Positions 1-64,000 of a DNA stretch of 64,000 nt are shown piece after piece. The position numbers were made by a program, and so were the translations under genes. Every line of letters begins with the position of its first letter. The first letter of the stretch is position 1. The DNA comes from an uncultured Thermodesulfobacteriota bacterium (GTDB taxonomy: Bacteria > Desulfobacterota > DSWW01). The stretch lies in the NCBI GenBank assembly GCA_964384945.1, contig CAYLMK010000001.1, forward strand, positions 125,859 to 189,858, read 5' to 3'. The notes under the pieces were generated by a model. The model was not told where the DNA came from and made no database searches. It worked only from the letters and a program-made list of their open reading frames with translations.

Positions 1-363
1 CGGCAGGAGGTCAACGAGGCGATCGAAAGCGCGTTGAAGAAGGCCGACCTGCCGTACAACCGCTACACGGACTACGGGAGTGTCTTCAAGCAGTTCTTCG
101 AAGAATACATGGACGCGGTCAACCGCAAAACGACCTTCCTCGTGATCGGAGACGGCAGGAACAATTTCTTCGAGCCCGGGGAGATCTATCTGTCCCGCAT
201 ACGGTCCCGTGCGCGCCGGACGATCTGGCTCAACCCGGAGAGCCGGGGGTTCTGGCGGTACGGGGACTCCATGATGCACCGATACGCGAAGCAGTGCGAT
301 GAGGTGCGTGAGTGCCGCAACCTCAGGCAGCTCATCGACTTCGTCAACCAGCTCACTCTCTGA
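1..363 (+). CDS. 5'-truncated VWA domain-containing CoxE-like protein (C-terminal part; gene starts upstream of the window)
   Basis: Open frame runs from nt 1; the C-terminal motifs ...TFLVIGDGRNNFFEP...IWLNPE...GDS..Y...CD..EC.NL... are typical of the VWA_CoxE family. Confidence 0.7.
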   Translation, partial: RQEVNEAIESALKKADLPYNRYTDYGSVFKQFFEEYMDAVNRKTTFLVIGDGRNNFFEPGEIYLSRIRSRARRTIWLNPESRGFWRYGDSMMHRYAKQCDEVRECRNLRQLIDFVNQLTL

Positions 364-700
364 ATAGAGGCTGTCCCGAAACGCCCATCTGCGGCTTTCG
401 GCTCGCCCTTCGTTCCTGGCTCTCGCCGGGACAGGCTCGAAATGTCCAAGCTTTGCACCTTTTGCCTTTCAAGCCGGGGGATTGATTCGCTCGCGCTCGC
501 AATACCCCTTCCCTGCAACCGCATTCAATACGTCAGCGAGCCCAGGAAGCGAAGAGGCCGGGCTGCGGACCCTGTCCCCCAGTCCGATCGGTCCGGGACC
601 CGCTCACCCGTGATTCGATCCGCGAAACAACCGGCCGACTCGGATCATCCAAGGTTCGAGAAGTCCACGGCGCACAGGCACCGGCAGACAGGAGACGGAC

Positions 701-1309
701 ATGGCGGAACGCACGATCGAGTTCTTCTGGGACGTGGGAAGCCCTTACACCTACCTCGCCTCGACCCGCATCGAGCAGGTGGCCGATGCATGCAAGGCCC
801 GCCTGCACTGGAGGCCCTTCCTGCTCGGGGGCGTCTTCCGCGAGACGGGCAACCGGCCTCCCCTGGAGGTCCCGGCCAAGCTCAACTACATGATCGACGA
901 CCTGAAGACCTGGGCAGCCCACTACAGGATGCCCTTCCGCTTTCCCGCCGTGTTCCCGATCAACAGCCTGCTGCCCATGCGGGCCGCCCTGGCAGCCGAC
1001 CGGCTCGGCAGGGGAAAGGAGTTCGCCGCGGCCCTGATGCGCGCGTTCTGGAGCGAGGGCAAGGACCCCGGGCAACCCGAAACCCTCCGGGGAATCGCCC
1101 GATCGGCCGGTCTGGACGGTGAGACGGTCGTCCGGATGACCCAGGACGAAGCGATCAAGGAAGGCCTGAAGAGGAATACGGCGGAGGCGGTGGAACGCGG
1201 CGCCTTCGGCGCACCCACCTTCTTCGTGGGCAAGAAGATGTTCTGGGGTCACGACCGGCTGATGCTGCTCGAGGCGTACGTAAAGGGCGAACTCCCCCAG
1301 GATCCTTGA
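701..1309 (+). CDS. 2-hydroxychromene-2-carboxylate isomerase / DsbA-like thioredoxin-fold protein
   Basis: ATG start. N-terminal IEFFWDVGSPYTYLA motif and overall HCCA-isomerase/DsbA-family layout. 202 aa. Confidence 0.75.
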   Translation: MAERTIEFFWDVGSPYTYLASTRIEQVADACKARLHWRPFLLGGVFRETGNRPPLEVPAKLNYMIDDLKTWAAHYRMPFRFPAVFPINSLLPMRAALAADRLGRGKEFAAALMRAFWSEGKDPGQPETLRGIARSAGLDGETVVRMTQDEAIKEGLKRNTAEAVERGAFGAPTFFVGKKMFWGHDRLMLLEAYVKGELPQDP

Positions 1310-1352
1310 CCGGGCCGATCTGAGGACTCCGAATCATCCGCCTGTCGCCGGT

Positions 1353-1868
1353 TCAGACGCTGGCGCTCACCGGGATCTGCGTGACGATGCCCTGGAGCCG
1401 GCCGAGCAGCTCGATGTACCGGGTGAAGTAGGTCTGCGCCACCTCGTTCATGATGTAGAAGCCTGCGAGGCAGTCTGACTGAAGAAGCTTCCGAAGCTCC
1501 GCCGCATCGATGGCCAGCACCTCCGAGGCGACCGAACACTGTGCCTCGGCCGTGTACTTGGCCGACCCCAGCAGAGGAGAGAGGCCGAACATTTCTCCCT
1601 CTTCGACGCTGCTGATGACGATGCGGAATTCGTCCGGTTTGGAGGGAAGGCGCAGGAGCACATGGCCGGAGAGAAGAATGTAGGTGAACGCCCCGTCCTC
1701 CCCATGGCGGAAGATCGTTTCGTTCTTCGCGTAACTCTTCCGCTCCGAGAACCGGCTGATTCTCTCGACCTCTTCCATGGTCAGGTTCTTGAGCAGTTCA
1801 TGCCCCTGGAGGATCTTGGCAACGCTCATCTCTGCCTCCTTTCTCCTGGTTTCCCTTTCTATAGTCAT
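1353..1868 (-). CDS. cyclic nucleotide-binding (Crp/Fnr-type cNMP-binding) domain protein
   Basis: cNMP-binding beta-barrel motifs (GEMFGL..., RTA.A.A). AAGGAG RBS sits 9 nt upstream of the ATG at 1868; the track's TTG at 1874 is too close to the RBS. Confidence 0.7.
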   Translation of the reverse strand: MTIERETRRKEAEMSVAKILQGHELLKNLTMEEVERISRFSERKSYAKNETIFRHGEDGAFTYILLSGHVLLRLPSKPDEFRIVISSVEEGEMFGLSPLLGSAKYTAEAQCSVASEVLAIDAAELRKLLQSDCLAGFYIMNEVAQTYFTRYIELLGRLQGIVTQIPVSASV

Positions 1869-2227
1869 TATCAATAACTCCTTTTTGCCGGGTCAAGGAT
1901 TTTTTCAGGAGAGGGCCCGGAAACCGAGACGAACGGCTCCGGTTCCCGGGTTCGGTGACGAATCTACTCGCGGTCTTTTGACGGAATCCAACCACCCCGA
2001 TCCCTTTTTCCTTGAGGGGACAAGCCAATGCGGAGAGGGAGCGGGGAGGGTCTCCCAGTGATTGACTGACGTGTACCGAGGGCGGGCGCCGCCCTTTCCG
2101 TCGAGAGGGGACGGGACCGGAGCGCCGCGAGAGGTCTGGGGAAAGGGGCCTTGTCGATCCGAGAGGGGTCTCTGCCGAGGGCAGGCCGGACGGCGGCAGC
2201 GGGGAGCCCGGAAATCCAGCGGCCTTG

Positions 2228-3124
2228 TCAGGGAAGTTGTTCCTCCGGCTCGCCCGCGACGTAGGCGGCCCGGAGTCGGTATTCGGTGGTGTCCTGCCAA
2301 CTCTCCAGCACGAGGTTCACGGACTGCCCGCGGAGCGGCACGCATCGGCCGAGATCCAGCACCACCACGTCGTAGCCGGCGCCCGGATTCAGGGAGAGCA
2401 GGCTCTCCTCCTCGTCGCCGAGACCAACGATGAGATCTGCGTCCCCTTCCAGGCTCTCGAGGACGAACTCCATGGAGAGGGCGTCGTCGGGGACCTCGAG
2501 CGGGGGAAGGATCTCCGTGGCGCGGCCGTCCGGCGCATGGGGGTCCAGTACACCCTGCGCCTCGAGGATCACCCTGCCCTGGATGCCGTGAGACCGGCGG
2601 ACCGCAAGCCGCCAATCGGGTTCTTCCTCTCCGTTGCAGTGGACCGGCTCCCCGAGTGGGCTGATCAGGCTCACGAACCAGGGGCTGCCGGCCACACGGT
2701 CCTCCTCCCGGCTCTCTTCACTTACCAGGATCTTCTGGGTGCCTGCGCCCCTGCCGAAGGCGAAATAGCCCGGAGGCGGGTTCTCGGGCCCGAGGACGAG
2801 ATCCGCCTCGCCGGGGACCGCCTCGAGCCTGGCCTCCATCAAGGTCAGGTCGAACGGCGCGTTGAATCGGAAGGAAACCCTGCCCGTCTCGCCCTGGCTC
2901 GAGCTGTCCGCGAAGCAGCCCTCGACCTCGGGACACCCCGGGGAATCGGGGGGTGCTTCGGAGTTCGGGCACCAATCGTCCTTCGTCCCGGCGAGGGGGA
3001 CGAGAGGGAAGACCATCTCCGGCGGTATGTCCCCGGACGGACCCTTGTCCAGGCTGCAGCCGAGCCCGGAGAGGAGCGGAACGAGGAGTAGGGCGAGCGC
3101 CCTGCTTGCAGCGGTCCAGCGCAT
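2228..3124 (-). CDS. hypothetical lipoprotein (acidic, possible pre-peptidase C-terminal-like beta domain)
   Basis: Internal start MRWTAASRALALLLVPLLSGLGCS has a signal peptide and a lipobox (LSGLG-C). The upstream 71 aa of the track ORF are junk-like. Confidence 0.55.
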   Translation of the reverse strand: MRWTAASRALALLLVPLLSGLGCSLDKGPSGDIPPEMVFPLVPLAGTKDDWCPNSEAPPDSPGCPEVEGCFADSSSQGETGRVSFRFNAPFDLTLMEARLEAVPGEADLVLGPENPPPGYFAFGRGAGTQKILVSEESREEDRVAGSPWFVSLISPLGEPVHCNGEEEPDWRLAVRRSHGIQGRVILEAQGVLDPHAPDGRATEILPPLEVPDDALSMEFVLESLEGDADLIVGLGDEEESLLSLNPGAGYDVVVLDLGRCVPLRGQSVNLVLESWQDTTEYRLRAAYVAGEPEEQLP

Positions 3125-3248
3125 GGATCCTCTTGGGGTGGGGTTCACAGTAGGGTACTGGAATCCCCGAGGGGGTGTCAATGTCGAGGCATGCCGGTTG
3201 ACTCGTGTGGTTCCGATCGGCACCCTGTGTAGGCAACGCAAGACAACC

Positions 3249-3608
3249 ATGTTCGGAGGTCTCATCGTGGCCCAAGGCCAGGGGCGCTCCCGGAAGGGTC
3301 CGGAGCACATCGGATCGATCCTCGACTCGCTCTTCAAGCAGCAGGGGATCGAGGAGCCGATCCGGGTGCATCGCGCACTCCTGGACTGGGACCGGCTCGC
3401 CGGCCGGGACGTGGCCGGACACGCCAGGGCGGCCTACATCGAACACGGCACCCTGATCGTGGAGGTGGACAGCCCGGCCTGGATGCACCGGCTCCAGATG
3501 CAGGAGGGGGAACTGCGGGACCGGCTCAACCGGCACTTCGGAGAGGAGATCATCCGCCGGATCCGGTTCCGGCTCGGCTCGGGGGACGGGGACCCGGATT
3601 CCGGGTGA
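3249..3608 (+). CDS. DUF721 domain protein (DciA-like, Zn-ribbon/RNA-binding-like family)
   Basis: 119-aa product MFGGLIVAQG...IRVHRALLDWDRLAG...GTLIVEVDSPAWMHRLQMQ matches the DUF721 architecture. ATG at 3249. Confidence 0.6.
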   Translation: MFGGLIVAQGQGRSRKGPEHIGSILDSLFKQQGIEEPIRVHRALLDWDRLAGRDVAGHARAAYIEHGTLIVEVDSPAWMHRLQMQEGELRDRLNRHFGEEIIRRIRFRLGSGDGDPDSG

Positions 3609-3631
3609 ATCGAGACCGGGGAACCGCGCGA

Positions 3632-4435
3632 TCAGAGCTCCCAGCGAAAGATGCGCTCCATCTCCTCCGTGTAGCCTCCCCGATCGGCTTCCACGAAAAG
3701 CGGCGCCTCGATTGCAAGCCCTTCCCTGCCGCGGCAGACCGCCTCCACCAGGACCCAGCTTGCCCCTTCCCCGGGCTTCGGATAGACGGGCCTCACGGTC
3801 TTGGGCTCGAGGCCGACCGCCCGCAGGCTCGCGACCAGGCCCGCAAAGCGGCCGGCCGGATAGACCAGGAAGGCCTTGCCCTTCTCCCGCAGAAGGTAGG
3901 CCGTCACACCGCACAGGTCCTCGAGGGAGGCGGCGATTTCGTGCCGGGCCAGGGCCCGCTGCGGATCCGGGTTCGTCCTTCCCGTTTGAAGGCGCCGGTA
4001 GGGAGGATTCGATGTGATCCAGTCAAAGGAGCCGCGGGAAAACCGCGAGGGGAGATCCTTCAGGTTCGCGCAGAGGATCCCGAAGCGGTCCTCGAGCCCG
4101 TTGAGCCGCAGGTTCCTCGCGGCCAGGTCTGCGAGCGCCTCCTGGACCTCCACCCCGTAGCCGGAGAGGCCTCTTCCCCATTTGGCAAGCAGGATGAGGA
4201 TCACGCCGCAGCCGGTTCCGATGTCCATGCAGCGGACGGGCCTGTCGGCCCGGGCAGGCCCCTGCAACCGGGCAACAAAGTGGGCCAGGACCACGGCATC
4301 CAGGGAAAACCGGTAGCCCCGCCGCTTCTGCAGGATATGCCCCCGGCCCACGAGGAGCGGCTCGAGCGTCTCGTCTTTCCTCCGCAGATCCTCCCGGAGC
4401 GCGGGGACAACCGGGGGGGGCCGGGCGTCTTCCAT
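3632..4435 (-). CDS. class I SAM-dependent methyltransferase, tRNA1(Val) (adenine37-N6)-methyltransferase-like (TrmN6/YfiC family)
   Basis: MDIGTGCGVILILLA SAM-binding motif plus the DWITSNPPY (NPPY) amino-methyltransferase motif. Its start overlaps the stop of the upstream polyferredoxin gene (TGATG). Confidence 0.65.
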   Translation of the reverse strand: MEDARPPPVVPALREDLRRKDETLEPLLVGRGHILQKRRGYRFSLDAVVLAHFVARLQGPARADRPVRCMDIGTGCGVILILLAKWGRGLSGYGVEVQEALADLAARNLRLNGLEDRFGILCANLKDLPSRFSRGSFDWITSNPPYRRLQTGRTNPDPQRALARHEIAASLEDLCGVTAYLLREKGKAFLVYPAGRFAGLVASLRAVGLEPKTVRPVYPKPGEGASWVLVEAVCRGREGLAIEAPLFVEADRGGYTEEMERIFRWEL

Positions 4436-6129
4436 CAGATCAGGCCCTCCCCCTGCTCCGGTGCGTCGCCCGTTCGCTCGGGCTCGGGCAGCTCGAGACG
4501 ATCCTCTTTCGGCTTGAGAAAGATCCGCTCCCGGTTCAGGGCTTCCTTGTAAGAGCCCTCCTTGAGACGGATCTCGCCCGCCGGGTAGACGACGATGGCG
4601 GCCTCACCGCTCACCGGACAGACGGCCTCGCACATCCCGCAGCCGTTGCACCGGCTCTCGTCCACGAAGGGGCGCTTGTGGCCCTCCACGGGCCGGAAGA
4701 CGATCGCATTGTACGGGCAGGCCTCGTCGCAAAGGAGACAGAGCCGGTCCTTTGCCCAGGCCACGCACGTTTCCCGGAGAATCACCGCCGTCCCGACCTT
4801 GGCGTGTTGTCTTTCGATCAACGGCAGGTTGCGGATGGCTCCGGTCGGACAGATCCTGCCGCAGAGGTTGCACTGCTGCTCGCATCCCGCGAAGCGCATC
4901 CTGTGGACCGGCGTGCCCCATCGGACCAGGCCCGTCTCCATGCCCGAGGCCTGGAGGGTGTGGGTCACGCAGATCCGAAGGCAGGCACCGCAACGGACGC
5001 AGGTCGCCAGGAAGTCCTCTTCCGGCAGAGACCCCGGGGGGCGAAGCGTCCGATCGGTCTTCTTCAGGACGCGCGGGTCGAGCCTCGAAAGCGCGATCCC
5101 CATGCTCCCAAGCCCCAGGCCGAAGAAGAAGTGCCTCCTGGACACGCCTTCGGGTATCGGCCGGTGCGCGGCAGCAGACGGCCGGGGCCGCAACGAAAAG
5201 GAGATCGCCTCCACCGGGCAGACGGCCTGGCAGGACTTGCACTGGATGCAGGCGGACGGTCTTGTCTCGAACGGGTCCTCTCCGATCGCCCCCATAGGAC
5301 AAACGTCCTGGCACCTGCCGCAGGACGTACATGCGGCCGCGACGCGTCTCCGTGCGGGGGCCAGCCGCCCGAGAAGCCCCAGCAGGGCTCCCAGGGGACA
5401 GATGCTCCTGCACCAGAACCTCCGCGTGAGCAGGCCCGGCATGAGAACCGCCGAGAGCAGGATCAGGTTCCCGACGGCTGCCTGGAAACCGGGTTGCGCG
5501 TATGCATGGTACGCGAGACCGTACCAGCCCATTTTCTCCGCCAGCGGCCGGAGGAGGCCGACCGTCCCGTTCGCCGCCCAGATTCCAAGGGGGTAGAAGA
5601 CGACGGCAAGACTTCGCGTGAGCAGCCCGATCGGGTCCAGGACGAGGGGAAGGCCGTTCCGGAGGGCGAGCCCGATCAGCACACAGCCCAAAAGGACCCA
5701 TTGGAGCCCCGCCGAGGCGAGACGCCCGCCCCTGCGTTCCGGCCCGTTCTCGGGGGAGGAAGTCTGCCTCTGCGGGTCCGGTCGCCGCCCGGGAGTCCCG
5801 CGCCGCTGCCCTGCGCTGCCCAGAACATGATCCACCGCATCGATGCAAAACCCCAGCGGGCAGACATAAGCGCAGAAGATCCTGCCCCAGACCATTCCCG
5901 CGACGATCATCGCCAGTGCGAGCCAGATGAACTGCCGGGTCCCGGTTAGGGCGGCGAGAGAGTGCAGAGGGTCCAGGTCGAGAAAGAGCCGATACGGTAT
6001 CCAGGACCGCCAGGGGTGATGCATGGCGACAAAGAGGAAAAGGAAGACGGCGAAGCTCAGCGACTGAAGGAGCCACTTTTTCCGGCGGCTGCCTCCCGGG
6101 AGGCTTGCTTCCGAGGCGACCCGCTTCAC
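4435..6129 (-). CDS. membrane polyferredoxin, NapH/MauN-family 4Fe-4S binding protein
   Basis: Two CxxxCP motifs (CAYVCPLG, CRSICPLG) in a TM region, then at least six CxxCxxCxxxCP ferredoxin motifs. GTG start at 6129 overlaps the DUF362 stop (GTGA) and has GAAAGGTG as RBS. The track N-terminal 211 aa were rejected. Confidence 0.7.
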   Translation of the reverse strand: MKRVASEASLPGGSRRKKWLLQSLSFAVFLFLFVAMHHPWRSWIPYRLFLDLDPLHSLAALTGTRQFIWLALAMIVAGMVWGRIFCAYVCPLGFCIDAVDHVLGSAGQRRGTPGRRPDPQRQTSSPENGPERRGGRLASAGLQWVLLGCVLIGLALRNGLPLVLDPIGLLTRSLAVVFYPLGIWAANGTVGLLRPLAEKMGWYGLAYHAYAQPGFQAAVGNLILLSAVLMPGLLTRRFWCRSICPLGALLGLLGRLAPARRRVAAACTSCGRCQDVCPMGAIGEDPFETRPSACIQCKSCQAVCPVEAISFSLRPRPSAAAHRPIPEGVSRRHFFFGLGLGSMGIALSRLDPRVLKKTDRTLRPPGSLPEEDFLATCVRCGACLRICVTHTLQASGMETGLVRWGTPVHRMRFAGCEQQCNLCGRICPTGAIRNLPLIERQHAKVGTAVILRETCVAWAKDRLCLLCDEACPYNAIVFRPVEGHKRPFVDESRCNGCGMCEAVCPVSGEAAIVVYPAGEIRLKEGSYKEALNRERIFLKPKEDRLELPEPERTGDAPEQGEGLI

Positions 6130-7061
6130 GATGCCGGCACCTTTCGGGAGACGATCTCGACGCGGTCGAGATCGATCTCTCCGACCCCCCTCCGGTGGCA
6201 GGCCACGATGTGCTGGACCTGTTCGGGAGCGACCCGTTTCCCGTACCAGTTCACTCGCTGGACACCGAACGCGTCCACGGCCACCGGATCCAGCCCCCCG
6301 ATGAGACAGCCCAATTCCTCCACAGGTCCGGGACCCAGGGGACCTCCGGCCGTCAGGACACGCGAGCCGTCGAGAATCGTCAGGTCGGCGCGGATCACGG
6401 TATTCAGGTCTCCGATCGCCTCGTTGAGATCCAGACGGCTGTGGAACACGGCCCGATCCCAGATCAGCCCCATGTTGCCCTTCGTGCCCAGGGAAACGGT
6501 GGTGGCCCCGTGCGACTTCATCCGGGGCAGGTTGATTCGCACGTGGGCGTCCAGCGCAGCCCCCAGGACCTTTACCGCATCCAGTTCCCCGCCCCCGGAC
6601 AGGGCGACCCGTCGGAACATCCCCTCCTGGGAGGCGCCGATAATATGAACATCCCGAAGGCCGCTCAGGGCCTCCTTCATCCGGGTCATCTCCAGGCAGA
6701 GGCTCACGGCTCGCATCGGGTGGTCCGCCACGAGCACCCGTTTCGCCCCGGCCTCCAGACAACGCCGGACCATCGCCCTGACAAGGCCCGGATCGGTGGT
6801 CGTGGCCAGCTCCGGGGGATTGGGGAAGCTCATGTTCGGCTTGATCAAGACCGTTTGGCCGGGCCTCACGAAGCGGCCGACACCGCCGAGTTCATCGAGC
6901 AAGAGATCCAGGGCCCGTTCGATCGGTCCCTGCACCTCCACCACGGAGGGCCTTGCTCGGCTTTCGGCCCGCCCGCTGGAAAGAAGGATCGAGGGAGAGC
7001 AGAGAGGCATGCACGAGGCGAGGGTGCCTTTCAGAAACGCCCTTCTCGAACAGGCTTTCAT
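6126..7061 (-). CDS. Tat-exported DUF362 domain protein
   Basis: Start MKACSRRAFLKGTLA carries a twin-arginine motif (SRRAFLK). DUF362-like body. Translationally coupled to the polyferredoxin downstream. Confidence 0.65.
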   Translation of the reverse strand: MKACSRRAFLKGTLASCMPLCSPSILLSSGRAESRARPSVVEVQGPIERALDLLLDELGGVGRFVRPGQTVLIKPNMSFPNPPELATTTDPGLVRAMVRRCLEAGAKRVLVADHPMRAVSLCLEMTRMKEALSGLRDVHIIGASQEGMFRRVALSGGGELDAVKVLGAALDAHVRINLPRMKSHGATTVSLGTKGNMGLIWDRAVFHSRLDLNEAIGDLNTVIRADLTILDGSRVLTAGGPLGPGPVEELGCLIGGLDPVAVDAFGVQRVNWYGKRVAPEQVQHIVACHRRGVGEIDLDRVEIVSRKVPAS

Positions 7062-7205
7062 GGCCCGACCCAACCCCGGTGGAAGAGACATCGAGGAAAC
7101 GGTTTCGAACGCGCGGATCTTCCCCCTCGTTCGAAGTGTATCGGGCCGGAGAAACCCATGTCAAACGGGGGGCGGGCCGGGAGACGGCGCCCTTGAGGGG
7201 ATGCC

Positions 7206-7235
7206 TTTACAGCCCCTTTCATTTGTTGCTATAAT
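7206..7235 (+). promoter_or_regulatory. sigma-70-type promoter for dksA (-35 TTTACA, 18-nt spacer, extended -10 TGcTATAAT)
   Basis: Read directly in the sequence, about 45 nt upstream of the GTG start of dksA. Confidence 0.5.
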
Positions 7236-7278
7236 TTGTTGTTGGTTTTGAGATCAAATCCGTTTCGGGCAGGGCGGC

Positions 7279-7641
7279 GTGAACAAACGAAAGCTCGCAC
7301 AGTACAAGAAGTCGCTCGAAAAATCGCTTGCAAGACTCGTAGAAGAGGCCTCGCAGACGCTCAACGGCATGTCCAGCGAAAAGGCCCTCTTCCCCGACCC
7401 GACCGACAGGGCCTCCCTGGAGTCGGACCGGAACTTCCTGCTGCGCATTCGAGATCGGGAGCGCAAGCTCATCGTGAAGATCCAGGAGGCCTTGAAGCGG
7501 ATCGACGAGGGCACGTTCGGGATCTGCCAGGAGTGCGGCGAGGAGATTTCCGAGAGCAGGTTGCGGGCACGGCCGGTGGCAACGCTCTGTGTGGAGTGCA
7601 AGCGGATGCAGGAACGGGACGAGAAGATCGCCGGGGCCTAG
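7279..7641 (+). CDS. dksA: RNA polymerase-binding transcription factor DksA (DksA/TraR C4 zinc-finger family)
   Basis: GTG start. Coiled-coil N-terminus and CQECGEEI...CVEC C4 zinc finger. 120 aa. Confidence 0.85.
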   Translation: MNKRKLAQYKKSLEKSLARLVEEASQTLNGMSSEKALFPDPTDRASLESDRNFLLRIRDRERKLIVKIQEALKRIDEGTFGICQECGEEISESRLRARPVATLCVECKRMQERDEKIAGA

Positions 7642-7844
7642 CGGGCAGGTGAAAAAGGCCCATGCGCCGCGTTGCACGCATCCTTCGTTCCCGCCTTTCC
7701 TCGGGCCAGGCTCCCCACACGCCCCGCCGCTATCGCACGTGCGCTTCGCTGCCACTCCGGCGCCCGACTCTCGCGCGGGCACACACGCACCCTGCACGCG
7801 GGCCTTTTTGAACGGCCTGCCTGACAGCGCTTTTCAAAAGGCCG

Positions 7845-8231
7845 CTAGGGAGTGCCCCTTCCTTTCTTGCTCGGAACCTTGCCCTCCAGAGCCTTCTTCA
7901 CCTTCTGCTTCAGTTCCGTGAGATCCGATGATTTGACGACGTAATAGTCGGCCGCGAGCGTCTTGTAATCCCCCTTGTACGCGCCGTATGCGGAAGAGAT
8001 GATCACGGGAAGGTCCGGAAACCGTTGTCGAATCTCCTGAAGGAGATCCAGGCCGTCATAGGCCGCCATCTTGATGTCCAGGACAATCACATCGGGTTGG
8101 TCCCGCTCGATCTTCTCGGTGAGAGCGTGCCCATCCTCGGCCTCGACGACCTCGTACCCTTCGTCCTGGAATTCCTCCCGATACAGCATCCGGATGCTCG
8201 CCTCGTCGTCCACGATCAAGATCCTGGACAT
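7845..8231 (-). CDS. single-domain response regulator (CheY-like receiver)
   Basis: MSRILIVDDE...VIVLDIKM...ISSAYG...K with intact acid pocket, phospho-acceptor D, T and K. AGGGGG RBS. The track N-terminal 29 aa were rejected. Confidence 0.8.
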   Translation of the reverse strand: MSRILIVDDEASIRMLYREEFQDEGYEVVEAEDGHALTEKIERDQPDVIVLDIKMAAYDGLDLLQEIRQRFPDLPVIISSAYGAYKGDYKTLAADYYVVKSSDLTELKQKVKKALEGKVPSKKGRGTP

Positions 8232-8256
8232 CACGGCCCCCTGCAGAGTCGTCAAC

Positions 8257-9534
8257 TCACCCTTTCGCCGCCACCCATCGATCCACCAAATAGGGCTTCG
8301 TCTCCTCGAAGATTTCACACTGCTCCTCGATGGAGTCTTCGACCGCCCGGGCCTCCATACCCTGCGTCGCCCTGACGTAGGATCCGGTGCGCCCGAAATA
8401 GAGAGGAACGAAGGCCCCGATCAGTTCGTCTCGCGGGACGACGTTCCGATGAAACCCCAGGGCGAAGTCGTACACGATCTTCGCCCAAAGCCCCGGAGGA
8501 AGCTCGAACCGGTCATAGGGGAGACCCGCAATCTCCCGCGTCTTGAGAAAAACCTCTTGGGTCAACGTCTCCTCGTAAACCCGTGCGTATGCCTTGAACC
8601 CGTCCACGAAATCCCGGTGAAACCCCTTTCCGTTGACCTCCACGGGGGGAGGCACTTCGCTCTCGCCCATGCCGAATCCGAAAATGGGCGTCGGCTTGCT
8701 CCAGCGGACCCCTCTCCAGGTCTCCTCAAAGGACTCCATCAGGCGGAAGAACGTGGACATCACGTGCCGGAACATCGGGCCGAGAGTCGCCGTGGGATCC
8801 TTGGCCCGGCGGATCTTCGGCCCTCCCAGGAAGGCCTGCGCCGTTCGATACGGGCTGTTGAGCGCAAGCGTCGTCATCCAAATATCGATCCCGTAAAACG
8901 CCACACTCTCGTCCCACAGCCTGCATTCCAGGTAGAGACTGGCCATGTCGCCCGAAAAACCGAAATCGCCTCCGATGGGCTGACGCATCCGTCTTCCGTA
9001 CAGGGCTCGGGAGAGCGGATAGGCGATCTGGCTGGTGATCGTTGCGTCGTACTTGTGCCGCGTGTAAATGGGGGCCACGTAACCGTAATTCTGGAAGAGA
9101 GGCTCCCCCAGGTTCTTGATCCAACGGGGCGTGATGCTGCGCAGGTCGGCGTCCACGACCACCACGGCCTGCGCCTCCAGCGCGACCGCTTTTCGGATGA
9201 GATTCCGCACGTTGTTTCCCTTTCCCTTCACCCCCGCCGGCGTCGACAAGTAGATCTTCGGGATATCGGCGCTGTCCGCGGAGAGAAAGGCTTGTCGGGT
9301 CTCGTCCTCCGAGTGATTGTCGCAGTTGATCAAGACACTCCGGCAGTCTTTGAAGTAGGTCTTCAGCCCGATTGCAGCCTGCTCGGTCACGAACGGAATG
9401 CACTCCGCCTCGTTGAAGGACGGGATCCCGACGATGATATCCGCCTGCTGAACCCTCTGGGGATTCCATTCGATCCAGTCCGTCACCCCGGCCGGATGAT
9501 GCTTCGCGCCTTGGCTCGTACTCTCCGCCCGCAC
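8257..9534 (-). CDS. GT-A fold glycosyltransferase (GT2-like; possibly a glycosyl-glycerate/compatible-solute type synthase)
   Basis: IVGIPSFNE...VLINCDNHSEDET...VVVVDADL (DxD) motifs. Start placed at the GTG at 9534 (RBS GAAGGGAAGG). A sigma-70-like promoter (TTGACA/TAATAA) lies inside the track's N-terminal extension. Confidence 0.6.
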   Translation of the reverse strand: MRAESTSQGAKHHPAGVTDWIEWNPQRVQQADIIVGIPSFNEAECIPFVTEQAAIGLKTYFKDCRSVLINCDNHSEDETRQAFLSADSADIPKIYLSTPAGVKGKGNNVRNLIRKAVALEAQAVVVVDADLRSITPRWIKNLGEPLFQNYGYVAPIYTRHKYDATITSQIAYPLSRALYGRRMRQPIGGDFGFSGDMASLYLECRLWDESVAFYGIDIWMTTLALNSPYRTAQAFLGGPKIRRAKDPTATLGPMFRHVMSTFFRLMESFEETWRGVRWSKPTPIFGFGMGESEVPPPVEVNGKGFHRDFVDGFKAYARVYEETLTQEVFLKTREIAGLPYDRFELPPGLWAKIVYDFALGFHRNVVPRDELIGAFVPLYFGRTGSYVRATQGMEARAVEDSIEEQCEIFEETKPYLVDRWVAAKG

Positions 9535-9698
9535 GGCAGAAGCCTTCCCTTCTTCCGCTTGCGATGGGCCGACACTATTCTTTCTTGTTATTACAAAGCG
9601 ATGAACCGTGTCAAGCGCAGGCCCGCTTTCGAGCCCGGCGCCCATGGGCCTTGTGTTTTTGCCTCCCCTACGTTATACAAGGGGGGTAAGGCGATTAT

Positions 9699-9774
9699 GG
9701 GGATGTAGCTCAGCTGGGAGAGCACCACGTTCGCAACGTGGGGGTCGGCGGTTCGAATCCGCTCATCTCCACCA
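9699..9774 (+). tRNA. tRNA-Ala (anticodon CGC)
   Basis: GGGGATGTAGCTCAGCTGGGAGAGC...anticodon loop TTCGCAA...TTCGAATCC...ACCA. G3-U70 wobble in the acceptor stem (Ala identity element). Encoded CCA. Confidence 0.85.
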
Positions 9775-9965
9775 GAAACGACCGAAGATCCTGCCGCCAC
9801 GGGAGTCCTTGAGGCTCGTGCTGACCGGGCAGTCCATCCGATCCGTGCTTCCGCGCCAACGAGAATCGAGAAGCCGCCCCGCGTGATTTGCGCATGGGGC
9901 GCGGCAAGCACGGGGTCCGCACGCCACGGCGGCCCCCAAAGGAGAGGGTAGGCCGGCAAGAGGCC

Positions 9966-12461
9966 ATGATGGATACGCTCCCTCCAGACGTCCAGGTCTG
10001 CCTCCCCCTACCGATCGACGAACCGCTGACCTACCTCTGGCCCTCCTCCCTTCTTTCCCCTCCCGCCGTCGGTCTGCGGGTCCTGGTGCCCCTCGGCAAG
10101 AGGCGTGTTACCGGGTATGTGGTGGGAACGAAACCTGTACCGGTGCGTTCCGGCGCAGACTCCCCGAAGAGCTATCCGCTGAAACCGGTCGTGTCGGTGC
10201 TCGACGACGAGCCGCTTTTCGGCGACCGGGAACTCCGGTTCTTCGAATGGGTGTCCCGATACTACATCAGCCCGCTGGGCGATGTGCTGCGGGCAGCCCT
10301 GCCGGGCTCGATGAACGTGCGGAGCTGCCGGGCGGTACGAATCCTGCCGCAGGGCATGCTGGCCCTGAAACATGGCCTCTTCCTCACCGGGCAGGAGGCG
10401 GACATCCTGAGGCACCTGGAACGAGGCGGAAGATTGACGCTGCGGGCTCTCCGGCAGAAGGCGGCCCGGCCCGTCGACAGGGTCTTGGAAGGCCTGGAAG
10501 AGAAGGGGTTCCTCGAGCGGGTCCAGCTCTTCAAAGGGGGGCAGGCGAAGAGCGGAGCCGGCCGGGGCCTCCTCTGCCTGTCCGTTCCTCCCTCCCCGCC
10601 GCCGTTGGAGGAATGGATCTCCCTCCTGCCCAGGACCGAGGCTCGCATTGTGGAGCATCTGGCGCGCGAAGGGCCCTGTTCCGTTGCGGAGCTGCAAAGG
10701 GCCGTTCCGAGGTCCTCACAGGCCATGGACCGCCTTGCGGAGAAGGGCTTCATCGAGCGGATGCAAGGGCACGCGTCGGACGAGGCGGCGCCGGAGCCCT
10801 TCCGGCCGGTCCCTCCTCCGAGCCTGACGCCGGAGCAGGAAAGGGCCGTCTCCGCGATCGCCCCGTGCATCGACGGAAACTCCTTTCATTCCTTCCTCCT
10901 GCATGGAGTGACGAGCAGCGGCAAGACGGAGGTCTACCTGCAGGTCATCGACAGGGCCCTGAAGGCGGGCAAGGACGCTTTGGTGCTGGTTCCGGAGATC
11001 GGGCTCACGCCGCAGACCCTCCATCGGTTCTCTTCGCGTTTCGGAACCCGGGTTGCCGTGCTCCACTCGGGGCTTGTCGAAAGGGAGCGGCTGGACTTCT
11101 GGTGGAAGATACGGCGGGGACAGGCTCGCATCGCAATCGGCGCCCGTTCCGCCATCTTCGCCCCGTTCCGGAATCTGGGCGTGGTCGTGGTGGACGAGGA
11201 GCATGACCCTTCGTACAAGCAGCAGGATCGTATCCGTTACAACGCCAGGGACCTCGCGCTCGTTCGGGGTCAGCGGGAAAAGGCGGTCGTGATCCTGGGT
11301 TCGGCAACGCCCTCGCTCGAGTCCTACTACAACGCAAGACAGGGAAAGAGCGCGCTCCTCAAGCTGACCGAACGGATCGAAGCAAGGCCTCAACCCGAGG
11401 TCGTTCCGGTCGACATGCGCCGTCCATCCTCCCACGGGTCGCCCCGGAGCTCCCTTTCTCTCCCTCTTCAGGAGGCCCTGGTCCGCAACTGGGAGCAAGG
11501 AGGGAAGAGCCTGCTCTTTCTCAATCGACGCGGGTATGCGAACACCCTGGTCTGCAGGGATTGCGGCCACGCGGTCCGATGCCCTCACTGCAGCGTGAGC
11601 CTCACCCTGCACCGGGCGAAGAAGCGCATGTGTTGCCACTACTGCGACCACCAGCAGATTCCCCCTTCCCGGTGTCCCGCATGCCAGGGTCCGAACGTTC
11701 AACCCGTGGGCAAGGGCACGGAGCGGATTGAGGAGGAAATCGGGGCACTTCTTCCCGAGGCCCGGATCGGTCGAATGGACCGGGATACGACACACAGGAG
11801 AGGAGAACACGAGAGAATCCTCAAGCGCTTCAAGGGAGAGGAGTTGGATATCCTGGTGGGAACCCAGATGATCGCCAAAGGGCACGACATTCCGGCCGTC
11901 ACGCTGGTGGGCGTCGTCCTTGCGGATGTTTCCCTGGACCTCCCGGATTTTCGGGCGGCCGAGCGGACCCTGCAGCTCCTCATGCAGGTGGCCGGCAGGG
12001 CGGGACGGGGTCCCCGGCCGGGTCGGGTTTTGATCCAGAGCTATCATCCGGATCATCCCTGTATCGAATCCGTGCGTCTTCACGATTTCCAGCGATTCTA
12101 CGAACAAGAAATCGCAACGCGCAGAGAACTCGACTATCCCCCGTTCTGCAGGATGGTGAACCTTCGCATCACCGGAACCGGAGAGGAGGCGGCACGGGAA
12201 GCCGCCCGCCGGATGGGAGAGACCGCGCGTGCGATCCGAGAAGAAAGAGACCCCGTTTACAGGGACATCGAGATGCTCGGTCCGTCGCTCGCACCCCTTG
12301 CAAAGCTGCGGGATCGATTCCGGTTCCATTGCTTCCTGAAGGGAAAGGCACCGGGACCGCTTCATGACTTCACGCGGGAGATCATCGCCCGGCGCGGGAA
12401 GTTCCTTTCATCGAGAAGCCTGCATCTCGAAATCGACGTGGACCCGGTCCAGGTATTGTAG
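9966..12461 (+). CDS. priA: primosomal protein N' (replication restart helicase PriA)
   Basis: Helicase Walker A/B motifs (GVTSSGKTEVY, VVVDEEHD), Cys-rich zinc-binding region (CRDCGH...CPHCSVSL...CHYCDH...CPACQG) and C-terminal helicase domain. ATG at 9966 with AAGAGG RBS. Confidence 0.9.
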   Translation: MMDTLPPDVQVCLPLPIDEPLTYLWPSSLLSPPAVGLRVLVPLGKRRVTGYVVGTKPVPVRSGADSPKSYPLKPVVSVLDDEPLFGDRELRFFEWVSRYYISPLGDVLRAALPGSMNVRSCRAVRILPQGMLALKHGLFLTGQEADILRHLERGGRLTLRALRQKAARPVDRVLEGLEEKGFLERVQLFKGGQAKSGAGRGLLCLSVPPSPPPLEEWISLLPRTEARIVEHLAREGPCSVAELQRAVPRSSQAMDRLAEKGFIERMQGHASDEAAPEPFRPVPPPSLTPEQERAVSAIAPCIDGNSFHSFLLHGVTSSGKTEVYLQVIDRALKAGKDALVLVPEIGLTPQTLHRFSSRFGTRVAVLHSGLVERERLDFWWKIRRGQARIAIGARSAIFAPFRNLGVVVVDEEHDPSYKQQDRIRYNARDLALVRGQREKAVVILGSATPSLESYYNARQGKSALLKLTERIEARPQPEVVPVDMRRPSSHGSPRSSLSLPLQEALVRNWEQGGKSLLFLNRRGYANTLVCRDCGHAVRCPHCSVSLTLHRAKKRMCCHYCDHQQIPPSRCPACQGPNVQPVGKGTERIEEEIGALLPEARIGRMDRDTTHRRGEHERILKRFKGEELDILVGTQMIAKGHDIPAVTLVGVVLADVSLDLPDFRAAERTLQLLMQVAGRAGRGPRPGRVLIQSYHPDHPCIESVRLHDFQRFYEQEIATRRELDYPPFCRMVNLRITGTGEEAAREAARRMGETARAIREERDPVYRDIEMLGPSLAPLAKLRDRFRFHCFLKGKAPGPLHDFTREIIARRGKFLSSRSLHLEIDVDPVQVL

Positions 12462-12489
12462 CCGCGGACGGGCGTTCTCGCGCCGGCTG

Positions 12490-12756
12490 CTAATCTTCGG
12501 AAACGAAGGAGAAAAGGGCAAACAGCAGAAGGAGAAAGCCGCTGAAGAAGTACAGGAAGAGGAAAGGGCTCGAGCCTTCGAAGTTCGAGAAGAACACATC
12601 TTTGTTGTAGATGAATCCCCAGTAAAAGGTAAAGCAGAAGGTTATGGACAGGCCGAGCTTGTACCTCGCAAAAAGGAGGCAGAACGACATCAGGGCGATG
12701 AACAGGGCCATGTGGACAACAGGTATCGTGAGCTGCATGTCTTGTAGGTGTTCCAT
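12490..12756 (-). CDS. small hydrophobic membrane protein (88 aa, 2-3 TM), hypothetical
   Basis: MEHLQDMQLTIPVVHMALFIALMSFCLLF.... Lower GC than its flanks. Sits directly downstream of a consensus sigma-54 promoter. Confidence 0.45.
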   Translation of the reverse strand: MEHLQDMQLTIPVVHMALFIALMSFCLLFARYKLGLSITFCFTFYWGFIYNKDVFFSNFEGSSPFLFLYFFSGFLLLLFALFSFVSED

Positions 12757-12794
12757 GGTTCGTCGATCTGCGCGGAAACGCGTGAGTCGAATCT

Positions 12795-12826
12795 GGGCCG
12801 GAGAAAAAGCAAACGTCGTGCCAAGG
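12795..12826 (-). promoter_or_regulatory. sigma-54 (RpoN) promoter: TTGGCACG-N4-TTGCT on the minus strand
   Basis: The reverse complement of 12809-12826 reads CCTTGGCACGACGTTTGC, a perfect -24 GG / -12 GC spacing. It lies about 40 nt upstream of the small membrane ORF start. Confidence 0.6.
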
Positions 12827-13139
12827 CCCCCCGCGCTCATGCCTCAACAGCCGGTCGCCCGGCTCCCTCGTCGGGCCAGGAGGCCCGTCTTCCCGGATCT
12901 GTTGACCCGATCGAGGGTTCTGTGAGAACATTTTTTTCCTGACGGTCGACCGGGAAGAGGCGCTGCGGCGAATCCCCTCCCCTTCCCGGCGGGAATCGGG
13001 ACGTATCGCGTTACGTTTTTCGACTCCTTGTTTCCATTTTGCTCTCCGCCGCGCTTCCGTTCCGATCTCCGGTGACGGGGCGTCCCTGCGATATCCCCTC
13101 GAATCGAAGGCTGAATGAAAGGGGGAGTTCGAGAAACGG

Positions 13140-14084
13140 ATGGGTGGACGAAATTGTATTCAAAGGCTTGCCGGAGTGACGGCCGCATTGCTGTGCATTT
13201 TCGCAGGCACACCCGCGCTCCGGGCCGGATCCAAGGCGGCCGTCGTGGTCCGTGACAGGCTCTGCGTTCCGGGCGAGGAGACCACCATCGAGGCAACCCT
13301 CTATCGAGGCGGTCTCTTCGGCCTGTTCACGGAAGGCGTTCAGGGGGAGCTGCTTTGCTTTTTCGATCCTCAGGGGAATCCCCTCGACAATCGGCTCACC
13401 GACCCGTCCGGCTCCGCCAGAACCCGCTTCACGGTCGGCGCTGCCGGCCGATATACGGTGACGGTGCGTCTGGCCGACAACCCGCGCTATTCGGCCGAGC
13501 CTGCGGCAGGGCTCCTGTTCGTCCGGGAGAGAGAGACGCCCCTGCTCTTCGTCATGGTCGAGTCCGGCCTCATGCCCCGGATCTCGGCGCCGTGGCCCGT
13601 GAGGGACTTGAAGGAGATTGCGGCCGAGCCCAGCTCGGCGGAGGCGCTCTCCGAGGTCGCCGGATGCCGCGTGCTGGTCTACCTCACCCAGACTCCCAGG
13701 CCGTCGGCAGAGCGCGTGCGGTCCTGGCTGACAGACAGAGGCTATCCGCCGGGCCCCCTCGCATTCCTGGATCCTCCTGCCTGGATCGCCATGCTGTCCG
13801 AAGCCCCCGCGATGAAGACGACGGTGCTCGAATCCTTCTGGAAGGAGCGGTCCGTGCCCGCCCACCTGCTGACCCGCGACCGCGGCATGGCGGAGGCGGC
13901 CGCAGGCAAGGGTTTCCACGTGCTGCTCCTGGCGCCGGAAGCGCCGGCCGGCGAGGCGTCCCCGGAGCGGGGAAGGCAGGAAGACGAGCGGCGGGAAAAG
14001 GGGAAGGGGGAAAACATCGAATCCTTTGCGGACTGGTCGGCGCTCCCTGTGATCTGCCGCTGCAAGCCAGGGAAGAGCGGCTAG
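13140..14084 (+). CDS. secreted hypothetical protein (signal peptide; N-terminal beta-sandwich-like region)
   Basis: N-terminal signal peptide MGGRNCIQRLAGVTAALLCIFAGTPALRAG. No recognizable catalytic motif. Confidence 0.45.
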   Translation: MGGRNCIQRLAGVTAALLCIFAGTPALRAGSKAAVVVRDRLCVPGEETTIEATLYRGGLFGLFTEGVQGELLCFFDPQGNPLDNRLTDPSGSARTRFTVGAAGRYTVTVRLADNPRYSAEPAAGLLFVRERETPLLFVMVESGLMPRISAPWPVRDLKEIAAEPSSAEALSEVAGCRVLVYLTQTPRPSAERVRSWLTDRGYPPGPLAFLDPPAWIAMLSEAPAMKTTVLESFWKERSVPAHLLTRDRGMAEAAAGKGFHVLLLAPEAPAGEASPERGRQEDERREKGKGENIESFADWSALPVICRCKPGKSG

Positions 14085-14154
14085 CGGGCCGGCACACAAC
14101 GGCACCCGAGCCGCTGGTTTCTCATCACGCCCACATGGGCAGGAGGCTGGAATC

Positions 14155-14601
14155 ATGAAGAGTCTGAAGGAGATCGTCGCGGACCCCGCCCGAGCACACG
14201 ATGTGATGGCCGACAGCCTGCGATATCTGGACGAAGAAATCGCCAGGCGTTCCGGGATCGGCGGCATGGCGATCAAGGGGGCTTACAAGGTCATCAAGAA
14301 CATCCAGGGCGGGAAGATGATCGAGAAGGCTGTCCGGGTGCTCATCCCCGAATTCATCGACAAGCTGGACCCGTACTACCTTCGATTCCAGCAGGAGGGA
14401 AAGGGACAGCCGTGGGAAGAGTTCCTCCGGCCCCACTACCCTGCCCTCGCAGACGAGCTCCTTGCCGTTACGGACCGAAAGATCCAGGGAACGGACAACC
14501 GTGCGGTTCGCGGGGCCTACGAAAAGCTCCGGCCCAGGGCGCAAAAGGAGGTCATGGCCTCGCTGCCTTCTCTGACCCGTTGGATGGAACGCTACATCTG
14601 A
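14155..14601 (+). CDS. hypothetical protein (148 aa)
   Basis: Clean ORF with ATG and coding-like GC3. No motif recognized. Confidence 0.45.
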   Translation: MKSLKEIVADPARAHDVMADSLRYLDEEIARRSGIGGMAIKGAYKVIKNIQGGKMIEKAVRVLIPEFIDKLDPYYLRFQQEGKGQPWEEFLRPHYPALADELLAVTDRKIQGTDNRAVRGAYEKLRPRAQKEVMASLPSLTRWMERYI

Positions 14602-15362
14602 CCGGGCGGGATTTCTCCGCCGTTCCTCGTGAGTTCATAGAGCTTCGCGTACTTGACGAACTCGTGGAATGCGGACAGAACGCTTGCGACCAGTCCCGGG
14701 ACCCCGTCCAGGAACCCGCGTTTTCCGACGTATTGTTGCAGGAACATGAAGAGGGGGCTGCCCAGCAACCGGGCGAGGGAGAAGGGTCTGCCGGAGCGGG
14801 CAAGCGAGGCGGCGCTCAGGCCCGTGTATCGCTGAATCGTCTCGAGGTGTTCCCGGATGCTGGGAAAGGAGTAGTGGAGCAAGGGGTGTCGCAGTCTCCC
14901 GCACGGCCCGTCCAGAAGAACCGTTTCGTGCACATCCTGTTCGCCCCAGCGGCCGAGCGCCTTCTGAAACAGCCGCACCTTCAAGTCCGGATACCAGCAG
15001 TGGCGGAGGAATCGCCCCAGATAGCGGGTCATTCTCGGTATCCGATAGCCGGCGAGGTCCGGATCGCGGCTCAGGGTGGACCGGATCTCTTCGGCAAGCT
15101 CGGGGCTCACCACTTCGTCCGCATCCAGGCTCAGCACCCACGGATGGGAAGCCTCCCGGAGTGCAAGCGTCTTCTGCCTTGCATACCCCTGCCACGCGTG
15201 CTGGAAAACCTTTGCCCCGTAACGCCTGGCGATCTGGAGGGAGCGATCGGTGGAGAACGAATCCAGCACCACGATTTCATCGGCCCACGGAACCGCGGAC
15301 AGACACTCCCCCAGGATTGCTTCCTCGTTGAAACAGATGACGACGACCGAGAGCCTTGCCAT
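14592..15362 (-). CDS. family 2 glycosyltransferase (LPS core/KdtX-WaaE-like)
   Basis: MARLSVVVICFNEE...VLDSFSTD...LSLDADE (DxD) GT2 motifs. GGAGG RBS. The track N-terminal 47 aa were rejected. Confidence 0.75.
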   Translation of the reverse strand: MARLSVVVICFNEEAILGECLSAVPWADEIVVLDSFSTDRSLQIARRYGAKVFQHAWQGYARQKTLALREASHPWVLSLDADEVVSPELAEEIRSTLSRDPDLAGYRIPRMTRYLGRFLRHCWYPDLKVRLFQKALGRWGEQDVHETVLLDGPCGRLRHPLLHYSFPSIREHLETIQRYTGLSAASLARSGRPFSLARLLGSPLFMFLQQYVGKRGFLDGVPGLVASVLSAFHEFVKYAKLYELTRNGGEIPPGQM

Positions 15363-15459
15363 GGGTTCCTCCCCTTTCCGGCCTACGAAGTAGGAATCCG
15401 AGGCGCAACGCTCCTCGCTCCACGGAACGAAAAACCGGGGGATCGTGCTCGGAACGAGG

Positions 15460-15975
15460 CTAGGATCGGGAACTCGGGAGGGAAACCTTTTTGTGTTCGT
15501 CAAAGGCGTGCATATGTTTTCCGCCGTCCCAGAGCAGGAAGAAATCCGTAAGGACCTTGTTGTCCCTGTACATGTCCCTTGCCTGCAGCATCTTCGTAAT
15601 GATCCCGTCCAGCCGGTCGAAATCCTCCCTCATCTCCTGCAGGGTCACGTCCAGAACATGCTCGGTCTTCTGCATGGGATAGCCCTGTTCGATCATGTGC
15701 TGCGCCTCGACCAGAATGTTGGCCGCGTGCATCAGCGAAGCGACCTTGGAGCGCAACGAGATTTCATATTCGTTGGCAAGGATCTTCTCCGAGGGGTCGT
15801 CGCCCTTCTTGAACAGCTCGTCCCAGCAATACTTGGCGGCTCGCAGTTCCGCCGCAACGATCTGAAAGAGGCCTTCATACTCGATCTCGGACTTGATCAG
15901 GCTCTGAGAACGCAGGATACTTGCAAACATATCTTTGATAAAATGGTTCATGTTTTTCTTGACGTGGAGTTTCAT
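15460..15975 (-). CDS. hypothetical protein, His/Glu-rich (possibly hemerythrin-like metal-binding), low-GC
   Basis: Visibly lower GC than its neighbours. Motifs H..E / HAFDEH. Overlaps the unused 5' part of the dus track ORF. Confidence 0.4.
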   Translation of the reverse strand: MKLHVKKNMNHFIKDMFASILRSQSLIKSEIEYEGLFQIVAAELRAAKYCWDELFKKGDDPSEKILANEYEISLRSKVASLMHAANILVEAQHMIEQGYPMQKTEHVLDVTLQEMREDFDRLDGIITKMLQARDMYRDNKVLTDFFLLWDGGKHMHAFDEHKKVSLPSSRS

Positions 15976-16036
15976 GAGGCAGGCCCTGCCAGGAGTTCCC
16001 CTATACGGCGCGGAACCCATGCTCGGTTTCTTGCGG

Positions 16037-17143
16037 ATGCATGATTTTCATAATAGGAGACTTCTTTCAACCGTGTCAAGACAGGGAGGCCCTGCCGACG
16101 GGCAAAGCGGGCGTCGCCGGAAGGACGCAGCGTCCGAGGATCGCATCGGGGTGCTGAAGATCGGCTCCGTCCGGATCCCGAATCCCATTGCCCTGGCTCC
16201 CATGGCCGGATTCACGGACACCAGTGCGCGCAGGATCGCGAAGCGGTTCGGCGCCGGGCTGGTGTACAGCGAAATGATGAGCGCGGCCGGCCTGGTGAGA
16301 AGGCAGCCCGCGACGCTGGCCATGCTCGCCTTCCATGCGGAGGAGCAGCCCTACGGCGTGCAGATTTTCGGAGCCGAGCCGGCCGAGATGGCCGATGCGG
16401 CCCGGCTCGTCCAGGACCGGGGCGCCTCGATCGTGGACATCAACATGGGCTGCCCGGTCAAACGGGTTTGCCGGAACGGGGCGGGAGCGGCGCTGCTTCG
16501 CCGACCGAGGCAGGTGGAAGCGATCCTGCGGGAGGTCCGAAGGGCGGTGACCTGCCCTGTCACGGTCAAGATGCGCCTTGGCTGGGACACAACGGATCTC
16601 TCCGTCCTGGAAGTTTCCCGGATCGCGGAGGAGCAGGGGGTGGACGCGATCACGCTTCACCCTCGAACGCGGGCGCAAGGATATGCGGGAAGGGCCGACT
16701 GGTCCTGGGTTGCCCGCCTCAAGCAGGAGCGGGGGATTCCCATCATCGGAAACGGGGATCTGGTCGAACCGCAGGGATGCGCAGCCGCGCTGGCAAGCGG
16801 ATGCTGCGACGGCATTATGATCGGCCGCGCCGCAAGGGGTCATCCCTGGATTTTCTCGCAGACCCTGGAGGTCCTCTCGGGACGCGAGCCGGCCGAGCCT
16901 TCGCTCGAATTGCGCTACGGGGCGATCCTCCTGCACATGGAGTGGCTCTTCTCACAGTACGGAAGAGAACAGGGGCTGCGCAGAATGCGCTTTCTGCTCT
17001 TCCAGTACGTTCGGGGATTGCCCGGAGCGGCCCGGTTCCGCCGGGATCTCGTCCGGCAGCCGAGCGAGGAAGCCCTCAAAGCGCTTCTGCGAGCTCACTT
17101 CCTCGAAGGGGCCTCCGGCGGGGCGGACCTGCAGGAATCGTAG
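16037..17143 (+). CDS. dus: tRNA-dihydrouridine synthase (DusB-like)
   Basis: IALAPMAGFTD, DINMGCP, TVKMRLGWD and HPRTR motifs of Dus TIM-barrel flavoenzymes. Start uncertain: ATG 16037, or GTG 16073 after an AGGAGA RBS. Confidence 0.8.
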   Translation: MHDFHNRRLLSTVSRQGGPADGQSGRRRKDAASEDRIGVLKIGSVRIPNPIALAPMAGFTDTSARRIAKRFGAGLVYSEMMSAAGLVRRQPATLAMLAFHAEEQPYGVQIFGAEPAEMADAARLVQDRGASIVDINMGCPVKRVCRNGAGAALLRRPRQVEAILREVRRAVTCPVTVKMRLGWDTTDLSVLEVSRIAEEQGVDAITLHPRTRAQGYAGRADWSWVARLKQERGIPIIGNGDLVEPQGCAAALASGCCDGIMIGRAARGHPWIFSQTLEVLSGREPAEPSLELRYGAILLHMEWLFSQYGREQGLRRMRFLLFQYVRGLPGAARFRRDLVRQPSEEALKALLRAHFLEGASGGADLQES

Positions 17144-17182
17144 GGGTGTCCCGTCCGCAGGGCTCGCTCAGCAAGGGGAGGG

Positions 17183-19393
17183 TCAGGAAGCTTGATCGCA
17201 GGCTTGCGCGTCCGAGGTCACTGTAACCCCGAGGAGCAGCCCGCCGGAGGAGGAGGCGAATTCGAGAAGGTTCAGGGTGGCGTGGCCGGTCACCGAGACC
17301 GCTCCGACGCAGAGCCGGTCCCCTTCGCGGAGGGTCTCGCCCCTCAAATCCCATGCAAACGAGCCTGTCGCTGCGTCGAATGTCGGCTCTCCTCGAGGTT
17401 TTCCGTTCCACAGGGCCTTGATCTCGTTCAATTCGGAGACGTTCGCGTAGATCGTAGCCTGCAGGAGGAGGTCTTCCGGAGTGACAATCTGCCCGTTCTT
17501 CAGGTTGGACAGGATCACGTTCGGCCCTGTCGTCTCCTGCAAGGAGACCGCAATCTCGTAAGCCTCCTGCTCCGAGTCCGGGTCGACGTCGATCTCGAAC
17601 CCGGAGAACCTCGCCGTCGGTATTTCTTCTTCGTCCTCCACCTTTTCCTTCGCCAGCAGAACGCCGATCGTCTTGTAGGTCACGGAGGCGGGCTCGACCT
17701 CGATCCACTCCCAGGGGTTCTGCGGATACTCCCCCCCCGCATTCAGATCCACCCAATCGTCCGCTCTCTCCGGCGTGCCTTTGCCGCCCGTGAGGGGGTC
17801 GCAGGGGCAGCGCACGTCGTTGATCGGGGGTTCCTCCGCTGGACAGGCGCATCGGTAGGCGGAAAACGATGGCTGGCCCCTGTCGTCGGCGGCCCTGGCG
17901 CGGACCCGCAAGGTTTCGCCGAAAGGCAACTGGGCGTTCTGGTTCTTGTCGACTGCCGGGAAGATCTCCCGGATCTGAATCTGCGGGGCCTGATTCTCCT
18001 TCGTCGAAGGCAGGAACACGATGGGCACGTTCTTCTCTGTCTGGTTTCCCTGCACATCGAGGGCGAGGACCGACAGCGAGTTGGGTAGCCCTCCCGCCTC
18101 GTCCGGTTCGTCCACGATTCCGTCGCCGTCCCAGTCCGTCAAGAAGACAAGGGCTGCCAGAAAGTCTCCCTCCAGCGTGATCGTTTCCGGATCCAGAAGC
18201 AGAAACCGGCTCCTGCCGCCTTGCTCTCCCTCGGAAAGCCGCAGGAGCAGCGACCGCACCTCCCCGCTGAAGCTTTTGATGCTGCCCGTGATGTTCTCGG
18301 CTGCGTTCGAGGTCTCCACCCGGTCCTCGTCCTCTCCGGTCACTTCCAGCTCCGGCTGCCAGTCCAGCCTGTCGGGCGAGAAGGAGAATTGCCGGGCAAC
18401 CTGCGTCGAGCGAAACACCCCTGTCTTCTGATCGGGCACGTCTTCGGCGGAGACGGAATAGCGGTACAGCGCCGGTTCCTGTCCGCCGATCACCTCGCCC
18501 GATCCCTCGCTCCTCAACCTCGGATCGAAAACCTGGAATACCTCCGTAAAATTGCCGCTGGTCGCATCCCAGTCGAGGAAATCGTCGTCGTTCCACTTGA
18601 CCAGCGAACGCCAGAGAGCGGTCACCGAGTCGATCCCGTCTTCGCCGTCGCCCGCTCTGAGAAGGATCTGGAAAGAGCAAGGCTCCGCCTCTTCGGGGTC
18701 CCAGGAGAACGCATCCCCCGACCGCAACGTGTAGCATCCGGGCGAGGCGCCGCCTGCAGGGCAGTCCTGCGCAGGGCGGCCGGACGTGCTGCAGGCTGTC
18801 CTGTAATAAAGGGAATAGACAAGGCCGGGGTCCCCCTCGAGGCTGGTCACTCTCAAGATACGGTATTCGGCCCGGATCCGGATCGGATCCTCTTCCGATG
18901 CAGGGACGAGAATGTCCTGCGCCTCCGACACCCGCACCTCCACCTGGTTTTCCTCGCCATCGGCCGTCCCCAGAGAAAAAAGAAAACGGTCCCCGCGAAT
19001 CAGTCTCCGAGCCGCCAGCGAGGGCTCGCATTCGAAGAAGCCCCCCTCCGCCGCTTCGCAGCTCATTTGACATTCGAAGAAACCGTCCTCCGCGCCCGAG
19101 CACGACGAGAACCCCTGCCCACCGGCATCCTCACGCACGGCGGTCCAGACGATCCTCGGGTTGACGACGGCCGTGTTGTCCGTAATGTTTCCCTGGATGC
19201 GGACGGGCGATTGGGGTGCGACGCCCCCGTCTTCGAGGGAGACCCAAGCGCCGCCCGTCAGGCTGTCCCAGTAGGAAAGCCGCACGTTGGTGATTTGGGG
19301 AGCCTCCGGGTTTCCGCAGCCGCAGGAGAGGAGAAAAAGAAGCAAAAAGATCCGGGCCCTTGCGGCCGATCCCCCACGTTGTCTCGCTCGCAT
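17183..19393 (-). CDS. large acidic lipoprotein, hypothetical (thrombospondin type-3-like Ca-binding motif)
   Basis: Start MRARQRGG...IFLLLFLLSCGC has a lipoprotein signal (LLS-C). DWDGDGIVDEPDE motif and repeated GFFEC motifs. 737 aa. Confidence 0.55.
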   Translation of the reverse strand: MRARQRGGSAARARIFLLLFLLSCGCGNPEAPQITNVRLSYWDSLTGGAWVSLEDGGVAPQSPVRIQGNITDNTAVVNPRIVWTAVREDAGGQGFSSCSGAEDGFFECQMSCEAAEGGFFECEPSLAARRLIRGDRFLFSLGTADGEENQVEVRVSEAQDILVPASEEDPIRIRAEYRILRVTSLEGDPGLVYSLYYRTACSTSGRPAQDCPAGGASPGCYTLRSGDAFSWDPEEAEPCSFQILLRAGDGEDGIDSVTALWRSLVKWNDDDFLDWDATSGNFTEVFQVFDPRLRSEGSGEVIGGQEPALYRYSVSAEDVPDQKTGVFRSTQVARQFSFSPDRLDWQPELEVTGEDEDRVETSNAAENITGSIKSFSGEVRSLLLRLSEGEQGGRSRFLLLDPETITLEGDFLAALVFLTDWDGDGIVDEPDEAGGLPNSLSVLALDVQGNQTEKNVPIVFLPSTKENQAPQIQIREIFPAVDKNQNAQLPFGETLRVRARAADDRGQPSFSAYRCACPAEEPPINDVRCPCDPLTGGKGTPERADDWVDLNAGGEYPQNPWEWIEVEPASVTYKTIGVLLAKEKVEDEEEIPTARFSGFEIDVDPDSEQEAYEIAVSLQETTGPNVILSNLKNGQIVTPEDLLLQATIYANVSELNEIKALWNGKPRGEPTFDAATGSFAWDLRGETLREGDRLCVGAVSVTGHATLNLLEFASSSGGLLLGVTVTSDAQACDQAS

Positions 19394-19445
19394 CTCTCCC
19401 CCGTCTCCCCTTGGCCTGCAGGAAAGCCGATGCTCCCCGTGAGCC

Positions 19446-20783
19446 CTATCCTTCCCGCTCACGGATGGCATCGTAAAAAAGCGTATGCTCCGGCACGAAG
19501 ATCAGATCGACCGTTCCGACCGGTCCGTTTCGCTGCTTCCCGATGATGAGCTCCGCCTTTCCCCGGCATTCCGGTTTGTCCCGAAAATAGAATTCCTCAC
19601 GGTAGACGAAAGCAATCAGGTCCGCATCCTGTTCGATCGCACCCGACTCGCGCAGGTCGGCCAGCATCGGCCTCTTGTCCGGCCGGTTCTCCACCCCGCG
19701 GTTGAGCTGCGAAAGGGCCAGGACGGGAACGTTGAGCTCCTTCGCCAGCCGCTTCAGGGAACGGGAGATCTCCGATATTTCCTGAACACGATTCTCGAAC
19801 CTCCCGGACCCCTGCATGAGCTGCAGGTAATCGATGATGATGAGCTCGACTCCATGCTCCCGTCTCATCTGGCGCGCCTTGCCCCGCATTTCCGTCACAT
19901 GCATGCTCGGCGAATCGTCGATGAAGATCGGAGCCCTCGACAGGACGTCGGCGGCCTTGGTGAGCTTCGGAAAATCCGACTTCTTGATATAGCCGGAACG
20001 CAGCTTGGATCCGTCAACCCTCGCCTCGGCGCAGAGCAGCCGGGTGGCCAGTTGTTCCCGGGACATCTCCAGGGAGAAAATCGCAACCGGCAGCCCTTCC
20101 TTCAGGGCGACGTGGGAGGCGATATTCAGGGCAAGGGCCGTCTTGCCCATGCTCGGCCTGCCCGCAAGAATCACGAGGTCCGAGCGCTGCAATCCGGACG
20201 TCTTGTGATCGAAGTCCACGAAGCCGGTGCCGACACCGGAGAGCATTCCCTGTTTGTCGTAAAGTTTTTCGATCGACTGGAACGTCTCCTGCAGGACCGC
20301 CCGGAGGGGGACGAATCCCTGCCGCTGCTGGCTGCGGGAGACCTCCAGAATGGTCTGCTCCGCCCGGTCCAGGAAGGATACCGCGTCCTCGGGCTCCTCG
20401 TAGCCCTGCCGGGCGATCTCCGTGGCGGCCTCGATCAGCCGCCGCAGAACGGATTTCTCCTTGACGATCTTCGCATAATAGAGGATGTTGGCGGCCGTGG
20501 GAACCTCGTCCGCCAGGGAGGCGAGATAGACCGCACCGCCCACCTCCTGAAGCGAGCCCTTCCGATTCACTTCCTCGGTGAGCGTGATCAGGTCCACCGG
20601 GTGGTTCCGCTCCGAGAGGTCCACCATGGCCTGATAGATCTTCCGGTGCGCGTCCCGGTAGAAGTCCTCCTCGCGGAGAATCTCCACCACGTTGGGCATG
20701 GCCCGGTTCTCGAGCAGGATTCCCCCCAGGACCGAGCGTTCCGCCTCGAGGTTCTGTGGGGGAACCCGTTCCAGAAAGCCCAT
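19446..20783 (-). CDS. dnaB: replicative DNA helicase DnaB
   Basis: N-terminal DnaB domain, Walker A GRPSMGKTA, Walker B ELIIIDYLQLM, and the conserved rplI-dnaB context. Confidence 0.95.
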   Translation of the reverse strand: MGFLERVPPQNLEAERSVLGGILLENRAMPNVVEILREEDFYRDAHRKIYQAMVDLSERNHPVDLITLTEEVNRKGSLQEVGGAVYLASLADEVPTAANILYYAKIVKEKSVLRRLIEAATEIARQGYEEPEDAVSFLDRAEQTILEVSRSQQRQGFVPLRAVLQETFQSIEKLYDKQGMLSGVGTGFVDFDHKTSGLQRSDLVILAGRPSMGKTALALNIASHVALKEGLPVAIFSLEMSREQLATRLLCAEARVDGSKLRSGYIKKSDFPKLTKAADVLSRAPIFIDDSPSMHVTEMRGKARQMRREHGVELIIIDYLQLMQGSGRFENRVQEISEISRSLKRLAKELNVPVLALSQLNRGVENRPDKRPMLADLRESGAIEQDADLIAFVYREEFYFRDKPECRGKAELIIGKQRNGPVGTVDLIFVPEHTLFYDAIREREG

Positions 20784-20822
20784 ACGCAGGTATCTCTCAA
20801 AGGGGAAGTCGTGGGGCCCCGA

Positions 20823-21266
20823 TCATTCCTTGACGACCCAGACTTTGATGCTTCCCATGACGTCGGCGTGGAGCTTCACGGGAACGGTGTACATCCCGAG
20901 TTTCTTGATCGGTTCTTCGAGCAGGATGCGCTTCCGATCGATCGAGAGCCCTTCCTCTTTGAGGGCCAGCTCGATGTCGCGGGAGGTCACGGACCCGTAA
21001 AGCTTCTCTTCCTCTCCGGTCTTCCGTCGGATCGTGCAGGAAACCGACTCGAGGCTTCCCGCCAACACCTGGGCATCCTTCCTCTGTCTATCCATCCGCG
21101 CCTGAATGAGCTTCTTCTGATGCTCGATCTCCTTCAGGCTCCTGGTGGAGGCCTTGACGCCGAACCCCCTGGGCAGCAAGTAGTTCCTGGCGAACCCATC
21201 GGCCACAACGACCACATCTCCGACCTTACCCAGATTCTCGACATCTTCTCGTAGGATCAACTTCAT
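20823..21266 (-). CDS. rplI: 50S ribosomal protein L9
   Basis: MKLILREDVENLGKVGDVV...; GGAGGAG RBS. Confidence 0.9.
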   Translation of the reverse strand: MKLILREDVENLGKVGDVVVVADGFARNYLLPRGFGVKASTRSLKEIEHQKKLIQARMDRQRKDAQVLAGSLESVSCTIRRKTGEEEKLYGSVTSRDIELALKEEGLSIDRKRILLEEPIKKLGMYTVPVKLHADVMGSIKVWVVKE

Positions 21267-21427
21267 TCTCGACTCCTCCCTGCTATCGGCAGGCAACCTC
21301 TTGCGGGCGGAACCCCGGAGAACATCCCGCCCGACGGGTCCTTTCGTCCGAAGGGGGAAAGCAAGCGGGTTCCGGCGATGCGAGGATCGGCCTGAACGGA
21401 GCAAACGACGGCGACGGGAACCTGCGT

Positions 21428-21685
21428 CTAGATTTCCATGTTTGTGTAGGGCATCAACGCCAGATGACGCGCCCGCTTGATGGCCAGCGTGATTTTCCTC
21501 TGATGCTTCGCGCAGTTACCGGAAATCCTCCTCGGGATGATCTTGCCCCTTTCCGTAATGAAGTAACGGAGTTGTCTCGGGTCCTTGTAATTGATCTCCA
21601 AGGTTGCGTCCGCACAGAACCGGCAGACCTTTTTCCGCACGTAAAGCCTTCGCTTGGCTTTCTTCAAGTCCTTTCGACCAATCAT
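21428..21685 (-). CDS. rpsR: 30S ribosomal protein S18
   Basis: [43 protein letters not shown]. Confidence 0.95.
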
Positions 21686-21730
21686 CCTTTTTTCCTTCTT
21701 CTGACGGGTGGATCGCGGTGCGCCTGTTCT

Positions 21731-22234
21731 CTACTCGTCCCGGTCCTCTTCCTCTGCGGGTTCAGCCCAGTCCGCCTCCGGCTCCGGGGCCTTCCCCGCC
21801 TCCTCCGTCCCCGGCGGACCGGCCTCCTCGGCGGCATCCGCCTCCTCCGCCTTCGGGGCAACCGGGGGCGGGGCCGCCGCCCTGGCGGCTGCCTTCTCCC
21901 TTTCTTCCGCCTGCTCCTTCCGGGCCGCTGCCAGATCCACCCGATCGTGCGTCTTTACCGTGAGGAAGCGAAGGACGCTTTCGAACATCCTCATGTAGCG
22001 TTCGAGTTCGGAAACCACCTGCGAGGTTCCCACGAAGTCGAACAGGAGGTAATGTCCTTTCGGATGATTCCTGACCGGATAGGCCAGCCTGCGCACTCCC
22101 CAGTCTTCCCTCTTGACGAGGAACCCTCCGCTCTTCTCCACCGCGCCGTCGAGCCGGTCGAGGAGATCCTTCTTCTTGCCTTCATCCAAATCGGCGGGCA
22201 GGATGAAGACGGCTTCGTATCGCCGATTCCGCAT
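21731..22234 (-). CDS. rpsF: 30S ribosomal protein S6 (with long acidic Ala/Pro/Glu-rich C-terminal tail)
   Basis: MRNRRYEAVFIL...GHYLLFDF S6 core. GGAGGG RBS. Confidence 0.9.
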   Translation of the reverse strand: MRNRRYEAVFILPADLDEGKKKDLLDRLDGAVEKSGGFLVKREDWGVRRLAYPVRNHPKGHYLLFDFVGTSQVVSELERYMRMFESVLRFLTVKTHDRVDLAAARKEQAEEREKAAARAAAPPPVAPKAEEADAAEEAGPPGTEEAGKAPEPEADWAEPAEEEDRDE

Positions 22235-22392
22235 GTTCCCTCCTTCTGGTCGGATGGCCCCGCACCGCACAGGGACCGCCGTTGGACGGCCCGGGGTGGG
22301 AGCAAGGGGGTTTCAGGTGTCTCGTTTCGAGAACCTCTTGTCGCCCAGTTTTTGAAATGTACCAGCCCTCATTGGAATTTACAACCTGCCGA

Positions 22393-23502
22393 TCACCTCG
22401 CACTTCCCCCCTGGAACCGTATCCGGACGATATCTCCGTCCCGCACCTGGTAGTCTCTCCCCTCTGCATGGATGAGGCCCTGTTGGCGCACCGCCTCCTC
22501 GGAGCCGGACCGTCGGAAGTCCTCGAAGTGCATGATCTCCGCCTTGATGAACCCTCGCTGCATATCGCTATGGATCTTTCCCGCCGCCTCAAACACGCTC
22601 TCGCCCCGCCGGAGGGTCCACGCGCGGACCTCCGTTCCCACGACCGTGTAGAAGGTGATCAGGTCCAGAAGCCGGTACCCCTCCTCGACCAGGCGCTCGA
22701 GCCCGGAAGGGCCCAGTCCCATCTCCTGCCGGAACCTCTCCCGTTCGGCCGGATCCAGGTCCATGATCTCCTGTTCAACTTTGGCGCCCAAGGGGAGAAA
22801 CACACAGTCCACGTCCTCAAGCCGTTCCCGCATCCGGGCCACGATTTCCGCCTGCCGAGGAATCTGCTCTTCCCCCAGGTTCAGAACGTACAAAACGGGC
22901 CTGTCTGTCAGGAATCCCCACTCCTTGAATCGACCTGCGCGTCGCTCTTCCCTGCCGACCGAACGCCGCAGGGGGATGCCCCGGTTCAGGGTTTCTAGCC
23001 AGCCTTCCAGGAGATCGAGTTCCTGCCGGGCCTCTTTTTGCCCCACCCTGGCCAGCCTCTGCGCCTTTTCTTTCCGCCGTTCCGCCACCTCGATGTCGGC
23101 CAGAATGAGCTCGGTCTCCACGACGTGAACGTCCCGGATCGGCTCCGGTTCGCCCGCGATATGGACGATCTCGGAGTCCTCGAACAGCCGGATCACGTGG
23201 ACGACGGCATCCACCGTGCGGAGATGGCCCAGAAAGGCATTTCCGAGCCCCTCACCCCGACTCGCCCCCTCCACCAACCCCGCCACATCCAGAAACGCGA
23301 GCGTCGTGGGCGTGAGCTTCTCGGGCCTCAGCCGCTCCCCCAGAAGGTCGAGCCGCCCGTCCGGCACGGGGACCCGCCCCCGGTTCGGCTCAACGGTGCA
23401 GAACGGGTAGTTCGAGGCCTCGGCACATCCTCCCGTGAGCGCGTTGAACACGGTTGACTTGCCCACGTTCGGCAGCCCGACGATTCCGCAGGTAAACCCC
23501 AT
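22393..23502 (-). CDS. ychF: ribosome-binding ATPase YchF
   Basis: G1 GIVGLPNVGKST, TGS-like C-terminus, YchF coiled-coil insert. Confidence 0.9.
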   Translation of the reverse strand: MGFTCGIVGLPNVGKSTVFNALTGGCAEASNYPFCTVEPNRGRVPVPDGRLDLLGERLRPEKLTPTTLAFLDVAGLVEGASRGEGLGNAFLGHLRTVDAVVHVIRLFEDSEIVHIAGEPEPIRDVHVVETELILADIEVAERRKEKAQRLARVGQKEARQELDLLEGWLETLNRGIPLRRSVGREERRAGRFKEWGFLTDRPVLYVLNLGEEQIPRQAEIVARMRERLEDVDCVFLPLGAKVEQEIMDLDPAERERFRQEMGLGPSGLERLVEEGYRLLDLITFYTVVGTEVRAWTLRRGESVFEAAGKIHSDMQRGFIKAEIMHFEDFRRSGSEEAVRQQGLIHAEGRDYQVRDGDIVRIRFQGGSAR

Positions 23503-23623
23503 GGAGCCCTGCCTTGCCCGGCAACCCCACAAAAAAACTCGCCAGGGGCTTCGATCCGCCCCTGGCGAGCGTCCCTCGATATCGTAGCCCCATGACCGGG
23601 AGGATCTCGAAGAGCCCCCCCTT

Positions 23624-25732
23624 CTAAAGCAGCGGAGCGATCACCAGGGAGACAACGGACATCAGCTTGATCAGGATGTTCATCGCGGGCCCGGAGGTAT
23701 CCTTGAAAGGATCGCCCACGGTGTCGCCGATCACCGCCGCTTTGTGATTGGCGCTGCCCTTGCCTCCCAGGTTTCCCTTCTCGATGTACTTCTTCGCGTT
23801 GTCCCATGCGCCGCCGCCGTTGGCCATCATGAGCGCCAGGAGCACGCCCGAGGCCGTCGCGCCCGCCAGGGCGCCTGCCAACGCCACAGGTCCCATCCAG
23901 AAGCCGACAACCGGCGGCGTGATGACGGCGACCAGGCCGGGCACGATCATCCTCTTGAGAGCGCCCTTGGTCGCAATATCCACGCACCGGGCCGGATCCG
24001 GCTTCCCGGTGCCCTCCAGCAGCCCTGGAATCTCCTTGAACTGCCGGCGGATCTCGTTGACCATGTCAAAGGCCGCGGAGCCCACGGCCAGCATCGTCCG
24101 GCTGGCGATAAGGAAGGGGATGAAGGCGCCGATGAACAGTCCGATCACCGCCTGCGGGCTGGTCAGGTTGACCACGAGCACTTCGAGAAAATCGGTCGCC
24201 GGGTCGTCCACATTGACCGCCTGCGTATAGGCGGAAAACAGGGCGAGCGCCGTCAAGGCAGCGCTCCCGATCGCAAAGCCCTTGCCGATCGCGGCCGTCG
24301 TGTTCCCCAAAGCATCGAGCCCGTCCGTGATCTGCCGGGTCTCGGGGCCCAACTCGGCCATCTCCGAGATGCCGCCCGCGTTGTCCGCGATCGGCCCGTA
24401 GGAATCCACGCTCATCGTGATGCCCACGGTGGCCAGCATGCCCACGGCAGCGATCCCGATCCCGTAAAGCCCCGCATAGTGGTTGGAGATGAAGATGGCC
24501 AGACAGATGAAGATCACGGGCGCCACCACGCTTTCCATGCCCACGGCCAGTCCCTGAATGATCACCGTGGCGGGGCCGGTCTCCGAGGCCTTTGCGATGT
24601 CCCGCACGGGCTTCCCGGCGGTGTAGTACTCCGTGATCAGCCCGATCACCACGCCGGCCAAACAGCCGAGCGTCACGGCCAGCCAGACGTTCGCCCGGCC
24701 CGCGAGGTCCGCCATGCCAGCCGCAGCGGCCCCTTCGCGCAACAGGCCGTTCACCCCGAACAGCCAGATCCAGATACCGGAGCCCACGATGAAGAGCCCC
24801 GCCGCGATGAACATGGAGTACCGCAGCGCGGCAGCCGGGCTGTACTTCTTCAGCCAGTCGATGCTCCGGATCCCAACGAACGAACTGAGCAACCCGATGG
24901 CCACCATGAAGATGGGAAGGCTCATGAAATAGAAGGCGTTCTCCCCCACCGTGGCCGTCCAGGTCGCGCCGATCGCGATCGTAGCGACGACCGAGCCCAC
25001 GTAGGACTCGAAGATGTCGGCGCCCATTCCAGCGGTGTCCCCGACACAGTCCCCCACGTTGTCCGCGATCACGCCCGGGTTTCTGGGGTCATCCTCCGGG
25101 ATCCCGGCCTCCACCTTGCCCACCAGGTCCGCGCCCACGTCGGCCGCCTTGGTGTAGATCCCGCCCCCGACACGGGCAAAGAGCGCGATCGAGCTCGCGC
25201 CCATGGCGAATCCATTGATATCCTGCGTCTGGAAAAACCCGAACCAGCGGGAAAACAGGTAAAGAATCGTCACCCCCAGCATCCCCAGGCTGGCCACCGT
25301 CAGGCCCATCACGGCCCCACCGTTAAAGGCCACCTCCAGGGCGCTGCCCTGCCCCTCCTGGTTGGCCATCCAGGAGGTCCGCACGTTGGCCTTGGTCGCA
25401 GCCTGCATGCCCACAAAGCCGGCCGTCATGGAGCAGCCCGCGCCCAGCAGGAAGCACACTGCGGTCAGAAAGGAGATCTTCCACGCCAGGAGCAGGAACA
25501 CGATCGCGATGAAGGCGCAAAGGTAGGTATACTCCGTCTTCAGGAAGGCCATGGCGCCCGTGTGGATCAGCTCCGCGATCTCCCGCATCTTGTCCGTGCC
25601 CGAATCCTTCGCCTCGATATCGCCGAAAATCTTGCGCGCCGCACCGATGCCGACAACTCCCACGGCCAACACCCCCAGCAGCCCGACCCCGTACATGCCC
25701 CAGGTTCGAAAGACCTCTACAATCGTCTCCAT
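23624..25732 (-). CDS. hppA: membrane-bound proton-translocating pyrophosphatase (H+-PPase)
   Basis: 702 aa, about 16 TM helices. Conserved GGG/DNVGD, DxxGNTTAA and GDTxGDPxK motifs. Confidence 0.95.
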
Positions 25733-25809
25733 TCAACCGTCCTCCTTTTTTCGCTGGTTGCCCCGTCTTGTTCGCTTCCGTTTCCACAGCAGACAGCGTG
25801 TTCCTTGAT

Positions 25810-26403
25810 CTATGCTCCCGGATCCGCTCCTTTTCCCTCGCTCCGGATCCGAGTATTGAAACGGTTCATGGCCCGATCGATGCCTTCCTCCAGAACACAC
25901 TCCAGAGCCTCGGCTCCTCGTTCGAGGAAAAGCGGAAGCCTTGCTTCCTGTTCGTCCGGGAACCTCCCCAGCACGTAATCCTCAGGCTGTTCTCCGGCCC
26001 TGGGTCGGCCAATCCCCAGTTTGACGCGCAGGAAACGATCGGAACCGAGTTCGCAAAGGATGGATTCGATGCCCCTGTGTCCGCCCGACCCTCCGCCTCT
26101 CTTGAGCTTCATCGTCTCGAACGGAAGGTCCATGTCGTCGTGGACCACGATAAGCGATTCCGTCGGCACGCCCGACGCATCCAGGATCTCGCGGATTACC
26201 TCCCCGCTTCGGTTCATGTAGGTCTGCGGCTTGACGAGAAGGATCCTCGTGTCGCCCACGAGGTGCGACCCGACCGTCGCAAACCCTTTTTGTTCCTTCC
26301 ACGCGCTCTTCTGCCTGCATGCGAATCGATCCAGCACCAGGAATCCGATATTGTGGCGGGTCTTCGCGTAGCGCCGCCCCGGATTCCCGAGGCCGGCCAT
26401 CAA
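25810..26403 (-). CDS. pth: peptidyl-tRNA hydrolase
   Basis: GLGNPG...TRHNIGF...HDDMDLP...GGHNG(L/I) family motifs. Confidence 0.9.
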   Translation of the reverse strand: MMAGLGNPGRRYAKTRHNIGFLVLDRFACRQKSAWKEQKGFATVGSHLVGDTRILLVKPQTYMNRSGEVIREILDASGVPTESLIVVHDDMDLPFETMKLKRGGGSGGHRGIESILCELGSDRFLRVKLGIGRPRAGEQPEDYVLGRFPDEQEARLPLFLERGAEALECVLEEGIDRAMNRFNTRIRSEGKGADPGA

Positions 26404-26414
26404 CCACAGACGGC

Positions 26415-27074
26415 TCAGCTCTCTTCTTCCTTCTCTTTCTCCTGGGCCTTGCCCGGTTCGCCCGGCTCCTCCTCACCCGGTGCAACCTCCGCCGCTTTCG
26501 GTTCCTCCACAGGCGCCGAAATGACAACGACCGGCTCCTTGGCATCGGTGAGAATCCGCACCCCTTCGGGCACCTTCAGTTGTTCCACGTGGATCGAATC
26601 GCCCATCTTCAACGCCCCGATCTCCGCCTCCAGGTATTCGGGGATGTCGCCGGGCAGGCACTCCAGTTCGACCGACCGTCTCAATTGTTGAACCATGCCG
26701 CCGTCCCGGAGCGCCTCCGTGGGCTCACCGACCAGTCGGAGGGGCACCTCGACCGTGATGACCTGATCCATCAGGACCCCGAGGAAATCCGCATGCACCA
26801 TCCGGTTGAGCGGGTCCCTCTGGACTTCCTTGAGGATGACGGTCTGCTCGGCTGCGGGGGATTCCCCGTCCCGGATCTTGAGCTGAATGAGTACGTTCTG
26901 TCCGGCCGCGGCGTGCAGAATCCGTTCCAGTTCCGTCTTATGCAAGCTCAGGGGAATCGGATCAAGGCCCTTTCGATAGCACACAGCCGGGACGAAGCCT
27001 CTGGCCCGCAGCTTCCGGGCCACACCCTTCCCGGTTTCCCGCCTTCTTCTGACTTCCAGTTCCTGCTGTTCCAT
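26415..27074 (-). CDS. rplY: 50S ribosomal protein L25 / general stress protein Ctc
   Basis: L25 N-domain followed by an acidic C-terminal extension. Conserved ctc-pth-prs context. Confidence 0.85.
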   Translation of the reverse strand: MEQQELEVRRRRETGKGVARKLRARGFVPAVCYRKGLDPIPLSLHKTELERILHAAAGQNVLIQLKIRDGESPAAEQTVILKEVQRDPLNRMVHADFLGVLMDQVITVEVPLRLVGEPTEALRDGGMVQQLRRSVELECLPGDIPEYLEAEIGALKMGDSIHVEQLKVPEGVRILTDAKEPVVVISAPVEEPKAAEVAPGEEEPGEPGKAQEKEKEEES

Positions 27075-27131
27075 TCCGGGGAACTCCTTCCCGTTTTCGG
27101 CACAGGGCGCACTCGGGCCCGGTGACGCCGA

Positions 27132-28070
27132 TCATATAAAAAGGCCGCTTACCGACTCACTGAAATAGGTCCGCTTGATCGCTTCGGCGAGCAGTCTGGC
27201 GATCGAGAAGACCCGTATCTTTTCGCACGCCCTCGCCTCGTCGCTCAGGGGAATCGAATTCGTGACGATCAGCTCCTTCAGGGGCGAGTTCTGCAGTCGC
27301 TGCAGCGCAGGGCCCGACAAAACCGGATGCGTACAGCAGGCATACACCTCCCTCGCCCCGGCCTGGTGCAGTGCCTCGGCTCCCTGCACCAGCGTTCCCG
27401 CCGTGTCGACGATGTCGTCCACGACCACGGCCCGGCATCCCTGCACGTTGCCGATGATGTTCATGCTTCGGGAGACATTCGGGGCGTCCCGCCGTTTGTC
27501 GATGATCGCCATCGGCCGGTCGAGCCGCTTCGCAAAAGCCAGCGTCCGTTCCACCCCTCCCGCGTCGGGCGCTACAAGAACGACGTTGTCGGAGAGATTG
27601 TCCCGGATGTAAGGGAGCAGAACGGGCGTGGCGAACAGGTTGTCCACCGGGATATCGAAAAAGCCCTGAATCTGTCCTGCGTGAAGGTCCAGGCACAGGA
27701 TTCGCGTGGCCCCGGCCACGGTAAGAAGATCCGCGATCAGCTTGGCGGAGATCGGGGCGCGGGGCGCCGCCTTCCGGTCCTGCCGTGCGTACCCGTAATA
27801 GGGCACGACCACCGCGATGGTCTTGGCGGATGCGCGCTTGAGCGCATCGATCATGATCAGCAGTTCCATCAGGTTGGTGTCGCTGGGTCGACAGATCGAC
27901 TGGAGCACAAAAACGTCCAGCCCGCGCACGTTCTCCTGGATGACGACGGAGGTCTCTCCATCGCTGAATTGTTTTACCTCCGCGCTGCCCGGCTTGATGC
28001 CGAGTTCGTCGCAGATTTCGCGGAAAAGACTGCGGTTCGAGTTCCCCGAAAAAATACGCAGCTTCTTCAT
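27132..28070 (-). CDS. prs: ribose-phosphate pyrophosphokinase
   Basis: MKKLRIFSGNSN..., the PRPP-binding loop VVDDIVDTAGT, and divalent cation site. Confidence 0.95.
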   Translation of the reverse strand: MKKLRIFSGNSNRSLFREICDELGIKPGSAEVKQFSDGETSVVIQENVRGLDVFVLQSICRPSDTNLMELLIMIDALKRASAKTIAVVVPYYGYARQDRKAAPRAPISAKLIADLLTVAGATRILCLDLHAGQIQGFFDIPVDNLFATPVLLPYIRDNLSDNVVLVAPDAGGVERTLAFAKRLDRPMAIIDKRRDAPNVSRSMNIIGNVQGCRAVVVDDIVDTAGTLVQGAEALHQAGAREVYACCTHPVLSGPALQRLQNSPLKELIVTNSIPLSDEARACEKIRVFSIARLLAEAIKRTYFSESVSGLFI

Positions 28071-28237
28071 GCGGTTCGATCTCGTATACTGGGTGTAGAC
28101 CGGCGGGATTCGCGAAAGCGCAAGCCTACCAGAGAGGCAACAAAAAGTAAAGAGCCCGAGCGCCCGAGACCGCCCAACTGCGTTCCCTGCCACCGGCGCC
28201 GGTCACGCGCCCGGGTGCTTTCCGGCAAGGGGGCGAG

Positions 28238-28312
28238 TGGCTGGGGTGGGAGGATTCGAACCTCCGAATGCAGGAGCCAAAGTCCTGTGACTTACCGCTT
28301 GTCGACACCCCA
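28238..28312 (-). tRNA. tRNA-Gln (anticodon UUG)
   Basis: Minus-strand read TGGGGTGTCGACAAGCGGTAAGTCACAGGACTTTGGCTCCTGCATTCGGAGGTTCGAATCCTCCCACCCCAGCCA. Anticodon loop CTTTGGC. Close match to E. coli tRNA-Gln1. Confidence 0.85.
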
Positions 28313-28398
28313 AGAGCGGGCCCAACCGGGTTCTTCTCGTATCGGGTTATTATAATGCTCGGGCTGGAAAAGGCAAAAACCGCCAAAAGGCGTCCGGG

Positions 28399-28695
28399 CT
28401 AGGTCTCGGTGCCTGTGGGCGATTCGCGCAACCGATCCAATTCCTTTCGGTATTCGTCGAGCACGCGCTCTTCGATCATCCTGCGCGTGGAGTTGTTCAA
28501 GGGATGAGCGGTGTCCTTGAAGGTGCCGTCTTTTCGTTTCTTGCTCGGCATGGCCACGAAGAGCCCCGTATTGCCGTGAATGATCTTCAGATCCCTGACG
28601 ATAAAACAGTCATCGAAAATGATGGTAGCATAGCCCTTCAAACGCTCCTCGCTCACGGGGAATACTCTGACCTCGGTGATCTTCATGATGTTCAC
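28399..28695 (-). CDS. spoVG: septation protein SpoVG
   Basis: MNIMKITEVRVFPV...LKGYATIIFDDCFIVRDLKIIHGNTGLFVAMPS. Confidence 0.9.
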   Translation of the reverse strand: MNIMKITEVRVFPVSEERLKGYATIIFDDCFIVRDLKIIHGNTGLFVAMPSKKRKDGTFKDTAHPLNNSTRRMIEERVLDEYRKELDRLRESPTGTET

Positions 28696-28938
28696 TCCCT
28701 TGCCCGGCTTCCTGCCTGCGAGCCCTCCGTGGTTTGGCGCATCTACAAAGCCGTTTTCCCGCCCCCTGGGCCAAGCCGACGGAAGGTCCCCCGAGGAGGG
28801 CCCGTCCCTCCCGCGACATCCGTCAGACGTTGCGGCCCCGACCCTTCTATCCTATGGGAACACCGCAGGGCTGCGGTTTTCGTCCCTGCCGGGGAAACGC
28901 ATCCACGATAAGGGCTAATAGATAAATTACTTTTTTAA

Positions 28939-28950
28939 CTTTGCGCAAAG
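28939..28950. promoter_or_regulatory. perfect 12-bp palindrome CTTTGCGCAAAG in the AT-rich divergent spoVG/murG promoter region (candidate operator)
   Basis: Seen directly; the sequence is self-complementary. Confidence 0.35.
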
Positions 28951-29201
28951 CATAGGATCTTTCATCGGAATTGTCAACAAAAAATTCGCCGTCAAACCGT
29001 CCGAGCCCTTCCAGGAGGCCACGACAGGGCGCCGGGGTCCCCCGCGTTCCGAAGGGACCGAAGGATGGGCCCGCAGGTCCGGGCCTCCCGGCCGCCGTCA
29101 CACAGACCCCTCACCTTGCATTCCGGGGTCGGTATCCATATCATAGTGCTTCGCGCGGCCGGCTAAAACATCTTTTCCAATCCTTTGATTACGGACCGAC
29201 C

Positions 29202-31313
29202 ATGGACACGCGTTCTCCTGCGGAACCCCTGCGCTACCTGATCACGGGCGGAGGAACCGCCGGCCACGTCTACCCCGGGCTTGCACTGGCGGAAGGCATT
29301 CGGCGCCATGAGCCGGATGCCGAGTTTCTGTTCGTGGGGGCTCGAAGGGGCGCCGAAGAAAGGATCGTACCCGCACAAGGACATGCGCTCCAGACACTTG
29401 CGGTCAGGGGGATCCCGACCACGACGGGTCCCTTCCTGTGGTTGCAGACCATCTGGCGCCTCGGCGTATCCCTGCTGCAGGCAATCCGGCTGATCCTGCG
29501 GTTCAGGCCCCATGCAATCATCGGAACGGGCGGGTATGCGAGTGCGCCGGTGCTCCTGGCGGCCGTTGTCCTGCGAAGCGTCCGGCTTTGGAAGGGGGTT
29601 CTGAGCCTGCATGAGGCGAACATCATCCCGGGCAGGTTCAACCGGTGGATGTCGGGGTGGGCGGACTTCACGGGCACGAGTTTCCCGGAGACCCTCCGGT
29701 TCTTCTCGAAGAAGAATTCTTTCTGGACGGGCTACCCCCTGCGAAACGATCTGGAGGCGTCCTCGAAACGCAGAGGGCGGGACCGTGAGGAGCCCAAGAG
29801 GCGCCTGGGGATTCCCCCGGCGGGCGAGGTTCTTCTCGTTTTCGGGGGAAGCTCGGGGGCCCGGACCATCAACCGTGCCGTGTTCGAGGCGCTCCCAAGG
29901 CTCCTGCAGCGCGAGGGGCTCACCGTCTTTCACGCCACCGGACACCCGCAGGCGGCATACGACCCGGGGGCGGAATTCCGCGAACTGCTGCCCGGACTGC
30001 CGGTCGACGCGAATGTCGTGCAGTCGCGGTATCGCCGGGAGGAGTATCTGCATCATATCGAAGGCTATTACGAAGCGGCCGACATCGTGGTCTGCCGATC
30101 CGGTGCGGGCGCGATCTGGGAACTCGCCGCCTACGGCACGCCGTCGGTTCTCATACCGAAATCAAACCTGCCGGGGGACCATCAGGTCAAGAACGCCTAC
30201 TTCCTCGCACGCCGGGGACAGGCGCGCATTCTTTTCGAGAAACGACCCGTTCCGCCGGAGCCGGCGGGCTCGGAATCGGTCGATCCGGATGCCTTTGCGG
30301 ACGCCGTTCTGTCGATGCTCGACCGAAAAGGCGGCCCCGAGGATCGCAAGAAGGGCACGCCGGCGCAATCGGAGATCCCTTCCGGGAAGGATCTCTTCTA
30401 CGCTCTTATCCGGCGTTTCCGGGAACGGGGGCGGGCCGAGCCGCCGATCCCGCAGGCAACGGCGGGCCCCGGATGGCGCGAGGAAAAGCCCGGCAGCACC
30501 GCGGCCCGCACCGGGATCGAGTGGATCGGCGCCGAGGCGCTTCTCACCCGTCTGGAGGACGACCGGAAACATAAGCGAGAGCTGCCTGAGGAGGAAAGGG
30601 CATATCTGAAATACAAGACCGATCAACTGCTCGCCTCGCCCCGCTGGCAGGACAGAAACGCGGGGGTCAAGCTCGTCGGAGTCATCGGCTACCGGGAGAG
30701 ACTCCCCACGTTGCTCTACATGGTCACGGACCGCACCCCGGCGGCCTGGCACCGGAGGCTGCTGGGCGGGGACTTTGAACAGGTGGGATTCATACGACGC
30801 AATGCACTGCAGGCCGTATGGCGGCTTCGCACGTGCGGTCCCGCCGTCAGGGAGGCCCTGCGAATCGCCCTGCGGGACCCTTATTACGAGGTGCGGTCCT
30901 GGGCGGCCCGCGCGATCGAAAGGCTTTCCCCGGAGATCGGGGAGGACGAGGAGATGGTTCGCCTGCTGCGAAGGAACCTGAAGGACCGCTGGTTCGAGGT
31001 GGTCGTATCCTCGCTGAGGGCCCTGGCCATGATCACGAAGGATCCGAACATCCTCTCCGACCTGATCCCCCTTCTCAGCCACAAGAACTGGAAGGTGCAG
31101 CAGGCGACGGTCCGCTGCCTGACGAGGCTCATGCAGGCCGATGTCATCCGTCTGTCGAAAGAGGCGGAGGAATGGGTCAACAAGATCCCGATGAAGGGGC
31201 TGGACTTCTTCCCAAGCTTCCCGCTCAAGCAGACCTGGGAAGACTTCCAGCGTGTGCTCTCCGAGAAGGCGGCATGCGAGAGGCCGCCGGAAACGAACAA
31301 GGGGGCCTGCTGA
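29202..31313 (+). CDS. murG: MurG (GT28 UDP-GlcNAc:lipid I transferase) fused to a C-terminal HEAT-repeat domain
   Basis: ITGGGTAGHVYPGLALAEG N-motif and SGAGAIWELAAYGTPSVLIP...HQVKNA C-motif of MurG. Followed by about 250 aa with HEAT/PBS-lyase-like repeats (YYEVRSWAARAIERL, WFEVVVSSLRALAMI, NWKVQQATVRCLTRL). The track N-terminal 77 aa were rejected. Confidence 0.75.
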   Translation: MDTRSPAEPLRYLITGGGTAGHVYPGLALAEGIRRHEPDAEFLFVGARRGAEERIVPAQGHALQTLAVRGIPTTTGPFLWLQTIWRLGVSLLQAIRLILRFRPHAIIGTGGYASAPVLLAAVVLRSVRLWKGVLSLHEANIIPGRFNRWMSGWADFTGTSFPETLRFFSKKNSFWTGYPLRNDLEASSKRRGRDREEPKRRLGIPPAGEVLLVFGGSSGARTINRAVFEALPRLLQREGLTVFHATGHPQAAYDPGAEFRELLPGLPVDANVVQSRYRREEYLHHIEGYYEAADIVVCRSGAGAIWELAAYGTPSVLIPKSNLPGDHQVKNAYFLARRGQARILFEKRPVPPEPAGSESVDPDAFADAVLSMLDRKGGPEDRKKGTPAQSEIPSGKDLFYALIRRFRERGRAEPPIPQATAGPGWREEKPGSTAARTGIEWIGAEALLTRLEDDRKHKRELPEEERAYLKYKTDQLLASPRWQDRNAGVKLVGVIGYRERLPTLLYMVTDRTPAAWHRRLLGGDFEQVGFIRRNALQAVWRLRTCGPAVREALRIALRDPYYEVRSWAARAIERLSPEIGEDEEMVRLLRRNLKDRWFEVVVSSLRALAMITKDPNILSDLIPLLSHKNWKVQQATVRCLTRLMQADVIRLSKEAEEWVNKIPMKGLDFFPSFPLKQTWEDFQRVLSEKAACERPPETNKGAC

Positions 31314-31314
31314 C

Positions 31315-32427
31315 ATGTTCCAAGCGCTTTACGGCTGGTTCTACGACCCGGAGGGACCGTTCTCGTTCATCCGGCTCTTTTATTACATCAGCAGCCGGAC
31401 CGTCTTTGCGATCATCACCTCCTTCGTCTTCACGCTTCTGGCGGGAAGGCCGTTGATCCGGGCCCTGTACCGGATGGGGATGCGGGACACGCAACGGGCA
31501 GAGATGGTGGAAGCGCGGGAACACAAGAAGGGGGGGACGCCCACCATGGGAGGCGTCATCCTCTTCTCGGCCACCATGCTCTCCGCTCTCTTGTGGTGCG
31601 ACCTGACGAATCGATTCATCCTCTTTCTTCTGGCTGCCTCCGTGTGGTTCTTCGCGCTCGGATTCTGGGACGATATGCGTAAGATCAGGCACCGGGACAG
31701 CAACAAGGGCCTTTCCCGAAGAATGAAGTACGCCGGACAGATCTCCTTCGGCCTGCTCCTGAGCCTGTTCTTTCTCCATCCGTCGACCTCCCCGGTGCCC
31801 GCTACGGTGGTCTCGAAGTTCTATATTCCTTATTACAAGTACCCCCTTGCGGATCTCTCCTGGGGATACACGATCGTGATCGTGCTCTTCGTCGTCTACG
31901 CAGCGAACGCGATCAACTTCGCAGACGGAATGGACGGGCTCGCCATCGTCCCTTCCGCGTACGCCATCGGCGTCTATGGAGTTTTCGCGTACATGCTGGG
32001 TAACGCAAAGTACAGCCAGTATCTCATGTTCGATTATCTGCCCGGCTGCGGCGAGGTGAGCATCCTGTGCGCCGCCCTGCTCGGTGCCTGTGCCGGATTT
32101 CTTTGGTACAACAGCTATCCCGCTGAGATCTTCATGGGCGACACCGGATCCATGTTCCTGGGGGGTGTCCTGGGAACGATGGTCGTGCTCCTGAAACAGG
32201 AGGTTCTTTTTCTCATCGTGGGCGGCATCTTCCTCGCCGAGATTCTCTCCGTTGCGCTCCAGGACTGGATCGGCATCCAGCGAACCGGACGGCGATTCTT
32301 GTATCGGGCGCCCCTGCACCACACGTTTCAGTACCAAGGGCTGGCCGAAACCAAGATCACGGTGCGTTTCTGGATCGTCTCCGGCGTACTCGCGCTGTTG
32401 GCGCTTGGGTCGTTGAAGATCCGTTGA
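31315..32427 (+). CDS. mraY: phospho-N-acetylmuramoyl-pentapeptide transferase (MraY)
   Basis: KKGGTPTMGG, NAINFADGMDGLA, MGDTGS and PLHHTF motifs. Its ATG lies 1 nt after the murG stop. Confidence 0.8.
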   Translation: MFQALYGWFYDPEGPFSFIRLFYYISSRTVFAIITSFVFTLLAGRPLIRALYRMGMRDTQRAEMVEAREHKKGGTPTMGGVILFSATMLSALLWCDLTNRFILFLLAASVWFFALGFWDDMRKIRHRDSNKGLSRRMKYAGQISFGLLLSLFFLHPSTSPVPATVVSKFYIPYYKYPLADLSWGYTIVIVLFVVYAANAINFADGMDGLAIVPSAYAIGVYGVFAYMLGNAKYSQYLMFDYLPGCGEVSILCAALLGACAGFLWYNSYPAEIFMGDTGSMFLGGVLGTMVVLLKQEVLFLIVGGIFLAEILSVALQDWIGIQRTGRRFLYRAPLHHTFQYQGLAETKITVRFWIVSGVLALLALGSLKIR

Positions 32428-32533
32428 GCGACCCGGTTGACAGGGCAAATCGCTTGCCGCTAAAGTGTTGGATTAGCGTTTTGCACGCCGGGAGTTCCCT
32501 GTACCCTCAGTTTCCCCAGGAAAGGATGTTAGG

Positions 32534-33589
32534 ATGGCCGGATTCCATGTTGCCGTCGTAGGCGCCACGGGCGCCGTCGGGCAGGAGATGCTTGCGATCC
32601 TCGAGGAAAGAAAGTTTCCTGTGAAATCCCTGCGGCTGCTGGCGTCAGAGCGTTCCGTGGGAAAGGTCTTTTCCTTCCGCGGGCAATCCGTGGAGGTTCA
32701 GGAACTCAAGCGAACCTCTTTTCGGGGGATCGACCTCGCCCTGTTCTCGGCGGGCGCCGACAGGAGCAAGCAGTTCGCGCCGGCTGCCGTGAAGGCGGGG
32801 GCGGTGGTCATCGACAACAGTTCCGCCTTCCGGATGGAGTCTTGGGTGCCCCTCGTGGTGCCGGAGATCAACCCGGAAGAGATCGGGAACCATCGAGGCA
32901 TCATCGCGAACCCCAACTGTACGACCATCGTCACCCTGATGGGCCTCTATCCCCTCCGGTCGTACGGAATCCGAAGGATCATCCTGTCGAGTTATCAGGC
33001 CGTCTCCGGTGCCGGGGCATGGGCCATCGAGGAACTCCGAAGGCAGACCCTCGCGTGGGCGCTCCAGGAGATCAAGAACGCGACGATGGGGACCCGGGAG
33101 GAAGCCGTACTGCGGGCCGAGAAGTTTCCCCACCCGATCGCTTTCAACCTGATTCCCCACATCGACCGATTCCTGGACGGCGGATATACGAAGGAAGAGA
33201 TGAAATGCCTGTTCGAGTCCCGGAAGATCATGAAGCTGCCGGATCTGAAGGTCTCGGCCACCACCGTGCGGGTGCCCGTATTTCGCTCGCATTCCGTATC
33301 GGTGCACCTCGAAACGGAAAAGCCCCTGTCGGTGGCCAGGGCCCGCTCCCTGATACGCAAGGCAAAGGGGGTCCGGCTCTGCGACGACCCTGCGAAATCC
33401 AAGTACCCCACCCCGGTCCAGGTGGCGGGCAAGGACGACTGCCTCGTGGGCAGGATCCGAAAGGACGATACCGTACCGAACGGGCTCTGTCTGTGGATCG
33501 TGGGCGATCAACTCCGGAAGGGGGCGGCCCTGAACGCGATTCAAATCGCGGAGTGCCTGTTCGGGACCGGGCCGGCGTCGAAGGCCTGA
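32534..33589 (+). CDS. asd: aspartate-semialdehyde dehydrogenase
   Basis: VAVVGATGAVGQ Rossmann motif, catalytic NCTT (C) motif and HS...V motif. A TTGACA-N17-CTAAAG candidate promoter lies upstream at about 32440-32470. Confidence 0.95.
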   Translation: MAGFHVAVVGATGAVGQEMLAILEERKFPVKSLRLLASERSVGKVFSFRGQSVEVQELKRTSFRGIDLALFSAGADRSKQFAPAAVKAGAVVIDNSSAFRMESWVPLVVPEINPEEIGNHRGIIANPNCTTIVTLMGLYPLRSYGIRRIILSSYQAVSGAGAWAIEELRRQTLAWALQEIKNATMGTREEAVLRAEKFPHPIAFNLIPHIDRFLDGGYTKEEMKCLFESRKIMKLPDLKVSATTVRVPVFRSHSVSVHLETEKPLSVARARSLIRKAKGVRLCDDPAKSKYPTPVQVAGKDDCLVGRIRKDDTVPNGLCLWIVGDQLRKGAALNAIQIAECLFGTGPASKA

Positions 33590-33614
33590 GCCGGCCGCTC
33601 CCCCCTCGCATCGA

Positions 33615-34964
33615 TCAGGAAGCGGCCTGAAACACGCCGCGCTTCGTGCGGAGAGGGAATTGCAGGATCTTCCGCGGGTCGCCCGACCCGTTCCCCTCGA
33701 AGGACGGTTCCGCGGAAGGACGGTTCAGGACCATGCCGTAGGCATCCAGGATGCGGCGAAGGGAGTGGTATTTCGCCTCGATCGACTCGCATACCGAGTC
33801 ATAGCCCCTCCTGGCGGCCCGATGCCGTTCCCGCAAAGAAAGGGGGTTCATCTCGAAGAACCTGTAGTCGTACTCGTTGGGTTCGATGAGGAGGATGTCC
33901 CCTCGGAAGCGAGGGTCCCTGCGGTAAAGTTCGATTCCGTAATCGAGCCTCGTGTGCAGCAGGATCCGGAAGACCTGATTGAGCACCGAAAAGACGCCCT
34001 GGTCAGCGAGGTGCTTCCCTTCGACGACGTGTTTCTTCTTCTCCCGGGAATACCGTGAAATGACCTTGTTGCGGAACGGCCGGAACGGATTGTAACAGAT
34101 GATCAGGTCTGCGCCGCCCTCGACCGCCACGTCGATGTTGGCCGTCTTTCGAACCCCCCCGTCGACATAATCCACCCCCTGGATCCGGGCAGGCCGGTAG
34201 AAACCGGGAAGGGCCGTGGATGCCTGAACCGCCTGCGAGATGGTAAGGTTGTTGTTCTGGTTGTATCCGAAAACGACCCTTTCCGCCGTATCCAGATCGG
34301 CGGCGACGATGTAGAGTTCCTTCCCGGTCAACCGGTACAGGGAGGTGAAATCGTTCGGGAGGCGGTTCCTTTCGAAGGTCTTTCGGAGCGCCGACTCGAT
34401 TCGGTCGTTTCGGAAGAGCCCCCGCGGAAGATAGTCGGGCGGGGAGGGAAACTGGCGGGTCATCCCCAGGATTCTTCCATATCTCGTGAGCAACCGGTTG
34501 CAGGCCTCGAAGGAAGGATGCCGCAGCAGATCGAAGAGCGAGCGGCGGAAATCCTCCTTCAGCAGGCTGTTGGACAGGAGGGCCCCGAGCAGGAACTCGG
34601 GAAGGAAATCAAGGAAATCCCATAGGAAGTGAAAGGGACCTTTGATAAAATCGATCAAGTTGGGATTGTAGAAATCGAGGAAGCCGATCCCATGCAGGTG
34701 ACCGGATTCCCCGTCGATGCTCTCCAGCATCTGGCCGGGACCGATTCCGTTCGCCAGCAGCGAAGCAATGATGGAGCCGGCGCTGAGTCCCACGAAGGCA
34801 TCAAAATCGGTCACCTTCCGATTCTGGAGGCAGCTGTTCAGGGCGTGGAGACCACCGACTTTGTATGCCCCGCCGGTTACCGCCCCGCCGGCCAGCACGA
34901 CGGCGACCTTCGGATTTTCCTTGGGACGGCGAAGATCACTCTTCTGTACGATGGTGATTCCCAT
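33615..34964 (-). CDS. patatin-like phospholipase family protein
   Basis: GGAVTGGAY glycine-rich loop, GLSAGS nucleophile elbow (GxSxG), DGG catalytic Asp motif. Confidence 0.85.
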   Translation of the reverse strand: MGITIVQKSDLRRPKENPKVAVVLAGGAVTGGAYKVGGLHALNSCLQNRKVTDFDAFVGLSAGSIIASLLANGIGPGQMLESIDGESGHLHGIGFLDFYNPNLIDFIKGPFHFLWDFLDFLPEFLLGALLSNSLLKEDFRRSLFDLLRHPSFEACNRLLTRYGRILGMTRQFPSPPDYLPRGLFRNDRIESALRKTFERNRLPNDFTSLYRLTGKELYIVAADLDTAERVVFGYNQNNNLTISQAVQASTALPGFYRPARIQGVDYVDGGVRKTANIDVAVEGGADLIICYNPFRPFRNKVISRYSREKKKHVVEGKHLADQGVFSVLNQVFRILLHTRLDYGIELYRRDPRFRGDILLIEPNEYDYRFFEMNPLSLRERHRAARRGYDSVCESIEAKYHSLRRILDAYGMVLNRPSAEPSFEGNGSGDPRKILQFPLRTKRGVFQAAS

Positions 34965-35145
34965 TGCAACAAGGAGTACAAAATCCCGATGTTTGTGGGT
35001 TCTTCCGGGCCACGAGGGGCATTCTTGAATCGCAATGCATCATTCTAATAGGTTTTCGGAGAAAGTAAAGAAATGTTTGGGATTCCTTCTTCTCTCCCCG
35101 CTTCGGTGAATCCGAACATACGAACGTAACAAAGACACCCGGTTT

Positions 35146-37626
35146 ATGAACTCAAAGAACGGAAGAAGCCCGATGATCGTCCCTGACGAGCCCTTCGCGG
35201 ACAGGGACTCCCTCCGGCAACTCGACTGGCCCTGGCTTCTGGACCAGATCCGCCAGAGGCTTCGAACGGCGCCCGCACGCGAGGACTGTGCAGGCCTCCT
35301 GTGGGCATCGACCCGCGACGAGGCCCTCCAGACCATGCGCGAGGTCGAGGAAGTTCGAAACCTGCTGGACAAGGGAACCCCCTTTCCCCTGGGGAATCCT
35401 CCCGACATCCGGGCTCTGCGGCCCCGCATCGACAAGGGCGCGATCCTGGGACCCGCGGAACTGCTTGACATCGCCTCCTGGATGGAGACGGTGGAGGCCT
35501 TGAGGAAGTTCCTGGTCATGCGCCGCCAGCAGGCGCCCCTGCTCTATCGATACGCCGAGACGGCCCCGTCCCTGTCGCATCTCGTCTACGACATCCGCAG
35601 CTGCGTGGACGAGAAGGGAGAGGTGCGCGACGAGGCAAGTCCGGAACTTTCCGCGCTCCGGAAGCGGGCCAGAAAGGTCCACCAGGAAATCCATCAAAGG
35701 CTCCATGCGTATCTGACGGAGAAGGATTTCGCCGACATCCTCCAGGATCGATTCTACACACTCAAAGAGGACAGGTACGTTCTGCCCATCAAGGCCCACC
35801 AGCGCGGGTTCGCGGACGGAATCGTCCTGGGCAGCTCGAACAGCGGTGCCACACTCTTCATCGAGCCCCGGGAGATCGTCGAACTCAACAACACCTACAA
35901 ATTGGCTCTGCTCGACTCCCAGCGGGAAATCAACAGGATTCTGCTGGGCATCGGTGATCACCTGCGGCAGGATGCTTCGGAAATCGACAAGGGAGAGGCC
36001 TTTCTGACCCGGCTGGACCTGGTGCAGGCACGGGCGAGCTTCTCCAATGCCCTGAAGGCGAACGTGCCGACCCTGAATCGCGAACAGGGCATCCGGCTTC
36101 TCCAGGCCCGTCATCCCTTTCTCTTCCTGACCCGGGACCGTCTTGTGCCGAATGATATCCGGATCGAGCCGCCGAACCGGACCTTGCTGATCACGGGACC
36201 GAACGCGGGAGGCAAGACGGTCATTCTGAAGACCGTCGGTCTCCTCTCCCTGATGGCGAGGGCCGGCTTCGCTTTGCCCGTTGCCGAGGGTTCGAATCTC
36301 CCCTTCTTCGACCGCATCTTCTCGAACATCGGGGACAGCCAGAGCCTGGAAGAGGACCGATCCACCTTTTCGGGTCATGTGCAGCGGATCGTCGATTTCC
36401 TCGCCCGCATGCAGGACACAAGCCTCGCCCTGCTGGACGAAATCCTCATCGGAACCGATCCGGAGGAAGGGAGTTCTCTGGCGCAGGCGGTTCTCGAACA
36501 TCTCGCGGAAACCGGATCGTTCACCCTGGCCACGACCCACTACATCGCCCTGAAATCGTTGGCGGCCCGGCAGTCAGGCATCCGGAACGCAGCCCTGGGT
36601 TTTGATCCCCACACCCTTCGGCCCACCTACCGGCTGATCCCGGGCGTCCCCGGAACGAGCAATGCCCTGGCGATCGCGAGCCAGCTCGGCCTTCCCGCCC
36701 GCATCCTCGAAAGGGCCCGGTCCCTGCGGGGCGACAAGGGCGCGGACATCGAAGGGCTTCTTGTCCAGATCCAGGCCGTCAAGAAGGAGGCGGAAGCGGA
36801 GAGGGATCGGTGGAAGAAGGCCTCCGAAGAAGTCGAGGCCGCTTTGCAGGCGGTTCGAAAGGAACGGGAAGAGGTGGAGAGCCGCGAGAGGGAATTGAAA
36901 AGGAGGTATCGGGACAGATTGGAAGAGGCCTTCCGGGAGGCATTGCGGGAATTGCAGCGACTGCGATCCCAGGCCCGCCCCGAGGCCTCCCCCTCGTGCG
37001 CTGCGGTATCCAGGCAAATCAGAGAATACAGGGAGACGCTGACCTCCGAAGAGGGAGCGTTTCATGACCCCCTTCCGGTTCCGCAGGCGGATCGCCAAGT
37101 CGACTGGGCCGAGGTTCAACGCGGGGACACCGTCCATCTGCCGGAGCTGAAGACGGATGCCAGGGTCCTGGCCCGACCGGACCGGAAAGGGACGGTCGTC
37201 GTGGAGGCAAAGGGCTTCCGGATGCAGGTGGAGGCGGACAAGGTCCTGAAACCTGCCGTGCAGAAGCGCACCATCAAAAAGGAGGACACGGGCCGCCGTG
37301 CGGGGTCGAACGTCTCCTGGGACCTGCAGGCCTCCGCCGAGCCCTCGCCCGCAGAGGGAGCCGGCTCCCCCCGTTATGACCTGCGGGGGCTGACCGTGGA
37401 AGAGGCCCTGCATCGAACCTCGCTGTGGCTGGACAGGGGATTTCGTGAACACGCGCCCCGCATGGTCTTGGTCCACGGCCTGGGGAAGGGGGTGCTGCGT
37501 GACGCGATCCGGGAGTCCTTGTCCCGGGTTCCGTACCCGATTTCCTTCAGGCCGGGACAACCTGCGGAGGGCGGCGACGGCGTGACCGTCGTCGAGTTCG
37601 AGCCGGCCGGATTTCCGGATCGATAG
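35146..37626 (+). CDS. mutS2: endonuclease MutS2 (MutS domains plus C-terminal Smr domain)
   Basis: Walker A GPNAGGKT, MutS ATPase domain, long coiled coil, C-terminal Smr (LDLRGLTVEEAL...LVHGLGKGVLR). Start may be ATG 35146 or 35173. Confidence 0.9.
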   Translation: MNSKNGRSPMIVPDEPFADRDSLRQLDWPWLLDQIRQRLRTAPAREDCAGLLWASTRDEALQTMREVEEVRNLLDKGTPFPLGNPPDIRALRPRIDKGAILGPAELLDIASWMETVEALRKFLVMRRQQAPLLYRYAETAPSLSHLVYDIRSCVDEKGEVRDEASPELSALRKRARKVHQEIHQRLHAYLTEKDFADILQDRFYTLKEDRYVLPIKAHQRGFADGIVLGSSNSGATLFIEPREIVELNNTYKLALLDSQREINRILLGIGDHLRQDASEIDKGEAFLTRLDLVQARASFSNALKANVPTLNREQGIRLLQARHPFLFLTRDRLVPNDIRIEPPNRTLLITGPNAGGKTVILKTVGLLSLMARAGFALPVAEGSNLPFFDRIFSNIGDSQSLEEDRSTFSGHVQRIVDFLARMQDTSLALLDEILIGTDPEEGSSLAQAVLEHLAETGSFTLATTHYIALKSLAARQSGIRNAALGFDPHTLRPTYRLIPGVPGTSNALAIASQLGLPARILERARSLRGDKGADIEGLLVQIQAVKKEAEAERDRWKKASEEVEAALQAVRKEREEVESRERELKRRYRDRLEEAFREALRELQRLRSQARPEASPSCAAVSRQIREYRETLTSEEGAFHDPLPVPQADRQVDWAEVQRGDTVHLPELKTDARVLARPDRKGTVVVEAKGFRMQVEADKVLKPAVQKRTIKKEDTGRRAGSNVSWDLQASAEPSPAEGAGSPRYDLRGLTVEEALHRTSLWLDRGFREHAPRMVLVHGLGKGVLRDAIRESLSRVPYPISFRPGQPAEGGDGVTVVEFEPAGFPDR

Positions 37627-37732
37627 CCTGAAGGGAGGGCTCGCGTTCCGTCGGCTCGGCCCGATACGCTCCATGCGGGGGCGGAGGAAGGGGGTTCTTC
37701 GCGGTCGCCTGCGAGTTCCGGCTTTCCCTGCC

Positions 37733-38203
37733 TCAACCCGGTACCTTTCCGGGGCGCCACGGCAGTCCGATCCTGTCCCCCCCCTTCCGAATCAGGACGA
37801 GGGCCGCGACGAGCAGGAGGATGTCTTCGGCGAGAAGCTTGAGGCCGACCCTCCTGCCTCCCTGCGTGTTGAAACAGCCGCATTCGATGTCCAGCCCGCG
37901 AACGAGCGTGATGCTCACCGCGACGATGAACACGCAAAGAAGAAAGGCGGACACGAGCGCGGCCGACCGCACCCACTGCCCGAACAGGAGCAGCAACCCG
38001 CACAGACACTCGACCCAGGGGAGGGTCACCGCGACGAGGTTTACGAGGAGTTCCGGCAACAGCCCGTAATTGTCGATCGCTCGCGCGAAATCGTCCGGAC
38101 GAAGGATCTTGTCGAAACCGTACAGGAGAAACACGAGGCCCAGAAGAATCCGGGCGGCGGCCTCCATCACCCGATCTCTTCCTATATTCCGGCCGATCGT
38201 CAT
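37733..38203 (-). CDS. DoxX/MauE family membrane protein
   Basis: Four predicted TM helices and a Cys-containing loop (CGCF), typical of MauE/DoxX. Confidence 0.65.
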   Translation of the reverse strand: MTIGRNIGRDRVMEAAARILLGLVFLLYGFDKILRPDDFARAIDNYGLLPELLVNLVAVTLPWVECLCGLLLLFGQWVRSAALVSAFLLCVFIVAVSITLVRGLDIECGCFNTQGGRRVGLKLLAEDILLLVAALVLIRKGGDRIGLPWRPGKVPG

Positions 38204-38206
38204 GGT

Positions 38207-38773
38207 TCACCCTCCATCCGGACCCGTGTCGCTCCGGCTCGAAGAGGTCTGCCCCCCGCCCTTCGTCTTCTTTCCCTTCGGCGAATCCCCTTCGGCCGGA
38301 TACCCCGCCTCCCTCCACTTCTCCCAACCGCCCCAGAAGACCTTCACCTGCGTGTAGCCTTCTTCTTTCAGCAATTCGGCCACATCCCGGCTCGTCTCGC
38401 AGCTTCCTCCGCCGCAGTAGGTAACCAGAAGGGTGTCGAACGGGATGAGCGTCGTCCAGGAGGAGAGGGCCTCTTCGAAATCTTCCTTCGGCAGCAGGAG
38501 CGCCCCCGGGATATGGCCGGCGGCGAATTCCTCTGCGGAGCGGGCATCGACGAAGATAGCCTTCCGCTCCCTGTGCAGGACCCAGACTTCATCCAGCCCG
38601 ACTTCCTCGATCCCCTTCGTGTCCGGCCTCGGGACCGGCCCGAGCAGGCCCAGGCCGCGGGGAGAGAGGGCGTTGGAGAGCACCCCGAGCAGGGCGCCGG
38701 TCAGAACGATCAGAAAACCCCGCCTTGCAGATGCAGCAAAGGCAGGAATGTCAAGAAACAATCGACCGCTCAA
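38207..38773 (-). CDS. membrane-anchored rhodanese-like (sulfurtransferase) domain protein
   Basis: N-terminal TM anchor. Rhodanese active-site loop YCGGGSCETS (catalytic Cys). Confidence 0.75.
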   Translation of the reverse strand: MSGRLFLDIPAFAASARRGFLIVLTGALLGVLSNALSPRGLGLLGPVPRPDTKGIEEVGLDEVWVLHRERKAIFVDARSAEEFAAGHIPGALLLPKEDFEEALSSWTTLIPFDTLLVTYCGGGSCETSRDVAELLKEEGYTQVKVFWGGWEKWREAGYPAEGDSPKGKKTKGGGQTSSSRSDTGPDGG

Positions 38774-39252
38774 CGTTCGGATTCTCCTACGCAGTCCCGC
38801 CGGGGCCGCCCCCTCAGCGGGGAACCACGGTCCTCCGGCTCTCTACGCATCCGAGGCTACAGGATAGCAAAAAGTGCATCGCACAGAAAGCCGGAAGGCA
38901 CGTGGCGGCCCTTTACTTTTCGCAACGGCTGTTGTAATATTTTTTACAATGGAAATCAACAGGTTATGACATACTCGCGGGGGATATCCCGATCGACAAG
39001 GTATTCGGCAACACCCTCGGTCTCAAGCCCAGCCAGCATACGAGGATTCAGCGAATCTACCGGAGGCGGATCCCTCTCGCACAGATATGCACACCCGAAC
39101 TCGCCCGCTACCTGTCCGAAATCTCCTGGGAGGTCGGCAGGCAGATCGGCATCCTGGTCGACCGCAGAGGCTACATCCAACAAGTAGTCGTCGGAGACGC
39201 CAAGCAGGTAGTTCTGCCCGACCGGAAGCGATCCAGGTCTGCTGCCGGTCGA

Positions 39253-40788
39253 TTGTCCGGCATTCGGTACATACATACCCACCTCCGGCCGGAGCCCTTG
39301 AGCGAGGAAGACCTGGCCGATTTGTCCCTGCTCAGGCTGGACTGCGTGACCGCCATCGAAGTCGGCCCCCAGGGCCTTCCACAAAGGCTGCATGTCGCCT
39401 TCCCCGCCCCGGACGGCGCTTCGGAAGCCCCCTGGGACATCCGGAAGCCCCTTTCGGCGGCCGAGGCGGCCGAGATCGATCTGCTTGCCCTGATTCGCGA
39501 CCTGGAAAGGGAACTGGCGCGTACGACACCCTTTTCCACCGAGACGCGCGCAGGGGCCGGGCCCCAAAGGGCGATTCTCGTGGGCGTCGCCCTCGGGGAT
39601 GTCGGCGAGGCCGAGGAATCGCTGGACGAGCTCAGGTCCCTGGCCTGCTCCAGCGGCGTCACCGTGCTCGACACCCTCCTGCAGCGGAGGCCCTTCCTTC
39701 ACCCCCAGTTCATCGTCGGCAAAGGGAAGCTCCAGGATCTGGTCATCCAGGCCTTGCAGAAGGGGGCCGAGATGATCATCCTCGACCACGATCTGACCCC
39801 GAATCAAATGCGATGCATCACCGATTTCACGGAGATCAAGGTCCTCGACCGCACCCAGTTGATCCTGGACATCTTCGCCCAACGGGCAAAGACGCGGGAC
39901 GGTAAGATCCAGGTCGAACTTGCGCAGCTTCGGTACCGGCTTCCGAGGCTTCTTCACCGCAACACCGGATTGTCCCGGCTCGCGGGCGGGATCGGCGGCA
40001 CCGGGCCGGGGGAGACAAAGCTCGAGATCGACCGACGCAGGGTGCGGGACAGGATTCACCGCCTCGAGAGGCAGGTCGAGAGGCTTCGCAGGGAACGCAG
40101 GACCCGCCGGGCCCGCCGCAATGAGAGCGGGCTTCCCCTGGTATGCCTGGTGGGCTACACCAACGCCGGAAAATCGACCCTGCTGAACACGCTGACGCAA
40201 AGCAACGTGTACACGGAGAACCGGCTCTTCGCGACCCTGGATCCTGCAACGCGCAGGCTCCGGCTCAACGGAGGCCGCGAGATCCTGGTCACCGACACGG
40301 TGGGATTCATCCGAGATCTCCCTGGCGACCTCATCGCGGCCTTCCTGGCCACGTTGGAGGAGCTGCGCGATGCCGATCTGCTGGTCCATGTCATCGACGG
40401 CGCTTCGGATCGCTGCGAGAAGCAGCTGGAGGTCGTCGAGGATCTGCTGGACACGCTGGAGCTGGGGCGCATTCGCACGTTGCGGGTCTTCAACAAGGCC
40501 GATCGGGCCGCCCCGGAGAGGCTGAGCAATCTGTGCCGCCGATATCAAGGCATCCCGATCTCAGCCCTGGACCCGTCCACCCTGACGGCCCTTCTTGACA
40601 GGCTGGAATCCCTGCGGGTCACGGGCAACGGAGTCTCCCCGCTGAAGACGGCCTCGGGCACGGTTCGCGCCGCTCCCTCGGGGTCCGGCCCCTGCCCGGG
40701 ACGGAATTGGGAAGAACCGGTGCGTGCCGATTGCGATCGAACGAGATGGATCACGGAGACGGGCGGGAGGGGTAGCCGAGCACCTTGA
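39253..40788 (+). CDS. hflX: GTPase HflX (with about 110-aa non-canonical N-terminal extension; TTG start; true start may lie upstream)
   Basis: HflX N-domain (RAILVGV...LILDIFAQRAKT...GKIQVELAQLRY), G-domain (GYTNAGKSTL, DTVGF, NKAD). The in-frame region 38936-39252 is coding-like (high GC3) but has no ATG/GTG/TTG. Confidence 0.8.
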   Translation: MSGIRYIHTHLRPEPLSEEDLADLSLLRLDCVTAIEVGPQGLPQRLHVAFPAPDGASEAPWDIRKPLSAAEAAEIDLLALIRDLERELARTTPFSTETRAGAGPQRAILVGVALGDVGEAEESLDELRSLACSSGVTVLDTLLQRRPFLHPQFIVGKGKLQDLVIQALQKGAEMIILDHDLTPNQMRCITDFTEIKVLDRTQLILDIFAQRAKTRDGKIQVELAQLRYRLPRLLHRNTGLSRLAGGIGGTGPGETKLEIDRRRVRDRIHRLERQVERLRRERRTRRARRNESGLPLVCLVGYTNAGKSTLLNTLTQSNVYTENRLFATLDPATRRLRLNGGREILVTDTVGFIRDLPGDLIAAFLATLEELRDADLLVHVIDGASDRCEKQLEVVEDLLDTLELGRIRTLRVFNKADRAAPERLSNLCRRYQGIPISALDPSTLTALLDRLESLRVTGNGVSPLKTASGTVRAAPSGSGPCPGRNWEEPVRADCDRTRWITETGGRGSRAP

Positions 40789-41338
40789 GCAAGTGAGGCC
40801 GAAGATCTTCGGTCGTGTAGGGCTTGTCGATCACCGCCTCCACCCCCAGGGAGAGCAGCGCCTGCATCTTTCCGCCCGGGACCTTTTCGTTGAGAACAAT
40901 GACCTTCGTCCCCCGGACCTCCGGGATTCTTTGAAGGGCGCGGCAGAACCTCACGATTTCCTGAGCCTTCGGGATCGTCCCGAGGATCACCAGCTCCGGC
41001 CGCAACAACCCGATTTGAACCCCGCTCTCGTATAGGTCCTTGGCCACAAAGACCTTGTAGGCATCGGACGATCTTCGTAGAATCTGTTTCAGGAGCCCTT
41101 CCAGGAGCCGCTTTGTCTCGACAACGAGGATCTTCTTCTTCTCGCCGCCGGCCTTGACTGAAAAAGGGATCTGGTAGCGCTCCAGGAAACGGACCAGGTC
41201 CGCCTCCCGGACCCGGCGGTGCCCTCCCGGGGTGCGAAACGAGGTCAGTTTGCCTTGATCCACCCAGCGGATCACGGTCCGAAGTGAGACCTTGCACACC
41301 TTGGCCAGGTCCACCGTCGTATAGATGCGCTCGGTCAT
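40751..41338 (-). CDS. MerR/excisionase-type HTH protein with C-terminal pseudo-receiver domain
   Basis: N-terminal HTH (YTTVDLAKVCKVSLRTVIRWVDQGKL). The C-terminal CheY-like fold has ET in place of the DD acid pocket and G in place of the phospho-acceptor Asp (LVILGTIP). Confidence 0.6.
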   Translation of the reverse strand: MTERIYTTVDLAKVCKVSLRTVIRWVDQGKLTSFRTPGGHRRVREADLVRFLERYQIPFSVKAGGEKKKILVVETKRLLEGLLKQILRRSSDAYKVFVAKDLYESGVQIGLLRPELVILGTIPKAQEIVRFCRALQRIPEVRGTKVIVLNEKVPGGKMQALLSLGVEAVIDKPYTTEDLRPHLLKVLGYPSRPSP

Positions 41339-41532
41339 GGGTCCGGCATCTCCCTCGTTGAAGGCCTCGGCCGAAGATCTTCCCATCCATTTCCCCCTTC
41401 CCCTTCGACATGCGGCGGGCTTTTCTTTAGCTTTCGGGGTTTTTCAAAGGACGGCCGGGGAAACCCCCGGCACCGGAGGGATTGCGGGGAGGGGGAAGGG
41501 CCGCATCGCCCGGGGGCACGGGGGAGAGAAAT

Positions 41533-42561
41533 TCAGCGCCCCTTCGCGAAGGCCTTCACGAGTTCGTCGATCGGGAAGGAGGGCATGTCCGATTCGGTGC
41601 CGCCTCGCACCCACGTGAGGCCTTCTTCCCGGGGACACACATGACCGATGGGGCGGCAGTCTATGCCCGCGTCCTCCAGCGCGTCGCGCACTCGAGCGGC
41701 GCAGGACGGGGTTACCACAAGCAGCAGGGCGCCCGAGGCGAGAAGTCCCATCGGATCGATACCGAACGAAGCCGCCAGGACCTCCGTCTCCGGAAAAACC
41801 GGGATTCTGTCCGCTTCGATCCGCATCCCCACGGCCGCGCGGTGCGCGAGCTCCCGCACCCCTTGGACCAGCCCCCCTTCCGTGGGATCGTGCATTCCGT
41901 GGAGGCCGGGGCCGGCAGCTTCCTGGGCGACCCGCGCATCCTTGACGACGCTGATCCCCGGATCCCGGAGGAAAGCTCCGGCCTTCTCGATGACCTCATC
42001 CTTCACCCTTCCCCTCAGGACATCCCTCCTGTCGCGGGCCAGGATGCAGGTTCCCTCGACGGCAACGCCCTTGGTGAGCAGCACCACGTCCCCGGGGCGT
42101 ATGTTGCTCTTGTCCACGAATCGTTCCTTGCTCACCTCTCCCAACAATTGCCCCACGAGGATCGGCCGGTCGAGTCCCAAGGTGATCTCCGTATGCCCGC
42201 CGCAGACCGTGATGCCCAACTCGGAACAGGCCGCCGAAAGATCTTCAAAGAGGGACTCCACCCGGTCGGCGTCCGTGCCATGCTCGGGCAGGAGACAGGT
42301 CACGAGGAGCCACTTGGGGTCCGCCCCCATGCAGGCCACATCGTTCGCGTTCACGCTCACCAGATACCACCCGATCCGGTCCGTCGCGAACGTAATGGGG
42401 TCGGTCTTGGCCACGAGGAACCGGTCGCCCATGTCGATGACGGCGGCGTCTTCCCCCACCCGCGGCCCGACCCGTAAGCGCGCATCTGCGGCGGGCAATT
42501 TGGCCAGCAGGGTCTCGAGGAACCCGAGGGGAAGCTTTCCGGCGGAGAAGGCCTGCTTCAT
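41533..42561 (-). CDS. AIR synthase-related (PurM-like/HypE-family) protein
   Basis: PurM-like N- and C-domains (DAAVIDM..., GGHTEIT, GPGLHGMHDPTEGG). Confidence 0.65.
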   Translation of the reverse strand: MKQAFSAGKLPLGFLETLLAKLPAADARLRVGPRVGEDAAVIDMGDRFLVAKTDPITFATDRIGWYLVSVNANDVACMGADPKWLLVTCLLPEHGTDADRVESLFEDLSAACSELGITVCGGHTEITLGLDRPILVGQLLGEVSKERFVDKSNIRPGDVVLLTKGVAVEGTCILARDRRDVLRGRVKDEVIEKAGAFLRDPGISVVKDARVAQEAAGPGLHGMHDPTEGGLVQGVRELAHRAAVGMRIEADRIPVFPETEVLAASFGIDPMGLLASGALLLVVTPSCAARVRDALEDAGIDCRPIGHVCPREEGLTWVRGGTESDMPSFPIDELVKAFAKGR

Positions 42562-42588
42562 GGCAGGGAAGGTCCTCGTCCTGTCAGG

Positions 42589-42930
42589 TCAGGGCAGGGG
42601 AATGCAGCAGATGAACACCAGGCCGTCCTCTCCGGCCTCGAAGCGGTGTCTCTCCTCCGGCGGCACAAACACCGCCGTGCCCGCCTCCAGGGGCAGGCTT
42701 CCGCTCTCCCCGCGCACCCGTCCCGTCCCTCCGGTGACGAACACCTCGTGTTCCCAGGCGTGAACGTGATACGGCGTGGACCCGCCGGGCTCGAGCCGGA
42801 ACAGGCGCATGGTGAAGTTCTTCGCCCCGTCCTCCGCCGTGATCAGAGATCGAAGGTCCACCCCTTTCGCGTCCCGTTCGGCCGAAAGGTCGGCGGGCCT
42901 CGCATCGTTTGCATGCCGGACGAGAATCAT
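42589..42930 (-). CDS. cupin domain protein (113 aa)
   Basis: Two-His cupin motifs G(X)5HxH(X)3-4E...G(X)5PxG...H: PGGSTPYHVHAWEHEVFVTGG...GTAVFVPPEERH. GGAGGGAGG RBS. Confidence 0.7.
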   Translation of the reverse strand: MILVRHANDARPADLSAERDAKGVDLRSLITAEDGAKNFTMRLFRLEPGGSTPYHVHAWEHEVFVTGGTGRVRGESGSLPLEAGTAVFVPPEERHRFEAGEDGLVFICCIPLP

Positions 42931-43193
42931 CGAACACCTCCCTCCGGGAACCGGGCGTCCCGAGATTGGCATCGTCCACGAACCGGTTCGAAGATACCAC
43001 ACGCCCTCTGTCGCCCGCAAACCAGCGAAGAGAAAGGCTCGGCAGGCCTCCCAGGGGTTCCTCGCTCGACGGGCCCTGGGCGTAGGGGGGTCTCCTTCCC
43101 GCTTTTGAGTCCGCCGTCGAACTTCTGGTATGATGCCCGGATGCAAGAGCCGAATCCCTGATCCCGACTCCATCCAAGAGGACCCCGAGGGCC

Positions 43194-43718
43194 GTGAGAA
43201 AGGCCGTCCATCCTTCCCGGCAAGCAAGCGTGTCGTATCGGCCCTGGAACAGGGGCGACATTCCTCACCTGGCCCGGTTGGCGCGGGAACTGTATGCCTA
43301 CATCGAGTCGATCGATCCGGTCTGGAGGACCTCCCCGGGCGCGGAGGACCACCTGCGGGTTCATCTGACGGACCTGTTCATGACCCGGCACGCCATATCC
43401 TTCGTTGCCTGCGAAGGGAACGAAATCGTCGGCTTCATCACCGGCAGCATCACCCAGCGGCCGGCCGTCATCCTGCCGCGAAGGGACGGCCTCGTGGACA
43501 ACGCCTACGTGAAGCCTTCGTGGAGAAGACGCGGGATCGGAAGCCGGCTCTGCAGGATGATGCTGGAATGGTTCGCGGAGCAGGAGGTCGAGGAGGTCCG
43601 GATTCACTATCAGGTAAGCAACCCGGATGCGGTCCGCTTCTGGGAAGGGCTCGGATTCCGCCCGTGGACGATCCAGGCCCATCTCCGGCTGACGGGGGAG
43701 AGCCCGCCGAAGCCCTGA
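43194..43718 (+). CDS. GNAT family N-acetyltransferase
   Basis: Acetyl-CoA binding motif A (VKPSWRRRGIGSRL). GTG start. A candidate promoter with extended -10 TGgTATGAT lies upstream. Confidence 0.75.
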   Translation: MRKAVHPSRQASVSYRPWNRGDIPHLARLARELYAYIESIDPVWRTSPGAEDHLRVHLTDLFMTRHAISFVACEGNEIVGFITGSITQRPAVILPRRDGLVDNAYVKPSWRRRGIGSRLCRMMLEWFAEQEVEEVRIHYQVSNPDAVRFWEGLGFRPWTIQAHLRLTGESPPKP

Positions 43719-44776
43719 GGCCCGTCCGTTCGCAGAGAGGCGGGTGCGCCGTAGAAGCGGACGGTGTACCGGGCGGGCAGAGAACCCAGTTCCAGGACCT
43801 CCTTGAGACCCTCTTCGACCCAGACCGTTCCGTCCTCATCGACAAGCACCCCTTTTGCGCCCGGGAATCGATGCAGCAGGTCGATCCCGCCCTGCCTTCC
43901 GCCCACCATGACCGCCGTGGCCAAGGCATCGGCAAGGGAAGAGTCCTCGGCAACCACCGTGACGCTGAGGAGGCCTTGCACGGGCCGCCCCGTCCTGGGG
44001 TCCACGATGTGGGCGAACCTGCCCTCTTTCGTTTTGAAGTAGCGCTCATAGGTGCCCGAGGTCACCACCGCACCTTCCCGCAGGGAGAAGAACCCGAGGA
44101 GGCCTCCCTTGTCGAGAGGGTCCTGGAGCCCGATACGCCAGGGAGGGCTTTCGGGCCCGCCCGAGGCTCGAATGTCTCCTCCCGCATTGACCAGCGCCTC
44201 CCTGATTCCGCCGCCGTTCACCCAGGCCATCCCCCGGTCGACGATGTAGCCCTTCGCAATCCCCCCCAGGTCGATTCGCATCCCCTCCTTCTCGAGAAAG
44301 ACCGTCTTGGCCTTCCGGTCGACACGGACGCGCTCGTACCCGACGCGGTCCAGCGCGTCCCGGACGGCCTGATCCCCCGGCACCCGGCCGCCTCCTTCCC
44401 GCTGGATGTCTCCCCAGGCGGCCTCGACCGGTCCGACCGTCACATCAAAGGCGCCTCCCGTAATCCCGGAGACGGTCAGGGACTTCTCGATCACCTCCAG
44501 AAGATCGTCGGAGACCTGCACCGGCGCCTTGCCGGCGGCCTCATTGATCTTCACGAGTTCGGAGGAGGGATCGTACAGACTCATCCGCGCGGCGAGCGCA
44601 TCCATCCGGTTCAGGGCGGAGCGGACCGTCTCGGCCTCATCCTCCCCTCCGCGGGTCCGCCACACGATTTCGACGAGGGTGCCCATCATGGGCCGCGTGA
44701 CGCGCCGGACGCTCTCCTGGAGCGGCGGCCTCGGAGCGCAACCGGTGAACAGGCTCAACCCCATCAGGAACAGCAT
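43610..44776 (-). CDS. apbE: FAD:protein FMN transferase (ApbE family lipoprotein)
   Basis: Lipobox LFTGC. ApbE motifs (GGIAKGY, TSGTYER, DALATA). Start uncertain: ATG at 44776 or upstream as far as 44986. The 3' end overlaps the convergent GNAT gene. Confidence 0.7.
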   Translation of the reverse strand: MLFLMGLSLFTGCAPRPPLQESVRRVTRPMMGTLVEIVWRTRGGEDEAETVRSALNRMDALAARMSLYDPSSELVKINEAAGKAPVQVSDDLLEVIEKSLTVSGITGGAFDVTVGPVEAAWGDIQREGGGRVPGDQAVRDALDRVGYERVRVDRKAKTVFLEKEGMRIDLGGIAKGYIVDRGMAWVNGGGIREALVNAGGDIRASGGPESPPWRIGLQDPLDKGGLLGFFSLREGAVVTSGTYERYFKTKEGRFAHIVDPRTGRPVQGLLSVTVVAEDSSLADALATAVMVGGRQGGIDLLHRFPGAKGVLVDEDGTVWVEEGLKEVLELGSLPARYTVRFYGAPASLRTDGPQGFGGLSPVSRRWAWIVHGRNPSPSQKRTASGLLT

Positions 44777-44963
44777 CAGGACGATCGCGCCGCATGCGTC
44801 GGCGCCTGAACGGAAGAGTTCGTACGCGACCGCAACGGCTCTCGTGCGCTTCGCGGCGGAGAAATCCCCGTGCACCCGTCGCAAGCGGTCCCGCTCGGGG
44901 GCCGAGGAAGGCCAGGGGAGGAACGCGGAGAGTCGACCGCAGGTTGCGCCGAACGATCCTTCT

Positions 44964-45794
44964 TCAGACAGGCTCGCAGCCCCCATCTTCCTGCCTTCTT
45001 CTCACTTTTCCCTCCTGGATGAGCTTCACCAGGTGGGCTTCGACGGAGAAATAGGCCATCGCGTGAAAGGACTCCGGAATATCCGTATAGATCCTTTTCA
45101 CCAGTTCCTCGGTCCGACGGATGCCGGACCGCACGCCCTCCAAGACGGCCTCCTCCCTCTGTCTCCGATGTTCCAGGTATTCCAGGATCTTCTCCCTGGC
45201 CTGCCACACGACCGGCCCATGGCCCGGACAGATGACCTTCACGGGATAGGAGAGCAAATCGGCCAGGGAGGCCATGTACAGATGCATGTCCCCGTCCGGC
45301 GGAACGATGATCGAGGTCCCGGTTCCCAGGATGTGATCCCCTGTGAACAGGACCCCTTGCTGCCGCAGGAAGAAACAGCAGTGTCCCGAGGAATGGCCGG
45401 GCGTGTGAATCACCTCGAGCTCCTTGCCGTCGAAGGCGATCCGGTCGCCGCCCCGGAAGGTGAAATCGGCGCGCAGGGGAGCCAGTTTGTCCGCCTCGCT
45501 CGCATGAATGCCCACTCTGCAGCCCGTTCTCTCCCGGATCCTGTCGGCGCCGACGAGGTGGTCCGGGTGCCAGTGCGTGAGGGCGAGCCAGCTCAACCTG
45601 CACGTCCCGTCCCTTCGGACGTGGTCGACCAGGGCTTCCGCACCCGACTCGTCCCAGAAGCCGGCATCGATCATTCCGATTTCCCGGTGACCCAGCAGGA
45701 AGCTGTTGGTCTCGCGATGCGGGGGCAGGGTCTGTGTGGGCACCGGGATCGGGAAGACAAAATCGACCTCTTTCGACAGCGGCAGCCACCGCAT
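44964..45794 (-). CDS. MBL-fold metallo-hydrolase
   Basis: HxHxDH motif (THWHPDH), plus downstream His and Asp ligands (HTPGHS, GD). The track N-terminal 113 aa were rejected. Confidence 0.75.
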   Translation of the reverse strand: MRWLPLSKEVDFVFPIPVPTQTLPPHRETNSFLLGHREIGMIDAGFWDESGAEALVDHVRRDGTCRLSWLALTHWHPDHLVGADRIRERTGCRVGIHASEADKLAPLRADFTFRGGDRIAFDGKELEVIHTPGHSSGHCCFFLRQQGVLFTGDHILGTGTSIIVPPDGDMHLYMASLADLLSYPVKVICPGHGPVVWQAREKILEYLEHRRQREEAVLEGVRSGIRRTEELVKRIYTDIPESFHAMAYFSVEAHLVKLIQEGKVRRRQEDGGCEPV

Positions 45795-45817
45795 CGCGGA
45801 ATCCCTCTCGCCGCGTT

Positions 45818-47095
45818 TCAGGTCGACGATTTCAGGAGAGCCTCGATGACGTCGCCGGACAGAAAGTCCGGATGGCCGTGCCAGCGTATCCGACCCTGGG
45901 AATCGACGGCGACCACGCACGGGATGTTCTTGACGGCCATCTCCTGGGAGGTCTTCCCCTCTTCGTCCACACCCGTGGGGTAGCCCATGGGATGGCCGTC
46001 GATGTACTCCCGGATCTTCTCGACCCCCTGCCCCGAGGCCAATCGAGTCACGCCGATCACGGAGACGCCCTCTTTTGCGTAGGTCTCCCGCAGATGTTCC
46101 ATCTTGGGGATGTTTCGTCTGCAGTGGGGACACCAGACAGACCAGAAGGTCAGCAGTGTAAGCCTGCCCCCATAGGTGCCGGGCTCCCGCGGGGGCTCAC
46201 CGATCCATTCCTGCACCTTAAGGGGCGGGGCCTGAGAACCCACGAGCCCGATTCCGTCGAGCTTGGTCTTGGCCTTCTCCGCCAAGCCCGTGTCGGGATA
46301 CCGCTCCGTGATCTCTCGGAAGACCCTCTCCGCGCCTTTCAGGTCCGGTTCGCTCAAGTGCAGGTTTGCAAGCTCGAAAAGCGACTTGCCGGCAAAGGGG
46401 TGATCCGGATAGGCATCGGCCGCCTTCCGGAATGCCTTTCGGGCCTCGCCGGGTTGCTGGAGGGAGGCAAGGGCTTCCCCGAGGCAAAAAAGCGCCTCGG
46501 CCCCGATCTCCGCATTTCCGCGGTGCTCCTTCGACAGTTCCCGGAAGATCTCCTCGGCTTTCCGAAGGTGTTTTACCCCGAGGGGATCCCGGCCGTTCAG
46601 GAACGTCTGCTGTCTGCCCGTGGCCAGGTAGGTCTGCCCCTTGCTCATCAGGAACCGGGGGACGGCCGGGCTGTCCGGATAGCGCTCGAGCAGCAGATCG
46701 AACTGGCGGATCGCCTCGTCGTATGCTCGCAAGAGCATCCAGGCCTGCGCCAGGGTGAACTGAACCGTCTCGGCCCAGGGCGCGTCGGGAGATCGCTTCA
46801 GGAGTTCCTGAAGTTCCCGGACCGCGGACGCCTGCCCCCCCCGCCGAAATTCGTCCTGGATGCGCAGGAATTCCTTCCGGCTTTCCGGATCGTCCCGGAA
46901 CAGCGACTGGAAATACTCCGGAATGGAGAGGGGCCGTTCCGTTCCGGACCTGTTCCGTTCCGATGAGCCCTTGCATCCGGCCGAACCCACGGCGAGAACG
47001 GAGAAGATCAGCAGCGTGAAAAGCACGCTTCGGAGGGAGACCGGCGTCCGCCGGCCTTGTTGCCGCGCCATACTCCGCCAGCCAGTCTTGTCCAT
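45818..47095 (-). CDS. TPR-repeat / TlpA-like thioredoxin (redoxin) lipoprotein
   Basis: Signal peptide and lipobox (LAVGSAGC). TPR region, then a C-terminal thioredoxin fold with WCPHC active site. Strong RBS AGAGGAGGAAGGG before the ATG at 47095. The upstream part of the track ORF is antisense to aroE. Confidence 0.75.
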   Translation of the reverse strand: MDKTGWRSMARQQGRRTPVSLRSVLFTLLIFSVLAVGSAGCKGSSERNRSGTERPLSIPEYFQSLFRDDPESRKEFLRIQDEFRRGGQASAVRELQELLKRSPDAPWAETVQFTLAQAWMLLRAYDEAIRQFDLLLERYPDSPAVPRFLMSKGQTYLATGRQQTFLNGRDPLGVKHLRKAEEIFRELSKEHRGNAEIGAEALFCLGEALASLQQPGEARKAFRKAADAYPDHPFAGKSLFELANLHLSEPDLKGAERVFREITERYPDTGLAEKAKTKLDGIGLVGSQAPPLKVQEWIGEPPREPGTYGGRLTLLTFWSVWCPHCRRNIPKMEHLRETYAKEGVSVIGVTRLASGQGVEKIREYIDGHPMGYPTGVDEEGKTSQEMAVKNIPCVVAVDSQGRIRWHGHPDFLSGDVIEALLKSST

Positions 47096-47278
47096 CGACG
47101 CCCTTCCTCCTCTTGCGATGTGCTCATCCCGTTGCAACTCCGAGGTGCGAAAGAAAACTATTATATTCCCCCGTGCCACGGCGCGCAAGCACTCCCGGTT
47201 TCGTATCCGGAGGATATGCGGTAGACTCCTTGAGAGTCTCGTCCGGTTCGGCGGCCCTCGTACCCGGGAGGATTCGTC

Positions 47279-48130
47279 ATGAAGATCGATGGCAGGTCGC
47301 GCGTCTGCGCTGTGATCGGAAACCCGGTGGAACACTCCCTTTCCCCGCTCCTTCATAACGCGGCGTTCCGAGAGAAGGGGCTCAACATCTGTTACGTGGC
47401 CTTTCGCGTGCACGATCTGGCGGCGGCCATGGCCGGGGTCAGGGGCCTGAACATCCTCGGTCTGAGCGTCACCATCCCCCACAAGGTCGCCGTCCTGGAG
47501 TATCTCGATGAAATCGAGGAGACCGCCGGGAGAATCGGTTCCGTCAATACGGTCCTTCACAAGGACGGACGGCTTATCGGCTACAACAGCGACGGCATGG
47601 GCGCCGTCCGGGCCCTTCGGGAGGCGAACGTTCCCCTTGCGGGGGAAAAGGTCAGCCTTCTGGGCTCGGGGGGCGCCGCCCGGGCGATCGCCTTCACTCT
47701 CGGCAGGGAAATCGCCCTGCGGGAGATCGCTCTGCTGGGCATCGAGGTCGATGAATGCAGACGGCTTGCGGAGGATCTCGAAAAGGCGCTGCCTTTCCCG
47801 ATCACCTGGGACAGATTGAATCCGGAAACCTTGCGCCGTCACGTTCCCGAATCCGCCGGCGTCATTCATTGCACGCCCGTCGGGATGACGCCCCATGTGG
47901 AGCAGAGCGTCCTGGATCGAGCCTCGCTTCGCCCCGAACAGTTCGTCTTCGATATCGTCTACAATCCGCTCAAGACGCGCCTGCTCCGGGAGGCGGAATC
48001 CGCCGGGTGCCGCACCGTCCCCGGCGTCGAGATGTTTCTCCATCAGGCCGTCTTCCAGTTCGAGCTCTGGACGGGGCAGCAGGCCCCGGTCGACTGCATG
48101 CGGCGTGTCGTGATGGAGGCCCTCTCATGA
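47279..48130 (+). CDS. aroE: shikimate dehydrogenase
   Basis: GNPVEHSLSP substrate motif, NADP Rossmann GSGGAARA, catalytic K/D. Confidence 0.9.
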   Translation: MKIDGRSRVCAVIGNPVEHSLSPLLHNAAFREKGLNICYVAFRVHDLAAAMAGVRGLNILGLSVTIPHKVAVLEYLDEIEETAGRIGSVNTVLHKDGRLIGYNSDGMGAVRALREANVPLAGEKVSLLGSGGAARAIAFTLGREIALREIALLGIEVDECRRLAEDLEKALPFPITWDRLNPETLRRHVPESAGVIHCTPVGMTPHVEQSVLDRASLRPEQFVFDIVYNPLKTRLLREAESAGCRTVPGVEMFLHQAVFQFELWTGQQAPVDCMRRVVMEALS

Positions 48131-48654
48131 ACATCGTGCTCATCGGATATCGGGGGACCGGCAAGACCACGGTCGCATCCCTGCTCGCCGCCGCCCTCCG
48201 GATGCCGAAGGTCTGCCTGGACGAGCAGATCGTGAGAAGGGCCGGGAAAAGCATCCCGGAAATCGTCGCCACCCACGGATGGCGGCATTTCCGCGACCTG
48301 GAAAGCGAGGTCGTGGAGGCTTACGGCAACAAGGACGGCTGGATCATCGATACGGGCGGCGGGGTGATCCTCCGGAGCGAGAACGTGCGCAACCTCCGCC
48401 GGAACGGCACCCTCGTGTGGCTGACCGCTCCGCCTTCCGTTCTGATCGAACGCATCAAGGACGATCCGGAGCGCCCTGCGCTGAAAGAGGGAAAGACCTT
48501 CCTGGAAGAGGTGGAGGAGGTGCTCGAAGAACGCCTGCCGCTCTACCGATCGGCCGCCCATCTGGAGATCGACGTCTCGACGGGCGACGCGGAAGAGGTC
48601 TCTCGCAGAATCCAGAGCCTGCTGCGGCAACGAGGCCTGCTACCCGCGGGATAG
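48127..48654 (+). CDS. aroK: shikimate kinase
   Basis: Walker A GYRGTGKTT. ATGA overlap with the aroE stop (translational coupling). Confidence 0.9.
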   Translation: MNIVLIGYRGTGKTTVASLLAAALRMPKVCLDEQIVRRAGKSIPEIVATHGWRHFRDLESEVVEAYGNKDGWIIDTGGGVILRSENVRNLRRNGTLVWLTAPPSVLIERIKDDPERPALKEGKTFLEEVEEVLEERLPLYRSAAHLEIDVSTGDAEEVSRRIQSLLRQRGLLPAG

Positions 48655-50067
48655 GCCCCCCGGAGCGAACGGCCCCGATTCCCTTTTCCCCACCGGCACG
48701 ACGTGGAACCCGATCCGGCCGAGGGCCTCCGGATCCAGAAGGTTGCGGCCGTCGAAGACGAAGGCAGGCTTCTCCATGTGCCGGAAGATCCTCTCGAAAT
48801 CGAGATCCCGGAACAGCTTCCACTCCGTCAGCACCAGGAGGGCGTGCGCTCCCTTCGTCGCTCGGTAGGCGTCCGTCTCGTAGGTCACGGCCCGGCCAAA
48901 ACCCTTCAGGTCGTTTCGCGCATTCGCGAGCGCCTTCGGGTCCACGATGCTCAGCCGCGCCCCCTCCTCAAGCAGCCTCTTGCAGATGTAAGCCGCCGGC
49001 GCGTCCCGCGTATCCCCGGTGTCCGGCTTGAAGGCAAATCCCAGAACCGCGATCCGCTTTTCCGTGACCGTGTGGAACATCTTCTCGATGATGCTTTGCA
49101 CGAACCTCTGCTTCTGGTATTCGTTGAGCCGCACGACCGATTCCCAGTAATCCGCCACTTCGGTCAGACCGTAACTGCGGCACAGATAGACCAGGCTGAG
49201 GATGTCTTTCTGAAAACAGGAGCCTCCGAACCCGACCCCCGCGCGCAGGAAGTTCCTGCCGATGCGCGTGTCCATTCCGATCGCGCGCGACACCTCCTCG
49301 ATGTTCGCGCCGGTCCTTTCGCAGAGCGCGGAAATGCTGTTGATCGATGAAACGCGCTGCGCAAGGAAGGCGTTGGCCGCGAGCTTGGAAAGTTCGCTGC
49401 TCCAGGTGTTGGTCTCCACGATCCGCTCGCGATCCACCCAGCGGGCGTACAGATCCGCCAGGATGCGGCTCGCCCTCCTTCCCTCCGGGCTCTCCCGCGA
49501 GCCGATCAGGACCCGATCGGGGTCTTCCAGGTCCCGGACGGCCGTGCCCTCGGCCAGGAATTCCGGATTGGACAGGACCTCGATCCGTTTGCCCCCTTTT
49601 GCATCGGAGCACAGGATGCGTTCGATGGCCTCGGCGGTCCGCACCGGGACCGTGCTCTTCTCGACCACGATCGTCCCGGACCGCGCATGCCGCAGGATCA
49701 TCCGGGCCGTCTTCTCCACGTACTGCATGTCCGAGGCGTATCCGGCCCCGTATCCGAAGGCCTTGGTCGGCGTGTTCACGCAGACAAAGATCATGTCGGC
49801 CTGCCGGATTCCTCCCGGGATGTCCGTCGAGAAGAACAGGTTCCTGCCCCGCGTCCTCTTCACGATCCTTTCCAGGCCGGGCTCGAAGATCGGCAGACAG
49901 GCACCCAGCCAGGCCCGGATCTTGGCGGCATCCACGTCCACCACCGTCACCCTCAGGTCGCGGCATCGATCCGCCAGGACCGCCATGGAGGGGGCTCCCA
50001 CGTAGCCGGCTCCGATTCCGAGGATGTTCTTGACAGGGGAATCTTGCCCGCTCCCTTTTCTCATCAT
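48640..50067 (-). CDS. ugd: UDP-glucose 6-dehydrogenase (long, eukaryotic-type UGDH)
   Basis: GIGAGYVG NAD motif, catalytic GFGGSCFQKD, and the 475-aa length of the UGDH long form. Confidence 0.9.
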   Translation of the reverse strand: MMRKGSGQDSPVKNILGIGAGYVGAPSMAVLADRCRDLRVTVVDVDAAKIRAWLGACLPIFEPGLERIVKRTRGRNLFFSTDIPGGIRQADMIFVCVNTPTKAFGYGAGYASDMQYVEKTARMILRHARSGTIVVEKSTVPVRTAEAIERILCSDAKGGKRIEVLSNPEFLAEGTAVRDLEDPDRVLIGSRESPEGRRASRILADLYARWVDRERIVETNTWSSELSKLAANAFLAQRVSSINSISALCERTGANIEEVSRAIGMDTRIGRNFLRAGVGFGGSCFQKDILSLVYLCRSYGLTEVADYWESVVRLNEYQKQRFVQSIIEKMFHTVTEKRIAVLGFAFKPDTGDTRDAPAAYICKRLLEEGARLSIVDPKALANARNDLKGFGRAVTYETDAYRATKGAHALLVLTEWKLFRDLDFERIFRHMEKPAFVFDGRNLLDPEALGRIGFHVVPVGKRESGPFAPGGLSRG

Positions 50068-50284
50068 CCGTCCTTCTCACGTTCCGGAAAGGAGGCTCCC
50101 GCCGATGCGAACTGCTCCCATTATAGAAGGGGTCCACGAGAAGACAAGAGGCACGAGCGAGACCGAACCCCCTGGCGTGACGCGGCCGGCCCGCCTGGCT
50201 TGACAGGCCGCATTTAGTTCATTAACGTATTGTTCCAGTAGAGTACCATTCTTGGGAGACGCCCGGCCGGAACGGAAAGGGAAC

Positions 50285-50746
50285 ATGATCCGATTCGAGG
50301 ACAATCTGGGAATCCATCTCTTCAAGGCCTATTTCAGCATTTACAAGTACCTGAAGAAGACCTTCTCGGAACACCAGATCGAGAACATGAATCCCACGCG
50401 CCTCGGGATCCTCCTGGCCCTGGCGGACCACGACGGCGTCATCATGTCGAAGCTCGGGCAGAGACTCTTCCTGGAGAAGTCCACCATGACCGGCGTCATC
50501 GACAAGATGGAGTCGGAGGGTCTGGTGGAAAGACGGAGCGACCGGGCCGACCGCAGGGCACTGCGCATCTATCTCACTCCGAAGGCGAAGAAGCTGAACG
50601 AACGGATCTTCAAGATCATCGACAAGGCCTACAGCGACCTGAGCGGAGGATTGACCGCCGAGGAACTGGCCGCATCGGTGAAGGTTTCCAAGCGAATCGG
50701 GCAGGCCGCCAACGATCTGACCGGCAACCACGACCGGAAGGCCTGA
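50285..50746 (+). CDS. MarR family transcriptional regulator
   Basis: Winged HTH (RLGILLALADHDGVIMSKLGQRLFLEKSTMTGVIDKMESEGLVERR...DRRALRIYLT). AAAGGGA RBS. Confidence 0.85.
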   Translation: MIRFEDNLGIHLFKAYFSIYKYLKKTFSEHQIENMNPTRLGILLALADHDGVIMSKLGQRLFLEKSTMTGVIDKMESEGLVERRSDRADRRALRIYLTPKAKKLNERIFKIIDKAYSDLSGGLTAEELAASVKVSKRIGQAANDLTGNHDRKA

Positions 50747-50891
50747 GCGATTTGCATCTCCTCCCTCATTCTCCGCCTCGCGGAACGCCTTTTCCCGGGC
50801 CGGGGCGCCGAAGGGCCCCGGGTCCGCGGAAAGGAAACATCGAGGGTCGCCGCGGCAAGGAAGGCCGCCCCTTGCGGAAGGCGCGGATTTG

Positions 50892-50920
50892 TTGACACGC
50901 ACCCTCCTTGCCGATATAGT
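50892..50920 (+). promoter_or_regulatory. strong sigma-70-type promoter (-35 TTGACA, 17-nt spacer, -10 TATAGT) upstream of the ATP-grasp gene
   Basis: Read directly in the sequence. Confidence 0.5.
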
Positions 50921-50982
50921 CTCGCCTACGAACGTCTGACGGGGGAAGTTGTCGGAACGCTGAAGAGGGAGTGGACGAGCAT

Positions 50983-51663
50983 ATGAAGATTATCGAGGAA
51001 GCGATTGCAAGGGGCCAGAAGAGCCTCTCCGAGTTTGGATCCAAACAGGTGCTGGCCTCCTACGGAATCCCGGTCTGCCAGGAGTCCCTCGTCCATTCCG
51101 AGGATGAGGCCGTGGCCAGGGCCCGCGCCTTCGGCTTTCCGGTGGTCTTGAAGGCCTGCGGCGAGAAACTCATTCACAAGACCGAAGAAAACCTCGTCCG
51201 CCTCTGGCTGCGGAGCCCGCAGGAGGTGCAGGAAGCCTACCGGGACCTGACGAAGAGGGCCCCGGAAGGTCTGGAAGGCATTCTCGTCCAGGAGATGGTG
51301 CCGGGTCACAGGGAGCTGGTCATCGGTCTGATCCGGGATGCTCAGTTCGGCCCTTGCGTGATGTTCGGTTTCGGCGGCGTCTTCACCGAGGTGCTCAACG
51401 ATGTCTCCTTCCGCGTGGCCCCCCTGGAGGAATGGGACGCCATGGAAATGATGGAGGAGATCCGCGCCAAGAAGATCTTGGAACCCTTTCGAGGCGAACC
51501 GCCGGTCGACAGGCGCCTCCTGGCGGAATCCCTGATCGCTTTGGGGAGAATCGGACTGGAGAATTCGGCAATCGAAGAAATCGACGTGAACCCGCTCAAA
51601 TTCCGAAACGGAAAGCCTGTGGCGGTCGATGCGCTCGTCGTACTCTCGCAGAAGGCTTCCTAA
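50983..51663 (+). CDS. stand-alone ATP-grasp domain protein (acetyl-CoA synthetase ADP-forming beta-subunit-like)
   Basis: Matches the ATP-grasp (AcdB-like) part of NDP-forming acyl-CoA synthetases (LASYGIPV...GFPVVLKA...HKTE). No CoA-binding or ligase domain in the ORF. Confidence 0.6.
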   Translation: MKIIEEAIARGQKSLSEFGSKQVLASYGIPVCQESLVHSEDEAVARARAFGFPVVLKACGEKLIHKTEENLVRLWLRSPQEVQEAYRDLTKRAPEGLEGILVQEMVPGHRELVIGLIRDAQFGPCVMFGFGGVFTEVLNDVSFRVAPLEEWDAMEMMEEIRAKKILEPFRGEPPVDRRLLAESLIALGRIGLENSAIEEIDVNPLKFRNGKPVAVDALVVLSQKAS

Positions 51664-52424
51664 CGTCTTCCGAGCAACACGCGAAACTTCCTTCCCTCCC
51701 CCTCGAAGACGATTTCGTTCTCCTGGATGGCCAGAACCGAAAAGCCCTCGACCTGCTCCCCCTCGTGGACCGTCTTCAGATTGACAACGGCGAAGCGGCT
51801 CTTGGGATCCTGGCTGTAAGCGATCGCGTTGATCCTGATCTCGGAGCCTTCCCATTCCGGAATCGCCTCGAACTCCGAGGCCTCCGGCGCTAAGGGCAGC
51901 GTTTCCCCGCGGTCGTCAAGCACCTCCTCCTCGAAGAACGCGGATTCGATCTCCTCTTCAGGCTCGACCGGGGGAGATGGCACCGCATCCTTCCCAAGCT
52001 CTTGGGACGGAGGCACGGGGGCAACCCTCTCAGCAGGCTTCGAAGGCAGCTCCCCCCTCCAAGCCGAGACCGTCGTCCCCACGGGCTCGGGCCGAAGGGG
52101 CCGGGGTGTCGAGGCCGGCACCTCCGGAAGGGAGGGGAGGGATGAGGCGTCGCTCCCGGAAGGGGACGAGGCAAGCAGGGAGACGGTCCCCTCCGCCGCC
52201 CTCTCCGGCGGCGTGAGAAGGGAGCGTCGAGTCACCCAGGACGTCGCCGCGATCACCACCGCGAGGAGAACAACCCCAAGGCCCGCCCACCCAAGCCTTC
52301 TGCGCCTCGGCCCCGGCGCCGCCTCCGTGTCCGGCAGGAGAACCGCCTCCATGGGATTGGCGCCCTTCCGGGACCTTTCCTTGTCCTGCTCGAGCCTTCT
52401 CAGTGCGTCCAGGATGTAGCTCAT
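51660..52424 (-). CDS. gspB: general secretion pathway protein B-like (GspB/ExeB)
   Basis: N-terminus MSYILDALRRLEQD, single TM, Pro-rich spacer, C-terminal FAVVNLKTVHEGEQVEGFSV...IVFEGEGRKFRV domain. Adjacent to gspA. Confidence 0.7.
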   Translation of the reverse strand: MSYILDALRRLEQDKERSRKGANPMEAVLLPDTEAAPGPRRRRLGWAGLGVVLLAVVIAATSWVTRRSLLTPPERAAEGTVSLLASSPSGSDASSLPSLPEVPASTPRPLRPEPVGTTVSAWRGELPSKPAERVAPVPPSQELGKDAVPSPPVEPEEEIESAFFEEEVLDDRGETLPLAPEASEFEAIPEWEGSEIRINAIAYSQDPKSRFAVVNLKTVHEGEQVEGFSVLAIQENEIVFEGEGRKFRVLLGRR

Positions 52425-52437
52425 CCCCCACCCGTTT

Positions 52438-54345
52438 TCACGAGGCCCCGTCCAGGGTCGGCATCTTGTATCGCTTCAGGGCCTGGTATAGGACGATTCT
52501 CGTCTGGGGGCCGAGGATGCCGTCCTCCTCGAGGAAGTGATCCCTCTGGAAGGCCATGAGCGCTTCGGCCGTCTTCGGGTCGAAGACCCCGCTCGGCTCC
52601 GACCCGTAGTAGCCCAGATCCCGCAGGGAGGACTGCATCTGCCCGATGGTTCCGCCCTTCATCCCCTCGGCCAGGTACCTCTTTTCCCCCCATTCGTCCT
52701 TCCACAGGACGTAAGCAGTGCCGTACCAGAGGGACTCCAGCACGCTCAGCGGCACGAGCGAGGCGCCGTCGCTGAGCGGGGGAGCAATCCTGGCCGCCTC
52801 CCCCTCGAAGGCAAGGAGGCCCACGTATCTCTTCGTCATGTTCTTGTCCAGCCGCAGTTCCAGAAGCGCCGGAAGATTCAGGGCTCGAAGCCGATTGACG
52901 TTCCCCCACAGCCGCAGACACTGGAATCCCACGGCCTTCGAGGCCGTAAAGAGATCCGGGGCGCCGCGGTAGAGCCTGCGTGCCTCCTCTTTGGAAAGCC
53001 CGGAATCCCATTTCCCCAGAACGGCGAGGAAGGCCTCCTCACGCGTCTCCAAGAGCGGCTTGCTGTACAGCGCGCGGAGGATCTGTTCTTCGATACCGGC
53101 CGAGGGATCCCCAGTATCCTCCGATTCGAGCAAGGCAGATTCCTCGATCGACGCCCGCGGCGCCGGGCCGGCCTCGGCCGTCTCGTCGGGGTCCCGGCCG
53201 GCTGCCGGCTCCCCTGCAGCCTCCGGCCGGGGCGTCTGCGGCTCTTCCTCCGTGATGGGTCTCGGAGGGGATGCCGTCTCCGGAGATTTCGATGCGAGAA
53301 GGGCGGGCGTCTCTGCTTCCTCCGGCGGACCCGAACCCGGGACGAGGGCTTCCGGGGCGGTTTCTCTGTCGGAAGCGGCCGCCTGCTCGGCGGCGGCCCC
53401 CTCCCCCCTCGCCTTCGGCTCTTCGGCGAGATAATCTCGGAGCACGATCACGAGCAGGACGAGGAAGACCCCGAGGAGCGAGGCCGGAACGAGCCCGCGC
53501 CGGACCGCCCGGCCGACGGTCGGGCTGACCGCCCAGGCTGGCCGTCCGGTGACCTCCCTGCTCGCCCGATCGACCATCGGCCCGTCGATGTTCTTGATCC
53601 TCTGTCCGTAACCGGCCAGCAGCGCGCGGTCGCAAAGGACGTTGATCAGCCGCGGCACCCCTCTCGTATGCCGCCAGACCCGCTTCAGCGCATCCGGCGA
53701 GAACAAGATCTTGTCCGACGCATCGATGACGGAGAGACGGTGTCGGATATACTCGGCCGTCTCCGCCTGTGAAAGCGCCCCGAGGTGGTATCGTACCGTG
53801 ACACGCTGATTGAGCTGAAGGAGGCGGGGTTCCTCCAGAATGTGGCGGAATTCGGGCTGCCCGATCAGGATGATCTGCAGCAGCTTCTCGGTCTCGGTCT
53901 CCAGGTTGGACAAGAGACGAATCTGCTCCAGAACCTCTCCGTCGAGGCTCTGCGCCTCATCGATGATGAGGACCGTGTTCTTGCCTTCCCGGCGCTTTTC
54001 CAGCAGGAACCGGTTGAGTTCGTCGATGAGTTCCTTCTTCGTCGTCCCCTGCGAGGGGATCCCGAAATCCTCGTTGATGCTCTTGAGCAATTCCAGAGCG
54101 GACAGAGTGGGATTGAAGATGAAGGCTACCAGCGTGTTTTCGTCGAGATGTCTCAGCAGCCCCCGGCAAAGGGTGGTCTTTCCCGCGCCGATCTCCCCGG
54201 TGATCACGATGAACCCGCCCCGCTCCCGTATGCCGTACAGGAGGTGGGCAAAGGCCTCCTTGTGCGTCTTTCCGAGATAGAGGAACTTGGGATCCGGGGT
54301 GATCGAGAATGGTTTTTCAGCGATACCGTAAAAGGAACAGTACAT
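52438..54345 (-). CDS. gspA: ExeA/GspA-like AAA ATPase with C-terminal peptidoglycan-binding domain
   Basis: Walker A GEIGAGKTT, Walker B LIIDEAQ, TM segment, low-complexity Pro/Glu/Ala linker, C-terminal PG_binding_1-like motif (LGYYGSEPSGVFDPKTAEALMAFQRDHFLEEDGILGPQT). Confidence 0.8.
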   Translation of the reverse strand: MYCSFYGIAEKPFSITPDPKFLYLGKTHKEAFAHLLYGIRERGGFIVITGEIGAGKTTLCRGLLRHLDENTLVAFIFNPTLSALELLKSINEDFGIPSQGTTKKELIDELNRFLLEKRREGKNTVLIIDEAQSLDGEVLEQIRLLSNLETETEKLLQIILIGQPEFRHILEEPRLLQLNQRVTVRYHLGALSQAETAEYIRHRLSVIDASDKILFSPDALKRVWRHTRGVPRLINVLCDRALLAGYGQRIKNIDGPMVDRASREVTGRPAWAVSPTVGRAVRRGLVPASLLGVFLVLLVIVLRDYLAEEPKARGEGAAAEQAAASDRETAPEALVPGSGPPEEAETPALLASKSPETASPPRPITEEEPQTPRPEAAGEPAAGRDPDETAEAGPAPRASIEESALLESEDTGDPSAGIEEQILRALYSKPLLETREEAFLAVLGKWDSGLSKEEARRLYRGAPDLFTASKAVGFQCLRLWGNVNRLRALNLPALLELRLDKNMTKRYVGLLAFEGEAARIAPPLSDGASLVPLSVLESLWYGTAYVLWKDEWGEKRYLAEGMKGGTIGQMQSSLRDLGYYGSEPSGVFDPKTAEALMAFQRDHFLEEDGILGPQTRIVLYQALKRYKMPTLDGAS

Positions 54346-54526
54346 AACCCTATTTCCATCCCGCATGTCTGGGCACGCAAGGTGGATCTTATGAGAAAAG
54401 CGGCGGAATAGCAAGACAAACGCGTTCCGGCTCCCCACCGCTGCACCCCGGAAGTTCGTTGACAGAAATTCCATACCTGTGTTAGACAGTTACAGGGCCG
54501 GTGCTCCTGGAAACGGAAGGCAAGCC

Positions 54527-55393
54527 ATGCGAGAGAGGCTCGCGTCGAGGATCCGCAGGATCCTCTCCCCGGAGGAGATGCTCCCGCTGGGAGGCAGGCA
54601 GGCCAAGGTGATCTCCGTCTCCAACCAGAAGGGGGGCGTGGGCAAGACAACGACCTCCGTCAACCTCGGTGCAGGCCTGGCCCTGTTCCACCGGAAAAAG
54701 GTGCTCCTCGTGGACATGGATGCGCAGGGCCACATCGGCACCAGCCTGCATCATCTCGCGTCCAACGGGGACGGCATCGGCCAGGTCCTGACAGCCAGGA
54801 ACGGCTCCGTCATGGATGTGATCGTGCCGACGGATGTGCCCCAGCTGGACATGACGCTCTCGGATCATTCGCTGCTCGAGGCGGAGTCCCAGCTTGCCGG
54901 CAAGATCGGCCGGGAGTTCATCCTCCGCAAGGCGCTCACGAGGGCCCGAACCTACTATGACTTCATCCTGATCGACTGCCCGCCCAACCTCGGGAATCTC
55001 ACCGTCAACGCCTACGTCGCCTCGGACTATCTGCTGATTCCATGCGACCTCTCCGCGCTTGCACTCGAGGGCATGGAGGGGATGCTGGAGGTCGTGGACA
55101 CGGTCAATTTCCGCCTCAACCATCCCCTGAAGCTGCTCGGCGTACTGCCGACCCGCGTGGACCGGCGGAACCTGCTCATGAACGAGGCGGTGTTCGCGAG
55201 GCTGAAAGAGGCCTTCCGCGACAAGCTGTTCCAGACGCAGATCACCGTGAACACGGACCTGAACAAGGCGCAGCTCTCCGGCAAGCCGATCTTCCTCGTT
55301 GCCGCGAGTTCGTCGGGAGCAAGGGATTACCGGGCCCTTGCCCAGGAAGTGATCGAGCGCCTCGACGCAATGCACGGTCCGGGAGCGATCTGA
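54527..55393 (+). CDS. ParA/MinD-family ATPase (orphan)
   Basis: Deviant Walker A KGGVGKTT, Walker A' and B ([19 protein letters not shown]). No parB seen nearby. Confidence 0.85.
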
Positions 55394-55490
55394 GCCTCCC
55401 CGCCCTCCTTGCCTAAGCCGGCGGCATCTGCTATTCATCCAATCGAAACCTGCAGCACACACCCCGGGCAACCCCGGGACCGAGGAGAAG

Positions 55491-56600
55491 ATGGCGGGAA
55501 ACACCTTCGGAAGGGTCTTCCGGGTCACCACCTGGGGCGAGTCCCACGGGTGGGCCATCGGCACGGTGGTGGACGGCTGTCCGCCCGGGCTGCCTCTGGA
55601 CGAAACGACGATCCAGAAGGACCTGGACCGAAGGAAGCCGGGCCAGAGCGATCTGACCACGGCCCGGGAGGAAAGGGACAGAGTGGAGATCCTCTCCGGG
55701 GTCTTCGAGGGAAAGACCTTGGGCACACCGATCTGTCTCCTCATCCGAAACCAGGGGCAGCAATCCGAACGCTACGACCACCTCCGGGAGGTCTTTCGTC
55801 CGGGGCACGCGGAGGCGACCTACTACCAGAAATACGGCCTCTACGATCACCGCGGAGGGGGCCGCGCCTCGGCCCGGGAGACGGCCGCCCGCGTGGCCGC
55901 CGGGGCGGTCGCCAAGCGGCTCCTTGAGGAACAGGGGATCGAGGTGGTGGGTTATACGCGCCGGGTCGGGTCGATCGAGGCCGAGACATTCGATTTCCGG
56001 CAGATCGAGAAGAATCCGGTTAGGTGCCCCGACCCCGTGCAGGCGGGGAAAATGGCGGAACTGATCCGGCGGGTTCGCGAAGAAGGCGACTCCATCGGCG
56101 GCCTCGTCGAGGTGGTCGCCCGGGGTGTACCCGCCGGCCTGGGCGAGCCGGTCTTCGACAAGATGGACGCAGACCTGGCAAAGGCCCTGATGAGCATCAA
56201 TGCGATCAAGGGGGTCGAGATCGGCGCGGGCTTCGGCGTGGCCGAAAGACGGGGCTCCGGGAACAACGACGCCTGGTTCTTCGAGGGCGGAAGGCTGCGC
56301 ACCCGGACCAACCATGCAGGCGGCGTCATCGGCGGGATCACGACGGGCGAGGAGCTGCTCGTACGAATCGCGGTCAAGCCTCCCTCGACCATCGGCATCC
56401 CGCAGCAGACCGTGGACCGCAAGGGAAGAAGCGTAACCATGACCCCGGGCGATGCCGAGTCAAAAAGACGGCACGATCCTTGCATATGCCCCAGGGTGGT
56501 TCCAGTCGCGGAGGCCATGGTCGCTATCGTCCTGGCGGATCACCTCCTGCGCCACCGCGGCATGAGGGGATCCGATTTCGACCCACGGAAAGCCCCCTAG
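55491..56600 (+). CDS. aroC: chorismate synthase
   Basis: N-terminal [15 protein letters not shown] and the conserved signature regions of AroC. Confidence 0.95.
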
Positions 56601-56771
56601 GCCCGCGACGGCACCGTCTCCTCGCCGATCCCCTTGCCTTTCGGCGGGCATCGCGAGAAGATGATTGCGGCAGCGGGCCGCGGGTTCCCCATGCCCTGCC
56701 GAGAGCGCCCGCCGGCCGCTTCCAGACGAGCCGAAAGAAAAAAGGGATCCGAAGGGACAGCATTTTCAGCC

Positions 56772-57629
56772 ATGAAGAACACACCGCCGAAGGAAGGCAC
56801 ATCCAACCGCGCAAAACGAAAACTCTCTTCGCTGGTCAACCGTGGAATACGGGCCACGCTCCAACGAACGAGCGTTCAGAGGATCTACGAGTCCATGGTA
56901 TGGAGCCAGATCCGTGGAGGGCCCATCCCCGAACACATCGGCGTGATTCTGGACGGCAACCGCCGCTGGGCCCGCAGACGAGGGCTGGATCCCTGGAAAG
57001 GGCACGCGCAGGGCGCCAAGAAGATGGAGGACTTCCTGGACTGGTGCGGGGAGATCGAGGAGATCCGTTCGGTCACGCTCTATGCCTTCTCCACAGAAAA
57101 CTTCAAACGCTCGGAGAAGGAGGTTTCCGAGATCTTCCGGCTCCTCAAAGAGTACCTGCATACCCTTCTCAAGGACGAGCGGGTCCACAAGAACCAGATC
57201 CGCGTCAAGATGCTCGGCAGGCTCGAGATGCTGCCGGAGGAGTTCCAGGCGCTGATCCGTCAGGTGGAGGAAAAGACGGCGAACTACCGGGAGCACTACC
57301 TGAACTTCTGCATCGCCTACGGAGGCAGGAGCGAGATCGTGGATGCGGTCCGATGCCTTGCCCGCGATGTCAAAGAGCAGCACCTCGATCTCGAGGCGAT
57401 CGACGAGAAACGAATCGAGAGCTACCTCTACACCGCTCACCTGCCCAAGTGCAATCCGGACCTGATCATCCGCACGTCGGGCGAGGTGCGCCTGAGCAAT
57501 TTCCTGACCTGGCAGGGCGCTTACAGCGAACTCTGTTTCGTGGATGTTTACTGGCCGGACTTCCGGAAGCTCGACCTGCTGCGGGCCATCCGCATGTACC
57601 AGCACAGGCAGCGCCGTTTCGGCGGATAG
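56772..57629 (+). CDS. uppS: isoprenyl transferase (undecaprenyl diphosphate synthase-type cis-prenyltransferase)
   Basis: HIGVILDGNRRWA, YAFSTENFKR and RTSGEVRLSNFLTWQ motifs. Has an N-terminal extension; the start could be as early as 56634. Confidence 0.85.
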   Translation: MKNTPPKEGTSNRAKRKLSSLVNRGIRATLQRTSVQRIYESMVWSQIRGGPIPEHIGVILDGNRRWARRRGLDPWKGHAQGAKKMEDFLDWCGEIEEIRSVTLYAFSTENFKRSEKEVSEIFRLLKEYLHTLLKDERVHKNQIRVKMLGRLEMLPEEFQALIRQVEEKTANYREHYLNFCIAYGGRSEIVDAVRCLARDVKEQHLDLEAIDEKRIESYLYTAHLPKCNPDLIIRTSGEVRLSNFLTWQGAYSELCFVDVYWPDFRKLDLLRAIRMYQHRQRRFGG

Positions 57630-57645
57630 AAGAAAGGGCGCGCAA

Positions 57646-58632
57646 CTACCGGCGGGCAAGGACCTCCTCCATCCTCGCCCGTATCTCCTCGCGGGTGACG
57701 ACCGCGGTTCCGAGTTTCTCGACCACGAGCCCCCCTGCAACGTTGCTCAGGACCGCCGCCTGCCGAAAGCTCGCACCCACCACCAGGGCGGAAGTGAAAA
57801 CGGCGATGACCGTATCCCCGGCGCCGGAGACATCGTAGACCTCCCGGGCCCTGGCGGGAATCGCGAAGGGAGGCTTCGACGCCTCGAAGAGACACATGCC
57901 CTGCTCCCCCATCGTGATCAGCACAGCGTCGCTCTCGAGCCTCGCCAGCAGCCGGCCGCCCGCCTCGTGGAGCCCTCTTTCGTCCTCGATCGGAACGCCC
58001 GCCGCCTCTTCCGCCTCCAGCCGGTTCGGCGTGATTGCGGTGACCCCTTTGTAGAAATCGAAGTGGTCCCTCTTCGGGTCCACGGTCACGATCTTTCCGA
58101 GGCCCCTGGCCATGGGAACGATCTCTCGCAGAAGCCCCTCCTGAATCACCCCCTTGCCGTAGTCCTCCAGGATCAGGGCGTCCACACCGGCGACCGCCTC
58201 CCGCAAGTGACCCTTCATGTCCTCCAGGCCCTTGCCCGCCAGGGCCCTTCTGTCCTCGCGGTCCACCCGAACAACCTGCTGCTTGTGCGCGATGATCCGC
58301 GTCTTCAGGATCGTGGGCCGCCCGGAATCCCGGATGACCCGTCCGGTGTCGATCCCTTTCTGATGCAACATCTCCAGCAGCATGCGACCGTGGGAATCGT
58401 CTCCCACGACCCCGCAGATGCCCACCGAGACGCCGAGGGCATTCAGGTTGTTGGCCACGTTGGCGGCGCCGCCGAGCGAAAAGCTTTCCCGGACCACATC
58501 CACCACAGGGATGGGGGCCTCCGGGGAAATCCGGCTCACCTTGCCCCAGATGTATTGATCCAGGATCAGATCCCCGAGAATCAGGATCCTGGCCCGATCG
58601 AATCCATCGAGAATCCTTCCCAAGCCTTCCAT
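57646..58632 (-). CDS. D-glycero-beta-D-manno-heptose-7-phosphate kinase (RfaE/HldE domain I, PfkB-type kinase)
   Basis: ILILGDLILDQYIWGKVSRISPEAPIPVV..., and the PfkB sugar-kinase motif DVSGAGDT. No domain II (adenylyltransferase) in this ORF. Confidence 0.8.
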   Translation of the reverse strand: MEGLGRILDGFDRARILILGDLILDQYIWGKVSRISPEAPIPVVDVVRESFSLGGAANVANNLNALGVSVGICGVVGDDSHGRMLLEMLHQKGIDTGRVIRDSGRPTILKTRIIAHKQQVVRVDREDRRALAGKGLEDMKGHLREAVAGVDALILEDYGKGVIQEGLLREIVPMARGLGKIVTVDPKRDHFDFYKGVTAITPNRLEAEEAAGVPIEDERGLHEAGGRLLARLESDAVLITMGEQGMCLFEASKPPFAIPARAREVYDVSGAGDTVIAVFTSALVVGASFRQAAVLSNVAGGLVVEKLGTAVVTREEIRARMEEVLARR

Positions 58633-58871
58633 CGAACCCCCTCCGGAGACGGCGCCTTGACGCCGGGTATGGGCTTTCTTGACGCTCGAAGCGGCCGAGC
58701 AATCGGTCGCAAAGCATTGGCGAGCCAACAGAGCGGGTCCGATTATACGGGAGCGGCGAGCGAAGGGTCAACGCGTTTGCGCGAGGCCAAGACGGCCTCC
58801 GGTCCTTTTTGTACAGTCAAAAACCTCTTGTTTTTTCGCTGGTTGGATACGGAGGGGCGGGGCCGTTCCGT

Positions 58872-58900
58872 TTGTCTTTTCCCCTTGCTATGCATATAAT
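58872..58900 (+). promoter_or_regulatory. sigma-70-type promoter (-35 TTGTCT, 17-nt spacer, -10 TATAAT) upstream of the receiver-AAA-HTH-LpxC gene
   Basis: Read directly in the sequence, about 65 nt upstream of the ATG at 58968. Confidence 0.45.
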
Positions 58901-58967
58901 GCCTGCTGTCCCGGCCGCCTTTGCGGATCAGGCTCGAGCAACCCATTCCACAGGAAGAACCCCTGCC

Positions 58968-61196
58968 ATGTTCAAGGCCAAGCTGCTCGTCGTCGACGAC
59001 GGAGAGGACATCCTCAGCATGCTCAGCGGGAGCCTCGAAGATGAGGGCTACGAGGTCTGGACGGCTCGAGACGGGGCCGAGGCCATGCAGCTCGTCCGCA
59101 CGAAACATCCGGACATCATCTTCCTGGACATCTGGCTCCCCGGCATGGACGGCATCCAGACCCTGAAGGCCATCAAGGAATTCGATGCCGACATCGACGT
59201 CGTCATCATGACCGGACATGGCACCGTAGGGACGGCCGTTCAGGCCATCAAGCTGGGCGCGGCCGACTTCCTCGAGAAGCCCCTGTCCCTGGATCTCGTC
59301 CTGGATACCATCCGAAGGATCCTCGAACAGAACCTCCTCCAGAGGGAGGGCGGGCCGGAGGCAAAGCTACGCAGTCCGCGCAGGGACGAACTGATCGGTA
59401 ACAGCCAGGCGGTGCGTGACCTCCGGAAGGAGATCAACCGCGTGGGAAAGGAGGAGGGGCCGGTTCTCATCGTGGGAGAGCCGGGGGCGGGCAAGGAACT
59501 GGTCGCCCGGGTCCTCCACAGCAGGAACCTGGGCAAGAGGAGGCCTCTCATCAAGTTTGCGAGCACCATATGGCCTGAGGAAGAACTGGAAGAAGAGATC
59601 TTCGGCCCGGACCCGAACGGATCGACGAAGCGAAAAGAAAACCGGAAGTCGCTTTTCGAGCAGGCCTCCGGCAGGGTTCTCTACCTGGATGCGATTGACG
59701 AACTCCCTCTGCCCGTCCAGACGCGGCTCGCCCAGGTGCTGGCCGAACGCAAGAAGGTCCGCTCGGCTCCTTCCGGCCTGCCGAAAGGGCCGGTCCGCAT
59801 CATCGCCTCCACCACAAGGGACCCGGACAAGGGAAGGCGGGACGGCGTTCTCAGCGAGGAGCTTCTCGAATGCTTCCAGGGACGCATCTTGAAGATTCCG
59901 CCCCTTTCCGAAAGGAAATCCGACATTCCGGACCTGACCCGCTTCTTCCTGAAGACCCTTTGCATGGACTACGGAAGAAGGCCGAAAGAGATTGACGACG
60001 AGGCCCTGCAGACCCTGGTCGCCTTCGACTGGCCCGGCAATGTCAAGGAACTGAAGAACATCGTGGAACGTCTTGTCATCTCGGTCCCGATCTCCAGGAT
60101 CACGGCCCGAGACATCCCGCCCTCGATCCGAGGCAAGGCCCCGGCGCAGGCGGAAGGCGCGAGGAGCCAGGCCTTCGAGATCTGGGATTCCTACCGGGAG
60201 GCCCAGCAATCCTGGGAGAAGGAATACCTGCTCTACCATATCAAGAAGAACGAGGGGGACCTGAAGACAACGGCCAAGGCCCTTCACATGGACCCGCGAC
60301 GGCTGGCCCGGAAGGCGGACAAGCTGGGCCTCTTGAGCAAGCCCGAGGCCTCCAAGCCGGTCCTGAGGCAGCGGACCCTGCGGCGAAGCGTGGTCCTGGC
60401 CGGGCAAGGCCTCCACTCGGGGGTGAAGACAGGTCTGATTCTCACCCCTCTACCTCCGAACAGCGGCATTCTGTTCGGAAACATCTCGACCGGCGAGGTC
60501 GTCCCGGTGCACGTGGACCACGTGCAGTCCACGGGGTACGCAACCTGCCTGCAAAAGGGCGCAACCTCCGCGAAGACGACGGAGCATTTTCTCGCCGTAC
60601 TCCACAGCTACCGCATCTCCAATCTGCTCGTGAAGATCGAAGGCGAGCTGCCGATCATGGACGGTTCTTCCCTGGACTTCTGCGCCATCGTCGAAGACGC
60701 GGGCATCGAGGAACAGGACGAACCGCTCGAGGAGATCGTCATCGACAGGAAATACGTAATCGGCAAGGAGGGGCCCGACGAAAAGTTCCTCCGGATCGAG
60801 CCGGCCGACACCTTCCAGGTCCACTACCTGCTCCATTACCCGGAGCCCATCGGAAGGCAGGAGGTGGATTTCACCCTCAAGAGCGAGAAGGAGTTCAAGG
60901 AGCTGATCGCCCCGGCCCGGACCTTCGGCTTCCTCAAGGACATCGAGAAGATGGAAAGCATGGGGCTCGCGAGCGGCGGCAAGCTCACCAACGTCATTCT
61001 GGTGGACGAAGAGAAGGTGGTGAACACGACCCTGCGGTTTCCGGACGAATTTGCGCGGCACAAGATCCTGGACATCCTGGGGGACTTCTACCTGCTCGCC
61101 AGGCCGGTGCGCGGCAGGATCACGGCCCAGAAGACGGGGCACTCGGAGAACGTGGCCATGATGCGGATGATCCGGGAGCAGATGAAGATTGTCTGA
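58968..61196 (+). CDS. lpxC: fusion protein: response-regulator receiver + degenerate NtrC-type AAA+ domain (no GAFTGA) + Fis-type HTH + full-length LpxC
   Basis: Receiver: LLVVDDGED, IIFLDIWLPGMDG, VIMTGHG, FLEKP. AAA+: GEPGAGKELVAR, Walker B VLYLDAIDEL; the GAFTGA position reads GPDPNGSTKRK. Fis HTH: LARKADKLGL. Linker SKPEASKP. LpxC: RQRTLRRSV..., TTEHFLAVL, ARTFGFLKDIE, HKILDILGD, KTGHSEN (all Zn/catalytic residues present). No stop codon between the domains. Confidence 0.75.
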   Translation: MFKAKLLVVDDGEDILSMLSGSLEDEGYEVWTARDGAEAMQLVRTKHPDIIFLDIWLPGMDGIQTLKAIKEFDADIDVVIMTGHGTVGTAVQAIKLGAADFLEKPLSLDLVLDTIRRILEQNLLQREGGPEAKLRSPRRDELIGNSQAVRDLRKEINRVGKEEGPVLIVGEPGAGKELVARVLHSRNLGKRRPLIKFASTIWPEEELEEEIFGPDPNGSTKRKENRKSLFEQASGRVLYLDAIDELPLPVQTRLAQVLAERKKVRSAPSGLPKGPVRIIASTTRDPDKGRRDGVLSEELLECFQGRILKIPPLSERKSDIPDLTRFFLKTLCMDYGRRPKEIDDEALQTLVAFDWPGNVKELKNIVERLVISVPISRITARDIPPSIRGKAPAQAEGARSQAFEIWDSYREAQQSWEKEYLLYHIKKNEGDLKTTAKALHMDPRRLARKADKLGLLSKPEASKPVLRQRTLRRSVVLAGQGLHSGVKTGLILTPLPPNSGILFGNISTGEVVPVHVDHVQSTGYATCLQKGATSAKTTEHFLAVLHSYRISNLLVKIEGELPIMDGSSLDFCAIVEDAGIEEQDEPLEEIVIDRKYVIGKEGPDEKFLRIEPADTFQVHYLLHYPEPIGRQEVDFTLKSEKEFKELIAPARTFGFLKDIEKMESMGLASGGKLTNVILVDEEKVVNTTLRFPDEFARHKILDILGDFYLLARPVRGRITAQKTGHSENVAMMRMIREQMKIV

Positions 61197-61842
61197 CAAG
61201 CCCCCCGATAAGACCGGCGACGCCTCTTCCGCCATACGACCCTGGCCTCTGCTGGACTCGAGGGTCCTGCACGCCTTTCCGATTTACAGGCTCCGTCAGG
61301 ACACGCGTCAATCCCCGCGAACCGGGAAGAGACACGATTTCCTCGTCCTCGATTCCAAGGACTGGATCAACGTGGTTTCCGTGACTCCGGAAGGAAACCT
61401 GGTCCTGATCCGCCAGTTCCGCCACGGAACCGCTTCCATAGTCTGGGAGATCCCGGGCGGAATCATGGACGAGGAGGACGAGAGCCCGGAGCAGGCGGCC
61501 CGGCGGGAGTTGCTGGAAGAGACGGGCTACGAACCCGAAGAAATGGTATTCCTGGGGGCCGTTCATCCCAACCCCGCCATTCAGAACAACCGGTGCCACA
61601 CGTTCCTGGCCCGCAACGCCCGGCCGATCAAGTCGCAGCGGCTGGACGGCTCGGAAGATATCGAAGTCCGGGAAGCCTCGTGGGCCGAGGTCTCCCGGAT
61701 GGTCGATCAGGGGCTGATCTCTCACTCTCTTGTGCTCACGGCCCTCTTCTGGTACGAACGACACCTGGCAAAACTTCCTCCCCCACCCCCACCGGCCAAG
61801 GCATCGCTCGAGGAGGTCGCGGCCCTGCTCAGACAGGGCTGA
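61189..61842 (+). CDS. NUDIX hydrolase (ADP-sugar pyrophosphatase-like)
   Basis: Nudix box GGIMDEEDESPEQAARRELLEETG. TTG start overlapping the last codons of the upstream fusion gene. Confidence 0.75.
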   Translation: MSDKPPDKTGDASSAIRPWPLLDSRVLHAFPIYRLRQDTRQSPRTGKRHDFLVLDSKDWINVVSVTPEGNLVLIRQFRHGTASIVWEIPGGIMDEEDESPEQAARRELLEETGYEPEEMVFLGAVHPNPAIQNNRCHTFLARNARPIKSQRLDGSEDIEVREASWAEVSRMVDQGLISHSLVLTALFWYERHLAKLPPPPPPAKASLEEVAALLRQG

Positions 61843-61951
61843 CGGGCCCGGACCCCCGCAGGGGGAGTCGAAACGGTCTCCTGCAAGCCCGGCCCACCCC
61901 GCACGCCCCACGCTTCTGCGGACATCCCGCCGGCGATCGGCGCAAAGGGGC

Positions 61952-62818
61952 TCACGGGTTCCTCCGCTCGTGACGGGCCCCGCCCGTGAAGTAGTTCCCC
62001 GGCAGCCGTCGGGTCACCCTTCGGGTCGGGTTGATTCGCTCGACCGAAAGCCCGAAGACCCGCTCGAGGAAGTTCATGAGGATTCTGAAAGTGGCTCCCC
62101 AGAGGATTTCCTCTTCCGCGCCGTCGTGGATGACCAGGCAGGGGTACTCCCATTCGTGCGTGCGTTGGCCCGCCTCCTCGGAGGGCACGGCGAGGAGGAA
62201 CCTGCAGACCGCGTAATTCTCAGGGTCCAGAAAGACACGAAGGGGAACCCGCAGGACGCTCTCCACCTCCCAGTTCGGGCGAGCCCTCCAGCCCGCCCTG
62301 ACATGTCCCACCACGGGAAAGATTACGCGCGGGAAGCTCTGCATCCAAAGCGAGGGCAGGGCCCCCATGTAAGCGACCCTCCAGGGCGGCAGGCGCATCT
62401 CCTCCCAGCTCTCTCTGAGAACCCCGGCGATCACGGAGAGAAACACCTCCCGCGACCCCGGCGAGGAACGGAGCAGCCTCCGGAAAGGCTCGGAACGCTC
62501 CATGGGCAGGATCTTCCACGCGAGAAGCCGGCTCAGGACCCGGTCCACCCTTCGGTCCACACCGCCGCCGGGAAAGCAAAGATCCCCGGCCTGCTGCACG
62601 TAAGCGGAACGCTTGTTCAGAATGACCGTGTATTGCCGACCCGAGACATCAAACTCGATCGGCAACAGCACCGCGGAGGCCGCACAAGACTCCCCAGCCT
62701 CCCGTCTGTCCGCCACGAACCGCATCTGTTTCGGAAAGTCGGCGGGTGAGGGCTCCAGCCTCTCGCCCAGGTGCTTGCGAAAGGCCTCCGGATGCCCGAC
62801 GAAGGCCTCATCGTCCAT
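61952..62818 (-). CDS. NudL-like CoA pyrophosphatase / NUDIX-fold protein (degenerate Nudix box)
   Basis: LNKRSAYVQQAGDLCFPGGGVD resembles the NudL signature. The REx2EE of the Nudix box is not obvious. Confidence 0.5.
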   Translation of the reverse strand: MDDEAFVGHPEAFRKHLGERLEPSPADFPKQMRFVADRREAGESCAASAVLLPIEFDVSGRQYTVILNKRSAYVQQAGDLCFPGGGVDRRVDRVLSRLLAWKILPMERSEPFRRLLRSSPGSREVFLSVIAGVLRESWEEMRLPPWRVAYMGALPSLWMQSFPRVIFPVVGHVRAGWRARPNWEVESVLRVPLRVFLDPENYAVCRFLLAVPSEEAGQRTHEWEYPCLVIHDGAEEEILWGATFRILMNFLERVFGLSVERINPTRRVTRRLPGNYFTGGARHERRNP

Positions 62819-63244
62819 CGACCTTCGCCTCCACACGGGTCGCATCCACAGAGGGCCCTCCCCCGAGGAATAAGATACTCGCCTTTGACCGCACGGACCC
62901 CGCAGGGGTCTTCCCGATCAAAGCGGCCTTGTCTTCTTCTCCGCCTCGATGAATCTAGAGGAGCAAAGGCAGGGCTGTCAACGCATCACTGCTGGGCGGG
63001 AGACCGTCTCGCCCGCCTCCGATTCACCTGTCGGACGCCCTCGAAGCCGCCTTCGGGGCGAACCATGCGGGCATGACGGCGAACATCGGAAGGACGAGAC
63101 GGATCGGCCGGAGCGGGAAGGATGCCCTTGGAAGACCGCGCAAACGCGCGCCGGGGCACAGGTCGCGTGAGCGCGCAGATTGGGCAACGGGTCGATCGGG
63201 ACGGCCGGCTCCGTGTTCGCGCGCAGGGAAGGCGGAAGGGGGAT

Positions 63245-63736
63245 TCACCGGGCAGGGGGGTGACGGAATCCTGCCGGAACGGCCGGCAGGTCCTCCTCGA
63301 TCGGCTCCACGTCCCGGCTCTCCGGGGACGGGCTCGGTTCGACCCGCCGGATCCGGGGAGGAAGCAGGCCGGATGCCCTTTGAAACTGCCACGCAAGATT
63401 CGTGTTCTCGTCGAACCAGTGGTTGTCCGCGTAACGCATTCCGGAAGGCATGCCCACGCCTTCCTCTCCAAGGCGTTCCATCAGCTCCGCGCCGTCCTTC
63501 ACCCATGCAACCCCCCGGAGATGGTGCTCCGCCGCATGGTGCGCGAGCGCTCCGTGCAAGGCGCGTATGTAGCCGTGGGCCTCCGCCTCCTCCGTCTCCT
63601 CCCTCTTGTCCTTCTTTGCATCCATGTAGCGCGTCACCGCAACGACGGACAGGAGACCCAGGGCGAAAAGCAGCGTCACGATCTGGATCAGCGTGGATAC
63701 CTTGTACTCCGCCGCCACATGCTCACCCATTCTCAT
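63245..63736 (-). CDS. hypothetical single-pass membrane protein
   Basis: Start MRMGEHVAAEYKVSTLIQIVTLLFALGLLSVVAVTRY (TM helix), then a His-rich soluble domain. Confidence 0.4.
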   Translation of the reverse strand: MRMGEHVAAEYKVSTLIQIVTLLFALGLLSVVAVTRYMDAKKDKREETEEAEAHGYIRALHGALAHHAAEHHLRGVAWVKDGAELMERLGEEGVGMPSGMRYADNHWFDENTNLAWQFQRASGLLPPRIRRVEPSPSPESRDVEPIEEDLPAVPAGFRHPPAR

Positions 63737-64000
63737 TCTGCTCTTCCCCCTCTTGACCCTCGGTCCGCGATTTCGCGCAGCAACCGACATCATTCCCGCC
63801 GCCCCCGTCGTCCGTTCCGATCGCCGGGTCCGCGCGCAACGGGCCCGCCCGGAGACCATGAAGAACAACTTGAAAAGTATGAATCCCACAACGATGTGAT
63901 GATAATACAAAAGTCCGGAAAGGCCTGTCAAGGGAAAGCTCCCAGACTCCCCCTGCGGAAACGGACACGCGCCCCCCGGATCCCCTCTTTGACAAGCTGC

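Follow-up and report, generated by a model that had tools for sequence, protein, structure and literature searches.

A conserved DUF362-polyferredoxin gene pair with the features of a periplasmic redox module

DUF362 and the polyferredoxin encoded next to it form a real, widespread and translationally coupled two-gene module that is found across several phyla. The pair probably encodes a conserved periplasmic redox module, in which an Fe-S domain would connect DUF362 to the quinone pool of the membrane, to carriers in the cytoplasm or to both, and seems to be a redox enzyme system of the periplasm that has gone unstudied. The initial annotation had suggested an uncharacterised periplasm-facing electron-transfer module, and this is still the best reading: the pair is conserved and coupled, both proteins have a twin-arginine motif, and all the Fe-S cysteines are kept. 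The third gene of the locus, which encodes a methyltransferase, is a lineage-specific passenger that appears to be co-transcribed with the two-protein module.

Organization of the locus

The features of the locus within the window, i.e. the whole 64-kb stretch of DNA that was analysed, are given in Table 1. The three genes, their coordinates and both start/stop overlaps are exactly as initially annotated. The candidate promoter is found in a 217-bp divergent intergenic region common to dksA and the operon, where two promoter-like sites were detected against 0.3 expected, and no terminator signal above chance is present between the three genes. The gene neighbourhoods of the pair are heterogeneous and housekeeping-like, and provide no clue to a substrate.

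Table 1. Positions of the genes, overlaps and motifs within the window.
Feature	Position	Strand	Details
Promoter candidate, sigma-70-like	7135..7164	-	TTGACA-18-TACACT, upstream of the operon; consensus match only, 10/12 positions
DUF362 gene	6126..7061	-	311 aa; ATG at 7061, TGA stop 6128-6126; predicted Tat export, LarA fold, presumed catalytic subunit
Twin-arginine signal peptide	6948..7061	-	Residues 1-38; SRRAFLK at residues 5-11 (7029-7049); possible cleavage site GRA/E
Family-wide motif K182-x-H184-x9-K194-x8-R203-x3-H207	6441..6518	-	Candidate cofactor/active site; invariant in alignments A1 and A2
GTGA overlap, DUF362 stop/polyferredoxin GTG start	6126..6129	-	Translational coupling; ATGA or GTGA in related loci
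Polyferredoxin gene	4435..6129	-	564 aa, polytopic; GTG 6129-6127, TGA stop 4437-4435; NapH-like membrane part and NapG-like periplasmic part in one chain
First CxxxCP	5857..5874	-	C86-P91, cytoplasmic end of TMD2
Second CxxxCP	5395..5412	-	C240-P245, cytoplasmic end of TMD4
Two CxxCxxCxxxCP motifs	5215..5331	-	C267-P278, C294-P305; predicted cytoplasmic 2x[4Fe-4S] domain; Pfam Fer4 families
Internal twin-arginine motif and TMD5	5086..5142	-	S330-RRHFFFGLGLGSMGIAL-S348, then 6 K/R in 24 residues
Four NapG/MauM-like cysteine motifs	4615..5001	-	C377-C387, C416-P428, C455-P472, C494-P505; predicted periplasmic 4x[4Fe-4S]
TGATG overlap, polyferredoxin stop/methyltransferase ATG	4433..4437	-	1 nt; junction kept in closest relatives only
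Methyltransferase gene	3632..4435	-	267 aa, class I SAM type; ATG 4435-4433, stop 3634-3632

Conservation of the gene pair

The polyferredoxin gene lies directly downstream of DUF362, on the same strand, in 76 of the 80 genome loci. By their record titles, these paired loci belong to Thermodesulfobacteriota, NC10, Zixibacteria, Gemmatimonadota, WOR-3 and Eisenbacteria, and the pair is still present at 29-33% identity (P0092, P0104 and P0102, the last with the source name Myxococcales). Since the 4-nt start/stop overlap recurs in 65 of the 76 independent loci, the coupling of the two genes is far beyond chance. The linkage is conserved in the other direction as well: DUF362 is present in 58 of the 66 assessable metagenome loci of the polyferredoxin, directly upstream (≤400 nt) in 51, in reversed order in four and with an intervening gene in three.

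Nearby DUF362 genes were not found in 7 of these 66 loci; L137 shows none, but its contig ends ~250 nt past the polyferredoxin. Four genome loci have no polyferredoxin downstream of DUF362, namely: L057 (the sole KSB1 locus), L077 and L078, where a large beta-propeller protein takes its place, and L039, where the sequence ends ~110 nt past DUF362. Given the seven loci without DUF362 and the three with the beta-propeller, the partnership is not absolute. The three genes had initially been read as one coupled set; the gene-neighbourhood analysis upholds this for the pair but not for the methyltransferase, which is missing within 8 kb in 74 of the 80 genome loci and occurs in none of the 80 metagenome loci.

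Export signal and fold of DUF362

A PF04015 profile scan confirmed the assignment to DUF362 (E=1.5e-39; 136.6 bits against a cutoff of 24). The RR pair of its signal peptide is invariant across alignment A1 (19 DUF362 homologues, identity down to 29%), and 95 of 103 full-length homologues have the twin-arginine motif, as do 113 of 120 full-length cluster representatives. With this degree of conservation the signal is genuine rather than the product of a wrong start choice, and DUF362 is likely to be exported via Tat. A Sec/Tat signal on DUF362 was initially considered unusual, whereas within this clade the Tat signal is the rule. Notably, NCBI calls this very protein (P0001, 272 aa) from a downstream GTG, whereby the signal is lost. 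The AlphaFold2 model shows disorder over residues 17-34, where pLDDT is <50; the folded domain has its first strand from residue 39 onwards.

The only significant structural matches of this model are LarA (nickel-pincer) enzymes (PDB 5HUQ, 9EIA, 7S91, 9Q3J and 4NAR), a similarity that escaped the initial annotation, which was otherwise right about the Tat signal and the pair. The invariant polar residues of DUF362 are K74, N76, T89, D113, K182, H184, K194, R203, H207, D231, D258 and D263. K182, K194 and H207 occur without exception in the cytoplasmic ferredoxin-fused DUF362 proteins examined; just one of these lacks H184, and either R or K occupies position 203. As other members (P0114-P0116 and P0119) carry fused 4Fe-4S ferredoxin domains with identical DUF362 motif residues, DUF362 is recurrently paired with Fe-S relays. 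No experimental data on DUF362 were found in the searchable literature.

Architecture of the polyferredoxin

Residues 218-314 of the polyferredoxin match NCBIfam NapH (E=9e-23; 80.8 against a cutoff of 234) and residues 342-527 match NapG (E=4e-27; 94.9 against 269). Both matches are partial and far under the equivalog cutoffs, so a quinol dehydrogenase activity of this protein would be an extrapolation. All 28 motif cysteines and the prolines of both CxxxCP motifs are 100% conserved in 65 sequences, among which R331 of the internal twin-arginine motif is conserved at 98% and R332 at 100%. TMD5, which follows this motif, has a mean Kyte-Doolittle hydrophobicity of 1.0, compared to 1.84-1.96 for TMD1-4.

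The predicted topology follows the positive-inside rule and the work on NapH that PMC5449189 cites. As NapH and NapG are fused in this protein, with an RR pair inside the chain before TMD5, six [4Fe-4S] motifs are predicted, two of them cytoplasmic and four periplasmic. Its description as a NapH-like membrane polyferredoxin with CxxxCP motifs was therefore correct as to the motifs, which occur twice, but incomplete in leaving out the NapG part, the internal RR and the fifth helix. By sequence, the polyferredoxin belongs to the dual Sec/Tat family already described in PMC5449189.

A proposed redox module and its alternatives

Our inferred sequence of events, from export and complex formation to electron transfer and quinone coupling, is as follows. 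DUF362 would fold and acquire its cofactor in the cytoplasm, and then leave via the Tat pathway. Helices 1-4 of the polyferredoxin, i.e. the NapH-like part with the two CxxxCP motifs and the two cytoplasmic [4Fe-4S] clusters, would be inserted by Sec, and the weakly hydrophobic helix 5 and the NapG-like domain with its four [4Fe-4S] clusters would be brought to the periplasmic side by Tat. The 4-nt overlap may ensure roughly 1:1 synthesis of the two proteins. DUF362 would then dock on the periplasmic Fe-S domain, through which electrons would pass between the putative active site of DUF362 (K182/H184/K194/R203/H207, in a LarA-like fold) and the quinone pool, electron carriers of the cytoplasm, or both.

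The initial annotation implied that all three genes form one functional unit, with DUF362, the polyferredoxin or the substrate of the two as the target of the methyltransferase. The TGATG overlap, a Shine-Dalgarno GGAGG graded as good ahead of the methyltransferase ATG, the lack of a terminator-like site and the retention of the arrangement in L001-L004 are in keeping with this. However, only six loci, the closest ones with a DUF362 identity of 67% or more, have a homologue downstream, and in L005 and L007 it lies 1.4-1.7 kb from the polyferredoxin. Since the whole 10-gene neighbourhood (PriA-GT2-RR-DksA / DUF362-PFD-MT / DciA) is syntenic wherever the methyltransferase is present, its adjacency carries no specific signal. 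The protein is cytoplasmic, without a signal peptide, and has the motifs DIGTGCG (residues 71-77) and NPPY (residues 143-146; 3998-4009). It matches Pfam MTS, while its NCBIfam PrmC and TrmN matches are far under cutoff (TrmN 42.8 against 350). We propose that it is a tRNA/rRNA-type housekeeping enzyme, included in the transcription unit in this lineage only; its role as a functional partner is largely refuted by the synteny analysis and is highly improbable. Somewhat less remote, yet still improbable, is a non-enzymatic DUF362 that serves polyferredoxin biogenesis or stability, e.g. as a periplasmic chaperone, an Fe-S domain cap or a co-exported escort. In its favour, near-obligate pairing and translational coupling suit an assembly partner no less than a catalytic one, and the gene context yields no clue to a substrate. 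Against such a role, invariant polar residues this dense typically mark an active site or a cofactor site, most of those in DUF362 are common to cytoplasmic DUF362 proteins that have their own ferredoxin domains and no such polyferredoxin, the LarA fold is enzyme-like, and a single polyferredoxin serves tandem DUF362 paralogues at L040, L054 and L069.

A further proposal refines the redox-module reading rather than contradicting it, namely that DUF362 is an NPN/NPMN nickel-pincer "half-LarA" that has no more of LarA than the cofactor-binding domain. In this view, K194 would tether the cofactor and H207 would complete its nickel; DUF362 would pass through Tat already carrying the cofactor, and would exchange electrons with the polyferredoxin. 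DUF362 and LarA are placed in one Pfam clan, CL0471 (PMC11770544), and LarA uses its N-domain to bind NPN and its C-domain to bind the substrate (PMC12611868). In a profile alignment with this N-domain, collinear over 204 columns, the invariant H184/K194/H207 fall on the catalytic H174, the tether K184 and the Ni ligand H200, and a short local alignment yields the identical H/K register; statistically the alignment is weak and not significant (E=0.08-0.26). With full-length LarA as the partner, a different weak local alignment wins, and LarA His108, which has no conserved equivalent in DUF362, lies opposite a non-conserved Met. In ~19 related loci, the gene immediately upstream of DUF362 encodes an aldo-keto reductase that has a Tat signal and, at its C-terminus, an 8-Cys domain. 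NphT (PDB 9YEB) is an NPMN-dependent aldo-keto reductase with the NPMN ligands T142/H144 and K200 (Semersky et al. 2026, PMC13524815). When the upstream reductase is aligned to NphT, its GIT-T-H194 and GM-K245-AIRGG fall on these ligands. Tat export suits a cofactor loaded in the cytoplasm and, to our knowledge, no NAD(P)H is available to a periplasmic aldo-keto reductase. On the other hand, the window has no such reductase, larB, larC and larE are absent from the window and from the recurrent neighbours of related loci, and it is not obvious how NPN hydride chemistry could be combined with one-electron Fe-S relays. On balance we regard the nickel-pincer proposal as possible but rather unlikely, and favour the redox module in its general form.

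Comparison with known systems

The LarA superfamily of racemases and epimerases resembles DUF362 in fold, clan and the collinear invariant His/Lys/His. DUF362 is shorter (~270 vs. ~424 aa), lacks the C-terminal substrate-binding domain of LarA and gives no Lar_N/DUF2088 HMM match; LarA enzymes are cytoplasmic and redox-neutral overall, whereas DUF362 is predicted to be exported and is paired with Fe-S proteins. NphT has its His/Lys cofactor motif in common with the aldo-keto reductase of the ~19 loci, in which the Tat signal and the 8-Cys domain are additional and NPMN binding is putative. The methyltransferase is similar over its full length to TrmN6/YfiC-type (COG4123) N6-adenine methyltransferases (PDB 3lpm, its best match at E=1.2e-32, and 7wm5), sharing SAM motif I and NPPY, but scores under the TrmN equivalog cutoff.

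MsrPQ (YedYZ) and the fused Sco3746 follow the same logic, in which an electron donor in the membrane serves a catalytic subunit that Tat exports to the periplasm, either as a separate protein or in one chain with the donor (PMC5449189), and MsrPQ likewise occurs in housekeeping-type gene contexts. Its cofactors (haem b/Moco) and folds are unrelated, and the likeness is one of analogy. NapGH, the quinol dehydrogenase that feeds a periplasmic enzyme in the nitrate reductase systems of E. coli and Wolinella, has the same building blocks and cysteine motifs: NapH has 4 TMDs, 2 CxxxCP motifs and 2 cytoplasmic [4Fe-4S] clusters, and NapG is Tat-exported with 4x[4Fe-4S] (PMC5449189). The polyferredoxin differs in holding both parts in one chain; napA, napB and napC are absent near the pair, and the proposed client is DUF362 rather than a molybdoenzyme or a cytochrome.

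A close precedent is Q1NSB0 of delta proteobacterium MLMS-1, a dual Sec/Tat polytopic polyferredoxin described by Tooke et al. (2017, eLife; PMC5449189) with regard to membrane insertion only; that study names no partner or function for it and does not mention DUF362. Our polyferredoxin is 32% identical to Q1NSB0 (E=7e-22), and a sister polyferredoxin that follows a Tat-DUF362 is 46% identical, RR-TMD5 included. The polyferredoxin of the window differs from Q1NSB0 in the loop between TMD2 and TMD3, where it has a lineage-specific insertion rich in Arg, Pro and Gly, and in the cytoplasmic clusters, of which PMC5449189 counts three, compared to two canonical motifs and two CxxxCP motifs here. 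Both have five TMDs, a NapH-like part with cytoplasmic Fe-S, a NapG-like periplasmic 4x[4Fe-4S] domain, and an RR directly ahead of a weakly hydrophobic TMD5 with positive charges after it. The properties of TMD5 in the window fit the experimentally derived rule for the Sec-to-Tat hand-over (PMC5449189).

Three overlapping genes encode a DUF362 protein, a polyferredoxin and a methyltransferase

The initial annotation described three overlapping open reading frames on the minus strand at 3632-7061 of the window, and this layout was confirmed to the base. The TGA of the DUF362 gene (6128-6126) overlaps the GTG of the polyferredoxin gene, which has an AAGGTG 8 nt upstream of it, while the TGA of the polyferredoxin gene shares one base with the ATG of the methyltransferase gene. 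No terminator-like sites above chance were found between the three genes. The PF04015 domain of the DUF362 protein is matched over profile positions 1-199 of 200 (E=1.5e-39, 136.6 bits vs. a cutoff of 24), and membership of the NCBIfam 'Npun_F2552 family' was ruled out (68 bits vs. a cutoff of 500).

Features of the three-gene operon in the window, and an example of a related-locus accessory gene
Feature	Position	Strand	Remarks
Gene 1, DUF362	7061 to 6126	-	311 aa; PF04015 domain complete
Gene 2, polyferredoxin	GTG 6129-6127, TGA 4437-4435	-	564 aa
Gene 3, methyltransferase	ATG 4435-4433	-	267 aa; GGAGG precedes the ATG
Sigma-70-like site, TTGACA-18-TACACT	7164-7135	-	In the 217-bp divergent region common to the operon and dksA
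Tat-signal aldo-keto reductase (example)	L042:618-1823

The DUF362 protein has a twin-arginine signal that public gene calls often remove

The N-terminus of the DUF362 protein reads MKACSRRAFLKG. The motif SRRAFLK occupies residues 5-11, ahead of the folded domain, and is followed by a moderately hydrophobic h-region. The initial annotation had allowed that this Tat motif might be an artefact of a wrong start choice. The signal is genuine in this respect, as the two arginines never vary in an alignment of 19 homologues whose identity goes down to 29%. They are also present in 95 of 103 full-length homologues, the eight exceptions being mostly distant and signal-less (four of them are fused to ferredoxin domains), and in 113 of the 120 representatives that are full-length within the top 150 of an exhaustive search. 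An AlphaFold2 model (pLDDT 90.8) shows disorder at residues 17-34, and its folded domain opens with a strand that starts at residue 39. Judged from sequence, the twin-arginine signal is real, and export of the protein is predicted. An upstream start at ATG 7091 was ruled out because the homologues are 311 aa long and begin at the MK-x-x-SRR position. A lipoprotein reading of the lipobox-like LASC (L14-A-S-C17) was likewise ruled out, since the cysteine is not kept in homologues P0011 and P0026.

It should be noted that gene callers often clip this protein. The public NCBI entry for this very gene (P0001, an identical protein of 272 aa) takes the GTG of 'VVEVQG' as its start, and the same truncation is found in 17 of 120 homologue entries. 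Because the truncation deletes the export signal, it hides the predicted periplasmic location of these proteins.

The membrane protein belongs to the dual Sec/Tat polyferredoxin family

NCBIfam models place NapH at residues 218-314 of the polyferredoxin and NapG/MauM at residues 342-527, with both scoring far under the equivalog cutoffs: 80.8 bits vs. 234 for the partial match to NF007013 (NapH), 94.9 vs. 269 for NF007012 (NapG) and 87.8 vs. 178.85 for TIGR00397. The NapG-like domain is, on these profile matches, homologous to NapG/MauM, yet the protein is not an equivalog. Its positively charged N-terminus is followed by four strongly hydrophobic helices (Kyte-Doolittle 1.84-1.96). Two CxxxCP motifs of the NapH type (C86-P91 and C240-P245) lie where helices 2 and 4 are predicted to reach the cytoplasm, and two CxxCxxCxxxCP motifs, the predicted 2x[4Fe-4S] site, come after them (C267-P305). 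The fifth helix, TMD5 (S-R331-R332-HFFFGLGLGSMGIAL), is the least hydrophobic (Kyte-Doolittle mean 1.0), has 6 K/R in the next 24 residues and precedes four more four-Cys motifs that would form periplasmic [4Fe-4S] clusters. Across 65 polyferredoxin sequences, conservation is 100% for each of the 28 motif cysteines and 98-100% for R331/R332. We also observed an Arg/Pro/Gly/Gln-rich low-complexity insertion, GSAGQRRGTPGRRPDPQRQTSSPENGPERRGGRL, at residues of about 104-137 (window about 5719-5820, minus strand); it sits in the predicted cytoplasmic TMD2-TMD3 loop and is found only in the closest relatives, most homologues being without it.

A polytopic polyferredoxin described as a NapH+NapG fusion was studied with reporter fusions by Tooke et al. 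(eLife 2017, PMC5449189), who found that TMD1-4 need Sec and that TMD5 needs Tat, and explained the latter by the low hydrophobicity of TMD5 and the positive charges downstream of it. We compared our sequences with residues 1-364 of that protein (Q1NSB0, from the supplementary file of the paper). The window polyferredoxin is 32% identical to it over residues 45-314 (E=7e-22), and a sister polyferredoxin that follows a Tat-DUF362 gene at locus L081 is 46% identical, including the RR-TMD5 segment (E=6e-73). The window membrane protein is thus, by its sequence, a NapH-NapG fusion and a member of the dual Sec/Tat polyferredoxin family, with insertion by the same dual route predicted. Anaerolinea thermolimosa and Anaeroarcus burkinensis are among the hosts of polyferredoxin homologues that the study lists. 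It names no partner or function for the polyferredoxin and does not mention DUF362 (PMC5449189), and our search of the later literature found no functional work, role or partner.

DUF362 and the polyferredoxin are linked well beyond the window

The initial annotation had proposed that the DUF362 and polyferredoxin genes form an electron-transfer module. Their adjacency is conserved elsewhere. A scan of a genome collection with the DUF362 alignment gave 80 loci, labelled Thermodesulfobacteriota/Syntrophaceae, Desulfarculaceae, NC10, Zixibacteria, Gemmatimonadota, KSB1, WOR-3 and Eisenbacteria. In 76 of these loci, the gene that follows directly on the DUF362 strand encodes the fused polyferredoxin, and an identical 4-nt ATGA/GTGA overlap is seen in 65 of these 76. 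The pairing still holds where the Tat-DUF362 protein has no more than 29-33% identity to the query, as at a Myxococcales-labelled locus, and is not kept for a more remote 390-aa DUF362 type that adjoins a rubredoxin.

In the reverse direction, a metagenome scan with the polyferredoxin alignment gave 80 loci, 66 of which have at least 1 kb of upstream sequence. DUF362 is directly upstream (within 400 nt) in 51 of the 66, in reversed order in 4 and separated by an intervening gene in 3. Seven of the 66 are without DUF362, and none is seen in L137, where the contig ends about 250 nt past the polyferredoxin gene. At L101, L123, L140, L149, L151, L155 and L160, the polyferredoxin has no DUF362 within about 3.5 kb, and it may serve other clients there.

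The same does not hold for the methyltransferase, which had been taken as the last member of the operon. Only the six closest loci (L001-L005 and L007) have a homologue downstream, and there the whole block is syntenic (PriA-GT2-RR-DksA / DUF362-PFD-MT / DciA-unknown-cNMP-DsbA, with PFD for polyferredoxin and MT for methyltransferase); in L005 and L007 it is 1.4-1.7 kb away from the polyferredoxin gene. Neither the remaining 74 genome loci nor any of the 80 metagenome loci has such a gene. The methyltransferase is a passenger. Its sequence is that of a cytoplasmic class I SAM enzyme, with DIGTGCG at residues 71-77 and NPPY at 143-146, and over its full length it is most similar to COG4123/TrmN6-like structures (3lpm, E=1.2e-32 over residues 21-263). 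It scores under both the TrmN equivalog NF047853 (42.8 vs. 350) and the PrmC/HemK equivalog TIGR03534 (56.8 vs. 199.1).

Accessory genes recur at some of the related loci

In about 19-22 loci, mostly labelled Syntrophaceae or unclassified Deltaproteobacteria/Thermodesulfobacteriota, the pair is preceded by genes for a secreted DUF6599 protein and an aldo-keto reductase. The latter lies immediately upstream of DUF362-polyferredoxin (L013, L018, L041, L042, L044, L053, L056, L060, L064, L070, L071, L073, L075, L079 and others) and carries a Tat signal and a C-terminal 8-Cys (2x[4Fe-4S]-like) domain. NAD(P)H is not expected within reach of a periplasmic aldo-keto reductase. The protein hits NphT (9YEB, E=2e-8), described as a nickel-pincer aldo-keto reductase by Semersky et al. 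2026 (PMC13524815), and NphT is its best PDB match in the motif region; GIT-T-H194 and GM-K245-AIRGG of the Tat-signal protein fall on NphT T142/H144 and K200, and a set of 14 sequences keeps the motif His and Lys.

Other arrangements are also seen. At the Myxococcales-labelled locus, DUF6599 (L083:4800-6008) precedes the pair and overlaps DUF362, and tandem DUF362/DUF6599 copies are found in L040, L054 and L069 (Zixibacteria, Gemmatimonadota, WOR-3). Furthermore, a beta-propeller protein of roughly 1,300-1,400 aa (PorZ_N/Reg_prop-like) comes after the polyferredoxin in L054, L069 and L080 (Gemmatimonadota, WOR-3), and directly after DUF362, with no polyferredoxin seen, in L057 (KSB1), L077 and L078. 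The window itself was searched for a further copy of the module and for genes encoding DUF6599, the beta-propeller protein or a Tat-exported aldo-keto reductase, and none was found.

Comparison of DUF362 with the nickel-pincer enzyme LarA

A PDB sequence search with the DUF362 profile gave no relative, and the link to LarA therefore rests on fold comparison. The predicted structure has the LarA fold, with Foldseek matching 18 LarA entries (E from 3e-7 to 9e-5), and DUF362 and LarA share a Pfam clan (PMC11770544). The Lar_N (DUF2088) HMM does not match, and a Pfam scan of DUF362 gives PF04015 only. Invariant residues of the Tat clade are K74-P-N76, T89, D113, K182, H184, K194, R203, H207, D231, G240-P241, D258 and D263, most of which, including K182, K194 and H207, are also kept in cytoplasmic ferredoxin-fused DUF362 proteins.

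The LarA sequence was checked against 5HUQ and aligned profile to profile with DUF362 (hhalign). The best local match pairs MKSH184...GTK194 with IESH174...GRK184 of LarA at a non-significant E=0.26 (E=0.079 vs. the LarA N-domain). In these weak alignments (E=0.08-0.26), the invariant K194 and H207 align with LarA K184 (the lysine tethering NPN) and H200 (the histidine completing the Ni coordination). Only one of the two catalytic histidines has a candidate counterpart: H184 aligns with His174, but His108 meets the non-conserved Met116. Single-His LarA homologues do exist (PMC12611868). The H/K/H register appears with the 19-sequence profile and with LarA cut to its N-domain, and a deeper DUF362 profile finds a different weak local alignment against full-length LarA, to its C-domain. 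Since the E-values are non-significant and the deeper profile gives a rival alignment, the residue equivalence is a lead and not a result.

We think it unlikely that DUF362 is a new class of nickel-pincer nucleotide enzyme, namely a stand-alone LarA-type domain that would take up its cofactor in the cytoplasm, keep it tethered to K194 during Tat export and be wired to the quinone pool through the polyferredoxin. In the same nickel-pincer reading, the Fe-S-bearing, Tat-exported NphT-like aldo-keto reductase and the secreted DUF6599 protein may accompany DUF362 in some lineages. Pfam annotation of the window (about 50 genes) reveals no larB, larC or larE. If the reading is true, DUF362 would be the first extracytoplasmic nickel-pincer enzyme and the first on an electron-transport chain, carrying out net redox chemistry and not internal hydride shuttling, and the nickel-pincer cofactor would then belong to all of the DUF362 family, cytoplasmic ferredoxin fusions included. 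New families of nickel-pincer enzymes beyond LarA have appeared only recently (PMC13524815).

Other genes in the window

A 795-aa ORF (58809-61196, plus strand) contains a complete sigma-54 activator (receiver, AAA+, lid and the Fis-type HTH 'EKEYLLYHIKKNEGDLKTTAKALHMDPRRLARKADKLGL') and, in frame with it, a full LpxC domain (residues 521-788). There is no stop codon between the two parts, the linker SKPEASKPV being followed by LRQRTL...GLHSG, and the ORF is either a real fusion or the product of a lost stop codon. A MauE/DoxX-family membrane protein beside a rhodanese-domain protein (37733-38773, minus strand) resembles a small sulfur/thiol-redox pair. A 458-aa ApbE flavin transferase near a 741-aa TPR protein with a C-terminal AhpC/TSA-thioredoxin-like domain (43610-48043, minus strand) provides further envelope-redox candidates. 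In addition, a MurG-like glycosyltransferase (GT28 N and C) with C-terminal HEAT repeats is encoded at 28971-31313 (plus strand; 780 aa from the listed, putative start). Four ORFs have a good codon-position GC signal and no Pfam match: 2228-3337 (-), 13140-14084 (+), 17183-19471 (-) and 61952-62845 (-). The first of these, which is 369 aa long, has counterparts of 38-52% identity in the close relatives, within the syntenic block.

A probable periplasmic redox module and its relation to known systems

Together, DUF362 and the polyferredoxin probably constitute a periplasmic redox module. DUF362 would fold and receive its cofactor in the cytoplasm, leave by the Tat route and sit on the part of the polyferredoxin that carries the four periplasmic clusters. 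The polyferredoxin in turn would exchange electrons with the quinone pool through its CxxxCP region, with cytoplasmic carriers through its two cytoplasmic clusters, or with both. The near-obligate, translationally coupled pairing would provide the polyferredoxin with a client, and DUF362 with a cellular location and a redox context. The locus joins three open problems, namely the function of DUF362, the role of the polyferredoxin and the nickel-pincer enzymes beyond LarA. Our searches for DUF362, COG2006 and PF04015 found no functional study; PF04015 has about 4,900 representatives when clustered at 50% identity. The dual Sec/Tat polyferredoxin has served as a model for membrane-protein biogenesis. 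The gene contexts are heterogeneous and of housekeeping type (DksA, DciA and PriA in the window; ClpB, LolA and FtsK in L081) and give no catabolic clue. By analogy with MsrPQ, they are compatible with a role in envelope maintenance.

Earlier work covers both the polyferredoxin family and the logic of NapGH. DUF362 as a client, its near-obligate coupling, an exported LarA-type fold and an NphT-like periplasmic aldo-keto reductase were not found in the literature searched. Unlike NapH/NapG systems, the module has no napA, napB or napC in the window or among its recurrent neighbours. DUF362 differs from LarA in that the mature protein has about 272 aa vs. 424 aa and is without the C-terminal substrate-binding domain; in LarA, the cofactor is bound by the N-domain and the substrate by the C-domain (PMC12611868), and DUF362 corresponds to the N-domain only. 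In layout, the window polyferredoxin resembles that of Tooke et al.: it has a conserved RR pair just before TMD5, a TMD5 less hydrophobic than the helices predicted to be inserted by Sec, with positive charges after it, predicted cytoplasmic Fe-S motifs after TMD4 and four predicted periplasmic [4Fe-4S] motifs after TMD5.

Follow-up and report, generated by a model that had tools for sequence, protein, structure and literature searches.

A small membrane protein gene with a conserved sigma-54 promoter and a candidate distal activator site in an uncultured Thermodesulfobacteriota bacterium

The stretch of DNA analysed here (64,000 nucleotides from an uncultured Thermodesulfobacteriota bacterium, GCA_964384945.1 CAYLMK010000001.1:125859-189858; hereafter the window) carries on its minus strand what we read as a stand-alone gene for an 88-residue membrane protein, served by a conserved sigma-54 (RpoN) promoter and controlled by a remote activator, for which a tandem repeat further upstream, termed element A, is the best candidate site. 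We place the probability of this reading at about 0.7. New here are an uncharacterised protein family, with an estimate of its size, sigma-54 control that is limited to a single subfamily, and a conserved upstream module formed of a tandem repeat and a putative divergent promoter. The sequence facts given in the initial annotation of this region were all recovered, with coordinates that were off by 1-2 nt at most.

The open reading frame encodes a predicted three-helix membrane protein

The open reading frame (ORF) runs from an ATG at 12756 to a stop at 12490 on the minus strand (12490..12756; 88 codons) and, as first described, specifies a hydrophobic mini-protein, which starts MEHLQDMQLTIPVVHM, ends SFVSED and has three predicted transmembrane (TM) helices. 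Among 5.8 billion proteins searched, 49 homologs were identified (57-90% identity), nearly all of them 82-88 aa in length, in which the conserved stretch extends from MExxxxMELTIP to a C-terminal (S/A)E(D/E). We compared the window ORF by codon position with eight homologous coding sequences from related loci, which are designated here by L numbers. Against L015 there were 5, 1 and 30 differences at codon positions 1, 2 and 3, respectively, with 27 synonymous and 6 non-synonymous codon changes; across the seven close relatives these changes numbered 27-32 and 6-12, respectively, and in the more distant L006 they numbered 28 and 25. Judged by these comparisons the 88-codon ORF is a real gene under purifying selection, since the differences fall at codon position 3 and 49 homologs exist. 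A lack of conservation had been named initially as a finding that would refute the proposal, and conservation is what the homologs and the third-position bias display.

The lower GC content noted over the ORF was also observed (~0.49 versus ~0.63 around it). Because the GC3 of the ORF is 0.74, this reflects a composition rich in Phe, Leu, Ile and Tyr, and a foreign origin or a dubious ORF, as might be read from the low GC, was ruled out. A longer ORF of 116 aa, beginning at an ATG at 12840, was likewise rejected; the additional 84 nt upstream have no codon-phase bias and contain stop codons in homologs, so this extension is taken to be non-coding.

A profile search of 1.84 billion cluster representatives gave a family of 193 clusters at E<=0.001, where clusters are defined at 50% identity and 193 is a lower bound on the family size. 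All 193 are ~90 aa and have a common three-helix layout, consisting of an acidic N-terminus, helix 1, a basic R/K-x-K-L loop, helix 2 carrying F-x-F-Y-W-G-F/Y, a polar loop and helix 3. In the AlphaFold2 model of the window protein, which is of moderate confidence (pLDDT 67), the helices span residues 13-28, 33-50 and 64-85. Neither the window protein nor 38 diverse relatives matched a Pfam or NCBIfam family above threshold, no PDB sequence was matched at E<=10, and the source names of family members are all 'hypothetical protein'. The model and these searches point to an inner-membrane protein with three TM helices, belonging to a family that has no curated annotation and is widespread in Desulfobacterota-like anaerobes. 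When the positive-inside rule is applied to the RYK loop between helices 1 and 2, the predicted topology is probably N-out and C-in.

A unique consensus sigma-54 promoter precedes the gene

Upstream of the ORF lies the -24/-12 element TGGCACG-ACGT-TTGCT (TGGCACGACGTTTGCT; 12808..12823, minus strand), around which the minus strand reads ccTTGGCACGACGTTTGCTttttc. The exact match to the RpoN consensus that had been claimed here held up. With 12/12 specified positions, TGGCACGACGTTTGCT is the only exact TGGCACG-N4-TTGCW in the window, and the exact consensus appeared in none of 100 dinucleotide-preserving shuffles (0/100), with 0 expected by chance. A looser pattern allowing one mismatch gave two further sites in the window, which is the chance frequency, and both lie inside coding sequence (23749-23763 and 56469-56483, plus strand), the latter in a chorismate-synthase-like ..GRHDPC.. 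frame. No other credible sigma-54 promoter was found in the 64 kb, and a promoter scan found no sigma-70-type promoter for the ORF.

The position of the -12 GC (12809-12810) puts the inferred start site near 12797 on the minus strand, and standard sigma-54 geometry predicts a 5' leader of ~42 nt (12757..12798) between this site and the ATG. The gene is monocistronic in the window and convergent with priA (9888-12461, plus strand; 857 aa when read from the first TTG; MarR-like winged-helix match at residues 247-294), which is itself preceded by a tRNA gene (9699-9771, plus strand). The stops of priA and the small ORF are 28 nt apart and no intrinsic terminator was found after the small ORF, so the two transcripts may overlap.

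Sigma-54 holoenzyme forms a closed complex at -24/-12 elements, the opening of which strictly needs an AAA+ enhancer-binding protein and ATP (PMC4641369). A scan of all six frames of the window agreed with the initial annotation in finding no enhancer-binding protein with a GAFTGA-like motif, nor was there a Walker A motif of the enhancer-binding-protein type (GESGTGK-like). Furthermore, no rpoN or enhancer-binding protein gene was detected across the window and 36 related loci (203 kb), and we therefore place the activator elsewhere in the genome.

Sigma-54 control is confined to one subfamily

GG-N10-GC sites that closely match the consensus were sought in the sequence preceding each start codon, over a distance of at most 600 nt. 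Among subfamily loci a -24/-12 element was present 60-122 nt before the ATG in 28/29 (26/27 non-identical sequences), in the form TGG(C/T)A(C/T)G-N4-TTGC(T/A), where the background for the same criterion was 23 matches in 930 kb of control sequence, equivalent to 0.0096 per 390 nt. The N4 spacer and the flanks of the element vary between lineages, which argues for selection on the element itself and not mere sequence identity. Promoter and ORF are therefore conserved together in related loci, in keeping with the original proposal of a sigma-54 promoter that serves a small hydrophobic membrane protein.

The wider family was represented by 67 loci from a genome-collection scan, with hosts that include Desulfobacterales, Syntrophales, Desulfatibacillum alkenivorans, Smithella, and Nitrospirota and Binatia MAGs; a genome-collection scan with close alignment found nothing. 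The sigma-54 element occurred in 0/67 of these loci, which are mostly from Desulfobacterota, and when five of their upstream regions were inspected by eye, two (L055 and L091) had sigma-70-type promoters. Given its presence in 28/29 subfamily loci and 0/67 wider-family loci, sigma-54 control is, as far as upstream sequences can tell, a derived trait of the window's subfamily. Neighbouring genes gave no functional hint in the wider family, where none recurs in more than 8/67 loci, and they vary in the subfamily also (priA, FGGY kinase, aldehyde:ferredoxin oxidoreductase (AFOR), ABC ATPase, Rce1-like).

The upstream region contains a tandem repeat and a putative divergent promoter

An enhancer role had been suggested for a 10-bp palindrome, CGGTCGACCG (12943..12952, no strand). 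The palindrome is present at this position, but it is probably without function. Perfect 10-bp palindromes number 97 in the window versus ~90 in shuffles, or ~1 per 660 nt, and at this chance rate a single one in the 384-nt intergenic region is no surprise. In the aligned upstream regions it is found in the window only, with L015 keeping just the 6-bp core GTCGAC, and we rejected it as an enhancer on account of its chance frequency and its lack of conservation with the promoter.

Besides the -24/-12 element, the most conserved upstream blocks were element A and a TTGACC sequence on the opposite strand. Element A (about 13007..13041, minus strand) is a candidate distal enhancer composed of two direct repeats, CAAAATGGAAAC ... 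GAAAAACGTAAC, with the consensus GAAAAnnG(A/T)AACC and a period of 20-22 bp. A sequence-only model built from 20 copies gave one match in the window (27.9 bits, E 1.6e-07; next best 8.7 bits), and there were no further credible copies in the 64 kb. One copy each was detected in 23/27 subfamily loci, the four without a match being L011, L035 and two contigs too short to contain the element, and none was detected in 465 kb of wider-family loci (0/67). The sigma-54 promoter is present in L011 and element A is missing. The sigma-54 element is absent from L035, a distant homolog at 45% identity; at ~430-512 of this locus a single GAATACGTAACCCGATACG is located ~75 nt before the start, and resembles one element A unit with a window-type flank.

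The TTGACC sequence (12902-12907) is part of a block, TTGACC-N13-TGTG-A-GAACAT (12902..12931, plus strand), that points away from the ORF towards 13140. TTGACC is invariant in 16/16 unique loci, TGTG and the hexamer positions A2/A5/T6 (nAnnAT) are conserved across the same 16, and the spacer is a constant 18 nt, its sequence itself not being conserved. From this pattern we infer a sigma-70-type promoter with an extended -10, divergent from the ORF; its -10 hexamer, GAACAT (12926-12931), matches the consensus at 3/6 positions only, which is why a simple consensus scan did not report it. An IHF site in the AGGTCAA block was also considered and discarded, with no WATCAANNNNTTR match by eye.

The gene on the divergent side differs between loci. 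In the window clade and L011 its product is a 314-aa secreted protein. L009, L022, L026, L029 and L033 instead have a gene for a secreted 'DPHIPDGQ' protein, with a ribosome-binding site and ATG ~60 nt downstream of the putative divergent promoter. The gene codes for AFOR in L006 and for an ABC ATPase or Rce1-like protein in the clades of L004 and L012. The 314-aa signal-peptide protein of the window (13140-14084, plus strand) has no family match and weak Ig-like matches only. Its gene is paired with a DUF6918 gene (14155-14601, plus strand), as it is in L001, and in L006 with AFOR inserted.

GTAAC of element A and GGTCAA (TTGACC on the other strand) are spaced 105-111 bp apart in 16/16 unique loci, with hardly any conservation of the sequence between them. 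From element A to -24 the distance is 151-214 bp, with a mode of 197, and in one locus, L018, it is 427 bp because an insertion of ~230 nt of repetitive DNA has moved the module away from the promoter; this extra DNA (~470-700 of L018) carries GGCGAAAGGGCAAAGGGCAAAGG-type repeats, and the internal spacing of the module is intact. Element A is retained in five loci in which the divergent promoter has decayed (L012, L027, L028, L032 and L036), at 182-197 bp from -24 in 4/5 and at 151 bp in L028, and it is kept in place across at least four unrelated divergent gene families.

In the five loci with the 'DPHIPDGQ' protein, element A falls inside signal-peptide codons (..R-V-T-F-F/L..) of the divergent gene; in L009, for example, the divergent coding sequence spans 4843-5718 (minus strand) and element A 5667-5706. 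This DNA may serve two uses, or it may be a relic that has been retained for a function at the DNA level. In the window, element A is non-coding, with 100 nt between it and the start at 13140, and the corresponding DNA is also non-coding in the L001, L006, L004 and L012 clades, which have a different divergent gene. The idea that a conserved small ORF spans element A in this clade was rejected, as the window, L001 and L015 have lost its ATG and the frames differ between loci. Analysis of the upstream module with RNAalifold gave an energy of ~0 on both strands, no better than column shuffles, and nothing relevant was found for it in Rfam.

Alternative readings of the upstream elements

Our preferred assignment for element A, held tentatively and at a little under even odds, is that of an enhancer for the sigma-54 promoter, because element A tracks this promoter and the small ORF and not any divergent gene. 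Most known sites for enhancer-binding proteins are inverted repeats whereas element A is a direct repeat, and this form, together with the rigid spacing to the divergent promoter and the absence from L011, is why we hold the assignment with caution. Since its spacing is rigid to the divergent promoter and looser to the sigma-54 promoter, element A could instead belong to the divergent unit. On that reading, which we find doubtful but of some weight, element A and the TTGACC/TGTG block would both serve the divergent unit, as promoter plus leader or operator, and the true sigma-54 enhancer would be a poorly conserved site or the TTGCACAGAA...AGGTCAA block, which occupies the classical enhancer position 45-100 bp upstream of -24. 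Apart from the 105-111 bp spacing, it is favoured by the position of element A, which falls in the 5' untranslated region or the signal peptide of the divergent gene, whatever that gene is, and by L011, in which element A is missing and the TTGACC block and the sigma-54 promoter are both kept. Most enhancer sites in Desulfovibrio also lie within 100 nt of the promoter, with some >300 bp away (PMC4641369), so the ~200-bp distance of element A is acceptable but not typical. However, element A is unmoved across four unrelated divergent gene families and survives decay of the divergent promoter at largely unchanged distances from -24 (182-197 bp in 4/5 loci, 151 bp in L028), neither strand has a conserved RNA structure, and the TTGACC/AGGTCAA block has no dyad symmetry and fits a -35/extended -10 pattern.

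Element A might also be viewed as an ECF sigma promoter (TGAAAC-N13-16-CGTAAC) that acts in tandem with the sigma-54 promoter and yields an ORF transcript with a long leader, as its halves are oriented towards the ORF and bear what we take to be a likeness to the AAC (-35) and CGT (-10) motifs. This is highly improbable, given that both halves are one 12-nt unit, GAAAAnnGnAAC, in direct repeat and not two different elements, that the spacer varies over 13-16 nt and that CGT is often TGT. We give very little credence to the idea that the sigma-54 match is fortuitous or non-productive, with the ORF expressed from another promoter or not at all. Many sigma-54 binding sites of E. coli are reported to be intragenic or orphan (PMC4591121), and two near-matches lie inside genes of the window, but the site upstream of the ORF matches the consensus at 12/12 positions, is intergenic and correctly oriented, and is conserved where its surroundings have diverged, and no sigma-70-type promoter was found that could take its place. 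A PspG-like envelope-stress effector, with the sigma-54 promoter activated from the palindrome ~120 nt upstream, is improbable as well. The palindrome does lie at a typical enhancer distance, and E. coli pspG, too, encodes a small membrane protein and has a dedicated sigma-54 promoter, ~50 nt upstream of its ATG (PMC3068692, PMC2763126). None-the-less, the palindrome is at chance frequency and not conserved, no PspF candidate was found in the window or related loci, the five nearest ORFs include no psp gene in a Pfam scan, and homology to PspG fails: among 38 family members there was no Pfam PspG match at E<=1, and hhalign of the family profile with E. coli PspG gave a probability of 0.4%. We therefore reject 'PspG-like' as a statement of family membership, and a role in envelope stress would be speculative.

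Comparison with known sigma-54 systems

E. coli pspG, which belongs to the phage-shock response, is monocistronic and encodes an 80-aa inner-membrane effector from its own PspF-dependent sigma-54 promoter (PMC3068692, PMC2763126), which reads TGGCATGATTCTTGT in the E. coli sequence. In both systems a small multi-helix membrane protein (80-88 aa) is encoded by a monocistronic gene, the activator gene is placed elsewhere (PMC3068692), and a dedicated -24/-12 promoter precedes the start codon by some 40-50 nt. Unlike pspG, the window gene has no psp gene among its five nearest ORFs, its product has no sequence or profile similarity to PspG, and its upstream architecture is a tandem direct repeat plus a divergent sigma-70-like promoter. 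By analogy it is possible that the protein works as PspG does, as a conditionally expressed small membrane protein. A Dus-family gene (15935-17143, plus strand) lies ~3 kb from the small ORF, beyond three genes, and E. coli pspG is directly downstream of dusA (L104:11670-13083); the proximity of a Dus-family gene to both is probably a coincidence.

The enhancer-dependent promoters glnAp2 and Pu, activated by NtrC and XylR, respectively, have distal activator sites and an intervening element, and at glnA a sigma-70 promoter is also located in the enhancer region. The arrangement described here would be analogous, in that a conserved multi-site element lies 150-250 bp upstream of a -24/-12 promoter and a further conserved element is found between the two. 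Unlike these systems, the repeats are direct and not inverted, and the intervening element resembles a divergent promoter and not an IHF site, with no WATCAANNNNTTR seen by eye. In Desulfovibrio and Geobacter, sigma-54 regulons involve many enhancer-binding proteins and many hypothetical targets (PMC4641369). A sigma-54 promoter before a hypothetical membrane protein is in keeping with these regulons, and the phylum-level background is likely the same, the wider family being found in Desulfobacterales, Syntrophales and similar MAGs; the main text of PMC4641369 contains no GTAAC, GAAAC or direct-repeat motif resembling element A, and the gene family described here has no annotation in the databases searched.

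Proposed mechanism and significance

In the mechanism that we propose, sigma-54 RNA polymerase would sit as a closed complex on TGGCAC-N5-TTGC, and an enhancer-binding ATPase from elsewhere in the genome would bind upstream, most likely at element A and not at the palindrome, and loop to the promoter over the region that contains the divergent promoter. Transcription from ~12797 would then yield the ~42-nt leader followed by the coding sequence of the 88-aa protein, which would insert into the membrane. The most plausible reading of its role is that of a membrane effector or regulator with conditional, stress- or signal-dependent expression.

A bolder reading, which we think rather unlikely as a whole, is that the tandem-repeat enhancer, the divergent sigma-70 promoter, the sigma-54 promoter and the gene for the 88-aa protein, in that order, make up a portable module of ~560 bp, in which one branch of a sigma-70-driven family would have switched promoter class, with a dual-use enhancer, a new conditional effector and an activator that reads direct repeats. 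If this were true, the enhancer would in some lineages double as signal-peptide codons of the divergent gene, and stay non-coding where that gene has been replaced.

Taken alone, the gene is one more uncharacterised sigma-54 target and does not represent a new principle. Small membrane proteins are, however, routinely missed or dismissed in annotation, and by the comparative evidence this one is demonstrably real. Its unusually clean regulatory signature makes the locus experimentally tractable, and the conserved tandem repeat is a possible bait for the cognate activator in little-studied anaerobic sediment and hot-spring bacteria. Likewise, with sigma-54 control in one subfamily and absent from the wider family, these loci would offer a tidy natural example of a switch in promoter class.

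Follow-up and report, generated by a model that had tools for sequence, protein, structure and literature searches.

The gene pair described here lies in a 64-kb stretch of DNA, all of which was analysed (the window), and comprises an ORF encoding a MurG-type GT28 glycosyltransferase fused to a HEAT-like solenoid, followed by mraY. This two-gene arrangement (the module) is best read, with a confidence somewhat better than even, as a self-contained operon for the generation of membrane-bound peptidoglycan precursors. MraY would transfer phospho-MurNAc-pentapeptide to undecaprenyl phosphate to yield lipid I, to which the GT28 domain encoded by the first gene would add GlcNAc, giving rise to lipid II. 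The C-terminal solenoid would act as a dedicated adaptor, with MraY as its conserved partner. Being fused to MurG in most lineages, it would anchor the soluble transferase at membrane-bound MraY, creating a hard-wired MraY-MurG unit for handover of lipid I. The module family would most likely correspond to an alternative or second set of lipid II synthases working beside the canonical enzymes encoded in the dcw cluster. In adopting this reading, we infer physical binding between the HEAT domain and MraY, substrate channelling, and the coexistence of the module with canonical murG and mraY.

The fusion protein

As mechanically called, the fusion ORF spans positions 28971..31313 (+ strand). The start conserved in the family is the ATG at position 29202, giving a 703-aa protein in which a MurG-type GT28 glycosyltransferase is joined through a disordered linker to a HEAT-like solenoid of ~220 residues (Table 1). 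An AlphaFold2 model calculated from a 40-sequence alignment (pLDDT 86.5; pTM 0.85) predicts a Rossmann-type GT-B part, the disordered linker, all-helical repeats and a final helix. The linker shows no column conservation and varies in length across the family alignment.

Table 1. Features of the module in the window.
Feature	Position	Strand	Details
murG-HEAT fusion gene	29202..31313	+	703 aa plus stop; ORF/start call, Pfam GT28 N and C, HEAT_2/HEAT, AlphaFold2
GT28 (MurG-type) catalytic region	29238..30242	+	residues 13-347; Pfam PF03033 and PF04101, motifs, structural matches
Variable disordered linker	30351..30506	+	residues 384-435; pLDDT <50 at 384-389, 411-413 and 423-435
HEAT-like alpha-solenoid domain	30531..31184	+	residues 444-661
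C-terminal motif DFxPxFPLK	31203..31229	+	residues 668-676, right before the last helix
Coupling junction	31300..31317	+	AGGGGG 31300-31305; murG stop TGA 31311-31313; one base; mraY ATG 31315-31317
mraY, module-specific clade	31315..32427	+	370 aa plus stop; TIGR00445, alignment, tree

Both GT28 domains were detected by Pfam well above the respective gathering cutoffs, namely, Glyco_transf_28 at residues 13-155 (96.2 bits; cutoff 26.2) and Glyco_tran_28_C at residues 210-347 (85.8 bits; cutoff 22). The GGTGGH, HEQN, GGSxGA, E307 and HQxxNA columns are invariant in the family alignment, including the row corresponding to E. coli MurG. In Foldseek searches, the top matches of the GT28 part were the MurG structures 1F0K, 1NLM and 3S2U, with the best structural matches reaching TM scores of 0.78-0.84 on the target. 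In terms of fold and motifs, the protein is thus the bona fide GT28 MurG that the sequence-only reading took it to be; it nonetheless falls short of the NCBI family threshold, scoring 201.9 bits against the MurG equivalog model TIGR01133, where 250.25 are needed. Indeed, all six module MurGs tested fell below this cutoff (200-239 bits), as compared to 334 bits for a canonical deltaproteobacterial MurG. Canonical MurG (E. coli 1F0K; P. aeruginosa 3S2U; TIGR01133) and module MurG thus have the GT-B fold, both GT28 domains and the motifs in common, yet the latter is only 29% identical to E. coli MurG and 33% to the canonical deltaproteobacterial protein. Module MurG further differs in carrying a C-terminal extension of ~320 residues (linker, solenoid and conserved tail) and in being encoded 5' of mraY and outside the dcw cluster. 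The GT28 domain is predicted to serve as the GlcNAc transferase that converts lipid I to lipid II.

That the extension consists of helical HEAT repeats, as previously proposed, was borne out both by the all-helical repeats of the model and by Pfam, which detected HEAT_2 at residues 531-608 (43 bits, over cutoff) and HEAT at residues 617-645. With tandem repeats forming an alpha-solenoid and a HEAT model scoring above cutoff, the domain belongs to the HEAT/HEAT-like (PBS lyase) class. Motifs of the family include W482-x2-R485 N486-x-G488 V489 K490, LLGGDFxQVGFIRRN (residues 520-534) and DPYYEVR (residues 559-565), as well as DFxPxFPLK, in which F669, P671, F673 and K676 are nearly invariant among 40 family members. 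The closest known repeat systems are the HEAT-like/PBS-lyase repeat proteins, i.e., the alphaRep designs, E. coli YibA (1OYZ) and CpcE/F (5N3U). Unlike these, the module domain contains invariant WxxRNxGVK, GGDFxQVGFIRRN and DFxPxFPLK motifs and is fixed in a MurG/MraY context.

The adjoining mraY gene

The product of the downstream gene scored 279.5 bits against TIGR00445, the MraY equivalog model in use as a single-copy marker (cutoff 192.05). Four other module MraYs scored 280-302 bits and a canonical deltaproteobacterial MraY 455, while module MraY reached about 31 bits on the WecA model. Alignment with E. coli MraY extends end to end, with 37% identity over the full length, and phmmer alignments to 8G01 and 4J72 cover residues 16-370. 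Residues D119, D120, D276, K138, N198, N201, D204 and H335 are conserved; at 13 other positions that are invariant among module MraYs, the residue differs from that in E. coli (e.g., K294, F299, G320 and K347). Module MraY is, therefore, collinear over its full length with canonical members of the PNPT superfamily (E. coli 8G01; Aquifex aeolicus 4J72) and presents the same catalytic Asp/Lys/Asn/His residues, but differs in always being preceded by a HEAT-coding region and in forming a separate clade.

As had been noted from the sequence, a complete mraY gene begins 1 nt after the fusion gene ends, and the AGGGGG run ahead of the junction is Shine-Dalgarno-like (Table 1). Such tight translational coupling would provide for matched synthesis of the fusion and MraY. 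No sigma-70-like promoter was found upstream of the operon on the + strand.

Genomic setting, distribution and pairing

Genes adjoining the locus are spoVG, prs, ctc and pth at one end and asd at the other. When all 15 E. coli dcw proteins were used as tblastn queries against the window, only the murG/mraY pair was matched, in agreement with the earlier placement of these genes outside a dcw cluster. Neither mraZ, rsmH nor the fts/mur neighbours of such a cluster accompany the pair, and the order is murG then mraY, rather than mraY-murD-ftsW-murG. Similarly, no dcw genes were seen in the flanks of ~170 related loci (87 + 80). By contrast, a canonical dcw cluster was found at one locus (L091).

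The fusion family comprises more than 120 protein clusters, with 234 loci being identified among 185,579 species genomes and a further 233 in metagenomes. Hosts include Syntrophobacteria, Myxococcota, Latescibacterota, Zixibacteria, Glassbacteria, Gemmatimonadota and Acidobacteriota, with Thermodesulforhabdus norvegica, Desulfacinum infernum and D. hydrothermale being cultured carriers. No fused homologue was found on plasmids. Wherever a fetched locus included downstream sequence (87 + 80 loci), mraY lies directly 3' of the HEAT-coding region on the same strand; an automated adjacency criterion recovered this arrangement in 157 of 162 cases, the remaining five being split alignments that still show mraY. 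The gap between the two genes (median -4 nt) does not exceed 10 nt in 133 of the 156 loci, the most frequent junction being a 4-nt ATGA-type overlap (76 loci). The genes flanking the module differ between lineages, with those in Syntrophobacteraceae being tsaC, purD, purE, panE and panB.

The fusion is labelled MurG by JGI and merely 'glycosyltransferase' by NCBI, which makes it a matter for annotation as well. Literature searches addressing the fusion, second mraY copies and Syntrophobacter returned nothing on the fusion family, and MurG or MraY entries were absent from the Syntrophobacter proteome supplements. The two-gene operon is widely conserved and is undescribed in the literature found.

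Separation from the canonical enzymes

When 156 module MraYs were compared with 104 canonical MraYs in a simple neighbour-joining tree, a single branch split the two groups in 100 of 100 bootstraps. The identity matrix, based on a trimmed alignment, agrees with the tree. Module MraYs are 38-50% identical to any canonical MraY, whereas canonical MraYs are 49-61% identical among themselves across phyla. In the representative MraY search, the nearest canonical relatives came from Alphaproteobacteria and Marinimicrobia, and not from the host lineages. These comparisons place the fusion and its MraY in a divergent, monophyletic, cross-phylum family, with module MraYs coming from at least seven phyla. 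The sequence-only reading had allowed that the pair might prove to be ordinary orthologs, with the fusion common and already annotated in relatives. The fusion is indeed common there, under generic names, but the proteins form a clade apart from the canonical orthologs.

This separation bears on the possibility, tentative but to be taken seriously, that the module provides the only MurG and MraY of the organism, i.e., essential enzymes that have been relocated from the dcw cluster, with MurG having gained a scaffold domain. Were this so, module MraYs from so many phyla would not be expected to group apart from canonical enzymes, nor would a canonical deltaproteobacterial MraY (L091) be much closer to E. 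coli MraY (61% identity) than to Syntrophobacteria module MraY (44%). The sparse distribution of the loci points in the same direction, implying that most members of Gemmatimonadota, Acidobacteriota and Myxococcota have to rely on canonical genes, as does the loss or splitting off of GT28 in a nested lineage that keeps its peptidoglycan genes (see below). On the other hand, the operon resides among housekeeping genes in lineage-stable synteny, both at the present locus and in Syntrophobacteraceae, its catalytic residues are intact and its MraY passes the equivalog model, all as expected of sole enzymes. The same holds for the embedding of the Latescibacteria HEAT-MraY pair in an envelope cluster of Tol-Pal, L,D-transpeptidase and PBP5 genes, and for the fact that a second copy was never seen in the window or in the ~170 flanks. 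That murE of the Glassbacteria type also lies outside dcw is equally compatible with scattered single-copy genes and with a second set.

HEAT proteins paired with MraY in the absence of GT28

At four Latescibacteria loci (L063, L116, L152 and L173), a stand-alone HEAT protein of 290-311 residues bearing all of the family motifs is encoded directly 5' of a module-type mraY; DFxPxFPLK was also recognized in the proteins from L063 and L152. No GT28 gene was found in the fetched flanks of these loci, which reach 2-10 kb upstream, depending on the contig. The stand-alone form accounts for 13 protein clusters. Because this HEAT-MraY lineage is nested within fused lineages in the neighbour-joining MraY tree (the nesting itself was not bootstrapped), loss or fission of GT28 is taken to be the derived state; the apparent loss could reflect fission with relocation of the GT28 gene. 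At L173, the pair is found together with genes encoding TolB, Pal, CpoB, SLT, two YkuD proteins and PBP5. A direct HEAT-MraY fusion (a 'Rosetta stone') was sought but not found. Since HEAT-MraY persists without GT28 in this one nested lineage, the HEAT domain is read as a MraY-linked adaptor.

It is also conceivable, albeit less likely, that the enzymes act as proposed here while MraY is not the binding partner of the HEAT domain, which would instead regulate GT28 in cis or recruit Mur ligases, MurJ, MreB or divisome proteins. HEAT/ARM solenoids are generic protein binders, and the pTM of the model, high despite the disordered linker, suggests that the HEAT and GT28 parts pack against each other in a defined way. 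Moreover, MurG is reported to act as a scaffold for Mur ligases in Bordetella (PMC6420597). Still, mraY is the only gene always found beside the HEAT-coding region, with coupling being kept where GT28 is absent, and none of the Mur ligase, mreB and fts genes was found repeatedly in different lineages. Accordingly, the docking to the divisome or elongasome envisaged in the sequence-only reading finds no support in the data, which rather favour MraY as the partner conserved with the HEAT domain.

Peptidoglycan context and the product of the module

MurJ is encoded directly downstream of the module in L004, and MurJ-like genes occur upstream in L016, L027, L044, L061, L110 and L165. In L077, L078, L085 and L089, the module is followed by a Polysacc_synt (Wzx/SpoVB-like) flippase and then a secreted beta-helix protein, with a convergent murE operon. 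In the Glassbacteria-type lineage reached via L077, murE is found outside any dcw cluster, in a TPR-unknown-murE operon. Overall, recurrent neighbours of the module include genes for MurJ or Wzx-type flippases, murE (with the DNPR motif), and genes for L,D-transpeptidases, PBP5 and Tol-Pal. Given the repeated occurrence of genes for flippases, MurE, L,D-transpeptidases and PBP5 in the vicinity, the predicted products of the module are most likely lipid I and lipid II.

A different lipid-linked glycan had been suggested as one possible product; this, or else a glycopeptide, might be made in place of lipid II. The divergence of the clade and the below-cutoff TIGR01133 scores of every MurG part tested would fit such a role, as would a flippase in four of the loci that is Wzx/SpoVB-like rather than MurJ and precedes a secreted beta-helix protein. 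This reading is nevertheless improbable, given that module MraYs pass the MraY equivalog model with 280-302 bits as against about 31 bits on that of WecA, and that they are collinear end to end with E. coli MraY and retain the catalytic residues. In addition, the donor and acceptor motifs of MurG do not vary, true MurJ genes adjoin the module in several lineages, and further neighbours are genes of peptidoglycan metabolism and the envelope (murE with its DNPR motif, L,D-transpeptidases, PBP5 and Tol-Pal).

Finally, the idea that the long ORF is an artefact of two genes mis-joined through sequencing or assembly error can be dismissed with near certainty, since the same 660-740-aa architecture is conserved across >120 independent protein clusters, which come from numerous assemblies and isolates, and an identical protein (P0001) was recovered from JGI, NCBI and Logan assemblies.

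Comparison with known systems

Channelling of lipid I between MraY and MurG has been discussed for years and is hard to test, the association being weak in model bacteria. MraY is reportedly among the members of the E. coli MurG complex, and the two enzymes are proposed to work together for direct handover of lipid I, as considered here for the module. The complex unites MurG with proteins of lateral growth and of division (PMC2170320). The E. coli complex is, however, non-covalent and without a known dedicated adaptor, with murD and ftsW separating the two genes, whereas in the module, the pairing appears to be secured by a dedicated domain together with gene coupling. This pairing seems to be fixed in three ways, namely, by gene order, by translational coupling and by an adaptor domain that stays with MraY when MurG is removed. 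The HEAT domain, always found with MraY and usually fused to MurG, hints at a hard-wired MraY-MurG complex, and an evolutionarily fixed pairing would give structural and biochemical studies of that complex a convenient entry point.

MglA, which replaces MurG in Kitasatospora (PMC8092295), offers a second comparison. Like module MurG, MglA of Kitasatospora and Streptomyces is only distantly homologous to MurG (about 31% identity), has its gene outside dcw and contains both GT28 domains. MglA was shown to substitute for MurG; module MurG is a predicted lipid II synthase. Furthermore, only two GT28 domains are reported for MglA, which is confined to actinobacteria, with no HEAT domain or mraY partner being mentioned (PMC8092295). 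Should the module be a second set, the few alternative lipid II synthases known, exemplified by MglA, would be joined by representatives from Gram-negative phyla. Two MraY genes, mraY1 and mraY2, are carried by Planctopirus limnophila (PMC10632474).

More speculatively, the module may be an ancient and horizontally spread 'lipid II synthase cassette', in which the HEAT domain welds MurG to a specialised MraY, acting in parallel to the canonical dcw enzymes; this is proposed only tentatively. If true, the cassette could be devoted to wall synthesis in another mode or at another site, or provide a back-up resisting inhibitors of MraY or MurG. In that case, the stand-alone HEAT-MraY pairs would identify the adaptor as a dedicated protein partner or regulator of MraY, the first to be known.

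Two minor observations concern individual family members. An apparent stand-alone HEAT gene at the related locus L172 proved to be a gene-calling split, and some module-type MraY representatives are longer, owing to a variable insert after the conserved HPxTSP motif that is unrelated to HEAT.

A murG-HEAT Fusion Gene Is Paired With mraY in the Window

The product of the fusion gene matched the Pfam models Glyco_transf_28 (residues 13-155), Glyco_tran_28_C (210-347), HEAT_2 (531-608), and HEAT (617-645), all above gathering scores. The MraY encoded downstream, which together with the fusion gene is referred to here as the module, passed the NCBI equivalog model TIGR00445 (279.5 bits; cutoff 192), while the GT28 portion of the fusion matched the MurG equivalog model TIGR01133 at 201.9 bits, below the cutoff of 250.25. 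The module is flanked on one side by spoVG, prs, ctc, pth, and an H+-pyrophosphatase gene, and on the other by asd, a gene encoding a patatin-like protein, and mutS2. When 15 E. coli dcw proteins served as tblastn queries against the 64-kb window, only murG-HEAT and mraY were matched, with no further dcw homologue being detected. As such, the sequence-only reading of the locus, namely, GT28 and HEAT domains in one protein, a one-base junction with a complete mraY, spoVG/prs and asd as flanks and a position outside a dcw cluster, proved correct in each structural detail.

An AlphaFold2 model of the fusion protein, generated from a 40-sequence family alignment, was obtained with a pLDDT of 86.5 and a pTM of 0.85. 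In Foldseek, the whole model fell nearest to crystal structures of MurG (1F0K, 1NLM, and 3S2U). The extension modelled as the HEAT-like solenoid that had been predicted and is not a mis-joined separate ORF. Motifs that are invariant or nearly so across the family were found in the C-terminal domain (W482-x2-R485 N486-x-G488 V489 K490; LLGGDFxQVGFIRRN, residues 520-534; DPYYEVR, 559-565; DFxPxFPLK, 668-676), which is therefore more than a scaffold of loose conservation. The linker between the GT28 and HEAT portions varies in both length and sequence.

Features of the module in the window, of the modelled fusion protein, and of related loci (L-numbers, loci fetched with their flanks)
Feature	Position	Strand	Remarks
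murG-HEAT fusion	28971..31313 (mechanical ORF)	+	conserved start ATG at 29202; 703 aa
mraY	31315..32427	+	370 aa; start ATG one base past fusion stop TGA 31311-31313
AGGGGG run	9 nt upstream of mraY ATG	+	read from sequence
GT-B glycosyltransferase	to about residue 384		AlphaFold2 model
Linker	residues 384-435		low confidence in AlphaFold2 model
Helical repeat domain	residues 444-661		AlphaFold2 model; then loop and last helix 674-693
Stand-alone HEAT plus module-type mraY	L063:9698-11749; L173:10001-11996; L152:9485-11768; L116:2066-3848		one Latescibacteria lineage
Glassbacteria-type cluster	L077:8654-20287; L089:6853-18608; also L085, L078		murG-HEAT, mraY, MOP flippase, sometimes esterase, beta-helix protein

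The Module Is Distributed Across Several Phyla

A protein search with the fusion returned 357 relatives, the best 120 of which were all 571-741 aa long and nearly all of the same GT28 plus HEAT Pfam architecture; named sources included Thermodesulforhabdus norvegica, Thermodesulfobacteriota, Gemmatimonadota, and Vicinamibacterales. Scanning one genome per species with two HEAT-domain peptide patterns as query revealed 234 loci in 185,579 genomes. The majority of the best 80 of these loci belonged to Syntrophobacteria and Syntrophobacteraceae, with Desulfacinum infernum, D. hydrothermale, Desulfosoma, Desulfarculia, Myxococcota, Latescibacterota, Zixibacteria, Glassbacteria, Gemmatimonadales, and Vicinamibacterales/Acidobacteriota also being represented. 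JGI metagenomes contributed 233 additional loci. The module is not unique to the window genome. The closest relative of the window protein in the species collection comes from a Syntrophobacteria MAG, with which it shares 76% identity over the HEAT domain, the two MraYs being 89% identical. Some family members, P0087 (T. norvegica) and P0109 among them, present an additional hydrophobic N-terminal segment ahead of the GGTGGH loop (e.g., MIYLVISVVTIYVFTALLINRSF), probably a membrane anchor, that is absent from the window protein.

In all fetched loci with downstream sequence, mraY lies downstream of the HEAT-coding region on the same strand. An automated adjacency criterion placed the two side by side in 157 of 162 loci, the remaining five being split alignments in which mraY is still present. 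The gap between the fusion gene and mraY is 10 nt or less in 133 of 156 loci, a 4-nt overlap being the commonest junction (76 loci). By contrast with this invariant partner, the flanks are housekeeping genes specific to each lineage. In Syntrophobacteraceae, the module lies between tsaC, purD, and purE (upstream) and panE and panB (downstream); a Gemmatimonadota/Latescibacterota group has secDF, ligA, and the rpoA ribosomal cluster as neighbours, and the lineage of the window has spoVG, prs, and asd. The fusion gene and mraY therefore constitute a unit that is autonomous and stably inherited within lineages. No dcw genes were detected in the fetched flanks of the related loci.

In One Latescibacteria Lineage, the HEAT Domain Stands Alone Ahead of mraY

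Four loci (L063, L116, L152, and L173) from a single Latescibacteria lineage encode a HEAT protein of 290-311 aa, with all of the family motifs, directly ahead of, and translationally coupled to, a module-type mraY; no GT28 sequence was found in the flanks retrieved, which reach 2-10 kb upstream according to the contig. This form comprises 13 protein clusters, one of them annotated as 'HEAT repeat domain-containing protein [Ca. Latescibacteria]'. When a neighbour-joining tree of MraY was rooted on canonical MraYs, the lineage was monophyletic and lay several nodes deep among fused lineages, a nesting given without bootstrap values; the stand-alone state would therefore be derived. That HEAT and mraY were kept together where GT28 is absent from the flanks points to MraY, and not the GT28 domain, as the partner with which the HEAT domain has kept its functional link. 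The surroundings encode TolB-Pal-CpoB, a lytic transglycosylase (SLT), two YkuD L,D-transpeptidases, and a PBP5-type carboxypeptidase. This lineage, in which peptidoglycan metabolism is clearly retained, appears to have tolerated removal of GT28 from the module, suggesting that these genomes contain either another MurG or a relocated GT28 gene.

Module Proteins Diverge From Canonical MurG and MraY

As canonical reference, a dcw locus from a deltaproteobacterial MAG (L091; mraZ-rsmH-ftsL-ftsI-murE-murF-mraY-murD-ftsW-murG-murC-murB-ddl-ftsQ) was used. In trimmed alignments, its MraY is 61% identical to that of E. coli (59% by pairwise BLASTP) and matches alphaproteobacterial and Marinimicrobia MraYs at 55-59% identity, whereas module MraYs share 38-50% identity with any canonical MraY and 46-73% with each other across phyla. 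Canonical L091 proteins scored 334 bits against TIGR01133 and 455 bits against TIGR00445, as compared to 200-239 and 280-302 bits, respectively, for module members. At 13 MraY positions, all module members share a residue that E. coli lacks. A single branch, recovered in 100/100 neighbour-joining bootstraps, separated 156 module MraYs from 104 canonical MraYs. The sequence-only reading had named ordinary orthologues, with a fusion common and already annotated in relatives, as an outcome that would speak against it. The fusion is widespread, under generic names (MurG in JGI; 'glycosyltransferase' in NCBI), but the module MurG and MraY are not ordinary orthologues.

The clade split, low identities, and low model scores, like the sparse distribution outside Syntrophobacteria, favour a paralogous or horizontally spread subfamily, which would fit better than vertical descent of a sole copy. 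A second lipid II set beside dcw enzymes appears roughly twice as likely as a relocated sole set. Because the Glassbacteria-type lineage encodes murE outside any dcw cluster, scattered single-copy genes are possible in that lineage.

The Module Product Is Probably Lipid II

MurG-defining residues common to E. coli (the GGTGGH loop, HEQN, GGSxGA, a conserved Glu, and HQxxNA) are invariant in the family. In the family MraYs, the Asp-Asp pair and the third Asp are retained, as are the Lys and Asn residues and, within the HHH loop, the first His. The window MraY can be aligned end to end with the MraY structures from E. coli and Aquifex. Three module-type MraYs (P0126, P0127, and P0130) are 430-490 aa long, with variable inserts past the conserved HPxTSP stretch. 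These inserts, one of which (P0126) is rich in Cys, probably fall in a periplasmic loop.

MurJ is encoded directly downstream of the module in L004, and MurJ-like genes lie directly upstream in L016, L027, L044, L061, L110, and L165. In the Glassbacteria-type cluster, mraY is followed by a flippase gene, and a convergent operon encodes a TPR protein, a conserved 420-437-aa protein without Pfam match and a terminal murE with a DNPR motif. These independent neighbourhoods argue for lipid II as the probable product. Some room exists for a modified product in the Glassbacteria-type lineage alone, where the flippase is a Wzx/SpoVB-like member of the MOP family instead of MurJ and is followed by the gene of a secreted, NosD-like beta-helix protein.

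Proposed Mode of Action and Comparison With Other Systems

In generating lipid II, MraY would make lipid I. The GT28 domain, tethered to MraY through the flexible linker and the HEAT adaptor, would convert it to lipid II for export by a MOP flippase, adjacent or encoded elsewhere. Overlapping stop and start codons would match the synthesis of MurG-HEAT to that of MraY. The gene arrangements were directly observed, and HEAT-MraY binding and channelling are inferred. The high pTM of the fusion model also allows for intramolecular contact between the HEAT and GT28 domains, which, if present, would mean a regulatory role for the former.

MglA, an alternative MurG of actinobacteria, is likewise encoded outside the dcw cluster (PMC8092295), two mraY genes have been reported in Planctopirus (PMC10632474), and E. 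coli MurG is reported to form a complex with elongation and division proteins (PMC2170320). A literature search found no paper combining MurG, HEAT repeats, and peptidoglycan. The module amounts to a conserved MurG-HEAT/MraY cassette in which the HEAT domain would be the dedicated adaptor; the enzymes themselves are of known kinds and their chemistry is probably standard. MraY is part of the E. coli MurG complex with elongation and division proteins. The cassette renders the question of a MraY-MurG complex directly testable.

Other ORFs in the Window

Four predicted ORFs of 379-762 aa, namely, 8071..9708 (+), 13011..14276 (-), 14412..15551 (+), and 17183..19471 (-), gave no Pfam match at E <= 1e-5. 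The ORF at 52438..54474 (-) encodes an ExeA-like AAA_22 ATPase that ends in a PG_binding_1 domain. PriA helicase, encoded at 9888..12461 (+), shows weak MarR-like matches between its 3'BD and helicase domains (whole-protein E of about 1e-7 to 1e-6, no single stretch passing alone). Finally, the uninterrupted ORF at 58809..61196 (+; probable start ATG 58968) encodes a complete NtrC-type sigma-54 activator (receiver domain, AAA+ domain, lid, and Fis-type HTH-like stretch) that a short linker (SKPEASKPVL), uninterrupted by any stop codon, connects to a full LpxC deacetylase (PF03331, 266 bits, residues 521-788); such a regulator-LpxC fusion would be unusual.

Follow-up and report, generated by a model that had tools for sequence, protein, structure and literature searches.

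In the window (the whole 64,000-nucleotide stretch of DNA that was analysed), hflX is read from the forward strand in a frame that is preceded by a TAA stop codon at 38935–38937 and is open from 38938 to a TGA at 40786–40788. The gene is monocistronic; its divergent neighbour is a rhodanese gene (38207–38773, reverse strand) and its convergent 3' neighbour is an HTH/receiver gene (40751–41386, reverse strand). RNA genes of the window comprise two tRNAs and no rRNA. The first ATG, GTG or TTG in the hflX frame is the TTG at 39253, codon 106 of the open frame, and an earlier note on this DNA was correct that the 105 codons before it contain none of the three; the frame is indeed open upstream, with the boundary corrected from 38936 to 38938, and the motif RAILVGV, which the note placed about 113 codons after the TTG, is found at residue 211 of the open frame, 105 codons after it. 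Features of the locus are located as follows:

38912 to 38940, forward strand: promoter-like block recognized by conservation, with a −35-like TTTACT (38912–38917), a 17-nt spacer and a −10-like TAATAT (38935–38940)
38949 to 38969, forward strand: six-codon ATG open reading frame (MEINRL-stop) in a different frame, within the predicted 5' leader
38979 to 38984, forward strand: Shine–Dalgarno-like GGGGGA, containing the run of five Gs (38979–38983) on which the indel explanation below depends
38992 to 38994, forward strand: proposed initiation codon ATC, decoded as fMet, aligned with the N-terminal Met of MKKVFGN-type homologues
38992 to 39525, forward strand: N-terminal domain of about 178 amino acids with a predicted JAB/MPN-like fold, motif E...H-T-H-x6-(S/T)-x2-D
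38992 to 40788, forward strand: complete hflX coding sequence as proposed, 598 codons plus TGA stop
39253 to 39255, forward strand: TTG, internal Leu (L88 counted from the ATC) inside the invariant motif GRLxGxRxIHTHL
39568 to 40608, forward strand: HflX core with GTP-bdg_N, GTP-bdg_M and MMR_HSR1 GTPase domains, from profile matches

The core was assigned by profile searches. TIGR03156 matched residues 211–557 of the 616-residue open frame with 433.4 bits (cut-off 216.75), PF13167, PF16360 and PF01926 each scored above their gathering scores, and the G1, G3 and G4 nucleotide-binding motifs are intact (GYTNAGKST, DTVGF and NKAD). Core domains and G motifs are common to the window protein and E. 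coli-type HflX (TIGR03156/PRK11058), a ribosome-splitting GTPase; the score against PRK11058 itself was 314.7, under the cut-off of 441, and the match covered profile positions 9–321 of 426, so that the window protein lacks the C-terminal domain of the E. coli type.

Whether the startless stretch upstream of the core is coding was assessed by composition, by chance expectation and by comparison with relatives. The strong GC3 bias claimed earlier was found only in part: the stretch is moderately codon-like (GC1/2/3 = 0.59/0.44/0.68), GC3 deeper in hflX is 0.78–0.82, and, as upstream intergenic DNA read in an arbitrary frame gives 0.70, GC3 is by itself not decisive for coding. The chance of 87–105 codons without ATG, GTG or TTG is about 0.02–0.04, calculated from hflX's own in-frame frequency of 3.5%; by chance alone such a run is unusual, not extreme, and a conserved domain together with purifying selection lifts the reading beyond chance. 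Over the 87 codons from the ATC at 38992 to the TTG at 39253, dN/dS is about 0.05 (window versus four relatives), which is strong purifying selection, and the protein domain is conserved from 38992 onwards; the view that the upstream frame is coding was thereby upheld. The 18 codons at 38938–38991 have no conservation as protein, the 8 codons upstream of the ATC included, and in three close relatives (loci L082–L084) an in-frame TAG stop stands 8 codons upstream of the start, where the window reads TAT. Positions 38938–38991 are a 5' leader that happens to be stop-free.

For the N-terminal domain a fold was predicted with confidence, and comparison of the structure model with known folds places it as JAB/MPN-like, an MPN fold being recognized. 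A scan of the whole protein against Pfam and NCBIfam (E ≤ 1) returned no match in the domain (residues 1–210), and a PDB sequence-profile search with the domain alignment returned a chance match only, so that fold comparison was the one informative approach. Sequence identity to JAB1/MPN/JAMM domains (PfJAMM1, AfJAMM, Rpn11, BRCC36, RadC and Cap3) is only 7–13%. The family motif, (E/D)...H-T-H-x6-(S/T)-x2-D, is one residue shorter than the canonical E...HxH-x7-S-x2-D, the JAMM spacing of seven residues being six here; neither its first His nor its Asp varies, and at least 90% of family members keep the second His, which is replaced in the others. The domain occurs joined to HflX in at least 590 species genomes, and the window protein retains every one of its invariant residues. 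An N-terminal domain missing from the E. coli-type protein, as the earlier note had expected, is thus present as a conserved, folded unit of about 178 amino acids; the opposite outcome, orthologues that begin no earlier than the TTG, behind sequence lacking conservation, was looked for, and the upstream region is conserved as this domain. Tentatively, the domain may act as an enzyme on a substrate associated with the ribosome. In mycobacterial HflX an N-terminal extension helps to disorder 23S rRNA as the ribosome is split (PMC12493154, PMC11831132); this extension, 39–58 amino acids long and predominantly found in actinobacteria (PMC12493154), is likewise an N-terminal addition to HflX, whereas the window domain is globular, JAB/MPN-like and about 178 amino acids long. 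A literature search returned no paper describing a JAB/MPN-like domain fused to HflX.

The position at which the domain begins was used to locate the start codon. In homologues that have a canonical start, the protein opens with M-(K/Q/R)-x-(V/I)-x-G-N precisely at the position of the ATC at 38992, and the first beta-strand of the structure model lies at residues 4–6, so the fold begins at the N-terminus defined by the ATC. Between the stop at 38935–38937 and the TTG at 39253 the window has no canonical start that would give the conserved N-terminus. The GGGGGA sequence forms a duplex of −8.6 kcal/mol with the anti-Shine–Dalgarno sequence and is separated from the ATC by 7 nt, while every rival start in the window has −4.5 kcal/mol or weaker; the site is a G-run and not GGAGG, and 6% of positions drawn at random from the GC-rich window reach a score as good as −8.6. 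In close relatives the equivalent site is a G7 run (L001) or AGGAG (L082–L084), 6 nt upstream of an ATA. From these alignments it is very likely that hflX starts at the ATC at 38992–38994 and that the initiator tRNA reads this codon as fMet, giving a 598-residue MPN-HflX protein. The G-rich GGGGGA would position the 30S subunit, and the product would consist of the JAB/MPN-like domain followed by an HflX GTPase core of the standard type. That no canonical start codon is present most likely reflects genuine biology.

For comparison across the family, the codon aligned with the window ATC was recorded in 85 related loci from different species and metagenomes, the window itself not being counted; the 80 genome loci are those most similar to the window, phylogenetically related, and no random sample of the at least 590. 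The aligned codon is ATC in 28 loci, ATT in 21, ATA in 7, ATG in 17, TTG in 8, GTG in 3 and CTG in 1, i.e. ATH in 56 of 85 and canonical or CTG in 29 (57 ATH of 86 with the window). It is start-capable in all 85 loci: GTC, GTT and GTA do not occur, and CTG is the sole Leu codon besides TTG. In 29 of 50 Ile-codon loci the frame contains no canonical start between the preceding stop and the Ile codon, and in four (L024, L025, L027 and L038) the stop codon directly adjoins the ATT or ATC (AAGGAGGAATAA ATT); the next canonical codon in the Ile-codon loci is reached only within the domain, at a median depth of 32 codons. The close relatives L001 and L082–L084 (76–82% amino-acid identity) have ATA at the aligned position, with the first canonical start of L082–L084 only at codon 64 or later; the best genome match to the protein is 53% identical, and the 511-residue product that a call from the TTG would give has no database record.

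Start codon and Shine–Dalgarno strength vary together. In the region −20 to −4, ATH loci have a mean duplex energy of −9.5 kcal/mol (88% at −6 or below), with the site 6–9 nt upstream of the codon in Ile-codon loci; the means are −6.6 kcal/mol for GTG/TTG loci and −1.05 kcal/mol for ATG loci (0% at −6 or below). At least four separate ATG clades show this pairing of ATG with loss of the Shine–Dalgarno site, and the tree needs at least seven changes between ATH and canonical codons; the association is therefore based on about 7–11 independent changes, fewer by far than the 85 loci. AUH starts occur in Acidobacteriota, Thermodesulfobacteriota, Nitrospirota, Entotheonella and other MAG lineages; an ATH start with a strong Shine–Dalgarno site is the majority state of the long-HflX family across several phyla, and apparently the ancestral one too. 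The 150 best predicted proteins fall into three groups: only 52 start at profile position 1, 61 carry additional upstream residues, and 37 start within the domain; where position 1 could be placed in upstream-extended proteins it is Ile in 27 of 57. Standard gene callers accept ATG, GTG and TTG only, and about two-thirds of the best-matching predicted proteins have a wrong N-terminus. No paper linking hflX to AUU or other non-canonical starts, or to JAB, was found in the literature search.

The leader was analysed for a promoter, a regulatory open reading frame and RNA structure. The promoter-like block (CCCTTTACTTTTC...CGGCTGT.GTAA.ATTTT) is conserved in L082–L084, and L001 has TATAAT at the −10 position; a consensus promoter scan of 38650–39100 called nothing, because the conserved block fits only 8 of 12 consensus positions. 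From this block, transcription is predicted to start at about 38946–38949, which would give a leader of about 44 nt; for ATG-type species, leaders of about 4–10 nt are predicted. The six-codon out-of-frame ATG open reading frame (uORF) noted earlier exists, at 38949–38969 and not at 38946–38966. L082–L084 have an ATG at −43/−46 in the same frame, opening reading frames of 21–31 codons that overlap the hflX start, and L001 has no ATG anywhere in the region. A function of the uORF was rejected, neither its length nor its presence being conserved, and it is probably incidental. Folding of the leader (38946–39030) gave no significant structure (z = 0.52), and an Rfam search gave nothing at E ≤ 1 in 38700–39300 and nothing at gathering score near hflX.

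Other explanations of the startless frame were weighed against initiation at 38992. Two further AUH codons lie in the open frame upstream of it, ATA at 38971 and ATC at 38986, which would add seven and two residues, respectively, and in L001 the gene caller chose an in-frame TTG that precedes the ATA of that locus by five codons. Neither position is AUH in relatives, protein conservation starts at 38992, the G-run falls downstream of the ATA, and it ends just 2 nt upstream of the ATC at 38986, whose Shine–Dalgarno energy is −4.5 kcal/mol; use of either codon is improbable.

Homopolymer miscounts are a common type of sequencing or assembly error, and one G added to the run of five at 38979–38983 would join the ATG at 38966, which is in the neighbouring frame, to hflX, making it the true start of a protein reading MTYSRGDIPIDKVFGN... 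In four independently assembled relatives (L001 and L082–L084), however, this ATG is replaced by AGG or AGA; these loci have the same Ile-codon layout and lack any ATG that could be connected with the frame, and L082–L084 have the in-frame stop at the TAT of the window. The ATG at 38966 has a poor Shine–Dalgarno site (−3.3 kcal/mol), and the five residues added ahead of DIPIDK would be unconserved. As the startless layout is common to the four independent relatives, an indel at the true start, the first cause considered in the earlier note, is very improbable.

Initiation at the TTG at 39253, with the upstream 105 codons as the decaying remnant of an N-terminal extension, would agree with the choice of standard gene callers, since this is the first in-frame canonical codon. 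This codon specifies Leu in the invariant GRLxGxR motif, in mid-fold, so that a start here would remove about half of the folded domain; its Shine–Dalgarno site is weak (−3.2 kcal/mol), and the sequence upstream of it has a dN/dS of 0.05 with all invariant residues kept. Such a domain does not look like the frameshift-inactivated extension proposed before, and this explanation has as little to recommend it as the indel. A programmed event, either −1 frameshifting or termination–reinitiation joining the uORF or the ATG at 38966 to hflX, is the least probable of all: an ATG at −43/−46 in the same frame and near the predicted transcription start does occur in four of five clade members, but the interval 38966–38992 lacks an X XXY YYZ slippery heptamer, the ATG at 38966 is absent in relatives, uORF length and overlap vary (6, 21 and 30–31 codons, none in L001), the leader has neither significant structure nor an Rfam match, and the family-wide pattern of Shine–Dalgarno site and ATH codon makes such an event needless. 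Of the earlier interpretation, then, the coding frame and the extra domain stand and the three proposed causes are not supported; a near-cognate Ile start had not been considered.

Initiation at AUH codons has precedents. The AUU/AUC start of infC is autoregulated by IF3 (PMC5499595), E. coli reporters with AUA, AUC or AUU yield about 1–2% of AUG output with the N-terminal Met retained (bioRxiv 10.1101/063800), and the ATC start of Deinococcus dnaA was shown by N-terminal proteomics (PMC2830850). Like infC, long hflX is a translation-factor gene with an Ile-codon start conserved across phyla behind a Shine–Dalgarno site, and the AUU, AUC and AUA codons of both belong to the class that IF3 discriminates against (PMC5499595, PMC2830850). 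The two differ in that the product of infC is its own regulator in a loop shown experimentally, whereas the hflX start is proposed here from sequence comparison; HflX, unlike IF3, has no known start-codon proofreading, and about a third of the hflX family, in contrast to infC, has reverted to ATG or NTG, with loss of the Shine–Dalgarno site. infC was also sought within the window for a start-codon comparison and is absent. In E. coli pcnB (AUU), Deinococcus dnaA (ATC) and Enterococcus ebpA (ATT) an AUH start serves low or regulated expression; gene callers missed these starts too, until alignment or N-terminal proteomics set the annotation right (PMC2830850, PMC4447247), and they are confined to a genus or family, whereas the AUH start of hflX spans phyla.

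By analogy with infC, AUC initiation in the window hflX is probably weak and IF3-sensitive. Selection would then hold initiation on long-hflX mRNA weak, and sensitivity to IF3 proofreading would raise HflX output when fidelity falls or IF3 runs short, e.g. under stress or when 30S subunits are immature. The trade-off between Shine–Dalgarno site and start codon is explained just as well by selection simply for low expression as by IF3 dependence. Listeria hflXr (lmo0762) is an hflX homologue whose 5' region ties expression to how the translation machinery is faring, ribosomes that stall on a leader ORF driving transcription attenuation; in the window hflX, by contrast, no conserved leader ORF, terminator or structure was found. 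A tentative extension of the analogy is that long hflX acts as a sensor of initiation fidelity, MPN-HflX, perhaps with a catalytic N-terminal domain, being made when IF3 proofreading is overwhelmed or evaded, e.g. through excess or immature 30S subunits or stress. Both 5' designs of the family, a strong Shine–Dalgarno site with an AUH start or an AUG without Shine–Dalgarno site on a very short leader, are start-site classes of the kind suppressed by IF3 in E. coli.

Few bacterial genes are known with AUU, AUC or AUA starts, infC being the classic case, whose start underlies a regulatory loop; long hflX would be a second gene of the translation machinery with an infC-like start signature across several phyla. 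The repeated evolution of the trade-off between start codon and Shine–Dalgarno site would make the tuning of ribosome-quality factors by near-cognate starts directly testable. A systematic error of gene callers hides a conserved domain of about 178 amino acids, and the MPN-HflX architecture, so far unstudied, is relevant to the ways in which ribosomes are split or remodelled by HflX variants. If long hflX is indeed a fidelity sensor, it would join infC as a second feedback loop that is linked to IF3 and deeply conserved.

The hflX frame is preceded by TAA (38935–38937) and stays open from 38938 to TGA (40786–40788), and, as an earlier note on this DNA had stated, it runs far without a canonical start: the earliest in-frame ATG, GTG or TTG is its 106th codon, TTG 39253. 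By hflX's own codon frequencies, the chance of 87–105 codons without a canonical start is ~0.02–0.04. Pfam and NCBIfam were scanned with the open frame; the HflX core (TIGR03156, 433 bits), which is like that of ordinary HflX, was matched at residues 211–557, and nothing was matched at residues 1–210. RAILVGV begins at residue 211 and thus 105 codons past TTG 39253, correcting the ~113 reported before. The ~59-residue tail after the TIGR03156 match (40609–40785) is Gly/Pro/Arg/Ser-rich and matches no family. The gene is monocistronic, its 3' end overlaps the convergent gene by 38 nt, and genes for MutS2 and a MauE/DoxX protein lie farther upstream.

Features around the hflX start (SD, Shine-Dalgarno; energies in kcal/mol for the duplex with the anti-SD sequence, positions −20 to −4)
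38207–38773, minus strand: rhodanese gene, divergent from hflX
38912–38917: −35-like TTTACT, within a block conserved in the clade
38935–38940: −10-like TAATAT, 17-nt spacer from TTTACT
38949: ATG, candidate start, SD energy 0
38966: ATG, candidate start, SD energy −3.3
38971: ATA, candidate start, SD energy −3.3
38979–38984: GGGGGA, predicted SD, −8.6, 7 nt before ATC 38992
38986: ATC, candidate start, SD energy −4.5, 2-nt spacer
38992: ATC, proposed hflX start
39253: TTG, candidate start, SD energy −3.2
40751–41386, minus strand: HTH/receiver gene, convergent with hflX

The startless upstream codons are a real, widespread protein domain. GC3 bias had been offered as the coding signature; composition proves little alone because the value of the startless stretch (0.68) is near that of neighbouring intergenic DNA (0.70) and below that deeper in the gene (0.78–0.82), and coding status comes instead from domain conservation. 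In a homology search, residues 1–210 retrieved HflX proteins of Myxococcota, Nitrospirota and "delta" MAGs (38–79% identity) with a common invariant motif, GRLxGxRxIHTHL..EPL(S/T)xxDLxDLxLLRLD, and codon TTG 39253 is the Leu of GRL, mid-motif. A domain profile recovered 1344 cluster representatives from a library of 1.8 billion proteins (1011 at E ≤ 1e-10). The domain is present in at least 590 species genomes. The AlphaFold model of the 178 residues from 38992 has pLDDT 91 and its first strand at residues 4–6. Against four close relatives, dN/dS was 0.05 over 87 codons (38992 to TTG) and 0.10 over 150 codons, and the eight codons before 38992 had no amino acids and little sequence in common with them. 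The domain's most conserved positions follow a JAMM-like pattern, (E/D)...H-T-H-x6-(S/T)-x2-D; since the canonical motif is one residue longer, any catalytic activity is putative. The mycobacterial HflX N-terminal extension (39–58 aa) is a distinct element from this ~178-aa domain. Two predicted proteins from the profile search (P0022, 1090 aa; P0023, 869 aa) carry an N-terminal LptE-like lipoprotein domain (PF04390) and 4–5 degenerate tandem copies of this JAB/MPN-like domain, so that it exists outside HflX too; these repeats have mostly lost the HTH motif (IRSNLS, IYTNGN, IHTQFG) and are apparently non-catalytic in form. A long-form HflX representative (P0135, 859 aa) has a DnaJ J-domain match C-terminal of the GTPase core (PF00226, E = 2.4e-5, just under the gathering score).

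The hflX start is very probably the isoleucine codon ATC 38992, behind the SD site. Canonical-start homologs open M-(K/Q/R)-x-(V/I)-x-G-N-T-x-G-L-K, and their Met aligns with ATC 38992, around which the window translates P-I-D-K-V-F-G-N. The aligned codon was examined at DNA level in 85 loci (80 species genomes, selected by closeness to the window and not drawn at random; four metagenomic relatives, L082–L085; and the closest ENA contig, L001), five alignments that were one codon off being re-registered before the tally. It was start-capable in 85/85: ATC in 28, ATT in 21, ATA in 7, ATG in 17, TTG in 8, GTG in 3 and CTG in 1. With the window counted, 57/86 have an Ile codon; GTC, GTT and GTA did not occur among the 85 loci and CTN was nearly absent, and the spectrum is not that of an ordinary hydrophobic residue. 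How the Ile-codon loci are laid out also favours Ile as the predicted start: 29 of the 50 first registered as such have no in-frame canonical start back to the upstream stop, a stop codon abuts ATT or ATC in four (L024, L025, L027, L038; AAGGAGGAATAA ATT), and a median of 32 codons of the domain precede the next canonical one.

Comparison across the long-hflX family shows start-codon strength trading off against predicted SD strength. Mean SD energy was −9.5 kcal/mol at 50 Ile-codon loci (88% at or below −6), −6.6 kcal/mol at nine GTG/TTG loci (56%) and −1.05 kcal/mol at 16 ATG loci (0%), an association whose statistics rest on ~7–11 independent evolutionary changes: a neighbour-joining tree requires no fewer than 7 between Ile and canonical codons, and no fewer than 11 when all three classes are told apart. 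ATG without an SD recurs in separate clades (Pyrinomonadaceae, Anaeromyxobacteraceae, Desulfobacterales). Every rival candidate start in the window scores weaker than ATC 38992; because ~6% of positions sampled at random in the GC-rich window give an energy as good as that of its SD, the site alone is modest evidence and the weight lies on the family-wide pattern.

The closest relatives (L001, 83% nucleotide identity; L082–L084, 76–78% amino-acid identity) have ATA at the aligned codon (4/4), with a G7 run or AGGAG 6 nt upstream. In L082–L084 a TAG closes the frame eight codons before the ATA, and the first canonical start is codon 64; at the TAG position the window reads TAT, which explains why its 18 leader codons ahead of ATC 38992 stay open. 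A sequencing or assembly indel at the true start had been suspected, and with a sixth G in the G5 run, ATG 38966, in the third frame, would be in frame with hflX; the close relatives read AGG or AGA at that ATG, which makes the idea very unlikely. A programmed event, also suggested, is not borne out: the leader lacks a slippery heptamer, its folding is not significant (z = 0.52), and Rfam matches nothing in it. (Across the 64-kb window, Rfam reached its gathering score only at two tRNA genes, 9699–9771, plus strand, and 28241–28312, minus strand.) The small out-of-frame ORF of the earlier note exists (38949–38969, MEINRL-stop). As a conserved element it was rejected, being missing in L001 and 21–31 codons long in L082–L084. 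An ATG in its frame lies ~43–46 nt upstream of the start, near the predicted transcription start, in 4/5 clade members (window 38949; L082/L083 at −46/−43; L084 at −46), the ORFs differing in length (6, 21, 30–31 codons) and those of L082–L084 overlapping the hflX start. The clade-conserved promoter-like block, at which a consensus promoter scan called nothing, would give a leader of ~44 nt.

An Ile start at ATC 38992 is a design of the same kind as in infC, pcnB and Deinococcus dnaA, the last proven by N-terminal proteomics for an ATC start (PMC2830850). A literature search found no paper that connects hflX with a non-canonical start, AUU included, or with a JAB domain. Public gene predictions handle the long-form family badly, as only 52 of the best 150 profile-matched predicted proteins begin at domain position 1; 61 are extended upstream (Ile at position 1 in 27 of 57 placeable) and 37 start inside the domain.

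In E. coli reporters, AUA, AUC and AUU give 1–2% of AUG, the product still being Met-initiated (bioRxiv 10.1101/063800). IF3, the infC product, discriminates against AUU, AUC and AUA (PMC5499595, PMC2830850), and the AUU/AUC start of infC serves its autoregulation (PMC5499595). Assembly-defective 30S subunits bind IF3 poorly and evade start-codon proofreading (PMC6868393), and IF3 also inhibits leaderless mRNAs (PMC9031893). Among 17 ATG-type loci, ten (L011, L033, L048, L064; L022, L036, L037, L056, L065, L081) have a −10-like hexamer ending 11–17 nt before the ATG, without an SD site: perfect TATAAT in the four Pyrinomonadaceae loci, preceded by TGT in three (TGTTATAAT), and TATGCT, TAGACT or TAAACT in Anaeromyxobacteraceae, in DNA of 70–76% GC. 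This suggests very short, SD-less, near-leaderless hflX mRNAs in these lineages, which would fit IF3 sensitivity. Long-form hflX would be held at a low initiation rate, probably one sensitive to IF3; regulation linked to IF3 is a tentative and rather doubtful further step.
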